In this document: positions 1-64,000 of the stretch, piece by piece
Layout of the letters: each line of letters opens with the position of its first letter
Position numbering within the stretch: position 1 is the stretch's first letter
Assembly: GCA_973895155.1 (NCBI GenBank)
Contig: OZ316894.1
Coordinates: 3,868,944 to 3,932,943 of the forward strand
Origin: Marsupella aquatica
Lineage: Eukaryota > Plantae > Marchantiophyta
DNA: 64,000 bases
Direction: 5' to 3'
The notes under the pieces: model-generated
The model's input: only the letters and a program-made list of their open reading frames with translations
Database searches by the model: none
What the model was told of the DNA's origin: nothing
Made by a program: the position numbers and the translations under genes

Positions 1-3000
1 CCTAATAGCCACAAGAGCCACCGCCACCACCTTAGCTGCAATGTAATTTAATGATATATACTCGCTGTGGCCCCCTTTCAATTGTAGTAGTATTAGTAGA
101 AAAATACGACAAAGATCCGGCGGGGTCTTCAGCGCCCACGTGTAATATTCTGTAATAGATAAGGTGAAGCTTGCCGTTCCCCTTGACCTGAAGTGCCTGG
201 AGAGGAACAAGCACATCGTCCTGTAGCTGTCTGGAACAAAAGGTTGCTTCATTAAAATCTTCCATGCGTTGCAGCTCAGCTGCCGGATCTCAACTAGAAT
301 TTCCATGATGTCATAATTATACCACAGGTGATGATGCGTTAGTATACAGTTAATGCAAAAGATATTTGCAAGAATCACCTTCGAACCCACCGCACTCGCA
401 CGGTGGAACCCGCTAAGATTGGTGCCATCGCCTCAAGTCGGTATTTCTTATGTTGACCTCGTCCAATCCTACTCAATAGCCTTAGTGAATCATGTTGCCT
501 CCCCTTGAATCATCTAATTACCAGATCTAAATAAATCAAATGCGTGGTTCATCTGATGCCCCCGCTCATGCACCGAAAAACTATTTGAAGACGCTGCTGC
601 ATATTCTTGCAAACGAACACGACACACTAATTGTTTGGCAAGTGATGAGAGAGTTGAATTGCCGGAAACTGTTTCTTTCTCATCAGCAAAATGAGAAATC
701 TAAGCCCGGATGGACCCAAAAGTAGACGTTGGGTCTGAGGCTTGGATAGACTGATCGACCAAACCCTTTACAGTTAGCTAGGTCACTAAATCGACAGGCA
801 ACTCCGTTATGTTCGCTTATCCCGGCAGCCAGTGTCGCATAATATTGGGTGACAGCAAGTATAGACTACTTGTTGTCGTGCCCAAGTGTGGCTTCCACAG
901 CACATCATCATATTTGGTGTCATTTTCTGTGATGTACGCGTCCTTGCGTTTTCTTTGTCTCTCTTTGTTTTAATTATCTTCAAGATGATTACCCCCGAGA
1001 TCGCACAACAAGGCCACTTGATGTGACTTCTCTCCTTTGAATGCCTTCGAGCTTAAATTCGTCGCCATCAAGTACTCTTCGGCATGTGTTATTGCAGACG
1101 TGAGTGCGGGCGTGAGTGCTCTGTCACGTCAGGGTAGGGCTCGGGCTTGTGCTTCAATTCAAAGAGAGCTTGTCACAAAATCAGTGGCCTTAAGTCATGT
1201 ACTTTAGATCAATCAGTGACAATCCTCCCAACATCATCGTTCAGTAAGCTCATTGACATCATTAAGCAGGAAGGATGACTCTGGGAGTGTGCCTCCATCC
1301 TCGGTGACCTCAAAATTTCTAGACACGCTTCCAAAATTGGAATGGACTTGAGTCTCGTTACTTTACACTTCCTTCTGCTCCCAATTTAGATTCTCCCGGG
1401 ACCAGAGAGCACTGTCTTGAAACAGTTCCAATTGAAATGAACGGCTCAAAAGCTTTAGTGACAAATAATTTTGATCTGGCCAGGCCGTTCTTCAATTCTT
1501 TCAGTCACACCTTTCTCCACACAATTGAGATTTTGGGCGAGCTGAAGAATTGACTTATTTAATTTGGAAAAATTCAATGAGTGATTAGAGAATATTCTGG
1601 CTGGGTGACACTTCATCGATTCTTGAATGTCGACATTGGATCCCCGAAATTGACACAAGTTGGGTATATAATTTCTTTTCATAATTTGTTTTGCAACCCT
1701 TTCTTTCAGTCTGCCCACTAGCCATCAATTCCATTAATGAAATAAGGTGGCCACTCCTAGGGTTGACCCTTGTTGGTTTCTCTTACATGTGCGATGGCCC
1801 CCATTGAATCTCTTCCAAAAGAAATATATACCAACCATTCATATATTGACAGATGGTGGATGAATCATGGGATGACAGAGAGCATTTTTGAATGGCTGCC
1901 TCCTTGGTTACCCCTTCCTGGCTGCATCTAAATATCTCCAAGAATTAAAGGAACCACCCTTTACTTTGTTCTCACACCATGTTGGAAGATTTGGAAGCTC
2001 CAAAACCAGTCTGCTAATGCAAATTTCGATTGTAATCAGAACCATCTTCTAGGGCCATATAATAAAATGTAGATCCCTCCCCAGTACATAAGAGTCTTGT
2101 AACCTAGCTAGGAACGGTAGAGAAATAGTGAAGTAATTGTCCACACTGAGCCACAGCCAACTAGATGAGAGAGAATTGCTATTTGAGCAAATTGGGGAAG
2201 AGTAAATTCAGATACGTACCTCCTTTCCTGCCTCGTAGCCAGCTACACGTTATCCCGACTGTAATTTGTGGTAAATAATATTAATTGTTGCATAACACTA
2301 TTTCCAGTGAAACAATGTAGTTGATTCCTCTAGCGAGAACAGAAAACAATACATTGTCGTAAGGATACACCGTAAAGCTAGTACTAAGATTTGATCTCCA
2401 TATTTATTCAGCTTCCTTGAAAAGGTAGAAAGAAGAATGTAGCAAAAGGTTGGAAGTCACACTGGAAGGGTTCACATCCAAAAATATTGACATCAAGTGA
2501 GAACGAAGGAATAGAGGGTCTGGTGTGCCATTCTAAAAGTGTTACATTGTTATCACATGATTCATTGTTTGTCATATATCAACAATCGATTAGTGGTTTT
2601 TTTTAGCTTCTTCTTTGTTTGAAAGGGTGTGGTTTAATAAAGGGCACTCACACAGGGTATACAAATATTTCAGAAGGTAAATCCCAAAAGGAAAGGCCAA
2701 AGCAACATCAAGATGCCAAGCAACATCAAGATGCCAAGCAACATGTGTAGTTAGATCAAGGGGGAGTAACACTTAGCCCATCGCTTGATAAAACTCTCTG
2801 CAAGATGTGTGCTGCCTGGCATGTGTCTAAGATTACTTGTGTGCCCGCATATGTCTAAGATTAAGTCTCAGCCATTCCTTGAGGTAGTCAGGGTTTTTAC
2901 GCACAGTCCATTTTTGTTCTACACACACTCTGTTTTGTGACTCTGTCCTTCCTTTTTCAGTGAAATCAAAGCGCCCCTACAAGGATGCCAGACCGTGCCA

Positions 3001-4520
3001 CACTTGTCTCAACACTCAGCTAGTACTTTCATAGCCCATATGCGTGCAAGAGTAGGGTGGCATCATACAACATGGACGCTTGAACGTCAGAAGTTTAATC
3101 TATCACACTTGGATCAAAGTTAATAGACATTCAAGGACTTCAAATTATGAAAGTTTTTGTGCTACATGTGAAATCGACCCTACTCCTTGTACCACCCCTT
3201 CCAAGTAAGTGGCTTAAATGGTCTCACGTGATATGCGAGTAATTAGAAATGGGGCCCCGAGTTCCTTGCCTAACCCTGACGACGTTCTTGGCTTACAGCA
3301 GATTGCAATATTCAGGTATCAACGCTAGCATGCACATACTTCGTATATTCACGAACATTAATTGGTAGGAAGCTTACGATGAGCACATCTTGAAGCTCCA
3401 ACATATGGCTGACACGCTCAATAGACACCAAAATTTAAAAGCCCCCAGTACGTCTGACGTCTGTAGGTGATAACCACCAATTCAAAGAAAACAACTATGC
3501 TTGCAGCTTGCAAGCTACATTACACAGATTTAAAGCTCTAATAACTTCCTTTGATATACAGTTATATAAACAATGCTTTAACTTCTAGCAGTTTCGGAAC
3601 CTCATATGTTACGTACTCCAACTCGATGTACATTTGAAAACTTTATTCGCGGGACAAATTATTACTGACCCATTACGCATGACTTGTACAGTTGATCGCA
3701 AACTCTGATCATTGCAGCCTTGTGTGGTACAATCAGGTTGATGGATTTACAGCAATGCCTACGAAGAGCGATAGAGTTGACAGGATCCAGAAGCAGATCA
3801 TGACTCTTCCATTTGCCAACTAGATCGAATAATTCATATCTATATTATTGGTGGAGCTCCACTAGCTCGTGGTCAACTCAGACCAGCGCGAAGGAATTGT
3901 CGATGTTTGGCCACTGACCTACTGGACCTGGATGGAATGTGTCATTCCTCCAATGCCAAGCCGTCAGTCAGATGTAGAGAAACTCCTGGAACTGAATCAG
4001 ATGTCCCAGGAATGCCGATCTTTCCATTCGTTGGCATCGTGAATGCTTTTCAACAATAAACGTACTTGAGAGATTGCAATTCCCGTCTTGGGGGTGGGGG
4101 GGTATTGTTTAGGGTCGACGGACTGTGGTTCTTGCAGGAAATGACTTGTCTGGTTTCTACAATTCCCGTACTTTCTGGCTGATTTCGAGGCATAGCTTAT
4201 TACTCGCGTCTTGTCTTTACAGTGTAAACCTTGAACTGTTCCTGAGATTTGTCATCTCCCCTGAGCATAAGTACTCCAGGGAGTAAGTCCCTTAGAGTAA
4301 GCGCAGATAATTCCTTCAAATTTGCTTTAACCAAAAACGAAATTCCAACACCAGTCTAGCTTTCAATTGGCTTGCCTGGTCCGTTTCAAGAAGCTATTGC
4401 ACCTTGAATGCAGCTGACTGACAATATTAACAAACAAATCTTGATATGTATACGATTTGGAGATTTCATCCAACTCACGCCTGTTGTCCTCGATCGAGGG
4501 AGACTCAACGCAGGAAGACC

Positions 4521-7500
4521 TCAAAGCATATCAATGTAGGACAGGGCCCGGGAGACCTTTTTGTTCTTGCCGCCGGAGCCTATTTTCCCAACAGCGGGAG
4601 AATTGGAGACTTGTTTCAAGCTTGTACGCGGGGAGGCTGACCTTTCAATTTTTTCAGATTTCGCCTTTGCACGATGACCTTGGATCACTGTAGAACGATT
4701 GCCCTTTGAGTTCGCTGTAGACGAAGCGCTATCAAGGCTAACTTCCCGAGCAAGTTTGTTCTGACTTTGAATGCGAGAAATTTCGCCCAGGTCATTTCCA
4801 GAGTTTGCTCTGGAAATTGAACTGTCACTGCTTCCGTCCCGCTCCAGGAGGCGTAGCACCTGCAAATGTTGCACAACAACAACACAAAAACCATCAAAAT
4901 TGTTCACTAATTTCAACAAACGTACACATGTCCGAGATAAAACGAGCTTGCTTCTTTACCTCGCTCATCCGCGGGCGCTGATCTGGATCTTTGCTGATGC
5001 AAAGTCCAGCTGCTTTAACCATCCTGTCAACTTGCTCGACATCGTAGTCTTTGAGACGGGGATCTACGATGTCCACAGTCTTACCGGCATGGATCATTGG
5101 CCGTGCCTGTCATTCAATAACAATAACAATTTAAGGAATGTGGAACATTCACCTTGCTTTGCAGCTCAGCTTCTAATTAGTATACTTCTGGGTTTAGTAT
5201 ACGTTTGCTTCAATCTGGGAAACTAACTCTCTACGCGCATCAGTAAGTGAAAGCGTACCCATTCTGTCAGGCACGTCTCTCCTCTTGCTCTTGTGGCGTC
5301 AATTGCCTTCCGTCCGGTGATAAGCTCTAGTAGAACGACACCGAAGGAATAGACATCAGCTTTCGCCGTGATGCTCCCGGTCTCTGCATATTCCGGAGCC
5401 AAGTAGCTGCATATCCAAAATGCTTCAATATTCAAACCGTGAAGCTTTAAATTGATGAAACTACAGCCCTAGATCTCAGCGTGCGAAACACTAGGCAGGA
5501 GTGTAGGGAAGATGTCAAGGACACCCTTGGTACTGTCAGCTGACAGAGTTGAAACGCAGTACATTAAGGGCGTAAGAGTTGTTTTAAAACCAATTAAACA
5601 TCACGCGGATCACTTAATTAAAGTGCTGAAATGGGCTAATGCATTCCTCACCCAAGCGTGCCGATGACTCGTGTTTCCTCAGCTTCAGCACCACTTAGTT
5701 GGCTTCTAGCCAGTCCGAAATCTCCCACCTGTAAATTAGCATTCATTTTTACAATTCTTCTAAGCCGCCGAGAGTTCACAAGATAATGGATTGAACCGGC
5801 TGCCCAGAAAAGACATCACACACTGGCAGAAACGATGGAGGATCCACGGCCATTTTTGTGAAACGCTATTGACACAATGAACAGGAACGGACGGATCTGA
5901 AGGACTCCGACTGCTTCTCATTACAAATCTGGGTTTCTAGTGAATCAACCTCTTACTTACGAGCCATTCATCTGTGAGCCTACTGTGCTCAAGTCAAGCC
6001 AAATTAAGTGAAATGAGAGAGATTAAAGTACGTGAATGAACGGGTAAGAAAGTGGTACCATGGGAACAAAATCATGCGTAAGTAGAATATTATTCGGTCG
6101 CATATCACGGTGCACAATGCAACCGACACGACACTCTTCGTGCAAGTATCTTAACCCCCGTGCCGCTCCAACAGCAATCGTCCACCTCCACTTCCATTGC
6201 AAGACGTTGACGTTTTTCGCTGCCACAGCCGAATTACAATCAGTGGGAGCTTAACTATTCTTGGTGGCAGCTCCTGAACTGTGTTCCAGTCCCGTACGTA
6301 TACTACTCCGCCAACGAACCATTTGTGATCCCACTTATTTCCCATTTTAGGATCTTGATTGATCATAGCTACATAACTGGGAAACCGTTTTGGGTATTTG
6401 AAACAGTCGTTACACTAACGAAAATTTAATGAATCGAACCCAACGAGTACACAGATCTTGGCATCCGTAGCGACCTTGTCAAGTTATTACTTTGAACTAC
6501 AATTGAGAGTATTAGTCACATCGGACGGTCTCATACTTAAACAGTCCGATGTGACGAAAGGGATTGAAGTAAATAAATTAATGATCAAACAAATTCTATC
6601 AGGTAACACGGATCACACCATGCATTTACTGCACAACGTAACATTGCAACAAAATGGCATCGGGAATGGCATTCTTCAAAATCATTGCTTGACTTCACAA
6701 TTCGTAAACGAGAGGAAACTGCTCGTACCTGAGAGGTGCACATCCAGAGACTTGTTGCAGACGAACTCGTAGACCAGCAAGCGCCTATCGTTTTCAGCGC
6801 AGTACCCGATGAGAATCACAAGATTTCGATGCTGAGCATGTTTCAGAACTTGAACCTCTGCGTCAAACTCATCGTCACCCTGAGAGCTTGCGGCCTTATA
6901 TTGCTTAACGGCGATTTCTTGGCCTCCTTCGAGTTTCCCCCGATACACGAACCCGTACCCACCTTCAGCTATGTAATTCTCCTGGTCAAAGTTATCGGTA
7001 GCTGCTTCCAGCTCAGCGTAGGTGAATTCTTTAGCGTCACAGCCAAATTTCGGACCCGGTTTTCTACAAACTGAACAGAGAGGAGCAATTGGCCGAGGGG
7101 TCTTCCTCTTGCCATGGTGAGAATTATCTAGTAAACGTCGATTGTCCTCATTTTGGCTCGCGACCTTGTTCACCCGTCCGATCGGATTGTTACTGAGATT
7201 TGGAGCCTGTGAGATGAGATCCTCTTCTTGGAGAGATCGCTGGAGGGTCCTCACGGATCTCGGAGTTGCAGAAGGTGTACTTGGAATGTAGTTCAGAATA
7301 TTTATCAGCTCATCACCGCCTCTGTCACCGAAGCTTCGTGGAGCAGGGCGATACAAAGTTGCAACCGAGGTGGTCTTTGGCACCAGCGATTGCAAGTCTC
7401 CGGTTGACATTGAAGGTCGGCCTGTAATTTTGTAGATATCATCCGTGGATGAAGTGCCAATAGAGCCAACCTTCACGGTGGGATTCAAAGTATCATCTTT

Positions 7501-10500
7501 AAACTCTGAACAAACCTTGTCCAATTCAGAGGATATCCCAGGTCCCGATTCACTCTGACGATCCCTATCTGAATCATTTGTCATTTCATCTCTTTTAGAA
7601 CCTGTTGAAGAGATGCCTTTTGCAGAAGAAATATCGGGATCTGAAAATTGTTCAGAGGCGACATCGAGCTCTAAAACTTCTGCCAGCGAAGGTGAGAAAC
7701 TTATGCAGGACAGATCTGTCCTGGCAGAATGCCCTTCAAGATGAATTTGTTCAGCGGTTTGAGCTGAGATATTCGTTTTGGAAAGCTGTTCAAGTAAGGA
7801 GGTGGAGGAGCTACATGGAGCAGAAGATGATATGCTGATTTGACTAAAACTTTTGGACACCTCTTTGTCAACAGTCTTAGCAATCATTATCTGAGCGTTA
7901 TCGCATGTTTGTTGGTAGTCACCCGCTGGACCCGCGCCACAATTTTGCTCCCGCGGAATTGAGTGCAGTACCGGTATATTCTTGGTATCCATCAGTACGA
8001 TATAGCAGTTGACCAATTGCTCCACAAGATAACTCTTGTCGTTTTTCAAATGCCTGCAAGAATCACATTAGAGCGGGGTTTCAACATGTAAAAACTTTTG
8101 TTATTTTTCTCTTTCTATTTTTCAGTGCATTAATTTCCTATACGCCCTCCCTTGACTATTATGCGAAGTATCACAAAAATAGGAAAAGTAAAACACAAAT
8201 ATAGTGTTGCCACATAAAATAACATAATACCTTGTATCAAAATCATGACATTTGTTTTTAACTTCTTTTTATGTCTTTGGCCAATTACAGGCCCTTTTGC
8301 TTAGATTTTCTATTCAAAGATTCATTTTTTCTTGTTTGCGAAAAATCATTCAAATTTTTATGCACATGAATGTACTAGTTACAGGCATTATGACCCTCAA
8401 AACTTGGGGTGCTGCCCTAGTTTTTCAGGGCATTATATCTCATAATGTCTTCTAACCAAGACATTATTCATAATCTTGTCAGTGTAACCAAACCTTTGAA
8501 CTTGTATTGTCACTCAGGGCATGAGTTAGTCAGGAAAGGCATCGGGGCAACGCCCCCAGCACCTAGTGCATGTGTAAGGTACATGCATACCAACAATTCC
8601 CACCTACATCCCAGTGGCAAGCCTAGTGAGATCTCTCGATCTTGATTCTAATTAGAGCGAGGTCTAACACAATTTTTAATGAACCAAATCTCAAAAAATA
8701 ATACAAGGTTACGCATTGTTAAAAAATGTTGTTTATTTATTTATATATCATATCTATCCATACACTCGATTTTAAATAAATGTTTACCCAAGTGTCCCTT
8801 TAGCCTCGGGCACCTGATGCTTGAGATAAAAAGACATCTCTTTCAAACCTCGACATTTTTTTTACGTTGACATTTTATCTTTTTATTATTTTGTCATTTT
8901 TTTGTCTTCTTTCTCACAACTACATTTTTCTCTCACTCTCTATATCTTTTCTCCTTTAAGTCTTTTACTCACGTTGTCATTTTTTCTTTCCTCAACATCT
9001 TACTCTCATTTGTTTCTTTTTCCATCTCATATCATCAGGGATGCCGAGCATTGTGTAAGACGATCCAGAAACTTACTTGTCTAGGAAAACCCATTTTGCT
9101 CCAAGCTCCACTGCTTGCCTTGCTGTCACCACTTTCCTGTCGGGCCCGGGGGCTATATGGACCAAAGGACTGATCTGCAGCGTTCACGTGCAAGATCCAA
9201 CGTGCAAGATCCAATGTTCAGGAAAATATTTTCTTCCTGCTGCATTGGGTGGCCAGAGAGCTGGCCATCATTCTTGACAAACAAGTGAATCACTTTTCCC
9301 TCCGTTTACAAATCTGAATCTGGAATTGTCCTCACAGTCTATTGAGATATATCCAAATCGTAAATAGGAGTTCGCGAAAGAGTTGTTTGGTGGGCTACCA
9401 TGAATCTCTTGTACATGACACACCCAGCAACTCCTGGGTCCCCTCTTCATCGACAAGTCTTATTGAAATCTAATGAACTCCTCTTATGTGACTCACCTGT
9501 GTCGAGGCAAAGAGCTTCTGAAGCTCGGGATCACTCTGAATGCCCTTTTCGAACTCGGCCACCTTCTTGCGTTGCTCCTCCACTATAACATGGTAAGTGG
9601 TCCCGTTGAATTGGGCACCTGCGTCGGCCTTTTGCTTGTATCCCACTGCAGGGTGCACAGACACAGACCATCACGACAGACCAAGCACTCTCCTAGCTTA
9701 GGAATCCCACCATGTCGGCAGCAGGAACACGATTTCAAAGAAACACTTCACATGCATCTTTGTCATGAATTCCACTTTTGATAAGAGGGACCGATCTCCC
9801 CTACCAAACTCTGTGAATCATGTCGAAAGTTCTATATATATTTAGTCATGTAATTAGGCAACCGGCCAGATCTCATATACTTCAGTCACATGTGACATTC
9901 TTTTGCTGCTGCCCCATGAAGGCAGCTAGAATTAGTGCAGGCCTTCGCAGTAGCTACAGTTTGCAAGGCGTAAACGTAGTACGCTCAGCCCACGCCCAGC
10001 TTTGGACTCTAACGTTGTCCTGGACCGGCAGGCTTCGGATTCGGCAGGCTTCGGATCTGGCAGAGTTTTTGCCAGAAGGTCATGATGGGCTAGGCATCTT
10101 TGTCGTTGTAATCTCCCCAGAAGTGTAGATGGGACAGAATCTACACGACTTGGCTTCGCTTCTTCTATATCGATCGGCCGTCCACTACAGTACTAGACAT
10201 TTTTGTTGCTTATCTGGAGGCTGCACACGGACTCCTAACCGGGAAGCAGAAACCGAAGCGACAGGTCTTCTGCCATATGGAGCAACAGGAAAGCAACAGC
10301 GTCATCATTCCTCGAGTTCTCCGGTAAGAGGAGATATAGACGGCGATCTTTTGTCGACTTACGAAGACGTCAAATGCAAAACAAAGAGAAAAGACCGCAA
10401 AGTATCTAGTGGGCCCAAAGACAAAATGGCTCGGGCCCACACCACGCCATGCAATAATTACATCATTCTACTCTCCCGGAATCTCAGCCGGTGTTTGTGA

Positions 10501-12251
10501 TGGAATCCCCATTCTGCTACCACTGGTCAACCAAGAATTAGCTGTCCTGCATGCTTGAAAGTTGATCCATGCTAACCTGGTTTTGATCGTGTCTCCTGCT
10601 ACAGTAGTCCTTGAGGATTGGGGAGCATCACACAGTCTAAGAAAATCGATGTAGCTGATTCACACTACGTAGGAGTCCTCCCGGGCTTCCAACCGAAAAT
10701 CAACTTGCAGATAAAACTGAGATCTCTCTGCTGAAACTGAGGTCCCTCTGCTGAACCGTCTAACGAAGGAAACGTCCGCCCTAGCCAAATCATAAAAATT
10801 GGATCCCATGATCACCCATCAAACTCCTTTTACACAAACGGCAATGCCATCCTTCCTAAGTCCTGCAGGTTTCTGTTCGTTGCTTTGCTGAGGTGCTGGT
10901 ATAAGTCGCTGGCTCGAGCTCCAGTTACACAAAGATTCAACCGGAGAACATAATATCCAGTTTCAAGAAGGACGAGTCTATCCACATGCGTTCTTCGGCT
11001 AGCAAAATACTGAGTACTGATAGGCAACATGGTAATTATGATTTAAATCTCGACCCGGAATGTATGATTAGAATTGACCGCTGCAACGAAGGTCCATGTA
11101 ATGATGATAATCGGGCTGCCTGTCAGAGGGTCACAAGTACAGTCTAACCTTTGCGTAGATTGTTCAACTGGGAGGTTGATCACCGGTTCTAACAGTACCA
11201 AGAGAACAGTAGATCAACTTAGAAGCTGATAGACATAGACATTAATTGGTAGTACGATTTAGGCACAGACGAGGGCCCGACAGCAATTCGTATGCACTGG
11301 TCATGCGTAGGCACAGTGACAGATTTTAGCTACCGAGAAATGTCGATATGGCTACTGGCAGCTTGTTGTGTAACTTCTGAAGCAGGTAAGGACTAGTTCA
11401 CGCGTAGAAATGTAATCTTATGATCCCTTCAATGCAAATACAACCCTCGAGCTAATATACTGCCCAAATCCTACATATTGGAGAGTTTCGTTCTAAATAC
11501 AAGGCTAGAATCGACTCAATCTCATCTCCTGTGAAGACCCTCACCGAAACTGGTAACTTTGATTTCATCCTTGAGATTCACACGTTGGTTAGTGGAAAAT
11601 TTTAAAATAACTACGGATTTTGCGTTCCTAAAATATTAGTAGGATGCCAATTAATAAAGGACAACCTATACCCAGTTCTTGAAAAGGCTCAATCTTAACA
11701 AGAGCAACGCACAATATATTCGAGAAAAATCCTGTCTAGGTTAACGCCGAAGTAGCTGAATCGTAGAAGAAACTTAGTTTTTACAAACCAGAACCTCGCG
11801 CGCCTCTCAAACAATCACATGCAAAAAGCCAGTAACCAAATTGAGTTGCAATAATTTCCTTACATATATTTTGAATCATGCTGGCGTGCATAGACTTTCT
11901 GGGAGGTGACGTACTAGGATTCATTACTTGATGGAGGATGCCCAGAATATGTAAATTGTCTCCGGGCTCGCAAATATGGAGAGCGGACTTCAAGGGTGCC
12001 AGCTGGAACTCTCTCGTCGCGTCCAAAACCACCACAATGACCTTCGGCTCGTACTTTGAAATTGCCATGCTCATCGTCTTGCCTGAATCTGTGCTTTGAG
12101 CTGAGTCCTGAGTTTCCATGATAAAGCTGTTGATGGAGGCTGTTGATTCAAGACGTAACGGCTCAGAGAACCTGTCTGTGTAGAAGGGTGGTCTACCCGG
12201 AGAAGGGCGGGGAGAGGGCCCCTTCTTGGGATGAGGAGGCGGGGAGTACAT
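4521..12251 (-). CDS. Multi-exon plant protein kinase: USP-like N-terminal region + receptor-like cytoplasmic kinase domain (SELMODRAFT_444075-like family)
   Basis: GT-AG exons in consistent phase: 12251-11915, 9645-9497, 9174-9077, 8053-6729, 6219-6059, 5728-5652, 5406-5259, 5106-4960, 4859-4521. Kinase motifs [58 protein letters not shown]. The N-terminus has VIVVVLDA...GILHQV and AKWVFLDK, typical of the USP-like domain of this family. Confidence 0.92.
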
Positions 12252-14412
12252 GGACTGTAAAGTCCCTGATGAATTTTGTTGTTTGGTCTCTATCCCTGCG
12301 GCCTGCTCTCGCCCGGATAACAGAAGAGGAGAGACAGCAGAACCAGACAGGCCGGCGACTTCACCAACCCCACTCTTGATCTGGAAGAATAAGCTAGCAT
12401 TACTTAGATGTACCCTGTTATTTCAGCGAAGGAGTGAGCTCTAGTTACACCTCACGACATAACATTTCTCATTGCGAGGCAGCTGCATATCTATTCAAGC
12501 AAGAGCAAGGACCGAATGAAGTAAGAAGCTAACTAACATCACAATCAAAACGAATGGAAAAGCTCATCCGGCAGCAAACGGTTGACACTGATCTCCACTC
12601 CAACTTAAGGTGATAATGACACAAATTTTTTGCTACCCAACACGGTGCTAAACAACACTCTAAACAGCCCGAGTTTGTCTCGCGGAAGGAGGTTACCAGG
12701 GTTGGGAGTCCGAAACGACTTTTGTTGCTACCCAAAGATCTCAACATCACTAATCCACAGAAATCCCGAAACTGAAATGACTTATGTACGTAGGTTTCGT
12801 CTGAGACTCTCACCACCTCAGCACTGTAGAAAGATAATGTACAAGAATTAGTGTTCACGAGAAGACATGATCAATGAAATTGCTAGACCACCACAACAAT
12901 TGCATGCGCGCTGGGTGATCTAATTGTTTGAACTGAGACTAAAGTCATGTTACCTTGAACATGTCTAGGGAGTATATGTACATGATGCAACCCTCAGTAG
13001 ATCGACAACACACGACGGGCCGGACTGGCGCTTCTCCGTACGTGGACCAAAGATTCTGAAACATAAGACGGCCAGCAACTTCATAGACTGTCTAGCTGTA
13101 CACAACACTTTCGGCTTTGCAACTGGGAGACTTGGATGTGTCTAGGAAAACGGAGACTGGTAGGGAGTAAGGAAATCTTTCACTTCCGTCAGATCGACAC
13201 GGGATTGTGCACGTAGGACCTAATTGGAGGACACACGGGCAACTACCGAGCTAACAATCTGGTCTGGATTCTGGAGATCGGTATGAGGCAACTGTACATG
13301 AAAGCTGATAGGATGACCAGAACCAGTTCTCAATCGCATGTGAGTAATGTGCAGCTTTCAAATTAATTAGACTTTCAATTTCAGCACAAGACATTGACGA
13401 GTCGATTGAGAAACAATGAGAAGGGTTGGACGAGGCTCGAGGACAGCTATCTGCAAAGGCAAAGCAACAAGGGATTGGGCCTGCAATAGGTAATACTAGG
13501 CTTAGTAGGAGAGAAGAAGGTGCGGGAAACCAGCTAGGCAGCTCAAAAGCTCAATAAACCCGATCCGAAGCTGACGACGTTGTAGCAATTTCAGCAACAA
13601 TTCCCCACGCGCGGCCGAAGAGTCGCTGGTTGGTCTGGAGGACAATGGGAGCACAAGCTGGCAACACCCTGAAACCGCATCTAGAGAATTATGCTAGGTA
13701 CTGATGGAGAATATGTGTAGGATGTTCAACTCTCCTCTCCTCTCGTCTCGTCTCGTCTCCCCCCCCCCCCCACCCAACCTTGCCTTGCCCCACCTCAACT
13801 TAGAAAAGAACAGTTTCGTCCTCATCTCGAGTGTCCGTATCTTGGGTTTATTCTAACATTGTTGCATTGCCTTGCTCGGCTTCGGCTTCCTTCCTGAATA
13901 CGTTCCTGCCCGCCTTTGTTCTTGCGTGGATTGCGGAACACCCGCTAGACTACAGACTTGATAATTTTTTAACTCGATCAATTTCCCTCACTTTGATTCG
14001 ATATAGACTCTATTGCAGTAGATTCGTTGGAGAGGTCAGACTGTGACTGTGGCGGTGCATGGATCAAAAGGGCTGCCTGCCAACTACTACAGTAGAAGTG
14101 CAATATGGTTTACGGCATTGCACCCTGCTCCCATTAGTGTACTTTTCTGGCTAGGTCTATTAGAGAAACTAGTCCCTACTACGGGTTATAAAAATGTCAC
14201 CAAAATATATTTAAAGTTAATAAAAATAATTATAAAAATCATCATGCATGTCATCATTTTCATAATTTTACATAACATACCATATTCTTTTTTGTACACC
14301 ATCCCTCTTTCTATGCACAAATCATCATTTTAATAATTATACATAACATACCAGTACAACATCATTCCATCTTTCTATGCACATGTCAAATGTTATGGTG
14401 GGGCCCTGGATA

Positions 14413-14601
14413 GGAGGTATTTGCTTGATGGACCCCAAAATGAAACTTGTTACTTGATCGACCCCCTCAGGTTTATCAACGGTCCAGATCTGAGATCGAA
14501 AGGTCCATCAACCATCCAGATTGGGGAAAAATATCAAGGGGGTTGATTAAGCAAACTTTTTCCAAAATTTTCCAAAAGGGGGTCTACTAAGCATATCTCG
14601 C
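14413..14601. mobile_element. Small MITE, Mutator-type by TSD length
   Basis: Imperfect inverted ends (ggaggtatttgcttgatggacccc / ggggtctactaagcatatctcgc) flanked by the 9-bp direct repeat CCCTGGATA at 14404-14412 and 14602-14610. Confidence 0.6.
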
Positions 14602-17177
14602 CCCTGGATAGAGCTCATTTTTTAATACAAATATATAGAAATCATGACAAAAAGCATACATGATTATCAATTGACATACATCATAGTCATAAGTTTTCTC
14701 ATCCCCATGATGAGCCATGGAGTTATGGTCTAGAGGCTTCACTCTCGAAGCCTAGGCCCCAACTCTAGTTTGTAGTTGGTGCTTTATATTAATAAGTAAA
14801 ATCTACAATCTTCAATAATCTTCCTTCTCACGGAAAGTGTTTCCTGTCGCCCTCACATTGTTTCAAGTCCCTTTCATTTTTTTGGGCTACTGATCCATAG
14901 TCTGTACCATATCCAATTTCTAAATGTGGGTTAATTACTGGATATTTTGTGACAGTAGTCCTAGGCTGGTTGAATGGGTTTGGATCCACAGTTGTTCCTA
15001 CTCACTTTGAACAGGAGGAGAAGATTGACTTGGACATTGGTTCCCATTATGTGACAAGTCAATACTGGTTAGCCTTGATGAGAAACCAATCAGAAAAGAT
15101 TGCCAATGGAGTAAAGTCTGGGTACCTAGCTCTCTCCACTCTTAGCTGGTCTGGCCTATTCGTAAATGGGAAGGAATGGCGTTGGAGTTTAGTCATTTGG
15201 GTTGCTGGTGCTCATGACATGTACTGTCCGTTCCCATTCATTCTCAGTATTCTGATATTGGAGCAGTGGCATTCTGGCCTTTGCGACTATGGCTTCCTCT
15301 AATTTGGACTCTCCCACAATTGCTCACGAGTATCCGTAGCTTGGCAGCTTGGTCGGCAGTATACCATTCCTCGTCGCCTGGCTCTCACCTATCGGTCTTT
15401 GGCTGCTGAGAAGCATCTCTGACTCGAGCTCTGACTCCTTCTGCTTGGAGACATCATAGAGATATTTTACGAAGCCAGGGGAAGTGGTGGGTCCGGAGGG
15501 GAATAAATTTTACCCTCGGTCGTTTCTTCCTCATATGGGACACCCTCAGTAGTCCTTTTTCAGTCCCAGCTGGGGGAAACTGTTCTCGGCCATCTGGATG
15601 CGAAGCATGGTAGAGTTGGAAGATTTTGTCTGACTGATGTTCCCTTATTTCAAGGATACAGCAGTTAGGGACCCGGTTAGGGAGTATTGGCCTTCGTTGC
15701 AGTCTACCTAGCTGGTCCGGAAGGGTATCCCCATTTTGATAATGCAAGTTTGTGGTGGGATATAGCGACTGGTTGTTGGATTTAACGGGATGGATGGCAG
15801 ATGCTGGAAATTCTTGGGTTATGTGACATGGTCAGCAGGCGGCATTTGGAGTTGGTGGTGATTGGCAGCCAAGGGAGAATGGAGTTTGCTTGTTGCCCAA
15901 TTGCTTTCTTGGGTGTTTCCCTTTTAGATGGCTGCTTTTGGATGCCCGTTTGGATGTATGGGCTACTTTAGGCATATAGTATCCTGGGGTTCCTCCTTCC
16001 CTCTTTTTCTGCCCTCCTCTTGGCAGTCTGGGTGGTGGTTCCCATCGTCATATCTCTGGGATGCCCCTTCTCCTTGCCCCCCTTAATTGCTTGTTTTCTT
16101 TCTCTGTCTCCTACTATCAAGCAGTATTCATTGTTTTTGCCTTGGGTGTCCCACGTCTTCCTTGTTTTGGTCTTGGGCGCCCCTCTGGAATAAAGTTTCA
16201 GGGCTTGGCCCTTTCCCATTTAAAGACTAAAATTAGGTTAGCCTTAGCCTAACGCGGCCCCTTTCTCCGTTGCAGGGTACATTCAGGAGTTGCAGGTACA
16301 GGAGGGGAAAAAAACTTCTTTTTTTGGCTCCATATCACGCACAAAGTTTTGGGGGAATAAACACCCTAAAATTTAAGTCAATAAAGTTTTTTTTAAGAAT
16401 TGTTTTAGCCCTAAATTAATGGAATATTCTAAGAATATTCCCAAATTTGATTTTAAAAAACCCTACGATTCTTACAATTCTCAAAATTGGATTAAAATAA
16501 CCCTAATGTTCTTCAACAAAAATTTAAAAGTATTTCACTAAACCCAAAACACAATTTCGGACCGAACGAGAACTATTTCCTCTAAACGAGAAGTGTATTT
16601 TCATTTTCCGCCGAATCTCGCAAAATCGGCAGTTTTTTTCATCAAAAACACGTTTTTGGGGAAATAATGTAATTCGTATTGGAGTTCGGATTGAAACAGC
16701 AAATTTAATAATGATCAAAACCAATGAAATTCATGCTAACAAACATTCATATTATCAAGGAACAATTAGATCCGAAAAACTTTCTCCTCAACCTCATATT
16801 CACGCTCTCTGAAGATATATGAAAGGTCTTATCTATAAATCCATATCCACGTTTCGAGCCAAGTGTGATAACTGTATCGGACTCCGGATTTGAGCCATGA
16901 AAGCTCCGACCTAATCTCAGTTTTCTCAGTTTTTGGATATTTACCAAAAATATTTTACATCACAGTCGATAAGAATTACTGCACGGTTCGTCAAACTTAC
17001 CTTGCAGTTACCTCCGCAATTGACCAGTTACCTCCGCAAGTGACCATAGTCAACATGCCATTCTTTCAACAGCAATGCGCAGTCCGATAAAATTATCATG
17101 AAAACTACGGGCGACAAAAATACTAGTCGACAATACTAAGATCCTTCGGTTCATCGGTTAAATTTCAAAATTCCTAT

Positions 17178-17381
17178 CCATATGAAGAAAACTCTTCGCA
17201 ATACCAACATCAGATAAATTTATCGCTTCAATTTCAAAATTGCAACTTCCATATGAAGGAACCACTTTTGCAATACCAACATCAGATAAATTTATTGCTT
17301 CAATTTCAAATTGCAACTTCCATATGAAGGAACCACTTTTGCAATACCAACATCAGATAAATTTATCGCTTCAATTTCAAA
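17178..17381. repeat. ~72-bp tandem repeat (~2.8 copies), each unit carrying (A)GATAAATTTATCG
   Basis: Motif copies at 17212, 17284 and 17355. Confidence 0.9.
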
Positions 17382-17515
17382 ACTATATAATTTTGCCACG
17401 ATGCACGTGTGAGAATGAAATTGGAAATCCAAGAAATATACCCTTTTCTGCTATTTTGTCGTTTAGGGTGACAGCCAATCAAAAGTGGACACGTGGGCCA
17501 ACCCCTCAACAAACA

Positions 17516-17524
17516 CTATAAAAG
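17516..17524 (+). promoter_or_regulatory. Candidate TATA box of the transposase gene
   Basis: CTATAAAAG about 120-150 bp upstream of the ATGs at 17638 and 17668, preceded by a CACGTG G-box at about 17490. Confidence 0.45.
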
Positions 17525-17637
17525 GGCCACCGCCGATAAGTTTTTGGCGTCATTATCGAGAGTAGAGTTTTGGGAGTTGTGTTCTTGGAGCAACATTCTG
17601 TCCGTTGAGCCTTTCATTTTCCCTGATTGCGGGAGGA

Positions 17638-20600
17638 ATGCAAAGCCCCATAGTGTCTCGGATAGCCATGTCTCAATCAAACACAGATTCACCTTCCAAT
17701 TCAGTTGAATCCTCTCCTTCCAGTTCAGTTGAATCCTCTCCTAATCTTGTCGCTCGCTGTTTGCCAAGTCGCATACTTAAAGCTCTACCTCTCTCACAGC
17801 AAATAGTGCCCGAAATCTCTGACTCAGATTCTGATGCAAGTTCTGGTCCTGAGCCCAGTGCTTACTATGTGTCGCCTAGTAAACCTGAGAAGCGTCGTCT
17901 CTTGAGCGTTCCATTGCCAAGAAATGAGAAACTTTCAATCCCAGGTTTAGGTCCGAGACGTCGCTTCAGGCCATCCATCCCAGGTTATGGAGAGGGTATC
18001 CGACGACCGATACGCGTATCGTAGTCAGCATTCAAGTCGCCACATTCAACACAAGTTCAACGACGGATCTTTCAGTCTCTGGGTGAGGATCGGGACACAT
18101 AAATACAAAGACCGATACGGCGATCGGTCTTTGCATTGCCTGGACTGGATGTGCGAGCAAGTGAGGGAATCGGACTGCGAAGTCCAGACTCGGCCCTTTC
18201 TCGAATGGTCCGTGGGAATCGTGGTGAACAAGTGCTCAATTTTCCAGCAGCTCGCGGAGTCGTTGGGACTGCACGTGCGAATCCAGAATCTCTAAGTTCT
18301 CAAGGGCGGACTGTCATTGGTTCCAGGCTCCAAGTATCAAGGAGAGGTCTTAGTGGCGTTCGGGTTATGTATAGAGAGCCACGGAGTCCAATTGTGTTTT
18401 CAGATGAGTCAAGTGCATCGGAGGACGAAGATGAGGAAGGAGATAGAGAATCCGATATAACAGCACAAGTTGTGTCTGAATGTTTAGAAGGAGCTATCGA
18501 AGAGAATAGTTATAGTCGTCTATTCAGTGCCCCTCTAAATGCGTCAAGGAGATCTATAGAGGATGGTAGCTCAGCAGAGAGTGATGCATCTATTCGCGAG
18601 GCACCTGAAGGACCAGAAAATGCCAATGTTATGAATGGATTTCAAGCTGTAGAGAAGTCAAATGAGCCTAGTAAAAAAGATAGGGACCGAATTACTAGGA
18701 AAGACAATGTGATAAATGACAAATTGAATAGAAACAAAATGAGAGAAATTCATAAGTATTCGTGTTGTGATAATTACTGTCTGAGGAATTTGGGTCTGCT
18801 AGTCGTGACGAAACAACGCACTTATTACTATGGGCTATCCTACCCAGAGAAGAACGTCCTTCTAAGAGGATGTGTGAAGGGTGGGCTTGCTGGTGCAAGT
18901 GGTTACTCAGTTAGCGGTAGATCCTTTTGTCGGAGTGGTTTTAAGAAATTATTTTCACTAGGAAATAATCGTCTCCAAAAAATCTCGTAGAACATGTTTT
19001 CTCGGATACAGATCGGTATAGTTTGTCGAGAAAAATCACCCGCACATCTTGGTCTCGTCCAATGGCTGGATGATTTTTTTTCCACAAATGTCGAGAGTCT
19101 CCCCAACAAGGATATCTTTCATTTACCTGACAATTGGACAAAAATAGAAGTTTTTGATGCCTTCGAGTCCGAAACTCTAATGCGCCAAGAACAAGGCATG
19201 ACATATTCGTGGTTTGTTCGCATTTGGAACAAGGAGTTTCCTCACGTGCGCATCCCCAAAAGGAGCCATTTCTCCACCTGCGCCCCGTGTACTGAATTCA
19301 AAGCACTCCGTGACAAGACAAGACTCGAAGCAGAAAAGAGTAAGTTTCTAAACCTGTGTGTTACTCCCGATAATTTTATCGGGTTGAGTATTCATGTGCT
19401 TCTTCTTTGGCCATGTGAGTGAATATATCGTTTGAACAGTTTGAATACTGAACCTGATAAATTTATCGCTATCACAATTTTTCATTACGGTCTTGTGTTT
19501 GAATACTGAACCCGATAAATTTATCATTGTCAGGGTTTATCATTACGGTCTCGTGTTTGAATACTGAACCCGATAAATTTATCGCTGTCAGGGTTCAACA
19601 TTGCGGTTATCATGTTTTGTCCTAAACATTTTTATTATTGTAGGAAAATTCTCAACATTGCTAAACAAGCATCGGAAGGCACAAGCAGTCGAGAGGGAGA
19701 AGTTAGCAAAGCACCGAAGCAAATGTTACAAGAGTCTGGAGAAATATTTGGGCATCTGTATTGATGGAATGGATCAAAAGACGACAGAGTTACCTCATTT
19801 CATTCGGTGTCCGAAGAATATGGATGAAAAGTATTTCATCCCCGTACACGTAGTGGGTTGTTTGATCTTCAACAAACAATTAAGTTCAAATGTTTTTTTG
19901 AACTATCCAAATATTCACAATGATAGCAACCTGACCATCCACGTTATCCAGCATATTCTGAATACCTGGGAAGGTCTGCTCCCTCCAGTGCTTTACCTCC
20001 AGCTTGATAACACAACTCGGGAAAACAAGAATAAATATCTTATGGCATATTTGAATATGTTGGTGGAGATAGGTGTTTTCCAGAAAATAAAGGTTGGTTT
20101 CCTATTGGTGGGGCACACCCATGATCAAATTGATCAAATGTTTAGCAAGTTTTCTTCAAAATTGAACAAGCGGAAAGCTTTCGGGTTGGACACTATTTCA
20201 GCAATCATAGAGGAATCCTACAATCCTACGGCAAAGATATTTTTCGTCGACGAGGTTGCCGATTTCAAGAAATTTGTGTCAGACAAGGATCAAGCAAATG
20301 ACAAGGATATGGATGGTTAGGTTCTACGTACTCTCCATAGCATAAGTGCTCAAAAACAATTTCGGATTACTAGAGTACTCGAAGATGGAAGTGCTCGGTC
20401 CGTATTCCATGCCAAACATCTTTCAACGACAACCAATTGGGGGGAGACGGTGGATTTTGTTCGGTACATTCCATCATCTGGAATGTGGGTCGCACCACAA
20501 ATGGCATTGAAGTCGGCCACGGGAGCGACAGGAGACAATGAAGAGCAAGAGAATGATGCTGAGGAACAAGATGAGCGGGCGGCTCAAAGTTATTTGTCAA

Positions 20601-21253
20601 CTCTTCAAAAATATCGAAGAGCAATTGAAGATGGATTCAATTACTTTGACGACGAAGATCGTCTATGGTGGGGTCATTTTTTTGACAAACAAAAAGAAGT
20701 GATTCAGCACCACCTGAAACCTGCACAATGGAATTTTGATTGGAGTTGGCCCAAGGTAAACGTACAGAGAGAACTTCCGAGTAATCCTACGGAAGCAGCA
20801 ATGGAACCTAGCTTGGTTGATAAAGTAGCGGGTGTGAGGACAGTCATGTATTCCGGAAGTCGAATAAAAGTCACAGAAATTGGAGACTTCAAGGATCTAG
20901 AGGTGAATACTAAATTTGCAATGATATGTGTAGCAGCCCATCAGGATCCCAAGGGAAGACCATTCTGGATGGCAAAAGTGACTGAGATTCTCACAAGAAT
21001 TAACGACATCCCGGAGCGGATTAAAATCACTTGGTATGCAATGGATTCGGAGGAAGAGTCTGCAATTGAAGGCAGATATTATCCGGAGAAAGAGGCTTCG
21101 TCTAGCAAAGTACTAGAGGATGAATTGTCCCTAGCAGAAACTGTTGTTTATGCGTATAACTTTGCGTTATTGGCAAATAGTACTATCCCTATACAAATAA
21201 GACGAATCATTCAAAATGCAATGGAGACTGTAGTCATTGATAGTCGAAGCTAG
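17638..21253 (+). pseudogene. Sola-like DDD transposase (DUF7869-like from memory) with C-terminal BAH/Tudor-like domain; four in-frame stops
   Basis: One reading frame plus a phase-1 intron at 19340-19643. Motifs CCDNYC, FCRSGFKKLFSLG, FSTCAPC, ICIDGMDQ, LQLDNTTRENKN, VGHTHDQIDQMFS. Stops TAG 18022, TAA 18100, TAG 18988 and TAG 20318, with no frameshift. Confidence 0.85.
19436..19612. repeat. 58-bp tandem repeat (3 copies) inside the transposase intron, each with the 14-bp palindrome
   Basis: Motif copies at 19455, 19513 and 19571. Confidence 0.9.
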
Positions 21254-21584
21254 TTGTAGGTTTAAGTTATAATGGTTATCGTTCCCATGAATATGTACAG
21301 TGGTTATCGTTCTGGGACTATGTACTCCGCAGCTATAATGATATCTTGTTTTTTGAAATAATTGCAATGACAAACCAGTTAGAGCATACAATGCTAAGTC
21401 CGATAAGATTATCGACAACTCCATTCCCCCAGCTAGAACACCGCGATAGTCCGATATATGCAAAGTCCGAAAAATTTATCGCATTAATAAAGGTGACAAA
21501 GGTTCTTCCTCATGGAATACAGAATCCGATAAATTTATCGACAACTCCATTGGTGATTGACATTATCCTAACGAGCACACGCAA

Positions 21585-24500
21585 CTAATCTAATAACATG
21601 TCGTTGAGATCATCCTCATTTGGTGTTCTGGGAGGCTCTTCCTCAGTTTCTTCTTGTTCCTCTTTGGTCTCCTTCACGACCTCAACTACGTAAGTCGATG
21701 TCCCGAGAACACCCAATTGGCCTACAATTGGTGGTTGAATCTCATGACCTTCAACGCCATGCCCTTCAATCTGGGATTCTTCATATAAATTCCAGTTTGA
21801 CTCCAGAATCACGATCTGGGATTTCACAAAATCAATCTGCGCAGAACTCTTATCAACAGCACAACCCTGGCGAGAATTGAGGAGCGTAGCAGCTAATGTC
21901 GATCCAGTTCCACAACAAAGATCAATAACCCAATCCTCTTTCTCAGAGTAATGGGAAACAAACCAAGCCCCCAAACCAACAGGCTTCTGATACGGGTTCA
22001 CAACAAATCCCAACGGATCAACGGACTTCTTGGTTACACATGGAACCTTGATGATATTGACGCGAGACTCATCCGGTTGGAAATTGTACATGTCCATGTT
22101 CCGAATGCCTTCCTCGCTATAGAAACCTATCGACCAGTTCTCAAAACCCCACGCCAATCGAGCTCCAGCGGGACGCTCATGAATGTTAGTCTTCTCCCAG
22201 ATTCCAGCCTTGACCCCACAGTTGCATACACTCTCCAGTGTAGACATCACCATATGCGTTTGTTGTAGTGAATGGAACACAACAAACCTCCACTGCTTAG
22301 CGGTCGTCATCTTTGAGAAACTTGTCAACATGTCTAAAATGTCCTTTTCTGTGAATGCTACTTCATCAAACTCCGAACCAGGAGCATTAAAACCATACGG
22401 AATATCCGCAACCGCAAGGGTGTAAGCCCTTGGCTGAACAAAAGAATCCAAAATTTGAACATCACCAACATGGAGATAGTAGGGAAAAGAATCCCCGTCT
22501 GTATTTTCCCATGTTTGTTCAAACGCTTCTGCTGTGCCCTCGCCTAAGGACCTCAGCCGATTGTACTTATCGATTGCAGCAAGCACAAAATTCTTAAACA
22601 CATAAGGGATTTCAGTTGAGGGAACAATAACCTCCCCACAGAATTATAAGTGACAGCCGGAACCACTTTGCTTTTCCTTTTTGAATTAATCTTCAGCTGT
22701 AAAAATGTCAGACACATCTACAGTTAGAATAGCGTGAGATGAATGCTAAAGCCGATAAAAATCTCGCGATGGAGCACGCTAGCCGATAGATGGAATCGCT
22801 TAGAAACCAACAAAGGAATGCTAAAGCCGATAAAAATCTTGCGATGGAGCACGCTAGCTGATAGATGCAATCGCTTAGAAACCAACAAAGGAATGCTAAA
22901 GCCGATAAAAATCTTGCGATGGAGCACGCTAGCTGATAGATGCAATCGCTTAGAAACCACAAAGGAATGCTAAAGCTGATAAAAATCTCGCGATAGAGCA
23001 TGCTGTGAGAGGAATGCTTACCGCGTCACTCAATTTCTCCGCCCATATGCCAAGGACCGAGACATCTGTTTCGTTGGGAAACATTTCTCTGCATGTTGCC
23101 CAATCTGGCTGACCAGATATCTGCAAAAATAGTTTCTTCACCTTGGCAAGCTTTTTCAACTTCTCACCTTCCTTGTGCATTTGATCCAAAGTGATCACCT
23201 TCCTGATAACCCTATTCAAGAGACGCTTGACATGCTCCTTATTTGACAGTCCTTGGAGACCTCGAAATGAATTTAAGTTGAGGTCACCAGCAAGTTTATT
23301 CATTTTAATCTCCCTTACCATCAAAGGTTTTACCTTTCCCTTTGCGTTCGTCGTTGCCACAATTTTTTTGGGTTGTCCTAAGACAATACCTTTCTCCCAC
23401 ATCTGGAAAATCTGCTCCTGAAGATCCCAAATTTCACCTGTTCGGAAAGCAATTTGGAAAGCCGGATCATGTTTGGCCATGGAGTCACGAACTCCTGGCG
23501 TGTACTCCATCATGCATTCTTGACAACATGCTTCGCGGACATCTTTAGTCGAGCCCACACCCATTTCAAGAAAAATATTGTGACAAGTGCGAACTTGGTC
23601 AATTTTAGTCATGTTCTTCCAATACTCCTGGTCATAGTTATGCTGGAAGCCTAACTTTCGGACCTCGGATCTCGTAAGCCCAGCGTAAACCCAAGCTTCC
23701 AGCTCACCATATATTTGCTTCCCGTACATTTTAAACAACTCGGACTTTGCCCGAGCACCATGATTCCCTCCAATAATTCTATACTTCCATACCCTTGACT
23801 TCAGGATGTCCCAATCTGCGGTTGTGGGACAATCCTTCGGATCCACACACAGCACGAATGGGGCACTGAAGTTGGTGGGGTTTTTCATGAGAAGTATCTT
23901 GATATTTTCCACATGCAATCTATCCACTGGTCTAATCAAAGTTGACAAATCCCCCTCCTCATCAAATATGAGATTGTCGACATGCAGAAGCACAGTTGTC
24001 CTTTGCACCCTTCGTTGCATCAGAAGACTGAGCTCTGCCTTTATCGCGTCCGTCTCATACATCGAAAGAGCCATCTCCTCCTCCTGATCAACCTACAAAA
24101 GCATTGCAAATTCAATTAAGGAAAGAAACTGCGAGATTTTTATCGGAGTTCACATTTGTTCAACATAACTCCACAATCCGCAATTCAGGAAATAAACAAC
24201 GAGATTTTTCTCGGATTTCGTATTTGTTAAACAGTACAACGACGTAGTACTTACCAATGGCGCCGCAGAAACCGCGATTGGAACTGATGGAATTGACGGA
24301 GCTCTATCTACTTCTACAGCCACTATCTCAGTCCAACCAATACTCTTCCTCTTTGTGCTAAGTCCAGAACCAGATGGCCTGGATCCCTCGGATTCTTTAC
24401 TTTTGCTTGGTTTAACAGATGGTCCTCGACGGTTGCCCCGGCCTCTCCCACTACCGCCAGTTTCCTGGCTCTTTTTCCCAACGTCAGAGGTTCCCGCGGC

Positions 24501-25223
24501 ATCTCCCCTGCCGCTACCTCTCCCTTTCCCTCTTCCACTTCCCGAAACCCGACCAGAAGTTGTAGGTTCGTCCACGTCAATATGTGTAGAGGATTGCAAT
24601 GGTTCTTTTCGCCCCGATATTTTATCGGCATTAGAACCACCGCTGCCACTTGAACCTGGTTTCTTGAAAACAATTTTGCGGACAGGTTTGAACTCTTCAC
24701 CCACAAGTCTCTTGTACTCTGCGTTCACCCTTGGAAGCATGATGGCATCACAATCTTGCACATACTGGCCGATCCAAGCCGAACCCATAACATTCATCTC
24801 TCTTGTTGCCCAAACTTCGGCAACAAGGGGATCTTCTGGATAACTGTCTATCGATTTCTCATCAAAGTTATCGAGAGTAACAATGAGAGATGTGAAACCC
24901 TTGCGCCCACACATTGTCAAGAAACTAAGGCCCTCTGTCAACACTTTTCCCTCCCCGTGGCCAACCATGAACTCGACGATGGCAACAACAATGACAGGGC
25001 CATACGAAACATTAACCTTCGCCGATTTTTGCAACTGGACCCAAAGGATTGGGGTAGCACAATCTTCGAAACCCGTGGACTGTAATCTGGCGTCACGGAA
25101 GTACCATGACTTCTTGATACACTTGACCTCTTCACAAATGTCTTCACTCGTCCAAATTGCATTGGTGAGGCTTGTCATGAGACTTTCTGCCTCAGCAGAT
25201 CCACTCTTTCCACTAGCAGCCAT
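21585..25223 (-). CDS. Spliced ParB/Srx-like domain + beta-class DNA amino-methyltransferase (N6_N4_Mtase-like)
   Basis: Exons 25223-24255 and 24092-23022 join in phase 0 with GT-AG sites; the last exon ends at 21585. ParB-like motif YRIIGGNHGARA. MTase motif IV LAVADIPYG comes before NPYQKP and motif I VIDLCCGTGS, which is the beta permutation. The last junction needs either a weak GAG acceptor at about 22632 or a 1-nt frameshift at about 22634 after the acceptor at about 22697. Confidence 0.8.
22741..23002. repeat. 75-bp tandem repeat (~3.5 copies) in the intron between the ParB-like and MTase exons
   Basis: The unit contains CGATAAAAATCT(C/T)G at 22753, 22828, 22903 and 22977. Confidence 0.9.
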
Positions 25224-25422
25224 GGCAAAGTTTGCAAATAAACAAATTCCAATGCAAAGAGCGATAAAATTATCACCGCCAATCTCACAGCACATGTGGA
25301 CATGACATCTCATCACACAAGGACAAAGAGACCCGCAATGCAAATGACCGATAAAATTATCACAAAAGTGAGCCTTCTTTAAATTGACAGCCGAGTGTAC
25401 AGGTCGAAGAATCAGCTACGGA

Positions 25423-25462
25423 ACCCTAAATCCAAAACCTTAACCCCTAAACCTAACCCTAA
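25423..25462. repeat. Degenerate telomere-like (telobox) CCCTAAA tract
   Basis: aaccctaaatccaaaaccttaacccctaaacctaaccctaa, about 200 bp upstream of the ParB-MTase ATG. Confidence 0.6.
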
Positions 25463-25719
25463 TCATAGTTGAACCTCGCCAGAGCGAAGCGTTCGATCCG
25501 CTTCTTGGGCCATTGGGGAATATGAGTGACGCGATGATCATAAGCCCACAGCGAATGGAAATCAACTTCACCAGTCTCAGGATTCACTACTGCTATTGAA
25601 TACCGGCGTGACGAAATGCCACAACAAGCATTTGTGCAGCATGGACAGATCTCACCATTGGCAAGGACGTTCGTCCACAGGCAACTTACATAGATCAAGT
25701 TAAAGAGCGCACAGACCGG

Positions 25720-26172
25720 CTAGGGGGGGAGTTGACGAATCTTGTATGAATATAGTTTCCCACTAGTGTCAATAAAAAACTCGGTGGCAAGAGGATTGTC
25801 CAGCTCATCAATCACATCCTGAATCTCATCGAATGCTCTACGTCTGTTGTCGACATAGAATTTTGGCTCATAAGCAGGATTGCCCTTCACAACATGACAG
25901 CAGTGGAGTATAAAACGTCTTACTGCACCGGTTTTCAAAAAGAGTAGGATAACTCTTCTAGAAAATCCAACATATCTATCCCACCGAATATAAATTTCTC
26001 CCCCTACCTGATCTACGTAGAAGTGAAATGCGCTATGGTAAAACGGTTTTACTACCAGCCTGCATATCTTTAAAATTAGTGACTCATCCAGCCTCCTTAG
26101 CTGGTCCAGCATGGCTCCATTCCCCCATTCTGGAGGATCCAAGTAGGGTACAAAAATGCGTCGCTCGAGCAT
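25720..26172 (-). CDS. Transposon cargo ORF, 150 aa, unknown function
   Basis: ATG-initiated ORF with globular composition, co-oriented with the other cargo ORFs. No recognisable motif. Confidence 0.45.
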   Translation of the reverse strand: MLERRIFVPYLDPPEWGNGAMLDQLRRLDESLILKICRLVVKPFYHSAFHFYVDQVGGEIYIRWDRYVGFSRRVILLFLKTGAVRRFILHCCHVVKGNPAYEPKFYVDNRRRAFDEIQDVIDELDNPLATEFFIDTSGKLYSYKIRQLPP

Positions 26173-26487
26173 GGCCTGATCACCGAATAGAAATCAGGAA
26201 TAAATTTTGGAGAACATACTAATTACAATTCTACAAGTTTCATCCAACTTTACAGTACCTTGTATAACGGGCTGTGAAGCCAATGCACTTGTCAGCTAAT
26301 CGTCCGAAGAGGCGCAAACAAATACACTCTGGACCACACAACCCGAAGTCAGGGGAGGCAAAGTCAATTACATTCAAAGTGTTTCTTTACAAGCTCTTCT
26401 CGAGCAAACCTTAGAGCACCCAAAATCGACTAGAGGAATGAGGAGTGCGATAAATTTATCGGATGTTCGCAGCAATGCCTCATCCAC

Positions 26488-27036
26488 TCAGACTCGTCCA
26501 TGCCATGCAAGAATTGTCCGCTTCCCGCTTTCTCCAAGATTTATCCAAACTCTACGAAACTGATCTAACTGCTCATACGAAAAGCACCCAAGCATATCTA
26601 TGGGAGGGAGGAAATGAGTTTCCTCTCGGAAGACCCTAGCAATATGTATGTTTGAGAGAAGGTCGGCATTAGGAATGCTTGCGAGCATTTTGTTTATGTC
26701 ATTGATCTCACGGACTGCATATTTCAATAGTGCCCAAAATCGTGTACCAACAACAAGATGGTTCCATTTCTTTGAGGTGGCTCCAAGACAAATGATTGTT
26801 CTCATTCGAGTCAGTCGTTCTTCTGGTAGAAGTTTTAGGTCAAGGCCAAGGTGTTCATCTTGTATGCAAGACAAGGCTAGGAGGGGCCAAATGTGAGATT
26901 CAACGAGTTGATCGGGAAGTCCATTCAACAAACTTCCGCATTCCACACCGGGCACTTTTCCTCGAATATATTTCCTACGCTCGTGGGCTACAACGGATCC
27001 CATCTTTGCAATGATTAGATTCTCAGACGCAGCCAT
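26488..27036 (-). CDS. Transposon cargo ORF, 182 aa, F-box-like
   Basis: LLNGLPDQLVESHIWPLL…ICLGATSKKWNHLV matches the F-box pattern LPxxL…I…L…VSKxW, with an insertion. The ATG context is gccATG on the coding strand. Confidence 0.55.
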   Translation of the reverse strand: MAASENLIIAKMGSVVAHERRKYIRGKVPGVECGSLLNGLPDQLVESHIWPLLALSCIQDEHLGLDLKLLPEERLTRMRTIICLGATSKKWNHLVVGTRFWALLKYAVREINDINKMLASIPNADLLSNIHIARVFREETHFLPPIDMLGCFSYEQLDQFRRVWINLGESGKRTILAWHGRV

Positions 27037-27230
27037 GAAGCAGAGCTACCAAAACTACCAATAAAAATACCTTCAATCACCAGGTGTAACCGAACACATC
27101 CACAGTACCAACCCTGCACGACAATTTAACGATTAGGACTTGTGATGTATTATATTCGCTACGCAAGGGTAGGACTTGTTTATTTAAATATGTCCTTACA
27201 AGACGCGCCTCAATGCAAAGGTCAAAACAC

Positions 27231-27560
27231 TCATCGTGAAAGGTTCATCCAAGGGTCTTCGTTCCAAATCTTACAACAGAAGTGAGCCTGTTTGTGGTAC
27301 TTGTTGCCAAGACGACGACAACAATAGTTACAAGAAAACTCCAAAGAATGTAAACACGTCGTTAACATCAACCTCGAACGAATTGGAACTCCTGCATCAT
27401 TCATTCCACAGAATTCAATGCGAAGAGGATTCTGCCTATCTCCAGGATCAGTACCACCCATCCACAATGCTCCTATACCGATGGGGAGAACTTTGAGTCG
27501 CACGAGTCTCTTGTACAACCGGCGTGCACGTTTGACACAATTTTCAAGGAAGATAGCCAT
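27231..27560 (-). CDS. Transposon cargo ORF, 109 aa, Cys/His-rich C-terminus
   Basis: CLHSLEFSCNYCCRRLGNKYHKQAHFCC could bind metal. No family recognised. Confidence 0.35.
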   Translation of the reverse strand: MAIFLENCVKRARRLYKRLVRLKVLPIGIGALWMGGTDPGDRQNPLRIEFCGMNDAGVPIRSRLMLTTCLHSLEFSCNYCCRRLGNKYHKQAHFCCKIWNEDPWMNLSR

Positions 27561-28152
27561 TTGTCACAATACCTGTTGTCCACGGAGTGCAATCGACCTT
27601 CCGTTGTGCCTCCTAAACCCAGCAACACTGCGACATCAGAGATGAAGATGAGTCTCCAAACAAAACAAAGGAAAGTGATTCTCACAGGAGGATGCGATAA
27701 GTTTATCGAACTCCGCATTCAAATTGAAAATATGACTTCCTCAGACACCTAAGCCCTGAATTCAATCTTTCACAAAAATGACAACTCCGATAAATTTATC
27801 GGATTCTCAATTACTCCTCTTTCCATGAAAGGAATGAAGACTCCAATAAATTTATTGGAATGAAGGCAACACCTCTCTAAACACTGGATCAAATGGTTGC
27901 AACAGAGGAATGCAGAATGCGATAAATTTATCGCAGTCCGCTCGGATCTGGACATTTTACACTAAATGACTAGTTAGTCTTACATGGAGAACTTGAACAG
28001 GAATGGCTGTTCCGATAAATTTATCGGGTTTTCGGTAGAAAGAGTCGAATCCCTTGGGAGGAATGTAAGACTCGATGGGAGTTTGGTATTCGCTCAGTCA
28101 GGAGATATTTGCTCTGGCGAAAGCAAACGTTTTATGGGCAGCCCGCTTCCTC

Positions 28153-28226
28153 TTTATATAGGAGATGCTCTAAACCATGGTTAATTTCCCCTTAACCATG
28201 GTTAAGTTTCCCCTTTACCTGGGTTA
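28153..28226 (-). promoter_or_regulatory. Candidate promoter for the minus-strand cargo cluster
   Basis: TATATAAAG on the minus strand at about 28153-28161, preceded by three ~20-bp repeats containing the palindrome TAACCATGGTTA (28171-28226). Confidence 0.4.
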
Positions 28227-29376
28227 GTGCGTGGTCGTTCCTGGATTACGCGGTTCGGACCAAGTTACTCGCAGTTCGGACTTTTTCACTGACGGAATGT
28301 AAAACCCGATGCACGTATCGCTCCCTGCATTCCCGCGGTGATGCAATGGAGGAAAGTGGCGTTTCGGAGAGTTTTTGCCAGTTTTATCGGTCATTGCATT
28401 GCCTTAGAAAAAAACGAGATCGGGCTAAACGAGAACTCCGACACACTTCTCGGTCGGTCCAAAATCGTGTTCCAATAAAAAAACTTTAAATTTATTCGCG
28501 CGTTATGGGTTGGACGAAAAGAAGTGAGGGACCCCGGGGGTTCCTTTGTCCGCTTTGAATGTCTTTCACCTACATATGCTAGTGCTGTACTACAGTGTTC
28601 ACCACAAGTAGCCTCGATAACATTAATTATTTGTGCAGCCTAATGTTATTGGGTTTACTTTTCAATTAACCCTGCAATTAACATAATATTAATTATGGAC
28701 TAACACTAATAGTGCAGAGTCACATTAAGTAACACATTAAGCGTAACACTTCAGGACTCCTTTGTGTTTAACACGATTTGGAGAGGTAGGGTACCGGCAA
28801 TACTAATTCTGTTTATGCCTAACATATTTGGAGATTTTGCTTGGAGGGTCACATTTCAAAGTCTACTACCTCATACAAGCAATAGTCACAGGGTTCCAAT
28901 GCACAGACTGATAGAAAAAGCATTGTTCTCTCACCTTTGACAGCTACATGTAGGGAACAAAGTGTGTTTCACACACCCAAGATGATTAAAAAAATAAAAG
29001 GTATTGTTAGAGAACAGACTCTCAACAGGGCTACAGTACTTGCCAAAAATTGCTAGGCAGCACAAATCAGGAGTAGGAGGACAAATGTGAACTACACACT
29101 CAGGGAATTCCAACCCTGAATAGTCTTTAGTTAGAGCAAAAACCCACCACATTTAGTGTTATCTTCTAGAATTACTAACATTATTAGGGACTAATACTGA
29201 TTCCGAGATAAGACTAATTTGAGTGAACAAGGAACGTTTGTATTCTCAAGATAAAGATGTATGCGCATTAACTCCAAGATTGCATTATTTGCTCAACATC
29301 CTATAGCCATATTGCTAGATATTTCAGCAAAAACAATTCTCCAAAGCTAACATTCGAGTGTGCATTACCTTACTAC

Positions 29377-29550
29377 CCCGGGGTCCTCACTCTTTTTTTT
29401 CCAACCCATCGCGTGTGAAGAAGTTAAGGGTTTTTTTAATTCAATTGGGTGGAAGACTTTGAAAATTTTGTTGAAGAAAAATAGGGGACGGTGGTCTAAT
29501 CCAATTTTGAGAAATTATACAAACTGTAAGGGTTTTCAATTTAGGGTTTA
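29377..29550 (+). mobile_element. Truncated family-A MITE
   Basis: Starts CCCGGGGTCCTCACT like 32897 and aligns for about 150 bp. Confidence 0.7.
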
Positions 29551-29589
29551 AAAATATTTAAATATATACTTTCTTTTCTTATTAAGTTT

Positions 29590-30353
29590 AAGGTCCACAT
29601 TTTTATATGGACTAAAAGTTGGCTACTAGGGAAAAGGTTGGGTTTTTCACTTTAAAGAGTGAGTCATACATAAAGTTTCAATTGGTTTTTTTTCTTTTTC
29701 TACATATTTAAGATTAGAAACAAATTCTAAACATGTTGTAAGTTTTATTCAGAGATTTTAAAATTTTAATAAAATCCCCAAAAGCTGCATGGCTAGTTTG
29801 GGTGTAGTATATATATCTCATTTGGTTTAAACAATTTTGTAGTCATGTATATTAATAGACTTCTTCCTATTATACAGGTATGCAACTCCCCTTTTTATAA
29901 TGCAAGTTTTTAATTATTTGTAATGGCCGCCTTATATCCAATTGACCATCTTAGATTTCATTTTAGTCTACTAAAGTCTTGTACCTCTCAACTCAAGGAA
30001 TACAAAAATGTAACTTGAAAACCAAACCAAACATGTTTTGATGTAAAAAACTCAATCAAAACCAAATTAGATGCCTTTTTTTTTAATACAGGAGTCTATA
30101 GCCAAACTAGCCATTTGGTGGGATTTTTATTAAAATTATAAAAATCTTTAAATAAATTACAACATGTTCAAATATATTTTTTAATTTCATATGGGAAAAA
30201 GAAGAAAAACCAATCCTTTTATATGACTTGGATTTTTTTTAAAGTGGAACATCCAGGTTTCTCAAATTTTGATTATTTTGTATGGCCAACTTTTTAGTTA
30301 GGCATATAAAAATGTTGACCACTGCAGGCCTATTATACAAGAGTTTCGTACCC
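29590..30353. mobile_element. AT-rich non-autonomous element family C; other pieces at about 52444-53130, 58210-58556, 59391-59540, 60330-61207 and 62260-62330
   Basis: Shared blocks GGGTATGCAACTC…, ggtctacatttttatatggactaaaagttggct and ttgagaggtacaagagtttagtagactaaaatgaaac occur in both orientations. Boundaries are approximate. Confidence 0.65.
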
Positions 30354-30639
30354 TGTTAGAAGTGGCTTGGCAAGAGTTCTTGCAACCCTAGCCTCAAATT
30401 CACCATACAGTTGGATAAACGTACTGGACTATATTTGAAACTCTATTTCACAAGCTGGGAGTCAAGGCCTATATATAATTGCCATCAATATTACTTAATT
30501 TACATTGTACATGTGGCACTAAGGACTTGAGCTAAAATTAGCCGCCTTCAGTTTTGAGGAAGCTAATAAATTGATCAATTAAAGGAGCCCAACTTAAATA
30601 AAATCAAAATCCAAAACAAGCCAAGCAGTCTCACATTTC

Positions 30640-32290
30640 GATGCACTCTGGGAGAATCAATCCAACTCTACCCCCGAGTTGCCACGGCTGATTGGGAGCT
30701 AGGAGGAACCTAGGAAGGAGCAGATGTACATGTTGCTGAGGCTGGCCGTTCCTGCAATTCAACCCAAAGATCAATTCAACAACGACAAGGAGACGAGAGT
30801 GATGAGGGAAGGTTACGATATTAATATGGCCAACAACTGATCACCTAGTGGACTGGAATCGTCTTCGAGTATCTGTGTGTTTTGTTTTGTTCCTGAACGA
30901 AAAGGTCGTCCCACTGTTTCTCATCAAGCCGCCGGCCTGCATTGTTCTGGCTGCAAACCCCTTGTTGACGGTCCGCCCAGTCGGCTGGCTGTGATCGAGT
31001 GTACACCGAGGCACCGCAGTCGCCCATTCCAAAAACCTCTCGGCCGTCCTGGCTCCGGCTCTCCCTTCCATCCCAAGTAACGCTACCGCCGCTGAGTGAT
31101 ATTGCTGCAGCTTCTTCTGTCTTTCGAGTTCAAGGAGGACCTCGGTCCGCAGCCAGAGAGGCTCTTCGGTGATGCTGTTGTTGATGCCACTTTGGTACTG
31201 ATGGACAGCGTTTCAGAAATTAACACGTCATGCGGTTCAGCTAATTCTCCGTGATTCACATCGTTCTAGCTTTGTCAAGTCCGCTTTGAAGTGGTTCGTG
31301 GCCGTTCGATTTGCTAATGATTCTGCTAGGTGATGGCTTAATCCAGTTCTCAGTTTGATGTATATATAATCAAGCACCTGAAGTGATTGGAAGGGCAAGA
31401 AGGAAACATCGTTGGAAAAGATTGAAATCTGAGGAGCCAGGTGGTACGTATTTTTTTTGGCAGATCTTTCTCGCCGTGACAGGATTCGTTCTTTTTGCGG
31501 CTCGATCAGATCTGAACACCTCTCCAGTTTGAGAGCTGGAGGATTAATGACAGCAACTCATGTGACCAGCATTCCCACAGGAATATCAGCAACTGCGTGA
31601 TCGAGCTGCTAACCGGCACGATCAACTCGAGACTTTCCTTAGTCATCCTGGGCACGGATATATATGATTCTTGGGCACCAAAATATTTGATTCTTGACAA
31701 GTATAAGGTAGCACGCCGTAGTAGCTGCAGGATCCATGTGAAGGAGTATGTAATTGCTGGATTGCGCTGCCTTCGACATTTCTTTGAGGAACACTCGGAA
31801 GTTAAATTAATTTATCGTTCCAATAAAGACTGTGTTCAGATTCTGTCCAAAGTAAACAACTTCGATGACCAATTCCTTTTCGAGAGATGTAATTGAAGTA
31901 CTATTATCGTCGGAAATGTGTGCGATAGACAGAAAGAGTAGACGTGACTTGGTACCAGAAGCATTCGGTTTCCATACTGCAGCCAAAAGATGACGAAGCC
32001 GCATGTAATGCCACATATTGATTCTCTTCTTGAAAGCTGATATCAGTGGTGAACATGAATAGATGCTCAGTCTGGAGCCAATGTAGATGAGACCATCCTG
32101 CACTACTTTTGGATCTGCAGGCTCAAACTGAAAGGCGGCCCTCCATTCGCAATCAGAGGCACTGCTTCTGACCCTGAAATTGGCAAGAGCTGTTAAATGC
32201 AACAGCTGCAGCCCATGGAAAACTTGAGTATGAGGCAGTATTGTTTTTGTTGGCAAACATTTGCCAGGCTATTTGCCGATCCTAGATGAA
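30640..32290. repeat. Inverted segmental duplicate of about 52020-55040
   Basis: Collinear reverse-complement blocks: 30660-31200 vs 54500-55030, 31690-31850 vs 53875-54030, and 32180-32272 vs 52024-52115. Confidence 0.85.
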
Positions 32291-32896
32291 CCAGTTTTCC
32301 ACCTCGCCACAAACCCTAGCCTTTTGGCCAGAATTTAGGGAGATCCAATGGTCGGTAACACGGAGTAGTTAGTCATGGATAATTAAATAAAGATTATTCT
32401 TAGCATCGTAGTTGTATACACAAGATTCATTGGCTACAGGCCCGGCTAAAAGAACTGTTAGTAAATATTACCAGATCTAAGCTTCTTGAAAGGTAGAAGC
32501 TCTTGTGCGTTGTTAAGGTTCATATGGAACAATGGCCGGTGTAATGCACTTGGATGTCTGCAAGAGAGATCGCGACGAATGATTTGGGTAAAACTGCAAA
32601 AGGTAATTTCCCAAACTCAAGCTTGGGTTTCTCACCATTTGGAGCAACGGAGTGACATCCTCTGCAAATATTTCAAGGTCAGATGCACCCTACAACATAT
32701 ATAAGGAACCTTATTATTATGTTTTGATGAATAATTTGCTTAGTTATTACTTAACAAAATGATAGTTTTGAAAATACTGTAGATCATTATGAAAGGGGTA
32801 TACCCAAAGGCAACATTTAGCATGAGTAGAGTTCCACAATGAGAGGTTGCATTGGCAAAGGCAAGCCAGCACAAGGCAGATCTATCTCCTTCCCAT

Positions 32897-33201
32897 CCCG
32901 GGGTCCTCACTTCTTTTCTTCCGACCCATCATGCGCGAATAAGTATAGGGTTTTGTTATTGGGTTTAGTGAAATATTTTTAAATTTTTGTTGAAGAACAT
33001 TAGGGTTATTTTAATCTAATTTTAAGAATTATAAGAATCATTGGGTTTTTGAAATCAAATATGAGAATATTCTTGGAATATTCCATTAAGTTAGGGGTGA
33101 AAATTTACCAAAAAAAACTTTATTGACTTAACTTTTAGGGTGTTTATTCCCCCAAAACTTCGAGCGTGATATGGGACACCCCTTGAATTGAGGCCCCCGA
33201 G
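32897..33201 (+). mobile_element. Intact family-A MITE, 305 bp, 8-bp TSD
   Basis: Ends CCCGGGGTCCTCA / TGAGGCCCCCGAG. TSD CTTCCCAT at 32889-32896 and 33202-33209. Confidence 0.9.
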
Positions 33202-34091
33202 CTTCCCATGTGGGACATACTCCCATTTTGTTGAGGTTTCCCCTATAATTTTAACAAATTAGGAGAACTTGCAAAGTGGTAGAATTGCACACATTCCCAC
33301 TTCTGAAAATAGGAGCTTCTCCTAGTTCTGATTTAAAGTGGGACCCCATGTTGGAATTAAATTTCCCAGTATGTTATGTAGTAATTCCCGAGGATATCTT
33401 TGGGTACTTTTAATACTCTTAAGTGGAACAAGGCACATGTATTGTTTATGTAGACTGTTAGGTAATGATTCATGCATCATTACCCATTTAGAATTCATTG
33501 ACACAATTTTTATAGCTGAAATTGATGCTCTGGTTGAAAATTTATGAGCAGTTTTAGTGTTTGTAGGTAAGTATACAAATTCCCTTGAGAAGACAAGAGG
33601 ATTGGCAAAAACCCACTTATTACCAAAGGAAAATACAATTACTCTACTATTGTCTTTTTTGTAAGTAGGATTTAAGAACACCAGTATCAAACTAGGTAAA
33701 AGTCACACATAAGGTAGGATAAATTTGATATCCGATCGGGGCATGTGACAGTTTTTCCCTGTGCAGGCGTTAATTAAGCTGGACGGTGCCGTACACTAAG
33801 GACTTAGACTAGCTGGCCTGGGCTGATCGGGTCATAGGAAAGGGCTGGACTAAAGGTCGACCGCCCAGTCTCCCAGACGTCCTTTGAGTTCTGAGGGCTT
33901 AAGTGAGAGCTCCTCTTAGGCCCAAGGCTAATGGAATTTACTTCATGCACAATGGATGTTTGGGGCACGAGATACGGTTCGGCCAAGGTTTGGCTGCTTG
34001 GGGACTTTGAGTGACGACGTGTTCTGAGGGCCTAGGCATGAGCACTGGGTCAGCTTGATCACAATCGGTTAAGGCACTCCACCTACATACA

Positions 34092-34451
34092 GGTGGAAAG
34101 CAAGATTGAGGGGTACCAAAAAAGGATCTCCAATGCTCCACCAAAAAGGACCTGTGACTCCTTTGAATGCAATAAATAGGGGGGTGTTACACTCAAGGGT
34201 TGTGATCTTATTTTGGCACATCAAAGGCTATCATTTAACCTAGATCTTTGGAAGTGTGCCCCATCTTTGAGGAAGTGTACCAAACTTTGAGTCCAAAGTG
34301 TATCCAACTTTCAGGAAGTGTGTCCAACCTTTGAGGAAGTGTGTCAATCTTTAATTTACTCCTTGCTAATCTCCTATTTTAATGAGGACTATGAGAGCTA
34401 ATCCATAGTCCTTTTTGCACTTTTTGGTACCCCTCAATCTTGCTTTCCACC
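34092..34451. mobile_element. Family-D MITE, 360 bp, 4-bp TSD
   Basis: Perfect ~30-bp TIR GGTGGAAAGCAAGATTGAGGGGTACCAAAAA. TSD TACA. Internal ggaagtgt repeats. Confidence 0.9.
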
Positions 34452-37108
34452 TACACCTAATTAGAACGTTATGGGCATAGCCAGTTGATGACATGCCCAA
34501 ACGTGCGGGTTGCAGTCCCGATGGGGGGCCAAAATATGGGGACCAAAGTTAGTCCAGGGGTGACAGGTCTCCAGAAGCATATATTATGAGGGGAGTGGTG
34601 TTTCCTTGGGGGGTTAAGGCAAGCCCAAGTCATGAGCCGCAATGATCGTGACACCAAGGGGAAATGCCAAACCAAAATTGCGATTACTTCCCAACGAGAA
34701 GTCCATTGGGGGACTTATTGGGTGCGCTGGAAATCCCCTGGGCCCCCACTCCTTTCTAATACGGGGAGGACGTGAGAACCGTTCAAGGGTCATTTTTATC
34801 CCTTCAGCGGTAATTTTTATAATTCGCTTACAATTCCGCAACCACCACATATATACCGAAACCACTTTGTAATTTCGTAAGACCCCTTGAAATGTCATCC
34901 TGCTTACTTTTGCGGAAGGGTAAATCAATAGGTAGCGACACGCGGCATCGTATTATTGGTACACGTGTATTATCCTTACAGTATCCATATCTCCTTCATA
35001 AATTAAAATGTTAATACTGGCTATGCTAAGCTAGAAAAGTTTTGAAGGGAGGATTGGGGGCGATGGGGATGGACCGGGTGTGTGGAGTGGTGGGGGTTTT
35101 GGCGGGGAATTTAAGAAAACACATCGGGGATGACTAAAACCGTTGGATTAGAGGGAGAGCGAATCGAAGCCATTGAATCGGCAATCCATGGCCTCGCCTG
35201 CGTTATGAACCCTAAGGTTTAGGGTTTAGTCGTGAGACCGTCACCGCCCGGGGTCAGCCCCCCCTCATACCCCTGCTCCTCATTCTTCCTTTGCGCTTGG
35301 TCTCACCTTGCCTCGCGCTCCCTGATGCCTTCTGCTTGCTCCTGGCTCGTCCACCATCGCTGCTCGGCCGCCATCGCTGCTCGACCGCCATCACTGCTCG
35401 TCCACCATCATTGATCCTCTGCCATTGCTGCTCCTTGTCCGCCATTGCTGCTCCTCGTCCGCCATTGCTGCTTTGGCCTTGTCCACCATTGTCGATCCGC
35501 ATCCGGCATTGTTGGCCCTCATTTGCCTGTTCTTGCTCTTGCCCAGCATCGTTGAGTACTGGCTTTGAAGGTCCTTAGTTTGGAAGGTCTTCCCCGACAT
35601 TGCGATTGTCAAGGTCGTCTCAATCTCACCCACTCAAATGCTCTGTGAACCTTCCACATTTTTGGCATGCATTGTTATCTCCCTGGTTATGTCTTCAATG
35701 TTCTCTGTGTTGCCTCAATGTTTCCTGGATTTGGCTGTAACTGTGCCAACTTGCAGATTTGCACGCCACTGCATTGTGATTTGTAGGATTTACGTGCCTT
35801 TGACTGCCAATGCATTTGGCTGGATTTCAATGGATTGTTCTAAGTCATTGTGACTATCCTTAAGATCTTGATGCGATCAACATGAGTGACATTTCATTGG
35901 ATTTGCAAACGCTGCCAGCTTGAGTGCTTCATTGTGGAGATGTTTTGCTTGCAGATCATTTTTGAGAAACCCAATGATCGAAGGAGATAGTGAAAGCTTC
36001 AGTGTTGCGTGTTGACTCTTCTGGGAGTGGACACATCAATTGAGCACGGTAAGCCATCTGGTTTTCAATGTTGAGAGAGTTTTTCAATGGAAGGATGGAT
36101 GTAGAGTTTACGTGCTTTTAGCTGATGCCTGTGGGCCTTTTCAGATATCATCGAAGGATACCCCCTGGAAGGCTAAGGAGCGATCACCTTCCGGTTTGGT
36201 GCAACAAGGTAACCCTCTCCCTGCATTAGACTGAACAAAACCCATGCGATGTAGTCCTAAATGTAGTGACAGTCCCTCAAGTGAACTGCATTTCTTGGTT
36301 GACGATATTGCATTCACTATCGCCAAATGGCATTGCCTCGGATGTTGCAATTGCTCTTGAGTTCCTTTAGCAACCGTCTCTGGGACTTCTTAAGCTCTTA
36401 ATTTTTGCGCTTAGGTTGAAGCGCTTGCCATCGCTCTCTTCTGATTCCTCCCCGGCTTCCTATGTCTTATTTTATTCTGCTCTTGCCTTCTGCTATTGCC
36501 TTAGGTCTGCTCTCATACTTAATCTTCCACCACTTTTTGGACTCCATTTGCAGCTCCTTCACTAGCTAGGGTGTTGGTCTGTAAGTAACGCTTTTCCTGG
36601 TTTGGTCGTAGACATTTGTAAGCAGCTGCAGTGATCATCCATTGGGCTTAGTTGAGCAGAGTGGAGGTTGGAAGATTCAGCTTTGAGGACCCGGGTCACG
36701 ACCAGAGGATCAGTGGACAAAGGAGACTGAGGTACGCACCAATCAGGAATGAACTTCCTTGGTCACTTGTATTGCGTCAAGGGTTAAGGCCACAAGGTAT
36801 TCATTTGCAGTTTGTGCAGTTGAGTTTGATAAACAAATTTTAATCTGGGATGGCTACCATTGCCCAAAATTCTGCAGCAAACTTTAGGTGAATCATCAAG
36901 GTTGGGGAGAGGTGGATCTCAAGGAGCTTTGATTTAACAAATCCAAAGCTCCACATGAAGTTGTGGGAGCGGGAAGTTTTGTCGATTTCTAGAGGCCAAG
37001 TAAGTTAGCCAAATCCCTGAAACATTCGCTCTGTTTGCAATTTGTGATGCTCAGTTTGTCCCTTTTTATAGTACAGTGAGTGACACGCCGGATGATGTTG
37101 TTGCAGGA

Positions 37109-37456
37109 GGTCAATTGCAAGATTGAGGGGGGGCAAAATGACGCAAAAAGGATTAGCTCAAAAAGGAGAGAAAAAGGACTCAAAGATCATAAAGATTTAG
37201 TTGAACACCACTTCCATAAAGGTGGGACACACTTCCAAAATTGTTGTGCACACTTCCAAGAAGATTGGGACTTCCTAAAAACCTGGACACACTTCCAAAG
37301 ACTTGGCATGCAAGATCTCACCATCCAATCTCAACAAACTAATCCTAGCCATTTGGTGTAACACCTTGTCCACCCCTTGTAAATTGGAAAGGACTGGAAT
37401 CCTTTTGGTGGAGAAATTGGATATCCTTTTTGCCCCCCTCAAGCTTGCAATTGACC
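37109..37456. mobile_element. Family-D MITE, 348 bp, 4-bp TSD
   Basis: TIR GGTCAATTGCAAG(A/C)TTGAGGGGGGCAAAA. TSD AGGA on both sides. Internal acacttcc repeats. Confidence 0.9.
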
Positions 37457-37548
37457 AGGAGGATTTGTCGTGTGGACCAGCTTTGGTAGGCTTGATTGTC
37501 AGACCCTCTGTCTTTGCCTTCTATGGAGGTAACGGTGCAAAAGACACC

Positions 37549-37947
37549 ATGGTAACCACCCGAAGCCAATCTGTAGGCCTTCTCTATGAGAAAGCAGTGA
37601 GGTTGCGACGTAAGCTAAAGGCATTAGGCATGTTGAGAGGGACTTGGCCTATTGGCATTATGTTTGGTTCTAATCGTCCATCCCGTATGACCCGCCAGAC
37701 CATGTGGGAAAAGTATGTCGATCCACAGTCCATTATGTTCACTCAGACAATGAATGGTGTTCAGATCACTGTTGGTGCAGGGTGTGTACATGCTTTGGAT
37801 GCTCGGTGTCCAGCATGTGATGTAGATCCAGACGCGGACGTTAAGTACAATGAGGTTTTTGCAAAAAAGAGGGCCTGGAAAGTGTGTCAGCTCTGGAACA
37901 CGGACCCTTTTGTGTTAGGCCTTGTAGAGCTTCAAGATGGCGAGTAG
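37549..37947 (+). CDS. Small ORF (~130 aa, CPAC motif), probably cargo of the P-like element
   Basis: MVTTRSQ…HALDARCPACD…. The longer ORF call in the track is inflated by the upstream MITE. Confidence 0.3.
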   Translation: MVTTRSQSVGLLYEKAVRLRRKLKALGMLRGTWPIGIMFGSNRPSRMTRQTMWEKYVDPQSIMFTQTMNGVQITVGAGCVHALDARCPACDVDPDADVKYNEVFAKKRAWKVCQLWNTDPFVLGLVELQDGE

Positions 37948-39974
37948 GTACATGCATAGGGAGGTTAAATTGCGCAGATTGTTAGTCTACACAGGAGATT
38001 AGTTTGTGCAGGGAAGATAGCCAAGTTAGCAGTTCACATGACCTCTTGAATGGTCATTTTGTAAGAGTGTATGAGCGGATGCCAACACTAATTTGTGTAT
38101 CACCTATCATCAGTATATTATGTATTTGTATGTCAGCCTCGGCCCTGGCAGTCTGAGTTTCTTTTAAGGGATTCGATGATGACTATTCTGCCATATGACC
38201 CAAAGGCATGGCACGAACACATACATATGCTGGTGGCCTTTCAAAGATTGTCAACTAACGCTCTTTTTGGAAATGGATCTTGTGGTAGCGGTGATGTCCA
38301 GTGGACGAGAGTTTGGTATTGAAGGAGGGGTATTGACGGAGGTGTGGTACAAGGCAACTGCTATCCCCCAACTAGGAAGGTAGTCATTTCCTTTTTGCCA
38401 TCGTGTTCAAAACAAAAATGTTGCTGTGTGTTGTGACCCCTGCATCATTGGTTTTTTGAAATGTCTGAGCTAACGTTTGAACATCATCACGCAACATACC
38501 AGCTTGTGCCCAATGCAGCTGCTACCGGCCCGGCCCCCTCAAGTTGCATTACTTGGCGGACCATTCTATCAGAGGTCCAAAAACTCTAGTCCAAGGTATT
38601 ACATATTCTGGACTTTGTGGTTCTTTTAATTGTGCTCCATTATTTACCGCTTCTTATATAGTTCATATGTTTTAAGCTGCTAATGCACAGGGCTTTGTAT
38701 CTTGCTCAGGTAAGATGTCATTTCAGTTTTGTCATTTTTTTGTACATGTAGGACTCGTTTAATTTGCAGGGCCCATCGAGTTCAAGGAGACCATGGGGAA
38801 GTCATGCCCCCATTGGCGACTGCTGGATTTAGCCGCTGGCAGTCCAGCGCTCCTTGTAATTTCGAAGCAGGTTGCCTAGGGGAGTGTGTGATTAGAGCCT
38901 GTCATTATTGTGTCCATGGTTGTCACTTGTCATTGCTGTCAGCCCCTTAAGTCATGTATAGTCTGTTGTGGCCCTCACAACTGTGGAGGAGAAGGATTGG
39001 AGTGTGGGCCTGGCCCCGACTGTACATGGACCAAGCACATATGGGACAAGCTGAATTGGGACAAGCTAAACTTGGGCAAGCTGAAATGGCCATGTGCAGA
39101 TCCCTGTCCCTCTTGTGCTTACGCTGAATCTGGAGTCCTTGCATGCAAAGGGTACGCCCTTCACACCCGACACATGTCGGAGAAAGTAGCAATGGATCTG
39201 TAACCAGCCAATCCTAACGAGAAATGGTCAAGATGGGGCAAGGCTCTCGTGGGATTGGTCCTGACCAGTGGATGCGGTCTCCACGTGTGGGTTGCTTAAT
39301 ATTGCCTTATAACCAATCTTGGTAGCCTACTTTGCTTTGATATCATGAATTTCTGTCCTCCTTTCTATCTCTCTCACACAATTCCATTGCCTTCAACAAG
39401 CAACGGTAAAGATCCAGCCTGTCTTATACGTAGTCAGCAGAATGCAATTGGCATGGCTTTGGAGGCCTTTCGGTAGAGGTCAAAAGGCTGGATCACATTC
39501 TACAGTCTCATTGTTGCTCGGGCGAAAGCCATATTCATTTTTCCGTGTGGCTTGAATGAGTACCACTTCCTTCTTGATGACATCCAAGATGTTATCAATG
39601 AGCTCAGGGATCCACTTGCCACTGATCGAGTTGAAATGAGAATTGGGGTGGTTTGTTTAAACTGTCAGATTAATACCTGTCGCACGCAGGCCCTCCATAG
39701 ACTTCCTTTGGATGTTGGCCCATTCTAATAGGCCAGGTTGCTTGTTTCCCGCATTGGCCAACAATCATCAATCTGCCTAACATCTTTGTAACCTGTCTCT
39801 AGTAGAAGAATTGGTGCACATGATGTCCACATTGTGTGGTGTTGCGCCATGCCACCCAAGAAAGTTGCATTTTGGGTGAATATGTGGTTAGAATGAAATG
39901 AACCTATCCTATTTTGAGCAATCCCTATGTTGATGCTCCCTTTGTCATGTGGACTGTGCGCAGGCCCATGAGAG

Positions 39975-42900
39975 GTGGATAGGTTGTCAGTAAAGGGTGA
40001 GAGAATGCCGCCTGCCACTTTGTTTCAAGTAGACAAAGAAGGTGGGGAAAGGAAACCTATATCGTCATATAGTTACAAAGCAGGGGAATCGTATGCTGAT
40101 GCCCGACTGAAGTTGGAGGCACTACTCGATTTTGACTTCCACTTTATTGATGTCAATCTCGCCACTTGGATGCCGGAGAAATGGGAGATCTGCAATCTTT
40201 TGGAGGATTGTGGGGGAAAGATTGTTATCATTCCCAAAAATGCCTTGGAGCCTCCAACCCCATTGGTGCACGTAGACCCTGGAGGCGCAGGGCAAGCCCT
40301 CGGGAGTAGCAATGCTTCCAATGGCCTTTCATTGCCAGAGAGTGATGATGCCGATTTTCCCATGAATGAGGAGCCTCCAGTGGAAGCTGATTCACACTCT
40401 GGTTGCCCCTTGCCAGAGCCTGAACAACAAGTCACATTCATGTCCACTCTTATGAGCAATACTTTAAAGGCAGTATGGGAAGCATCTGCGGATAAGTTGA
40501 AGACTCACATGGAATCCATTTAATGTGCTGACCACAAGTGGAAAGTGAGAACTTGGGACAAAGACAACATGCCCTGGGGGCATATCGAGTGTTGTGAGTG
40601 TGACAAGCGGGTGGAAGGGCTAGCAAAAGGCACATTGATGGATAAATCATCCATCAATATTAATGCATTTACCAACTTCAAAAATTTGCATTTGCGATCA
40701 TCAAAGCATGCAGCTCGGGTGGCTAGGAATAGGGGTGAGAAAGTTGGGCATGTGGAGATTGCAAGGAGGGCGCAGTCAAATACTTTTACTGATAGAGCCA
40801 TACTTGAAGAGCATTTGAAGATTGTAGCAAAGATCAACGAGTTGCAGATAGTTGGTCGCGAGACGTTTACAGTCGAGGGGGATGTCCATAAGGAACCAGT
40901 GGAGTTCCAGACTTTGAAACTGTTCTGCAATTTTTGTCTTCACCATTTGACTTTGGTACCCAAACAACGAAACTTGGAGGCTAATCTGACAAGCCATTGT
41001 ACTGGCTTGATCCATCTTGATTATGTGGCCAAAAGTCAGAGGCCTACAAGAAATGAGCCAGTTTTGTCAGGGCGCCCTGGCAGACCCCGTACTGTGGACG
41101 GGAGGGATAAGAAACAGAGAAAAATTCAGGGGTTCTTGACTTGCACCTCGACTGCAGGTGCATCAAGCAGCTCGTCAAGGATGTCAGCACGAGATGATGA
41201 TAGAGGTACTTTCGATAATTTGTCATTGTTGTGTTGGGGTCTGTGGCGGTATGAGATAGAAGTAGGGTCAGAACTTAGGCCTATCAAAAGTCACCTACAC
41301 GACCAGGTAAAGTGGGTGGTGCGTGGTATGCAAAGCCCCTAGTAATGGCAGAGGTGTTCTGTATGTATAGTGAAGAAGCTTGTGAGATCAAGGGCCTTTT
41401 CAGGCATAAAGAATGTAGTCGAATGTCACAGTTGGGGGGCGGGTTTGATGATTTGACGTGTTCCAAGTGTTATTCCATTAAGAACATGAAGGACTTCAGA
41501 CTTTGGGTAGCAAGAGCTCGGTCAAGGCCTATGAGAAAAGAGGAGAGAGAGGGACTGGCAAGGGCAGGCGGCTAGGTTGCCTCACAATTCCTGAGGTCCA
41601 AAACCAAGCTAAAGTATACAGAAACCGAATTTTGAGAGAGAGGAAGTTGCAGAAATATCTAAGTCACAAACTGTTGATGCTGAAGTCTCGGATCCCTAGT
41701 ATAAAGGAAGTTTGTCTTGACTATCAAGGCCCCAATAAGGAATCTATCCTTAAGTTTTGTCAGTCCATAGTCCTTGCGCACAGGAAGGGTGCATTTGGTG
41801 GGAGAGGTGCATTGTGGGATATGTTATCTGATATAGCTTCAAACTTGAATACGACAAAGGAGGGATATAGGTTCAAGGCTGGAACAAAGCTTCTCTGCCA
41901 AACACTCTTCTTGCATGGTGGTCGACGTGTTGTTGACTGCCTTGCAAGTAATGGGATAGGGCCAAGCATAAACACCCTTCAACGGGACAGAAGAGGGATG
42001 GCAGTATTCCGAGCAGGAATCCATGCTGAACAATTTATGTTTGTCTCTCAAGTGTACTCCAAACTGAAAGAGAGACTCAACATCAAAGGGCCAGTTCCCT
42101 GTTATTTGGCAGAAGATGAGACCACTGTCAAAAAAACAGTAAGGTACTTTCTTCAGGCCCTCATGCATGATGTTGTACTTCAGGCCCTCACGCATGATGT
42201 TAGTCATGTCATGGTGTTGGATCCTAGTTTCACCTTTATCTCTGTTTCAACTATTATGTAGGCTCCATCTGGAAACCAAGAACTCAGTTTTGGTTTCTTG
42301 CAGGTGGCTGCCAAAACATGACACCATGATTGGGTTTTGCGGCACCCAAACAGAGCATGTATGCCTTGTTGGGTGGGAGATAGAAGTGGGCAAAGGAGAA
42401 CTTAGCTTCCACATCATCGTTGATGCTTTTGACAACAATGTGGTAGGACAGATGGCTCGTTGTATAGTAGTCAATCCCCTTGCAGAGGGGTTCCCATGGT
42501 TGCTTATACTAGCTACAGGTACATGTAATAGATTTAAAGCTCCTTGGGTTAGAGAGCAGTGGGATATCCTGGAGTCATTGTGGAACACTCATTGTCTGGA
42601 GAGTGTGGGGCCTTTACTCGGCCATGCAAGTGACGGTGATGCACGTAGGAGGAAGTTAATGTTGGAGGACTATACTGGCTGTCAGAAGGCAGGGCCAAGA
42701 TTTAGCCTTGGGTGGGAAGGCTGGAAATTGAGCCACTCTATGACAGGTGATGGGCCATTGACCCACGCTGTTGGGCTACATGACCAAGACTATATCCACA
42801 ATGGGAAGAAGTTAGTGAACCCATTGGATTCTTCAGCTCGGATATTGAAACTGGGGACTCAAGTGGCCAACCTGAGTCATCTGAGACTCCTGTTAGGTTT

Positions 42901-44140
42901 ATATGACCATGACCTTCATGGGCTGAACCATGATGATGTAACACGAAATGATAGGCAAAATTGGGCTAGTGCACAAAGGATTTGTAGTCGTAAGGCGGGT
43001 TCTACGCTGAGGATGTTGCGTCTGCGGAAGGATGCAAGGGCTCGGGGGTTTCACTTCCACAAAAATGGCATATCACGTGCGACGAAGGATAGGGTCATTT
43101 TATTGGTTCTAAGGGAAGACTTAAGAATTTTTGTAGAAGAACAATAGGGTCTTTCAAATTCAATTTTGAGACTTATAAGAACATTAGGGCCTTTTTAATC
43201 CAATTTTTAGAATATTCCAAGAATATTCCAACTTTATAGGGGTTAAAAAATAAATTTTTTTTCTTACATTTTAGGGGGTCCGAGGCCTAAAAACGTCGCA
43301 GGCGATGGGGAGGTCCCCATATAGTGAGACCCCCGAGTCCCTGGGATGTCTGTCCGTTACGTAGACGCTCATGTAGAGGAAGCTGCCTCCGAATTGTCTG
43401 CAACAATGAATATCATGCATTCAGACTTGTTGTATGGTGCACCAATTAAGCAAGTGAAGCCAACTGTGTGTTTTCAAGAGCGACAGATCTACAAAAGTAC
43501 ATTGGTTAGCCAGCTGATTGGAAACCCCCACTTGAGTAAGGACCGATTGACTTGTGTGAAACAGAGTGTGTACTTCAATAATTTAGTGGACAAACCCAAC
43601 TATAGAGAGGGTGTACCAACTATGTTCATGACAGTGGGCACTGACTGTGGTGTTTTCTTCCTTGATGAAACACAACATGAGGTCAGGGCAACTCGAAACT
43701 CAGAGGCCGTAGCAAAAGCATCCAAAGGGAAAGCAGGTGGAAGGAAATCAAAACAAAATGTGACCAATCCAAAGAAGCCAAGAGGAGATCCGGTAGCAGT
43801 GTGTTCTGCATCTGGGCCAAAGTATGTTTGGTGGATTGGCAGGGTGCAAAGCATCCACCGAAAGTATGGTAACAGTGTTTGCAGATCTAGAGAACCTTTG
43901 GATCTACTTGATAGACCTGGTTCCGAAGCTGCATGTTAAGTAGTGTTCAATTGGTTTACACCGGTTGGGTCTAGTAGGAACAAATTTGCTTATAATATGT
44001 GTGATCCACAGACCATTGACTTGGACTGTGTCATATCACCTGTGAGTTTTACAGTGGATCCTCTCTATCCAACTATTTTTAAGTTGCCTCCAGATGATGT
44101 GACTGCCCTCGACAATTTTGTAAAGAACAACATAGAATGA
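39975..44140 (+). pseudogene. Decayed P-element/THAP9-like transposase with N-terminal zinc-finger-like motifs
   Basis: Motifs LAEDET, HASDGDARRRK, QDYIHNGKKLVNPL and DRQNWASAQRI occur in the order of the P-type D…D…(D)xxH..K..N…KM/Q core. CxxC…H motifs lie upstream. Intron at 42144-42303. Disrupted by stops (40521, 43937), frameshifts and a MITE at 43041. Confidence 0.6.
43041..43337 (+). mobile_element. Family-B MITE, 297 bp, no intact TSD
   Basis: TIR CTCGGGGGT(T/C)TCACT. Near-identical to the reverse complement of 58878-59174. Flanks TGCAAGGG / TCCCTGGG differ. Confidence 0.9.
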
Positions 44141-45977
44141 TGACCTGTATTTGGGGCAGGTACACTCCATGCCTGATTTTTATCATTGATGGTTACACAC
44201 CGGGGTAACACATTCTCCAGAGGAGCGAAGGTAGCAAGTTAAGATTTGAAAACATCCTAAGCGTATTCTGATATGTAATCTGTAAACCTTGTAGATCTGG
44301 TTGTATTCAATATAATACTCATTAATGGTGTTGGTCCATTTGTGGATCAGGTGTATTGGAGACTTCGAGATGACTAAGGTGGGGACAACAGTGATGAAGA
44401 AATGCTCTAGACTGAGCAGGAGGAGAAGCAGACCCGGTACTAGAGATCTGACAACTGCAGCAGCTGTTGTGGTTTATTCCAGAGTTCCAAAGTCAAGGAA
44501 GGCACAGGGGAAAGGCAGCCCTGATTACAGCAAAGAAGAGTGGAGCAACAAGGAGATAGCTAAAGAGAGTTCTGGAGGTTGTGGTTTAGGAATCATAGAT
44601 GTTGTGATTCCTGAAGTAGAGGCAAGTGTGGAGGGGCTATGGAGTGTGATCTCTATTCAAAAATCATATGATTTGCCTACAATTGTCCCTTCCCATTTTT
44701 ACAATCATATTTTTTGGCAAGCAGAATGGCCTGTACACATAAGTGACTATTCACTTATGAAGCAGACCAGCATTGGAAGGCATGACAGTGGGCAGGAGTC
44801 TTAGGTTTGTATTGTCTTAGGTTAGCTGCGGGGTTAGCTGATTCAATATCAGTCTTTAGATTTATAAAGACTTACCATTTTCATCTCCTTTATAGAGCGG
44901 TTATATACATACATGACCAGTGGTAACTTGGTCTTCAAAAAAACTCTCCAGTTACATACTCAATTACATATATAAAGATTGCAGCATACCCGGCAGCGTT
45001 AAGCATTATCACGCAATACAAATTGTAATATATGAAGGATAATTATTATTGCCCAAAACTCACTTTTGTAATACACTGAAGATACTTTAATAAGAGGAAA
45101 TGTTTGGTTTTTTATAAAAAACAAGGATAATCTCTATAGGAGAAAAATTAATAAGAAGGGGTACCTGTGTAGGGGAGGCTCACAGGTATGATTGTATAAT
45201 ATACAAGGAGTGAGGGCCCAGGGTGGAAATCTCTCAAGGAGGAATACATCCTCTTGAGCTCATCTGGGTTGGGGGTGCCATGGATTGTCAGGGTTTGCGG
45301 TAGCTATCTCGCTTGCTTGTCAAATCCTACCGAAACAACAACCAAGCCGTGTTCAATTTCTCAAGGGAGCTTGCGTTGGGGAGGCAAATGACAGCCAAGG
45401 AGGCATGGAGGTTGAGTTCCAAGTGCACTTGGCCCCTAGGCTACCAGTTGAGTGATTGAGAAATATGAGTTGGTTGCTAGATGTGACGCCGCCGGTACGG
45501 CGGTTAATGAGTGATTCGGTCTAACTGCGCTCGGCACGCGCGTTAGGAGTGTCTTAGACCGCTGTTATTAGCATAACAATAGTATTTAGGTAATCATTAT
45601 GGGTAGGATATCATTAGGCAATAAGGGGGAATTCAGGTTCAGACTGGCGGATGGTCGCTATTCGCACACCCGGGTTACGAGCGTGGAGGGGCCCCTCCCT
45701 CGGGTCCGTATAACGAACTTAAGGAAGCGGCCACTGACACGCGCTGACTCAGACCGGCGGAGTGGCCGGCACACCACAAGCGTGAGCGGTTCAGTCTATG
45801 GGCGTCGAGGAGACGTCGGGGGATCGACAAGCCCTCAAGGTATAAAAGGGGAGCCAACCCTTTGTAGTGCACCAGTCCATCAGTCCACGCGCCAGCTTCG
45901 ACCCCAGCTCTCTCGTTCGCTCTAAGTCGCCACTACTATCTCCTCTGAATGTCGCACTCCAGCTCGGCCATTCGATT

Positions 45978-46776
45978 ATGGACGCAGTTCCTATCTACCG
46001 GAAGGCACTTGGCCGACTCATTGAAACACACCAACCCGCACCGATACGAAATCGAACGCGAGTACGAGAGAGCCATCCGCCTAGCAGGACGACACCACTA
46101 CATCCTTAACTTTGACTACACGTCTCAGAGCGAGCTTTACCGACCTGTAGAGGTATCCGGGTACTTCTTCAACGGAGATAAATATATCGGGTTCTAGGAA
46201 GCATTGCTTCGGCTTCCGGACGAGGTCTTCAATATCCCGAGTATGATCGACTTGCAGCGACATCACTTCGACCACATCCTTGCTCAGGTTCGGGCTATCA
46301 TCAACAGCGAGTCCAACACTACCCGTTCGACAAGGTCGTCTGCACTCGCTTCGGAGAACTTCTACCAGCACCTACAGAGCTTCATAGGAACTCGGCCAGC
46401 AACCAACATGACCAACTCAGTCGTACCCGTACCCGTACCCGTACCCGTACAACCTCAGGCTCAGCTTCAGCTTCAGCCTCAGCCGCAGCCTAGCCAAACC
46501 CCACCACCGATCGCCCAGCCAGCACAAGTACGCTCCGTCATCAATGCTGTGGATCTTAGCGATGACGACGAGGCCACCCTACCCTTGACCAGGCAGCCCA
46601 GAGGAACAAGCGCTCAAGGGGCCGACACTATATCGTCCCCACCCCCTGCTCTGACCCCAGGAGCGGCCCCGGCAGACAACATGGTGACTGTGGCCGACCC
46701 GGGCCCGTTACTAACGGCAGTAGCACTACCCAGGCCCGATGGGGAGGATGGGGAGGTGTCACCTTCCCCGAGCTAG
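45978..46776 (+). pseudogene. ORF1 of the solo-LTR-like element (Pro/Gln-rich C-terminus), disrupted
   Basis: ATG at 45978, frameshift at about 46035, and TAG at 46195 in frame with the 46204-46776 ORF. Confidence 0.5.
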
Positions 46777-46824
46777 TCACGGGGGAAGAAGAGGAAGGAA
46801 TCCGCCACTGCATCCGGGTTACCG

Positions 46825-48581
46825 TTGGCCACGGTAGCCGTGGCCAAGGTGACGATGCACCGCATGGGGGAAAACGTTCACAAAAACATCCTCCATCCCA
46901 AGCATGCGGTGTACCTGAAGACTCAGGGATTCGAGCACCTCGCCTCCCTCCCCTGGAACACTTGCAGGTACTACGGGGAGGACATGACGGAGTTCGTCAG
47001 GAATTATGACGACGCGCGTCAACATACTCGGTTGCGGGGAAGGAGTATGTCCCTCACGGAAGAACGGCTCAGGATGATCTTCGGGTTACCCGAAGGTGAC
47101 CATCGAGTCGAATCACGGGCTCCCGGGGGCAAGGGAGCCAAGTACCAATCTTCAAGTTTTCCCTCAGAGGGAGCAGTGGACAACGGGTTCGTGATGAAGA
47201 CCTGCCTCATCCCCGAGATAGCTGAGCGACTGGAGTTCCAGAGGTACGCCCTCCACATGATGGAACCCCGGGGGGAGATCTCCACCGCCCAGGTTATCCA
47301 GGTCGAGAACTATCGGCCTAGGAGGTGGGCGTCGTACTTCGCTAAGAAATTCCATGAAGAGATGGAGCGGCGAAGGAAGACGCTGTACATTGGCGGGAAG
47401 GCGTATTTCGCTAGCCACATCGAGATCATTCTTGAGTGGTACGCCCGGTTTGATCGACGAACCCTTCCCCGTGTCAACGTTACAAAGCTGGTCCCAGCTA
47501 GGTGGGTTTTCCCGGCCTTGGAGAGACGGCCCCAACCCGAGGCCCGAAGTCCAGCGGACACGCCAGCTTCACCCACCCCACCTCCACAAGTAGCTGTAGT
47601 CGTAACCGAGGAGGTACCGGATGGGTCAGGTGTTGCAACCGTTGATGCGACCCAACAGGCCGGGCTAAGTACAGAAGTCGGTATGGCGGAGGTCTTACCC
47701 GAGCCCGGTTCTCCCAAAGACCCACCGGTGGCTATTCCGGAGAACCGGACATTGCTACAGGAGGACGCTCTAGCCCCTTCCAACGTTACATCCCCAGGGC
47801 TGGACGTCACTGCCCCGGCCCCCGCGCGTGTTGACGTCTGCCCGTGCCCAACTCCGGACAGGCACAACCTGGACCACCCGGAACTCTTCGTACCGGGTAC
47901 ATTTCTGAACGGGCTTCTGGGAGATTCTCTCATCAGATTGCCCGGGATACCAGGGAGTTCATTGCCCGGAAGGTAGCCTGTTTCTTCAATCAAGAGTTGG
48001 TTGCCGCAGTAAAGGCAGGTCGGGCCCAGTCAGAGGCCCTTCAGAGGATAGAGCGGTACCGGGTGGAGTCTGTGTACCTAAAGAACGAAGTTGCGGCTCA
48101 AGAGGCTGAGCTTCGGCAACTACGACCCAAGGTTGCAGCCGCCGATGAGTTGTTAGCAAAGGCGCACGCTCTTACCGCCCTAGCCGAACAGGCCAAAGCT
48201 GGGAACGAGGCCGAGATTACACGACTCCGGAACCAGATTGACAGTTTGAAGAATCAAACTATCACCTGGCAGAAAGACCTAGAGGAGGCCGAGGAACGGG
48301 CCCAACGGGACACGGCGGAGATAGCCACACTGTAGGCCGAGGTGGCGCGGCTCCAAACCAAGGCCGAGAAGCAGGACCAGCTGGCGGGTAAACTGACAAG
48401 TGACGCCCAGCAGTTGGAGGAGGTTTGTCAGGAGGCAGCAGAGGAGACGCACGCGGCGAGGCGAGAGAACGAATCTCTGCTGGACCAGGTCCAGCTCCTC
48501 AAGGCGGACAATGACAGGCTTCGAAGGCAGCGGGATGGCCGCTCCCATTCAGGCGGCTCTGGCAAGCGTGTCAGGCATTAG
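46825..48581 (+). pseudogene. ORF2 of the solo-LTR-like element: plant-transposon accessory domain + coiled coil, disrupted
   Basis: EFVRNYD…RGRSMSLTEERLRMIFGLPEG resembles accessory ORFs of Ty3/Gypsy (Athila/Tat-type) elements. It is followed by a Pro-rich linker, a frameshift at about 47900-47940, and a heptad-rich tail with TAG at 48333. Confidence 0.55.
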
Positions 48582-50067
48582 CGGCAGAGTAGGAATAGAT
48601 TAGGATTAGGACTAGCTTAGTCAGGCTCTTGGGACAGGCACCTGCCTTCGGTACAGCATTGCTGCCATGCTGTCCAGCCTGCGTAGATTAGGATCTTCTA
48701 ATAAGACACAGTCGTTTCCGGCCTGACTGTCAGCTTAGTTAAGACCTTAGTCAGTGAATCTTCGGCGAGAGGACACCCCGTCCCTCGGCCCTTAGTATTT
48801 AGTGCACCCCTCGGTAGAGGCAAGGGGGGGGTTTTTTTAGTTGCAGAGTTGGGCGTCTGCGGTATGTGCGGGGAGTCCCGACCTCTGGGAATGAAAGAGT
48901 ACCAAGGGGAGGGGGTAGGACTAAGCTCGCCGGGCGAGTGCGGAGCCAGGCTCCATTGTAGTGTGCACCCTCAGCCTTGAACCTGTTCATTCCGGGGCTG
49001 TCGGGTCAACTAAGTGTACACATATGTTCCCTTTGTAGTAAAATCCTTTCCCATCATTTTCCTTCGTGTAAATCGAGATTGTATGCATGTGCGCGTGTAT
49101 GTGTGTGGGTTTCTCGTATATGGGTGGTAGCACCAGGCCGAACGCACTACCCGAGACGTGCACAGGGTGCAGCCTGTGGGTAAGTGGTTGCGAGCACGGG
49201 TTGAGGACCTGTATCATCGAATCCGGATCAAAGGCGGACAACATGAAGGCTTAGAAGCCCTTAAGCCGGGGTCAATCCTGCTATCGACTAAGGTACGTTC
49301 TGGCGGTGAAACAGAAACCATACCTAGGAGGTGTCTGTATTTAGCAGTATGCGCACTTAGCGCTAGTTTACGAGAATAAGGTGCATTACGTGCTTCCCTT
49401 CCTGCCCGAACCCTCAGATTTACGAGGGATGTGCCCGTCTAAGCTGAAGTCTGAGTTAAGGCCGCAGCCAATGACGTGACACTAGTCAGGTCATTCTAGT
49501 TCCGACATTTTAGGACAAGCTATGCTATTAATTTGGACCATGAGCATGTCCTGGGGGCAGGGCGGTCGACTGGTGATAGGTAGGTATGTGGGGGAGCATG
49601 GCCTGCACCCGAAGAGGGGCTATTTTGGATGAATAGTGGGTGTCGGCTGTGGCTCCGGCTTATGGCAAGGCCATGCGGGCCAGGGAAGACATATTTACCA
49701 ATGTATGTTGAACTTGAGTTAGGATGCTAGGCTAGGAGATCTAGATCCTTTGAGGTTACTTATATACTGGAGTGCTTGATTGCTTGTGCAGATAGTGAGG
49801 ACCATTAAGCGATGGTCGTGTTAGGGAACAAGTGTAGCTTCATATGGGAGTGGCCGCCGGTAGTGCGAGGGGAATCAAGTTGCTTGCTCAAGGAGTTCCG
49901 TGGAGGAGTTTGGGCACCAAGCTAGGGCACTTAGGCGTGAGTGATGGGATTGATGAGGGCGTTGGGTGGCAAGGTCCACCACTGAGTGACTCAAGAAACA
50001 CATTATGCAGTCCATGGAGATAGGCATGTTGGACAATGTTGCCATGCGTTTATCCTCCCATACTTCA

Positions 50068-51048
50068 ACCTTGAGTTAAATCTACATCAAGTTAATGTTC
50101 CCCCACTTTCCCGAGGTGCTGTACATTGCCCGTCCCAGTCCCCGATGCTGCTGCCCGCTCCGGCCCAAGTTTGGCAGAACATAAACCAATACTCTACAAT
50201 TTGACTCATACGCTCTGGCCTGATCAACTTTGCACCATCGACTTCAGGTTTATGTTTTGGCACCCAAAACTTTTGGTCGGCCACTCCGGCCCGATTGACT
50301 TTGTGCCATCAACTTTTTGGAAAGAAGTGTTGCCAAAACATAAACCACCACTCCATAGAGAATAAGTATTTGGCACAACATAAACCAAGACTCTATCAAT
50401 CATGACTCTCAACCAAAGTATTAGGTTTGCCTTGAACACTTAGACTCTATTACAAAATAGGTATGACTCCATTGGAAAGAAGTGTTGCCAAAACATAAAC
50501 CCTGACTCCATCGAGAAGAAGCGTTTGATAAAACATCTACCAAGACTCTTGAATCATGACTCTTAACCAAAATACTAGGTTGTGCCTAAACACTTAGACT
50601 CTATTAATACCAAACAAGCATGACTCCCTTGGAAACAAGTGTTGCCAAAACATTAATCACAACTCCATAGAGAATAAGTATTTGGCACAACATAAACCAA
50701 GACTCTATAAATCACGACTCTTAACCAAAGTACTAGGTTTGCCCTGAACACTTAGACTCTCTTGGAAAGAAGTGATACCAGAACATAAACCAAGACTCCA
50801 CAAGGAAGAAATCGATGACACAAACTTAAGTCGTCGGGCCGGAGCGAGCGAAGGTGCCAAAACATAAACCCAAAGTCGATGACCCAAAGTTTATCAGGTC
50901 GGAGCGCGTGACAAACTGGTAGAGTATTGGTTTATGTTTTGCCAAACTTGGGCCGGAGCGGGGAGCAACATCGGGGACTGGGATGGGCAGTGTACGACGC
51001 CCCAGGAAAGTTGGGGAGCATTAACTTGACGTAGATTTAACTCAGGGT
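50068..51048. mobile_element. Non-autonomous Mutator-like/foldback element, 981 bp
   Basis: TIRs longer than 160 bp (50068-~50235 vs ~50885-51048). 9-bp TSD CATACTTCA at 50059-50067 and 51049-51057. Internal ~155-bp tandem units with repeated aacataaacc. Confidence 0.92.
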
Positions 51049-51120
51049 CATACTTCAAATTCAAAAGCTTGGCCTTCTTTCGTTATTTCCTAATTATAAT
51101 AAAAAATAATTGATGTTTCC

Positions 51121-51726
51121 CTCGGGGGTCTCACTATATGGATGTCTCTCCCTCGGGGGTTTCACTTCCCCAAAAATGGCATATCACGTGTGACGAAGTA
51201 TAGGGTCATTTTATTGGTTCGAAGGGAAGACTTAAGAATTTTCTGAGAAGAACAATAGGGTCTCTTAAATTCAATTTTGAGACTTATAAGAACATTAGGG
51301 TCCTTATAACCAAAATTTTGAAAAATTCCAAGAATATTCTAACTTTATAGGGGTTGAAAAATAATTTTTTTTCTTACATTTTAGGGGGTCCGAGGACTAA
51401 AAACGTCGTAGGTGATGGGGAGGCATCCATATAGTGAGATGACCCCTGAGGTCTCTCCATCACTTGCGGCGTTTTTAGGCCTCAGATCCCCTAAAATGTA
51501 AGAAAAACATTATTTTTCAACCCCTATAAAGTTGGAATATTCTTGGAATTTTTCAAAAATTTGGTTATAAAGACCTTAATTAATGTTCTTATAAGTCTCA
51601 AAATTTGATTTAAAAGACCGTATTGTTCTTCTCATAAAATTCTTAAGTCTTCCCTTTGAATCAATAAAATGACCCTATATTTTGTCGCACGTGATGTGCC
51701 ATTTTTGTGGAAGTGAAACCCCCAAG
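51121..51726. mobile_element. Family-B MITE with a second family-B MITE (51152-51450) nested in the opposite orientation
   Basis: The inner copy is flanked by the 8-bp TSD GTCTCTCC (51144-51151, 51451-51458). The outer ends are CTCGGGGGTCTCACT / AGTGAAACCCCCAAG. Confidence 0.9.
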
Positions 51727-54700
51727 ATTTCCCATAATGAACAAAATGGACAATTTGGGTGTGTTGAAGCTACTCCTGAAGTGTGTTGCCTTTGTGTCGA
51801 CGAAGATGTGTTACCAGGATAACTCATGAGAATTCACAGGTTTTAATTACTTTAAATTTACACTGCATAGGAGCTTCTATCTCAGTTTCAAGAAGCTTCT
51901 AGGCATTGTAAAATATTTCTGACCTTCAAATCTTCTTATCTGATTTGAGGAAAACCCCATTCAAGACTCTGGCCAATAGAGTCTGTGGCTAAGTAGGTGG
52001 AAAGCTGGCTATTCAAAGAGTAATAGCCTGGCAAATGTTTGCCAATGAAAACAATGTTGCCTCAGTCAATATTTCTATGGGCTGCCGCAGGTGCATTTTA
52101 GCAGCTCTTGCCATTTATAAGGCAGATCTACATGGGAAATACTATAAGAATGTGTGTACTAGGTAAGTCTAGAAACTCCCATATGAGCACAAGAGAATTG
52201 ACAAAACCCACTTACTCCCAACTGAAGGGAATATACAAATCCTCTAGGGTTATCATTTAGTAAGTAGGCCTAGCATGACCAGTCATCGACATCAAACCAT
52301 ATACATAGGTTTGTAGGATAAATTAAATTTATAATCCATGGAAGTGATAGTTTTGCATAAACCCCTTTTTAGTGTTTTTTACAGTGTTTTTTAGTTGTTT
52401 TTAATTTCTACAATGGCCTTCAATCCAATATATTGACATCCCAAGTATGGAACTCTTGCTGGGACTCTTGCATATTAGGCACCAGGGGTCTACATTTTTA
52501 AGTGAATTAGAAGGTTGGGTAACTATAATTTGAGATAAAAATTGAAAAAATCTGGGATTTCTACTCTTAAAATTTTCCAAGTCATATCTAAACTTTTCAT
52601 TTATTCTTTTTCCATGTACTCTTTCATTTATTCTTTTTCCATGTACTCTTTTATTTCTTCTTTTTCCATGTATTAGAAATATTTTTAGATTTCTAATAAA
52701 AATTCAATAAGCTGACTAGTCTTTATACAACCAAACTAGTCAGATTATTAAAAGTCAGTTTTGTAAAAAGTTGTATTTTTGGATTCCTTGACAGAGTTGA
52801 GAGGTACAAGAGTTTAGTAGACTAAAATGAAACTTCACATGGCCAAATGGATAACTATAAAATGGTTAAAAGGGATTAAAATCTTGCCTTGTAAAAAAAG
52901 GGAGTTGATTACCCAAGTTAACCATGTTAGGTTTCATATTATTCTGCTCAGTCTCTGCACCTCTCAACTCAAGGAATCCAAAAGTCAAACTTTAATAAAA
53001 ATAAAATGAACATGCATGTTTTGATGTGAAACATTTTTTTATCAAAACCAAATTATGTGGCTTTTTTTAAAACAGGAGCCTACAACTAGCAAGCATTAAT
53101 TTGAGGATTTTTATTAAAAGTCTAAGAGTTATTTTTTATAGGGCAAGATGATCAAGCTCATCGACATTGGCTCCAGAGTGAGGATCTATTCATGTTCACC
53201 ACTGACATCCGCATTCTAGAAGACAAGCAAACAACATAATTATACCGTTGAGGTACATCACCACTGATTTTCATTTGTGTCAATTATGGGGTGTACCCTC
53301 AGCCGTAAATCTTTAACTTTAAGTATTTAATCTTCAAAATGGATAATTATGAATCTTCTTCTTTTAAAAAGTCACTGAACATAGAAGTATTTAAGCTCTG
53401 GAGATATCGTAACAAAGGGGCTTCATTGTAGTGGAACTGCTACATCCAGAGGTCTCAATGTATAGAGTGCTTCCAGTGGTTATCAATATGGTGCCCCCTA
53501 TGGTGCGATAAGATGTCTTTAAGCTTCTTGTAGTAATTAACCATCCTGTAACTATCGTTGTACTTCTATTTGAAGTGCAGAGAGAAGACACAGAGAAACT
53601 AAGAGCTAGGAAGTCCAAGGCAGTACCTGCTCTTGCGTGCTGTTCCATGAAGATAGCGATGAGGCCCAACCCCAAAAGTACAATCAACCTGTGGTATAAG
53701 TTGGGGCTTCATCATCTTTTGGCTCCAGCATAGCAGTCAAATACTTATATATGCTACCAAATCACGCCTACCTTTCTGTCAATGGCACAAACTTTTCCGA
53801 CCATATACCCCAATTAAATGTCTCAGAAAGTTATCGGCCCGGTTATCGGTCATCAAGATTGTTTAATTTGGAGAGAATCTGAACACATTCTTTGTTGGAA
53901 TGATGAATAATTTGATTTCCAAGAGTGTTACTCAAAGAAATGTCAAAGCGCAATCCAGCAATTAGGTATTCAGTCACGTGGATCCTTGCAGCTACTACGA
54001 CTTACTTCCTTAAATAGACTTGTCAATATTTATCTTCACAAAATATCCCTGCCCCATGATGATTCAGTAAATCAAAGAGTCTCTTGAGTTGATCGTGTCG
54101 GTTAAAAGCTAACGAATTTACTGATGTTAATGCCGTGGGAATGCTGGCACGAATTCTTTTCAGTACTCCAGCTCTCAAACTGGAAAAGATTCTGATCTGA
54201 TCCAGCCGTAATAGAAAAAGAGTACCGTCATGGAGAGACGATCTGCCGAAAGAAACACCACCTGATTCCATAGATTATGGTCTTTTTCCAAAAACCTTTC
54301 CTTCTTGCCCTTCCAATCACGTCATGTGCTTGATTATACATCAAACATAACTGACAAAGAAATGAAGCGGTGGCCTAGCAGATTATAATACGACCGGCAA
54401 TGAACCAATTTAGAGCGGACCTGACGAAGCTAGACAGATGTGAATCACGGATAACCAGTTTAACCGTATGACGACTAGCTAATCTCTGAAATGTTGTCCA
54501 TCATATGAAAATAGGATCACCAACAGCATCACCGAAGAGCAGCTGCGGACCGAGGGCCTCCTTTAATGGAAAGACAGAAAGCAAGAATATTAATGAAGCT
54601 GCGGCAAGATCACTCAGCGGTGCTTGTTTGAGTTAGAAAGCTAGGGAGGGCCTGAGCTAGGACGGCTGAGAGGTCTCTGAAGCGGGCGACTGGGTGGCTT

Positions 54701-55696
54701 GGGTGCACTCGATCATAGCCGGCTAGCTGACTGGGTGGACCGGCAAGAAGGTACGTAGGGTTTGCAGCCAGAACGCTGCGGGCCGGCTCCTTGATGAGAA
54801 TTCATTGGTTTTGCAACAAAACACAACACGCAGATACTACTCGATACACGCAGATACTACACCTCATATATCACACTGGTTTCCTTGGCGTTGAATCTTG
54901 AGTAATTGAGTTTTGGCTTAGCTTGAATTGCATGAATGGCCAGCCTGGGCAACATCTAGATCTGTCCCTCCCTAGCTTAACCCTAGCTCCTAATTAATTA
55001 TCAGTTGTGGTCAGTCCGGGTTGTGTTAGATTGATGGAACTGTGGCTGTTGCACTACTGTTGCCGTATTTCTCAAGGAGGACTGCCCCAGGCCAATTACT
55101 TTATATTATTAGCTAGCAAATGAGGTGTCATAGGCAAAGCATTGCGGTTTATGCTTGCTTTGAAGTTAGGGGTAGAAACAATATATCTCCATAACGAAAA
55201 TCGAAAGAGCTAGCAAACTGCTACAAAGGTGATGAAGTGAGGCACATTCAATAGTCTCCAGAGGGAAGTCCCCATTAATTCAGCGCATCAAATGTGACAA
55301 TAACTGTGCGTTATATATGGTCCACAAAAATAAAATTGCCTTCTTGAGCAAATGAATGCGAGCCAGACTCTTTCTGTCTTTACACCTCAATCAAACCAAA
55401 ATTATATCTAAAGTAGTCGATCTGGACATATTGGTTCCAGTTCATATGATTGGCCCTTAATACCTTTTACACAACGGCTTCGATACGATATTGACTGTGA
55501 CAGCCCAAATATTGCCCCTCAGTATTCGCGCTCATGCTGTATTTCGGTCTAAAATGCCTGCCTGACGTCCATGGTGCCCCTGGCCTCCACTTCGGCCCTC
55601 ACTGCAGTGTCATATATTGGCCTCCCTGGCCTCCCTTTCAGCCCGCAAGGCATCCTGTCTGGTCTGCCTGGCCCGTATTTCGACCCTCAACGTGGT

Positions 55697-56218
55697 TTAA
55701 CTTGCCTCCATGATCATGGCCAGGATTTCAAACCAAATTGCATCGTCCTCCTCGGCCCTAATTAATGCCTCCCTTCTCTGGATGCCCTCCCACCATGTAT
55801 TGAGCCTGGCCTGGGTTGCCGGCATTTGGACCATCACTGCGGCCCGCCTCATTAGCGCTTCTACACTTGCAGCTTTGGCCGCTCCTGCCCTCATTTCGGG
55901 ACTCCATGCCTGTCTGGCCTCCAATTCAGGGATGTGAAATTCTGTGTCACCTTGCCATGAGACACGAGATACAACGGGAGCTTCGTATCCGCCTTTGTAA
56001 GGGTGTTGGCAGATCTCGCAGATAGTGTCTCCTTTCTCGTTGCACCAACGTCGGACACATACTCGGTGGGCATACTTGATGCTCCCAGAGCAAGAGCATG
56101 GAGCCTCGAGGTTTCTGAGCTCGTCGTCATCATGGCAAATTCGACAAACACCAAAAGCCTCTATGCCCACAATTCTCTCAACCTCAATTACATTCTGTCC
56201 CATGCCAATTGCCCACAT
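55697..56218 (-). CDS. Intronless RING-CH (RINGv) E3 ubiquitin ligase-like ORF, possibly a retrocopy or pseudogene
   Basis: CRICHDDD…[36 protein letters not shown] is a complete C4HC3 motif. The upstream coding-like sequence (56350-56220) is out of frame. Confidence 0.8.
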
Positions 56219-58149
56219 GAGAGTAGACCAGAAGTGGATGAGATATCCATCTCACCCACTACATCTAGGGTTGTAGCTAATTGTTCAACAGGAGGAATGC
56301 TAGGAGAGACATCCTGAGCAAAGTCGTCAGGTGTAGAGGCTCTCTGCCATATCTTCTTCCCAACCTTCCAGTTAGTGGTTCACAAAATCAAGCTCACCAT
56401 GGACTAGGCAGCAGGCATTTTGCGCAACTGCGACCTTAAGTTGGAGTGGACATCAGTTTGTACTGCTGGCTGCCCGGATGAGCTGTTCCTTTCCGTTCTG
56501 GTGTAATATTCCCTAGCTGGTTGGTTCTATTTGAATGGACATCCGGACTGCCAGCTACCAATGTGATGTTGCTTGTGATGTTGTTGCAACGTCTAGCTAG
56601 GTACGTGTAAAACATGATAGCTCATTTTTCTAGACCAAGAGCGTGCCTGGTGAAGTGGCCTGCCTGGTTCTGCCGTTTCTCCGGTCTTGAGTCGGCATCT
56701 GCAGGGATACAGACCAAACAAAAAATATTCATCAGGGCCCTATATATTAGCGTGCAGTCCATCTCCTCCTCGGCTCCTCATCTGAACAAGGGCCCTTGCA
56801 TCTTGAAACCACGTACGGCAGCCACTAATCATCATGGAACCGAGGAGTCTAGGAAGGAGGGATTCAGGCAGGAGCTTGGAAATTCAGAAGTACGAACCAC
56901 TGATCCTGGTGGTGGTTGTGGCGCGTGGAGACAGCTTCAGCTGGCTGTCGAGATCAATTTCCCAGCCCGGAGACAAGTAATATCTTCTGGGCATCCTCCA
57001 TCAAGTACGGAATCCTAGTAAGTGTGTACGTACGTGCACGCCAGCATGAATCACGATATATGGACGAAATTATTGATTCTCGATTAATTTTCTTCCTAGC
57101 TTTCTTGCTTGTGAGGCGAGCCAGCTTGTGATGTTTGTCACAATTATAAGGGGTCTCCTTCAAACGATACATGCAGCCCCTTCTTATAACGTTTTCCCGA
57201 TTTTTTTGGTGCCTAGATCGTGTTCAAGTAGGTGTATTCTCATCTTCAAATGCATGGAAGACATCCAATCCGCAGGATGTGGAATGTGGCAGAGTAAGAG
57301 TATTCATCAGATCGATGAGGAGTAGAGAGCCGATTTTGAGAATCAATGTGAATAATGCAAGACCACACTCTACCGTCTTTCATCACGTGAGTGCTCCTGA
57401 TCGAAACCAACAATGTTCAAGATGGGCCGGTATGTTCCACAGGGGATCTCTGGAGACCTCTATGGGAGATAGGCTAGGGCAGATGTTCCCATGATGGTTT
57501 CAGATATTTTTGAAGACTTGGATGCATTATACAAATTTGCAGAACCACAGGAAGACGGGGTACCAGACATGAATGGTGCATGTGACAGGTCCCAAGAAGA
57601 GTACGTGACATTGGATAAGGGGCTAGAGATGATGGTCTTTTGAATGTGTGGTATTGGGGTGGAGGTGGAGGAAGCTTGTATGGTGGTGCAAAGTGCTCGA
57701 AACAGGAGTTCATAGACATTCCTCAACATATGTGGATGTCACCCTGTGCCTAACATGCATATAGATGTGTGTTAGAGTTGTTGATGTTCCTACAAAGGAC
57801 AGTATTACCTGCTGGAAATATTGCTCCAAAGAACATATATGAGGCAAAGAAGGTGATGAGCAGGCTTGGTTTGCATCATGTGTCTATCCATGCATGCCAG
57901 ACCGCCACATACTTTTTAGGAAACAGTATGCTTATTGCCTGTCATACCCAATCTGTGTGAAGCACAGATATAAGAACGTGGGGAGGTCAATCAACCTTCT
58001 AACTAAGGTCCTGGGGTGTTTCCCTCTCACACCTAGATTGTAGGGCCTCTATAGGTGTCCACGTACCGATTTCTAAGATGATGATTTGGACCCCTGATAG
58101 CAAGAGTATAGACGTTTGCAACGTCACATTGGAGATTCCAACCTTGGAA

Positions 58150-58153
<4 letters not shown>

Positions 58154-58199
<46 letters not shown>
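58154..58199. repeat. (CT)n microsatellite
   Basis: About 23 perfect CT units. Confidence 0.98.
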
Positions 58200-58204
<5 letters not shown>

Positions 58205-58877
58205 TGGTTTTCTTAGTTTTCCACATATTAAGATTATAAACATTTCTAAACTTGCTGCAGTTTTTAGTAAAAGATTTTTAAAATTTTAGCAAAAATCAGA
58301 AAAGGCTAGACTTTAGTTTGGCTGTAGACCCTGTATTTTAAAACAGCCATATAATTTGGTTAAATTTAGTAAGTTTTGTCACATCACAACAAGATTGTTT
58401 TTTTTTTAAGTTACATATTTGGATTCTTTGAATTGAGAGGGTACAAGAGTTGAGTAGACTGAAATGAAACTTCACATGGTCAATTTGGCATCCCGTTTGG
58501 CATAAAGTCATTATAAGAATTTAAAAATTGCCTTCTAAGGCGAGTTGCGTCCCTGGGATTTGAATAGTCAAAATCAGTCAGTGAGAAGTATCAAATTCCA
58601 GGGCCACACATGATATCTTCCTACCATCCTTTCAGACACAGGCCACTTTACATAGCACACTTCAGCAACAAGAGGGATGCTTCAACAACCAGATTGAGGG
58701 ATCGAGCTTCAGGCAGACAAACCTCTTCATATTGTGTGCCACTGTTTGTCTCAAAGTATGCAAATTTTATGAACAAAACTGTGTGGCTGACTGTGATTAG
58801 TTCATGGGTGCAGGATTTTCAACCAAGCAAACATTACGTTGATGTCCTGCACATCGAGAAGAAGGGATACTAAAGTC

Positions 58878-59174
58878 CTCGGGGGTCTCACTACATGGGG
58901 ACCTCCCCATCACCTGCAACGTTTTTAGGCCATGGGCCCCCTAAAATGTAAGAATTTTATTTTATTTTTTAACCCCTATAAAGTTGGAATATTCTTGGAA
59001 TATTCCAAAAATTGAATTAAAAAGGCCCTAATGTTCTTATAAGTCTCAAAATTGAATTTGAAAGACCCTATTGTTCTTTTACAAAAATTCTTAAGTCTTC
59101 CCTTACAACCAATAAAATGACCCTATCCTTCGTCGCACGTGATATGCCATTTTTGTGGAAGTGAAACCCCCGAG
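58878..59174 (-). mobile_element. Intact family-B MITE, 297 bp, 8-bp TSD
   Basis: TIR CTCGGGGGT(C/T)TCACT. TSD CTAAAGTC at 58870-58877 and 59175-59182. Confidence 0.93.
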
Positions 59175-60502
59175 CTAAAGTCTATTGAAGTTTTTGTCGG
59201 GGGAGAATTGGAGGACATTGCAGCAGTACAAAAGGACCTGAAGAGAAGGGCATCCATTGTCAACTTTGGCTGCAAGAAGTTCAAAACACACTGGGTGTGC
59301 CAAGCTCCATATGTTTGCACCCAGAATGAAGGGAAGACAGAATGATGTGTCTAGGGTGAGTTAGTTAAGAGTACATACCCTTTGGGTCTCGGGTATGCAA
59401 CTCTTGTAAATAGGCAAGGGTATACATTTTTATATGGAATAAAAGGTTGACTGCAATAAAAATTAAAACTTGAAAAGAGTTGGGTTTTCAACTTTAAAAT
59501 TTTTATGAGCAGTACATATAGAGTTTGGGTTTCTTCTTTAATTACGGAACCCATGGGAAGCTCCTTCCAAAATCCCTGGAAGCATGTGCTGCCACATCAG
59601 CACTATAGGTCACAAACAAGAAGGGTTCATTATACAAAAAGTACCAATTAAACAAGACTATGCTTGTGTGTTTGAGACAAGAAAAAAAAAACAGTTAGTC
59701 CTTGTACAAACAATGGAAAAATGAAAAGTAACTTTCAAATAAACAAAGATATTGATAGGGGTGAAAAGAAAATAACATTTGAATGGACTTTTAAAAAATT
59801 TAAAAATTGGATGGATTATGATTGATCAGTATTTTCCAGTAGATTGTATAGTTTTCTATTTAATTAGCAATTTTTGGAATAACTATGGGTAGAAAGAAAC
59901 TATTCAACTACTATAATATTTACCAAAGTAACTTCATAAACCCTTCGGTTACTATGGACAAAAGAACACCAAGGAACATAAGAAACCCTTCAACTACTAT
60001 GGCTAAAGAGTACCTTTGAAGGAATGTAAGAAACCCTCAACTTCTATGGATAAAGAATACCGAAGGAATCTAATTAAGAAACTCTTTGGCTTCTATAAAA
60101 CATTTTGCATGGCCTCTATGGGCATAGGAGTACCAAGGGAAAGTTGTGCATGGACTATACCATGAAAAATCTACTCTTTTTTCCCCTCATCTCCATATTC
60201 AAATTAAAGCTATTCCAGTATGCAACTCTTCATGTGCTCTAACTTAGTTGTTGAATAACATCAAACTTAAATAACCAATGGGTCCTTGAACTAATTTTCC
60301 ACATAATTCTACAAGACATTTCAAAACTTGTTGTAATTTTATTGAAAACTAATTATTATTATTTTTAAATCCTACAAAGCTGGCTAGTTTGGCTGTAGCA
60401 AGGGCTGTAGAATCTGTATTAAAACAAAGCCATATAATTCAGTTTCTAACAAGTTTTGCCACATCAAAACAAGTTAAATGGTTTTCTTTTAACTTACATT
60501 TT

Positions 60503-60848
60503 GGTGCATTGCAAGATTGAGGACTACCAAAGGAGGCAAAAAGTCTCCAGTCCTTTCACTAATCTAAAGGTCGACTGCCAACAGCCAAGATTAGCACATC
60601 TTAGGTAAAAAAGGCTTCATGACACACTTCCACAAATGTTGGGCACACTTCCAAGAGGTAAAGACTTCCCAAAAGTGTGGACACACTTCCAAAAGACTTG
60701 GCATGCAAGATCTAACCTTTCAATCTCAACTACTTAATCCTAGCCATCAAGGGATATATGGCACATTTAATGCAAAATGGCAAGGACTCAAGTCCTTTTT
60801 ATGGAGAAAAAAGGAGAAAAATGGTAGTCCTCAATCTTGCAATGCACC
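60503..60848. mobile_element. Family-D MITE, 346 bp, inserted in a family-C element
   Basis: Perfect TIR GGTGCATTGCAAGATTGAGGACTACCA. Flanks TTTT / TTTT. Internal acacttcc repeats. Confidence 0.88.
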
Positions 60849-62459
60849 TTTTTGGATTCTTTGAATTGAGAGGTACAAGAGTTTAGAACTAAAATGAAAC
60901 TTCACATCTTTGCATGATCAATTTGACATAAATTTATCCCGGGTATGCAACTCTTGTATAATAGGCATGGGTCTACATTTTTATATGGACTAAAAAGTTG
61001 GCTGTAAGAAAACTTAAAATTTGAAAAAACTTGGGTTTTACACTTTTAAAAAATTTGAAGTCATATAAAAGGTTTGGCTTTCTTATACATCTTTGGATTC
61101 TTTGAGTTGTGAGGTACAAGACTCCACATGGTCAGTTGGATTTAGAGTGATTATAAGGAAAATCAATTTATTAGCTTGCATTATAAAAAGGGGAGTTGCA
61201 TGCCTGGGAAATTTATCAATATATATATTACATTAAAATATTTCCTTGTAAAAACTAAGCCAGGAAGGTTGTACTCGGGTAATTATTAGCCCAACAATAT
61301 TAAAAATAACCTTCAATTAATGTTGTTTTCATCTCATTTTAATAATCTAAAAAATGATTCCCCACGGTTCTCCAAAACTGAGGGTCAGCAAGGAACACTT
61401 TAGCATAGCCACCTTAATTCAAGGCTAATGGCAAATGATAATTCTGGTGCTTGTGCTAGCAGGGCATAGTGCCAATTGAAGCAAGTTAGTACTTTCGATG
61501 GAAATAAGGTATGTATAATTAATCATGTTGTCGAGTGCTGTTAGAAAGCCAAATATTCTACCCTTAATTTCCAAACAAGGGAGATGATCTGTCACAGATC
61601 CATCTTGTGGATTTGTGAAATAGTTTATGATGTGGCCAGAAAAATTGGTAGAGTGTTAGCAGTCTTGCATGTAGTAGTTGACTCAAATGTTATGAACTTA
61701 CTGTTACTTTAGTTTCAATATATGGCTCCAAATTTGAGTACATGGCCTTGTGTAATTATACTATGTTTTCTGATGGATTGCTCAATTTGTGAGTGTTGTT
61801 ACCAACAGTGTGTAATCCTTTGTTTTTAGTTTGATTGTTGCTTTTGTGACTAGTGTCTCAACCAGTGTTGCCATGAATGACTCTGAAAAATTAAATGAAT
61901 GGCATCACCGTCAATGGAAAGTATGATTTGCAGTCATTTTAGTGTTGCAATTAATCACTCATGGAAAACCCCATGACTCAAATTAAGTCATTATAAACAC
62001 TTATGAATGACAAATGTATGGTTAAATACACATATTTAGCCCTATAGTCACCAGGAAGACTAATGGCACCAGTACATTGATATATGACTAGGTCATTCTA
62101 ATTATAAGTCATCACTTTCACAACTGATAGTTGCAAGAATTACTTAAGTGATTCTCAATCATAGTTCACTGGTTTCACTGATTGCCAGTTATTTTTTATG
62201 GTCAAAAACAGGAGGTATTATAATACATACCCTCTTCTAAATTATGTTCTTCCGGTTTTTTTATATATAGCCAACCTTGTAGTCCATATAAAAATATAGA
62301 CCCCTGTCTATTATACAAGAGTTGCATCCCTAGCTCGGACCCCTTAAGTAAGGAAAATAATAATAATAATAATAATTGCTATATGAGCACGCTATAAAAA
62401 TGGAATATTCCAAATTCTCATTAAAAAGGCCCTAATGTCTTGTAAGTCTCACCGAGGGC

Positions 62460-64000
62460 CTCATTCAATTAGAAAGACAAAAAAGGAAGAATCAAGCTGC
62501 AGCAAGACCACTTGATCAGTGGTGGTAGCGTTACGAAGGGAGCGTTACCTAGTCTAATCATATATTATCTGACCAAGACACTTCTACCTGATTATATCTA
62601 TTAGCGAATCAGATCAGATTAAATACACGGTAATCTGCATGGTAGAGAGAATTCGTTGGTTTGGGAACAAAACAAACAATACAAAACACGCAACTCGACC
62701 ACGGTTCCATTCCAGGGGAACTTATCAGTTGTTCACCATAATAATATTGTTACTGCCTCTTACGTCACCTCATATATCACACTGGTTTCCTTGAATTGGC
62801 GTTGAATCTTGAGTTGAGTTTTGGCCTAACTTGCATTGCATGAATGGCCAGCCTAGGCAACGCCTAGATCTGTCCCTCCCTAGCTTCCTCCTAGCTCCCC
62901 GAGTTGTGTTGGATTGATGGAACTGTAGCTGTTGCACTACTGTGGCCGTATTTCTCAAGGTCTGAGGACTGCCCCAGACCAATTACTTGTTGATTACTAG
63001 CTACAGTAGCTAGCAATGAGGTGTCATAGGCAAAGCATTGCGGCTTAATTATTCTTGGTTTGAAGGTAGGGGTAGAAACAATCTCCATAATGAAAATCGA
63101 AAGAGCTCGTAAAACGCTACAAAGAAGGAGAAGTGAGGCGCATTCAATCAGTCTCCAGAGGGAAGCCCCTATTAGTTCAGCGCATCAAATGTGAATCATA
63201 ACTGTTATAGTACACAAAAATAACATTGTCTTAAGTCTTGAAATGAATGCGAGCCGCCCGACTCTTTCTCTCTGCACACTCAATGAAACCAAAATTTTAT
63301 CTAAAGTAGTCTCGGCATGTTGGCTCCAATTGCCTACAGTTCATAATAACTGGCCCTTAATGCCTTTTACACAACATTTTCGATTCAATATTGACTTTGA
63401 TAGCCCAAATTTTGGCCCTCAATATTCGCGCTCATACATCCAGATGAGCTGTATTTCCGTCACAAATGTCTGCCTGACCTCCATGGTGCCCATGGTGTCC
63501 CGGGCCTCCACTTCGGCCCTCACTGCAGTATCATTGGCCTCCCTGGCCTCCCTTTCAGCCCTCAATGCATCTTGCCTGGTTTGCCTGGCCAGCATTTCGG
63601 CCCCTCAATGTGGTTTCCCTTGCCTCCATGGCCACCATTTGAGCCCAAAATGGACCCTGACACCACCTCTGCCCTCATGCCTGCCTGCTATGCGTGGCCT
63701 CCCGTTCGGCCCTCAATGCATTGTGCCTGGCCTCCGTGGCCCGCATTTCGGCCCTCACTGCAGCCTGCCTGGACCGCCTCGCTTGTATTTCGGCACTTGC
63801 ATATCTGGCCACTTCGGCCCACATGTCGGGGCTCAATTCCTGTCCGACCTCCCATTCAGGAAAAACTATCGGGGCAGCCATCTCTCGTAGCATATTTTCC
63901 TCAATTGCAGCCCTTGATTCCTGGCTGCCCTCACTGTCAGGCATCACTTCCTGCGTATGTGCCTCCATCCGAGCATTGTGAAATTCTGTGGCGCGTTGCG
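62460..64000 (-). repeat. Direct duplicate of about 54570-55960, including the 3' part of a second RING-CH-like gene that runs off the window
   Basis: Collinear similarity, e.g. 62770-63330 vs 54864-55430, and gtgaaattctgtg at 63978 vs 55934. The minus-strand ORF has repeated EMRAxEARxxALRAE units. Confidence 0.8.

Follow-up and report, generated by a model that had tools for sequence, protein, structure and literature searches.

Transposons that carry a ParB-like protein together with an amino-methyltransferase have been described in algae. In the brown alga Ectocarpus, Sola1-1_Ec32 is a large DNA transposon of 21.5 kb whose accessory gene lies on the strand opposite to the transposase and is described as joining a ParB-like domain to an N4C/N6A methyltransferase in one protein of 1104 aa (PMC12477816). 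Self-modification of the element is already proposed in that paper, the main text of which makes no mention of palindromes. In Bostrychia, the accessory genes PAG2 and PAG3 of Plavaka transposons encode a PF01555 methylase and a ParB-like protein, with inverted-repeat arrays beside the ParB-like gene that are proposed as ParB sites; according to the text available, the transposase is of the unrelated EnSpm type and the two functions reside in separate genes, the methylase being fused to SET and the ParB-like domain to a 2OG oxygenase (10.1101/2025.02.11.637652). The accessory protein VANC of the Arabidopsis VANDAL (Mutator) transposons, for which anti-silencing has been demonstrated, goes with family-specific short motifs of 8-9 bp, non-palindromic and different between families, which are tandem-duplicated in introns, spacers and ends, and the text available describes no ParB or methylase domain in it (PMC5735166). 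Lastly, MpDN4MT1 of Marchantia and N4CMT of bdelloid rotifers are eukaryotic proteins with a prokaryotic-type beta-class (permuted) fold; they are described as host genes rather than cargo, with an SPPY motif and demonstrated 4mC activity, and they lack a ParB part, having either no extra domain or a chromodomain (10.1101/2021.02.12.428880, PMC8885841).

The locus described here lies in a land plant, the liverwort Marsupella aquatica, within a window of 64,000 nucleotides. An 11.9-kb transposon carries, opposite to its transposase, a gene for a predicted protein of about 1050 aa that likewise joins a ParB-like part to an amino-methyltransferase, the likeness to the Ectocarpus protein being one of description. 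As both this fusion and the idea of self-modification have been published for Sola1-1_Ec32 (PMC12477816), a reading of the locus as a new kind of system is not supported. ParB-methylase cargo is thus already known from algae, while the land-plant case and the anatomy of its candidate target sites, as read from the DNA, are apparently new: neither was found in the literature searched, which consisted mostly of open main texts, and a prior description is possible.

The element extends from 16548 to 28471 and is a cut-and-paste DNA transposon, with terminal inverted repeats (TIRs), a target-site duplication (TSD) and empty sites all present. The left TIR of 32 bp (16548..16579, plus strand) is identical at 26/32 positions to the right TIR with which it pairs (28440..28471, minus strand), and both are bordered by a CCAA duplication (16544..16547 and 28472..28475). 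The insertion lies in a host repeat, empty copies of which jump from 16547 to the sequence beyond the right CCAA; the empty-site joint 16547->28492 was recovered in 3/4 runs, as were loose ends at 16547. Tens of near-identical copies appear to be present in two public runs, X1, in which single contigs about 99% identical have a depth of 510-550 against 13-15 for the flanks, and X2, with element contigs at 829-1323 against 33-34, although such depth-based estimates are rough and X1 or X2 is possibly the same source as the window. In small shares of the runs X5-X7, only short scattered pieces of the element were seen. The CpG observed/expected ratio is 0.84 in the element and 0.68 and 0.54 in its flanks.

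The transposase gene is read on the plus strand, from a predicted start codon in exon 1 (17638..19339), through a GT-AG intron assigned by sequence reading (19340..19643), to exon 2 (19644..21253), which holds the DDD core and a conserved C-terminal part. The core matches the Pfam family DUF7869 (E 1.6e-49), and the acidic motifs IDGMD, QLDN and GHTHDQID indicate the DDD type, so that the TIR- and TSD-bounded element with a DDD transposase, as first proposed, is borne out. The Sola superfamily reportedly combines a DDD transposase with a 4-bp TSD, a definition that the element matches and under which it probably falls; a motif diagnostic of Sola was not found in the transposase, and DUF7869 is an unnamed family. 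A probable third gene, consisting of two ORFs of 157 and 185 aa on the minus strand (25720..27045) with a weak F-box-like match (E 0.078), is covered by multi-copy contigs in the public runs. This gene had escaped the sequence-only reading, as had the palindrome array and the broken state of the copy.

The accessory gene is convergent to the transposase and has three exons on the minus strand, separated by GT-AG introns. Exon 1 (24255..25226) encodes an N-terminal domain of ~185 aa followed by a Gly/Arg/Ser-rich linker, and appears to join exon 2 in frame with no stop. This domain is conserved, being 31% identical in L001 and L003, two of the related metagenome loci; its fold is unassigned, and no family match was found in Pfam or NCBIfam. 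Assignment to the PPR proteins was rejected, given that the PPR matches had no individually significant stretch. After intron 1 (24093..24254), exon 2 (23022..24092) encodes a ParB-like nucleotide-binding fold with the motifs GGNHGARA and HNYDQ and a helical region, and intron 2 (22697..23021) leads to exon 3 (21585..22696), the methyltransferase part. All the motifs listed at the outset were located in this spliced gene: IIGGNHG at 23777, DIPY at 22406, QKP at 21989 and DLCCGTGS at 21923.

Exon 3 encodes a predicted beta-class amino-methyltransferase. The beta-class enzymes that its predicted structure resembles include CcrM (E 7.9e-13), and its catalytic motif precedes the SAM-binding motif, the permuted order of the PF01555 type. 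6mA enzymes head the fold matches, with close scores, and rotifer N4CMT and M.PvuII are also among the matches. In profile searches the window exon scores 25.2 bits against the Pfam N6_N4_Mtase model, for which the cut-off is 26.7, a threshold passed by 19/30 of the distant relatives scanned; the best profile match of the methylase is N4CMT (E 0.016), and an NCBIfam scan of six protein pieces gave no score near any cut-off. The motif D-[IV]-P-Y is found in 19/19 aligned close relatives, and among 64 long distant relatives DxP[YFW] occurs in 34, nine of them with canonical DPPY, and SPPY in none. A close tie to the 4mC enzymes of Marchantia and rotifers, which are of the SPPY type, is therefore not upheld.

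With regard to exon 2, it carries a ParB/Srx-type N-terminal fold according to its structural model, which agrees with the identity first assigned to this gene. The model aligns with ParB/Noc/KorB proteins over ~280 columns (Foldseek, E 3e-5); the ParB-like fold compares with PadC at Z 11.2 (rmsd 2.8, 100 aligned), and the helical region aligns with ParB/KorB DNA-binding domains, the match to that of KorB (Z 5.2, rmsd 4.0, 111 aligned) being weak taken alone. The HTH_ParB profile matches 4/21 rows, weakly (best E 0.011), and Pfam ParB_N has no match in the window exon. As in the ParB/Noc/KorB CTPases, which have palindromic sites of 14-22 bp, a ParB N-terminal fold is followed by a helical, putatively DNA-binding region, and the domain order is that of a Morganella phage ParB-methyltransferase fusion. 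Unlike those proteins, the accessory protein comes from a spliced eukaryotic gene, has an extra N-terminal domain and has another sequence in place of the arginine patch. The consensus of this patch in ParB is GERRxRA, which is absent here, the alignment rows that cover the position reading GNHGARA, or GNHRARA in one; owing to this replacement, a CTP clamp is doubtful. One residue of the predicted recognition helix reads P for the window as well as L001, and H for L003-L005, five loci being too few to infer co-variation between reader and palindrome.

A palindrome recurs throughout the element, with 19 sites (≤2 mismatches) inside against one in the 52 kb outside. Six sites lie upstream of the transposase (16866..17547), with three grouped in a 71-bp tandem array; four in the transposase intron, three of which form a 58-bp tandem array; three in the spacer between the convergent 3' ends (21254..21584); one in accessory intron 1; two just upstream of the accessory gene (25250..25362); one between the ORFs of the third gene (26448); and five, with one half-site, toward the right end (27695..28400). 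Intron 2 of the accessory gene holds a 75-bp tandem array, each unit of which is an AAT-N8-GATAA half-site. Half-sites are present in 6/6 non-coding blocks, and 36/40 lie outside the two main coding regions, though these regions make up 55% of the element. Measured from the element ends, the outer clusters lie at distances of ~320 bp and 70-450 bp, the TIRs contain no palindromes, and the intron sites are 3-6 kb from either end. In Bostrychia, by comparison, the repeats adjoin one gene rather than every intron, and a fixed flanking motif is not described in the text available (10.1101/2025.02.11.637652); by analogy, that case suggests that such repeat sites may follow the ParB gene.

The palindrome core falls into three classes, those of the window, of L001 and of L002-L006, all of which contain CG. 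What appears invariant is an AAT at -18..-16 from the palindrome centre, an offset that was spotted by eye before counting, with core patterns chosen locus by locus, and that is found in 21/46 half-sites of the window, 28/30 of L003 and 20/40, 5/12, 14/16 and 8/10 of the further loci listed. Leaving out half-sites with similar flanks, the counts are 20/41 (window), 17/35, 3/7, 25/27 (L003), 6/7 and 4/5; at other offsets in the same filtered sets, the mean number of AAT occurrences is at most 0.96 and the maximum is 4. Support is weak in L006, with AAT in only 2/8 half-sites, and no repeated motif was seen in L007. Since L001-L007 come from one metagenome sample, these data amount to three core classes rather than seven independent cases. 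Neither AAT nor its complement ATT contains a cytosine.

Neither of the two outcomes named beforehand as refuting the initial proposal, a missing methyltransferase fold or relatives that lack the gene, was seen. The gene is kept by other members of the family: a methylase lies tail to tail beside the transposase in 4/6 close metagenome loci, at 50-75% protein identity, the pairing being limited in L001 to 28 aa at the contig end and in L003 and L005 by contigs that end ~300-360 bp past the gene. The sequence P0066 spans exon-2 into exon-3 sequence. Between relatives, the accessory gene has a pN of 0.28-0.35 with pS saturated at 0.77-0.84, resembling the C-terminal part of the transposase, and is, judged by these substitution patterns, under purifying selection. 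Among the distant methylase matches, 25/146 combine ParB and methylase regions in one protein, and fused relatives occur among gene models of Chara and Ginkgo; a weak search for fused longer forms gave 0/7996 candidates, a result contradicted by those 25 proteins. Of the pattern matches, 0/75 were confirmed in viral contigs and 0/32 in prokaryote genomes. The low identity of phage methylases, which reaches only 22-31% for the best-covered among the matches listed, and the relatives in Chara and Ginkgo point to an old transposon cargo rather than a recent bacterial pick-up. In a quick tree of 40/146 distant matches, ten close proteins, six loci and five prokaryote-type rows, with Marchantia and algal sequences left out, L002-L005 grouped and the prokaryote-type rows stood apart from the rest (SH-aLRT 97). 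The phylogeny that had been called for thus separates the family from these rows and names no donor.

The copy in the window is defective in both genes. Its transposase has four premature stops, at 18022, 18100, 18988 and 20318, the first two being sense codons in the public runs, and exon 3 of its methylase is frameshifted by a 1-bp deletion near 22633. The proposal that the element moves a methylase around the genome hence does not apply to this copy. Differences of the C-to-T type fall at CG/CHG in 24/24 cases in one comparison and 10/13 in another, decay that indicates a copy unshielded from host 5mC and owing to which the higher CpG ratio inside the element is not read as protection. Of the roles first suggested for the gene, self-marking is indirectly supported by the sites that combine palindrome and AAT, and protection from host methylation is not borne out by this copy.

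The reading that we favour, and to which we would give roughly even credence, is that the palindrome serves as the docking site of the ParB part, from which the methylase tethered to it places 6mA within the AAT and so marks the transposon as self. A ParB-type dimer would read the variable core via its helix-turn-helix region, the fused methylase would reach the invariant AAT 16-18 bp from each centre, and the mark or the bound protein would label family copies, a labelling that could keep the two promoters and the introns usable under host CG/CHG silencing, by analogy with VANC; alternatively, the mark might serve the timing of transposition. The defective window copy would depend on intact sister copies. 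It seems unlikely that the ParB region reads core and AAT together while the methylase writes 4mC at the core CG, or loosely nearby, thereby blocking or mimicking host 5mC. The CG inside all three cores, the presence of N4CMT and M.PvuII among the fold matches with N4CMT as best profile match, and a target base that the motif does not fix would suit this, the more so as the domain family is described as having switched repeatedly between 6mA and 4mC (PMC8885841). Conversely, SPPY occurs in none of the 19 close and 64 distant relatives, what stays constant in the site is AAT, which lacks cytosine, the context of the CG being variable, and 6mA enzymes lead the fold matches, by a narrow score margin.

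Somewhat more doubtful is the possibility that the palindromes are transposase-binding repeats, comparable to subterminal repeats, with the ParB-methylase acting on host genes or new insertion sites. Bipartite binding sites are common for transposases and clusters do lie near both ends, yet the sites also occur in introns far inward and in neither TIR, and similar arrays are described with a ParB-like gene on another transposase superfamily. We would be slightly more sceptical again of a weak or dead methylase fold acting as a scaffold for base flipping or DNA binding, in a protein that would be an anti-silencing or transpososome-assembly factor without methyl transfer. The DIPY motif lacks the first proline, the SAM motif reads DLCCGTG where the consensus is DPFxGSG, the Pfam score is under the cut-off, and methylases borne by DIRS1 are described as likely inactive; against this, 19/19 close relatives retain D, P, Y, QKP and the glycine loop, and canonical DPPY is found in distant relatives that share the DLCxGxG loop. 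A one-off event, in which one element alone picked up a gene from its host or from bacteria, has the broken copy as its sole point in favour; it is refuted by the multi-copy family and by the same arrangement at saturated synonymous divergence, and we consider it extremely improbable.

Land-plant N6A methylases are described as few (PMC4738411), and the accessory protein is a candidate sequence-specific 6mA writer in this group. The self-marking proposal made for the algal element names no target site in the text available (PMC12477816), whereas the comparison of subfamilies puts forward a candidate, a palindrome that varies and is accompanied at fixed distance by an AAT that does not, which makes the idea directly testable. 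More tentatively, and with doubt outweighing belief, this may be a streptophyte-wide transposon family with a private adenine-methylation code, in which a ParB-derived reader, a subfamily-specific palindrome address and a bacterial-type methylase would place 6mA in an AAT at a set distance of 16-18 bp, countering host 5mC silencing in land-plant chromatin, and which would also have seeded the ParB-methylase genes of Chara and Ginkgo. The element would thus carry a predicted natural address-plus-writer module, the specificity of which appears to have changed over evolution.

The element at 16548-28471 is closed by 32-bp inverted repeats, the two ends being identical at 26 of 32 positions, with a CCAA target duplication on either side. 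It is inserted into one of the arms of a very high-copy, roughly 1.3-kb inverted-repeat element (window 16330-16547 and 28476-29600), which is either a MITE or foldback-like, and the ends are confirmed because empty copies of this repeat exist. The two flanks, once joined, align to the opposite repeat arm near 29.2-29.7 kb, and public contigs of the host repeat pass from 16547 straight to the sequence after the right CCAA, a joint present in three of the four public sequencing runs; loose contig ends lie at 16547, also in three of four. The transposase, encoded by two exons on the plus strand, matches DUF7869 (E 1.6e-49) and contains three acidic motifs. Sola elements are defined by a DDD core with a 4-bp target duplication, and this element, whose core and duplication fit that definition, is a probable member. 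With regard to copy number, individual contigs matching the element interior at about 99% identity reach depths of 510-550 in run X1, versus 13-15 for unique flanks, and 829-1323 versus 33-34 in run X2, which indicates, as a rough estimate from runs either of which may itself stem from the window's own source, tens of close copies.

The accessory gene, as read from the sequence, lies on the minus strand and has three exons, about 1050 codons and GT-AG introns. The sequence-only reading of a TIR- and CCAA-bounded element holding a DDD transposase and a convergent spliced gene was correct, and predicted structures also bear out the methylase and ParB-like parts that it proposed. Exon 3 (pLDDT 69.6) resembles beta-class amino-methyltransferases, with CcrM as the best match (E 7.9e-13) and the rotifer N4CMT and M.PvuII just below. 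Exon 2 (pLDDT 74.4) resembles ParB, Noc and KorB over about 280 columns (E 3e-5), and PadC with 100 aligned residues (Z 11.2, rmsd 2.8). A language-model comparison places it beside DUF3723, unnamed animal clusters and one ParB_N cluster; its helical part, taken alone, is weakly similar to ParB DNA-binding domains, and the ParB arginine patch is replaced. One residue of the predicted recognition helix (window 23465-23489, minus strand), a possible specificity position, is P in the window and in the related metagenome locus L001, both with CCGAT-type cores, H in L003-L005, with GGAGCGAGAC-type cores, and G in other relatives. The N-terminal domain of exon 1 (window 24672-25226, minus strand) is conserved, with 31% identity in L001 and L003; a search for its family and a structure match found none.

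A 14-16-bp palindrome is present 19 times within the element and once elsewhere in the window. Its sites occupy every intron and spacer and avoid coding sequence (36 of 40 half-sites), and otherwise unlike tandem arrays often have it in common. L001 has its own 16-bp quasi-palindrome and L002-L006 their own 22-bp one; no repeated motif was seen in L007. In all three core classes AAT is found at -18 to -16 from the centre, an offset that was spotted first and counted afterwards, in 21/46 half-sites in the window and, among loci that all come from one sample, in 28/30 in L003, 20/40, 5/12, 14/16 and 8/10 in others and a weak 2/8 in L006. The signal remains strong once tandem duplicates are taken out. 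The L001 core is asymmetric, and 19 of its 20 sites carry AAT on the same side; the L003-L005 cores are symmetric, with AAT mostly on both sides.

Since three base pairs are not enough for a motif to be located alone, AAT would most simply be read by a domain tethered to the core-binding part, with the fused methylase as the evident candidate. The most likely function, put at roughly even odds, is that a dimer of the ParB region would bind the core and 6mA would be written in AAT by the methylase; such marks may identify members of the family at their promoters, introns and ends, and thereby hold off silencing or time transposition. AAT would offer the methylase only adenines as target. That 4mC is instead written at the CG of the core seems unlikely: the Marchantia and rotifer enzymes, as far as the sources consulted describe them, are SPPY-type and encoded by host genes (10.1101/2021.02.12.428880, PMC8885841), whereas all 19 close rows have D[IV]PY as their catalytic motif, and among 64 long distant matches SPPY is absent and DPPY occurs in nine. 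Less likely still, the palindromes may be repeats bound by the transposase, and marginally behind this comes a methylase acting as a non-catalytic scaffold.

A one-off gene capture is highly improbable, as the gene is kept in other family members. Six of ten metagenome loci are closely related to the element, and the transposase stands tail to tail with the accessory gene in four of them (in L001 by just 28 aa), the other two stopping too early to show this neighbour. Synonymous sites between window and relatives are saturated, with pN about 0.3. The methylase exon has 30 close proteins at 52-72%, and the ParB exon 20 close matches. A profile search with the methylase gave 1644 matches at E 0.001, and 25 of the 146 new proteins listed from it also matched the ParB profile. 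Ten proteins were looked up, four being from Chara braunii and one from Ginkgo biloba. The related proteins P0101, P0116, P0119, P0124 and P0107 are ParB-methylase gene models, several from C. braunii and one from G. biloba (Gb_37443, with the motif DIPH as read in the model). Phage methylases are distant, both in protein matches and in the tree.

The window copy is broken, with transposase stops at 18022, 18100, 18988 and 20318, three of which are sense codons in public runs, and a base absent from the methylase exon near 22633 that is present at 567/629 depth in X1 and at 30-44% in X2-X4. Among 35 typed differences, a set that leaves out five rows of the public-run comparison, 24 are of the C-to-T type (12 CG, 12 CHG, 0 CHH); a second set has 6 CG, 4 CHG and 3 CHH. 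Given this decay mainly at CG and CHG, the copy was probably methylated by the host.

A probable third gene (25720-27045, minus strand) comprises two ORFs with a weak F-box-like match (E 0.078) and a palindrome site between them; it had no match among the proteins retrieved, and is either a captured host fragment or a second accessory gene. The window also contains a receptor-like protein kinase exon (6685-8067) and a RINGv E3 ligase (55700-56251), both host genes on the minus strand, and a cluster of long ORFs of 183-399 aa (37279-48332), with raised GC near 46-49 kb and no match in a Pfam search, which is possibly another element. The kinase and RINGv genes, both of plant type, together with the CG and CHG decay and the named relatives, indicate that the host organism is probably a land plant.

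The element is a variant of a recently described transposon design. Within the portions consulted, the ParB-methylase arrangement and the self-marking idea are already published for Ectocarpus Sola1-1_Ec32 (PMC12477816), inverted-repeat arrays adjoin a ParB-like transposon gene in Bostrychia (10.1101/2025.02.11.637652), and VANC proteins likewise go with family-specific motifs in non-coding regions (PMC5735166). A literature search covering passages of papers found no land-plant ParB-methylase transposon and no fixed flanking motif. The probable occurrence in a land plant, together with the predicted target site, makes this system well worth testing.

Follow-up and report, generated by a model that had tools for sequence, protein, structure and literature searches.

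The 64-kb window analysed here (the whole stretch of 64,000 nucleotides from a Marsupella aquatica contig) carries a short palindrome repeated many times, which raises the question of what reads it. The original prediction described about 20 copies of a 14-bp palindrome, confined to the non-coding DNA of a mobile element. It proposed that they are recognition or loading sites of an element-encoded protein, most attractively a ParB-like methyltransferase.

A multicopy transposon and its short relatives

The palindromes lie in a multicopy land-plant DNA transposon (Table 1). Contig depth is increased within 16330..28538 and returns to flank level outside. The right terminus, common to short elements, finishes with CCCGGG at 28538. 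At the left end, this copy lacks the outermost ~30 bp or has other sequence in their place; other copies show a CTCGGGGG-type end preceding 16330. Four short elements could be delimited, two with perfect 8-bp target duplications and two with imperfect ones. Five short elements with ends common to the large element carry no half-site of the armed type defined below.

DUF7869 is the only Pfam match of the transposase ORFs. The motifs DGMD (19763), LDN (20003) and GHTHDQID (20111) are, we presume, Sola-like, and an intron with GT/AG ends is predicted at 19340-19643. This copy contains in-frame stops at 18988-18990 and 20318-20320; position 20318 is different in other copies. Assignment to known groups was not successful. 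Sola elements generate 4-bp target duplications, whereas those observed here (two of four delimited short elements) are of 8 bp. hAT and Zisupton/KDZ elements do generate 8-bp duplications, but no hAT or KDZ-type Pfam match was obtained at E 0.05. VANDAL transposases are of MuDR type, unlike the DUF7869 match found here. The minus-strand ORF at 26488-27045 looks F-box-like, by eye only.

CpG observed/expected is 0.84 in the element compared to 0.68 and 0.54 in the flanks, a difference explained as well by the youth of the element. Among the differences from the family majority that were listed (40 of 56), 23 of 27 C>T-type changes affect CG or CHG positions. Of 15 changes at the CG of the site itself, 12 give TG or CA. 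By this 5mC-type decay, the copy was methylated by the host, so that any protection is incomplete.

Definition and distribution of the site

The six perfect copies named in the original prediction (19571, 21527, 26448, 27788, 27920 and 28013), its 13 copies with one or two mismatches and its further variants (22753, 22828, 22903, 22977, 24132 and 24200) were all found in place. With up to two mismatches, the palindrome matches 20 times in the 64-kb window, 19 of them inside 17085-28026, for a shuffle mean of 0.12 (largest value 1 in 100 shuffles). The original prediction, which saw no full copy elsewhere in the 64 kb, had overlooked a two-mismatch copy at 46176, whose flanks are devoid of the AAT arm.

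The full site is larger than the palindrome. It reads AAT-N8-CGAK-N6-MTCG: an AAT arm accompanies the dyad at constant spacing, either on one flank or on both. Of 58 half-sites, 30 have AAT at positions -11 to -9, while six neighbouring offsets show it 0-4 times each. The arm-based definition adds four sites (16866, 18008, 18113 and 28307), for a total of 29: the copies predicted are real, but the site is both longer and more numerous than announced. The element contains 24 armed dyads compared to a shuffle mean of 0.59 (maximum 3), in statistics that are post hoc since the skeleton was drawn from the same sequences. In the 51.8 kb outside the element we observed one armed dyad and no perfect skeleton match. 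The armed window core was also encountered at 26 loci in viral contigs, with one armed dyad each and no match to either protein profile, and these were treated as chance.

Among 20 non-tandem sites, flanks more than 14 nt away are unrelated (mean identity 0.26), and the dispersed sites are therefore not duplicated segments. Site orientation is mixed (13 and 8 in L001, one of the related elements described below). In all six elements compared, the two arms of a site pair no better than shuffled half-sites, so that a hairpin reading was rejected. Occurrence in both orientations and this lack of hairpin pairing suggest that the target is duplex DNA.

Ten sites are located in three predicted introns (775 bp) and none in four exons with homologs (4787 bp). 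The predicted confinement to non-coding DNA holds for 27 of the 29 sites, which lie outside mapped reading frames, but 18008 and 18113 are within ORFs. A minus-strand TATA-like box is present at 28161, amid the six right-end sites.

Table 1. Features of the element, its sites and its short relatives (window coordinates)
Feature	Position	Strand	Details
Multicopy land-plant DNA transposon, ~12.2 kb	16330..28538	.	Shared termini and contig depth
Five sites upstream of transposase gene	16866..17368	.	16866, 17085; 71-bp tandem unit at 17212, 17284, 17355
DUF7869 transposase gene	17638..21253	+	PF25273, E 1.6e-49; putative 5' exon structure and start
Two armed sites, GC-rich centres	18008..18126	.	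18008, 18113; inside putative 5'-end ORFs of transposase gene
Four sites, predicted transposase intron	19368..19584	.	19368; 58-bp tandem unit at 19455, 19513, 19571
Three sites between convergent gene 3' ends	21401..21540	.	21401, 21468, 21527
Predicted exon 3, beta-class N6/N4 DNA methyltransferase	21588..22696	-	DIPY then DLCCGTG
Four sites, predicted ParB-methyltransferase intron 22697-23021	22753..22990	.	75-bp tandem unit
Predicted exon 2, ParB/Srx-fold domain (GGNHG motif)	23022..24092	-	Foldseek and structural alignment
Two sites, predicted intron 24093-24254	24132..24213	.	24132, 24200
Predicted coding exon 1	24255..25223	-	~190-aa conserved domain and low-complexity linker
Two sites immediately upstream of accessory gene's predicted start	25262..25362	.	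25262, 25349
Three further ORFs	25720..27563	-	25720-26193, 26488-27045, 27231-27563
One perfect site between two minus-strand ORFs	26448..26461	.	
Six sites near right end	27695..28320	.	27695, 27788, 27844, 27920, 28013, 28307
Short non-autonomous element from both family ends	32897..33201	.	Perfect 8-bp target duplication; site-free
Related short element	58878..59174	.	Perfect 8-bp target duplication; site-free

The accessory gene encodes a predicted ParB-fold methyltransferase

From splice signals and fused relatives, we infer that the three exons of the accessory gene encode one protein of ~1050 aa, the ParB-fold domain being likely spliced to the methyltransferase. P0011 shows continuous reading from the ParB part into the methyltransferase part, and a ParB-like domain and an N6_N4 methyltransferase share a single polypeptide in Chara, Riccia, Ginkgo and Holothuria records. 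Exon 3 is frameshifted near 22633 in this copy; one extra base at 22633 is carried by most of the depth in X1 and part of it in X2. Counterparts of exon 1, 31-33% identical, occupy the equivalent place in L001 and L003. Its domain gave no match in Pfam, PHROG, a word search of the protein database or the Atlas.

For exon 2, the best Foldseek matches are Noc, ParB and KorB (E from 1.8e-4). Alignment with a ParB structure gives Z 9.6 and rmsd 2.0 over 95 residues, with a serine kinase and sulfiredoxin within 1 Z. The helical regions following the ParB domain may bind DNA. HTH_ParB matches weakly, below cut-off (E 0.04-0.09), in three of 10 relatives; in the model of the ParB part, pLDDT is <50 at residues 235-306 and helical matches reach Z <=3.5. 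The CTP-binding and hydrolysis motifs of ParB are GERR and ENLQR (PMC8494293, in the text available). In our alignment, GNHG stands at the GERR position and QHNY or QHNI at that of ENLQR, in agreement with the caveat of the original prediction that its GNH motif departs from the canonical CTPase patch. Relatives carry NHG (32), NHS (15), NHT (7) or NHR (3). No ParA ATPase partner was matched among 12 element ORFs scanned with Pfam. In a comparison of language-model features, the ParB-like exon scores best against DUF3723 clusters (0.94-0.96); PF12520 is not among the families listed for any protein scanned.

Exon 3 matches PF01555 at E 1.8e-5, below the curated cut-off, and N6_N4_Mtase is the only Pfam match above noise among the accessory ORFs. 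The structures closest to the methyltransferase model are CcrM (E 9.6e-13), M.BceJIV and M1.HpyAVI. D[IV]PY is intact in all six elements, ahead of DLCCGTG (5/6). A PDB sequence search returned weak matches only with single proteins, and methyltransferases only with profile A3. Both halves of the ParB-like methyltransferase originally proposed, the ParB fold and the beta-class methyltransferase fold, are thus supported.

Related elements keep the architecture and change the core

Five related elements (L001-L005) were found through the methyltransferase alone; with the element of the window they make six, five from one assembly. No further related locus was detected by methyltransferase alignment in viral contigs or prokaryote genomes, and none with P0166. 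All five carry armed dyads in non-coding DNA, 5-20 each compared to shuffle means of 0.08-0.22. AAT is found at the identical offset in 21/42, 5/12, 29/32, 12/14 and 8/10 half-sites, respectively.

The cores are different. The window core occurs at 13 places in the window and nowhere in L001-L005, the L001 core at 20 places in L001 and nowhere else, and L002-L005 have one common core. Methyltransferase identity is 0.73-0.87 among L002-L005 and 0.54-0.66 in pairs including the window or L001. The original prediction asked whether subfamilies change motif and protein together. The core does track methyltransferase identity, but with six elements common ancestry accounts for this agreement as readily as co-evolution, and the same agreement would be expected with the transposase.

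Which protein may read the sites?

We consider it rather probable, from sequence and structural models, that the sites are docking points of the element's predicted ParB-fold methyltransferase, which would thereby mark, or else regulate, the element that encodes it, in the manner of VANC in VANDAL. That they serve an element-encoded protein is favoured by their confinement to the element, their absence from homologous exons, both orientations, the lack of hairpins and an architecture that stays constant as the core varies between related elements. The 14-bp dyad would be read by a dimer, via the helices that follow the ParB domain. The methyltransferase tethered to it would then modify a base at a constant offset, an adenine of the AAT arm being the simplest candidate. 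With many such sites, marking would be element-wide and subfamily-specific, which could keep the element open to transcription despite silencing by host 5mC. The same sites may have a KorB-like repressive or autoregulatory outcome. Loading of the parS type, driven by CTP, is less likely than had been hoped because GERR and ENLQR are not kept, and canonical ParABS-type CTP-driven sliding is unlikely.

The original prediction kept the transposase as alternative binder. It might bind internal sites as transcriptional regulator or synapsis aid, the ParB-methyltransferase having another role. Transposases that possess two DNA-binding modules are well matched to bipartite sites, site clusters lie within ~0.2-1 kb of both ends, and the transposase diverges in step with the element. 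There is also a precedent: in AtMu1, the transposase binds members of its own family and activates them, showing that transposases can be sequence-specific activators (bioRxiv 10.64898/2026.08.24.746577, as far as the accessible text goes). However, AtMu1 binding concerns terminal repeats, which non-autonomous elements share (same source), whereas here the five same-ended short elements are without the site, and 18 of the 29 sites are internal. This alternative is weakened by those site-free elements, and we regard it as unlikely. The binder could instead be a host transcription factor, for example of GATA type, for which the element amassed sites as enhancers. GATA or GATC is present in the window and L001 cores, and the sites come after TATA-like boxes in L001 and L003, and on either side of them in the window. 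Yet all half-sites of L004 and L005 are GAG (14/14 and 10/10), the core varies between elements while the distant AAT stays fixed, and the host DNA of the window is free of perfect skeleton matches, which leaves a host factor quite improbable.

Another element product, from one of the minus-strand ORFs at 25720-27563 or exon 1 alone, has only a small chance of being the reader. The spare ORFs exist, and in VANDAL the accessory protein VANC plays this part (PMC5735166, in the portion accessible), but the ORFs have no Pfam or PHROG match, no DNA-binding signature and no match in L001-L005, though these contigs may end too early. It is very improbable that the repeats are RNA hairpins, cruciforms, recombination sites or neutral by-products of local tandem duplication. 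Several clusters do consist of tandem units of 58-75 bp, and some L003-L005 sites resemble ~18-bp inverted repeats. Against this stand the pairing test, the mixed orientation, the unrelated distal flanks, the absence of any Rfam match in 16000-29000 and a spacing that is base-exact across elements 54-87% identical in protein.

Docking of the ParB-fold methyltransferase can be extended, tentatively and with doubts that outweigh our confidence, to a widespread eukaryotic transposon lineage with its own bacterial-type modification system. Its ParB-fold methyltransferase would dock on dozens of its own parS-like sites, place 6mA or 4mC at a set offset and so mark self DNA against host silencing, site and protein diverging together from one subfamily to the next. 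To the same lineage, as additional members or as offshoots domesticated by their hosts, would belong the related ParB-fold proteins in records from streptophyte algae, a liverwort, a fern, a gymnosperm, an amoebozoan and marine animals, perhaps along with Starship DUF3723.

Implications

To our knowledge, few transposon anti-silencing systems have been described. If correct, the docking of the methyltransferase would be a new way for a transposon to mark and regulate its own DNA. It would imply transposon-written 6mA or 4mC at defined positions in a land-plant genome, and a route for host acquisition of amino-methyltransferases. Natural site-protein pairs of differing specificity would become available for targeted epigenetic marking. 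The candidate effector is an enzyme with predictable chemistry and its target sites are long, rare and listed, so that binding and modification are directly testable.

Comparison with known systems

Our literature search retrieved no transposon system with ParB-methyltransferase docking sites. The nearest bacterial parallels are ParB/parS, Noc/NBS and KorB, whose operators, in the case of KorB, are dispersed on the plasmid. A ParB N-terminal fold followed by helical domains is common to these systems and the present one, as are palindromic sites of comparable length, scattered over the replicon or element that encodes the protein. In contrast, the element does not keep GERR/ENLQR, has no ParA-like gene that we could find, and combines a methyltransferase fusion, predicted spliceosomal introns and outer arms on the sites.

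The beta-class amino-methyltransferases CcrM, M.BceJIV and M.RsrI, together with their eukaryotic recruits N4CMT of rotifers (PMC8885841) and MpDN4MT1 of Marchantia (bioRxiv 10.1101/2021.02.12.428880), have the same permuted motif order and fold. The two recruits, which are 4mC writers, use the catalytic motif SPPY (same sources), compared to D[IV]PY in all six elements here. Domain structure alone does not fix the methylated base (PMC8885841). A further difference from N4CMT is the ParB fold in place of a chromodomain, and a multicopy transposon instead of host domestication.

Eukaryotic N6A-methyltransferases linked to mobile elements or ParB include the DIRS1 domain, chlorophyte and chytrid Dam with a ParB-type HTH and phage ParB-terminase clades (PMC4738411). 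Like the present case, they bring an adenine methyltransferase domain together with ParB or with a transposon in a eukaryote. However, the DIRS1 domain is described as likely inactive, chlorophyte Dam belongs to another structural group, and the accessible portion of the same article mentions neither a cut-and-paste transposon of plants nor cognate DNA sites. DUF3723 is a conserved cargo of fungal Starship elements (PMC9156397, accessible text), as the ParB-like exon is a transposon cargo, which is a lead only; unlike this element, Starships are moved by a tyrosine recombinase (same source).

The VANDAL/VANC anti-silencing system of Arabidopsis offers a close analogy in plants. VANC target motifs in VANDAL elements are non-coding, tandem-amplified and subfamily-specific, and the available text leaves open the step after VANC binding (PMC5735166). 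Both systems consist of a DNA transposon with an accessory gene and short motifs that accumulate in non-coding DNA (introns, intergenic regions and termini), partly in tandem and differing between related families. The VANC site is an asymmetric motif of 8-9 bp, whereas the site described here consists of a 14-bp dyad plus AAT arms in fixed position and spans up to ~36 bp. The element moreover has a DUF7869 transposase, and its candidate effector is a prokaryote-type ParB-fold methyltransferase, predicted to be a mark-adding enzyme.

A bipartite site repeated within the element

The 14-mer repeat is a perfect palindrome that matches the window 20 times at two mismatches or fewer, against 0.12 expected. 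The original prediction had placed about 20 copies between 17085 and 28026, and our recount recovered 19 matches there, at the positions it gave, together with the further variants that it had listed. Its claim that the repeat is confined to the element holds for these 19, the remaining match being a two-mismatch copy at 46176. The window site is bipartite: in the direct-repeat families, AATGC or AATAC stands at a constant distance from the palindrome. AAT occupies positions -11 to -9 in 30 of 58 half-sites, and each neighbouring offset only 0-4.

The full site reads AAT-N8-CGAK-N6-MTCG. Its skeleton gave 33 hits, of which 27 were kept as being armed (AAT present) or having a core near the consensus, and six unarmed or coding chance-like ones were removed. 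With two two-mismatch copies of the 14-mer this makes 29 sites, carrying both arms (6), one arm (18) or none (5). Ten lie in three predicted introns, 17 in remaining non-coding DNA, and none in the four exons with homologs; the proposed restriction to non-coding DNA thus applies to 27 of 29, two being located inside ORFs at the transposase 5′ end. Over the 51.8 kb outside the element, the skeleton is nowhere matched perfectly; one match that has an arm differs from it at a single base. Part of the site clusters are local tandem units; the distal flanks of 20 non-tandem sites share no similarity. The armed sites 18008 and 18113 have GC-rich centres within ORFs, and are either embedded in coding sequence or part of a so far unrecognised intron. 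Telobox-like AAACCCTA variants are clustered at 25420-25465, upstream of the accessory gene.

The element and its surroundings

The site-bearing element (16330-28538, about 12.2 kb) has ends matching those of five short elements of the window, all starting with C(T/C)CGGGG. Among the four delimited short elements, target duplications of 8 bp are perfect in two and imperfect in two. On single contigs, read depth in public run X1 was 465-520 in the element interior versus 13-15 in unique flanks, and in run X2 760-1320 versus 33-34; this suggests, as a rough figure from runs either of which may be the window's own source, 25-40 close copies. Terminal sequence before 16330 is present in other copies and missing from this one. 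Since its transposase carries two in-frame stops and there is a frameshift near 22633, the window copy is aged; other copies differ from it at positions 20318 and 22633. Among 40 listed differences of 56, 23 of 27 C>T-type changes fall in CG/CHG context, which accounts for 541 of the 1605 cytosines in the stretch compared. Not only the copy overall but also the sites carry this 5mC-type decay. The host is a land plant, as a nearby receptor-like kinase ORF is closest to FERONIA and SYMRK.

Other features of the window
Feature	Position (strand)	Remark
Receptor-like kinase exon	6682-8067 (-)	host-type gene
Short non-autonomous element	29377-~29700	C(T/C)CGGGG ends
Short non-autonomous element	32897-33201	C(T/C)CGGGG ends
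Short non-autonomous element	43041-43337	C(T/C)CGGGG ends
Short non-autonomous element	51121/51152-51726	C(T/C)CGGGG ends; near-palindrome of ~575 bp (51152-51726), second left terminus at 51121
Short non-autonomous element	58878-59174	C(T/C)CGGGG ends
Other repeat family, pair	30868-32023 / 53682-54838	72-76% identical
Other repeat family, pair	54860-55930 / 62766-63860	72-76% identical
Tandem array, 157-bp	50317-50760	
ORF	39972-44804	no match above cut-off in Pfam scan
ORF	46198-48029	no match above cut-off in Pfam scan
RING-variant domain	55697-56251 (-)	host-type gene

Genes and predicted accessory protein

On the plus strand lies a transposase gene, assigned by its DUF7869 domain (E 1.6e-49). 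The minus strand carries three predicted exons with GT-AG introns. By structure comparison, the second has a ParB/Srx fold, with serine kinase and sulfiredoxin scoring near ParB, and the third a beta-class amino-methyltransferase fold, CcrM being nearest. These two exons probably encode one fused protein, because the related protein P0011 reads across the junction and distant relatives carry both domains in one chain. A profile search returned 341 relatives at E <=0.001; of 47 relatives of long or medium length, 11 gave an N6_N4_Mtase match. Two-domain relatives include records from Chara, Riccia and Ginkgo, as well as a cluster containing a Holothuria member; among 20 looked up of 150 listed, Adiantum, Haliotis, Actinia, Ptychodera, Branchiostoma and Clastostelium were also named.

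The ParB CTPase motifs described in PMC8494293 are GERR and ENLQR. In our alignment GNHG replaces the former and QHNY the latter, which bears out the earlier caveat that the GNH motif departs from the canonical CTPase patch. Neither the domain scan of relatives nor the predicted structure firmly identified a DNA-binding helix.

The top language-model matches of the ParB-like exon (23022-24092, minus strand) are fungal DUF3723 clusters (0.94-0.96). DUF3723 may be a ParB-fold protein; PMC9156397 presents its gene as conserved cargo of Starship elements, with no known function. The distant ParB-like relatives P0133 (weak Tudor-like match), P0093 (SAM domain), P0138, P0186, P0139 and P0163, several of them animal and one amoebozoan, are possibly domesticated or chromatin-linked forms. 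The ORF at 26488-27045 (minus strand) has a start that is F-box-like by eye, Pfam and PHROG scans giving no match; with its two neighbours it may form a second accessory gene behind a TATA-like box at 28161.

Related elements carry their own dyads

Alignment of the methyltransferase in a metagenome scan located five loci (L001-L005) with the gene order of the window, as far as contigs reach. All come from one assembly and are therefore distinct elements, yet not independent samples. The window 14-mer is absent from them at up to three mismatches. Each has instead a repeated dyad of its own, placed in introns, in untranslated regions and between genes: CGATCCAAACATCG in L001, CGATACCCGTCTCG in L002 and CGAGACNNGTCTCG in L003-L005. 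CGAK-N6-MTCG and the AAT arm at equal offset are kept in all five; the arm had been recognised in the window before their retrieval, the general skeleton being post hoc. Armed dyads number 20, 5, 16, 7 and 6 in L001 to L005, respectively (shuffle means 0.08-0.22), one of the six in L005 being a one-mismatch match in coding DNA. In L001 the site has a polarity, 19 of 21 copies bearing their arm on one particular half, and both orientations occur.

Candidate binders of the site

The sites are a genuine cis-element, strongly non-random and shared across the family, and the transposon that bears them has an unusual enzyme cargo. Their orientation is mixed and pairing between a site's own arms shows no excess, which favours protein recognition of duplex DNA. 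As the core differs between subfamilies, an element-encoded binder is favoured over a host factor. A transposase can itself be a sequence-specific activator, but the case reported in bioRxiv 10.64898/2026.08.24.746577 acts at terminal repeats. Here, the five short elements of the window have matching ends and no sites; the sites are thus not part of the ends retained there, and the transposase is weakened as binder. With a host factor disfavoured as well, the accessory protein is left as the candidate.

ParB-type and methyltransferase-type families are palindrome readers that act as dimers. We infer both the binder and the outcome of binding: the accessory protein would bind the dyad, its methyltransferase would modify a base set at a constant spacing from it, in the simplest case within the AAT arm, and family-specific resistance to silencing would result. 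Alternatively, the sites could serve autorepression, in the manner of KorB. The lack of a firm DNA-binding helix and the 5mC-type decay of copy and sites speak against the accessory-protein reading, as does the capacity of a transposase to be a specific activator itself.

Comparison with known systems

Judged by titles and abstract openings, the full-text literature covered, mostly outside subscription journals and Repbase entries, held no account of a ParB-methyltransferase that is carried by a transposon and pairs with cognate sites; such proteins may be listed in the Supporting Information of PMC4738411. The cis-architecture resembles that of VANDAL/VANC as described in PMC5735166, although the element is not a VANDAL member. 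ParB/parS is alike in fold and site, but the canonical CTPase motifs are not kept here and no ParA-like gene turned up among the 12 element ORFs scanned. The methyltransferase shares its enzyme class with N4CMT and MpDN4MT1, whereas the SPPY reported for these (PMC8885841; bioRxiv 10.1101/2021.02.12.428880) is absent from it. If the enzyme were shown to write a mark at the sites, the system would be categorically new.
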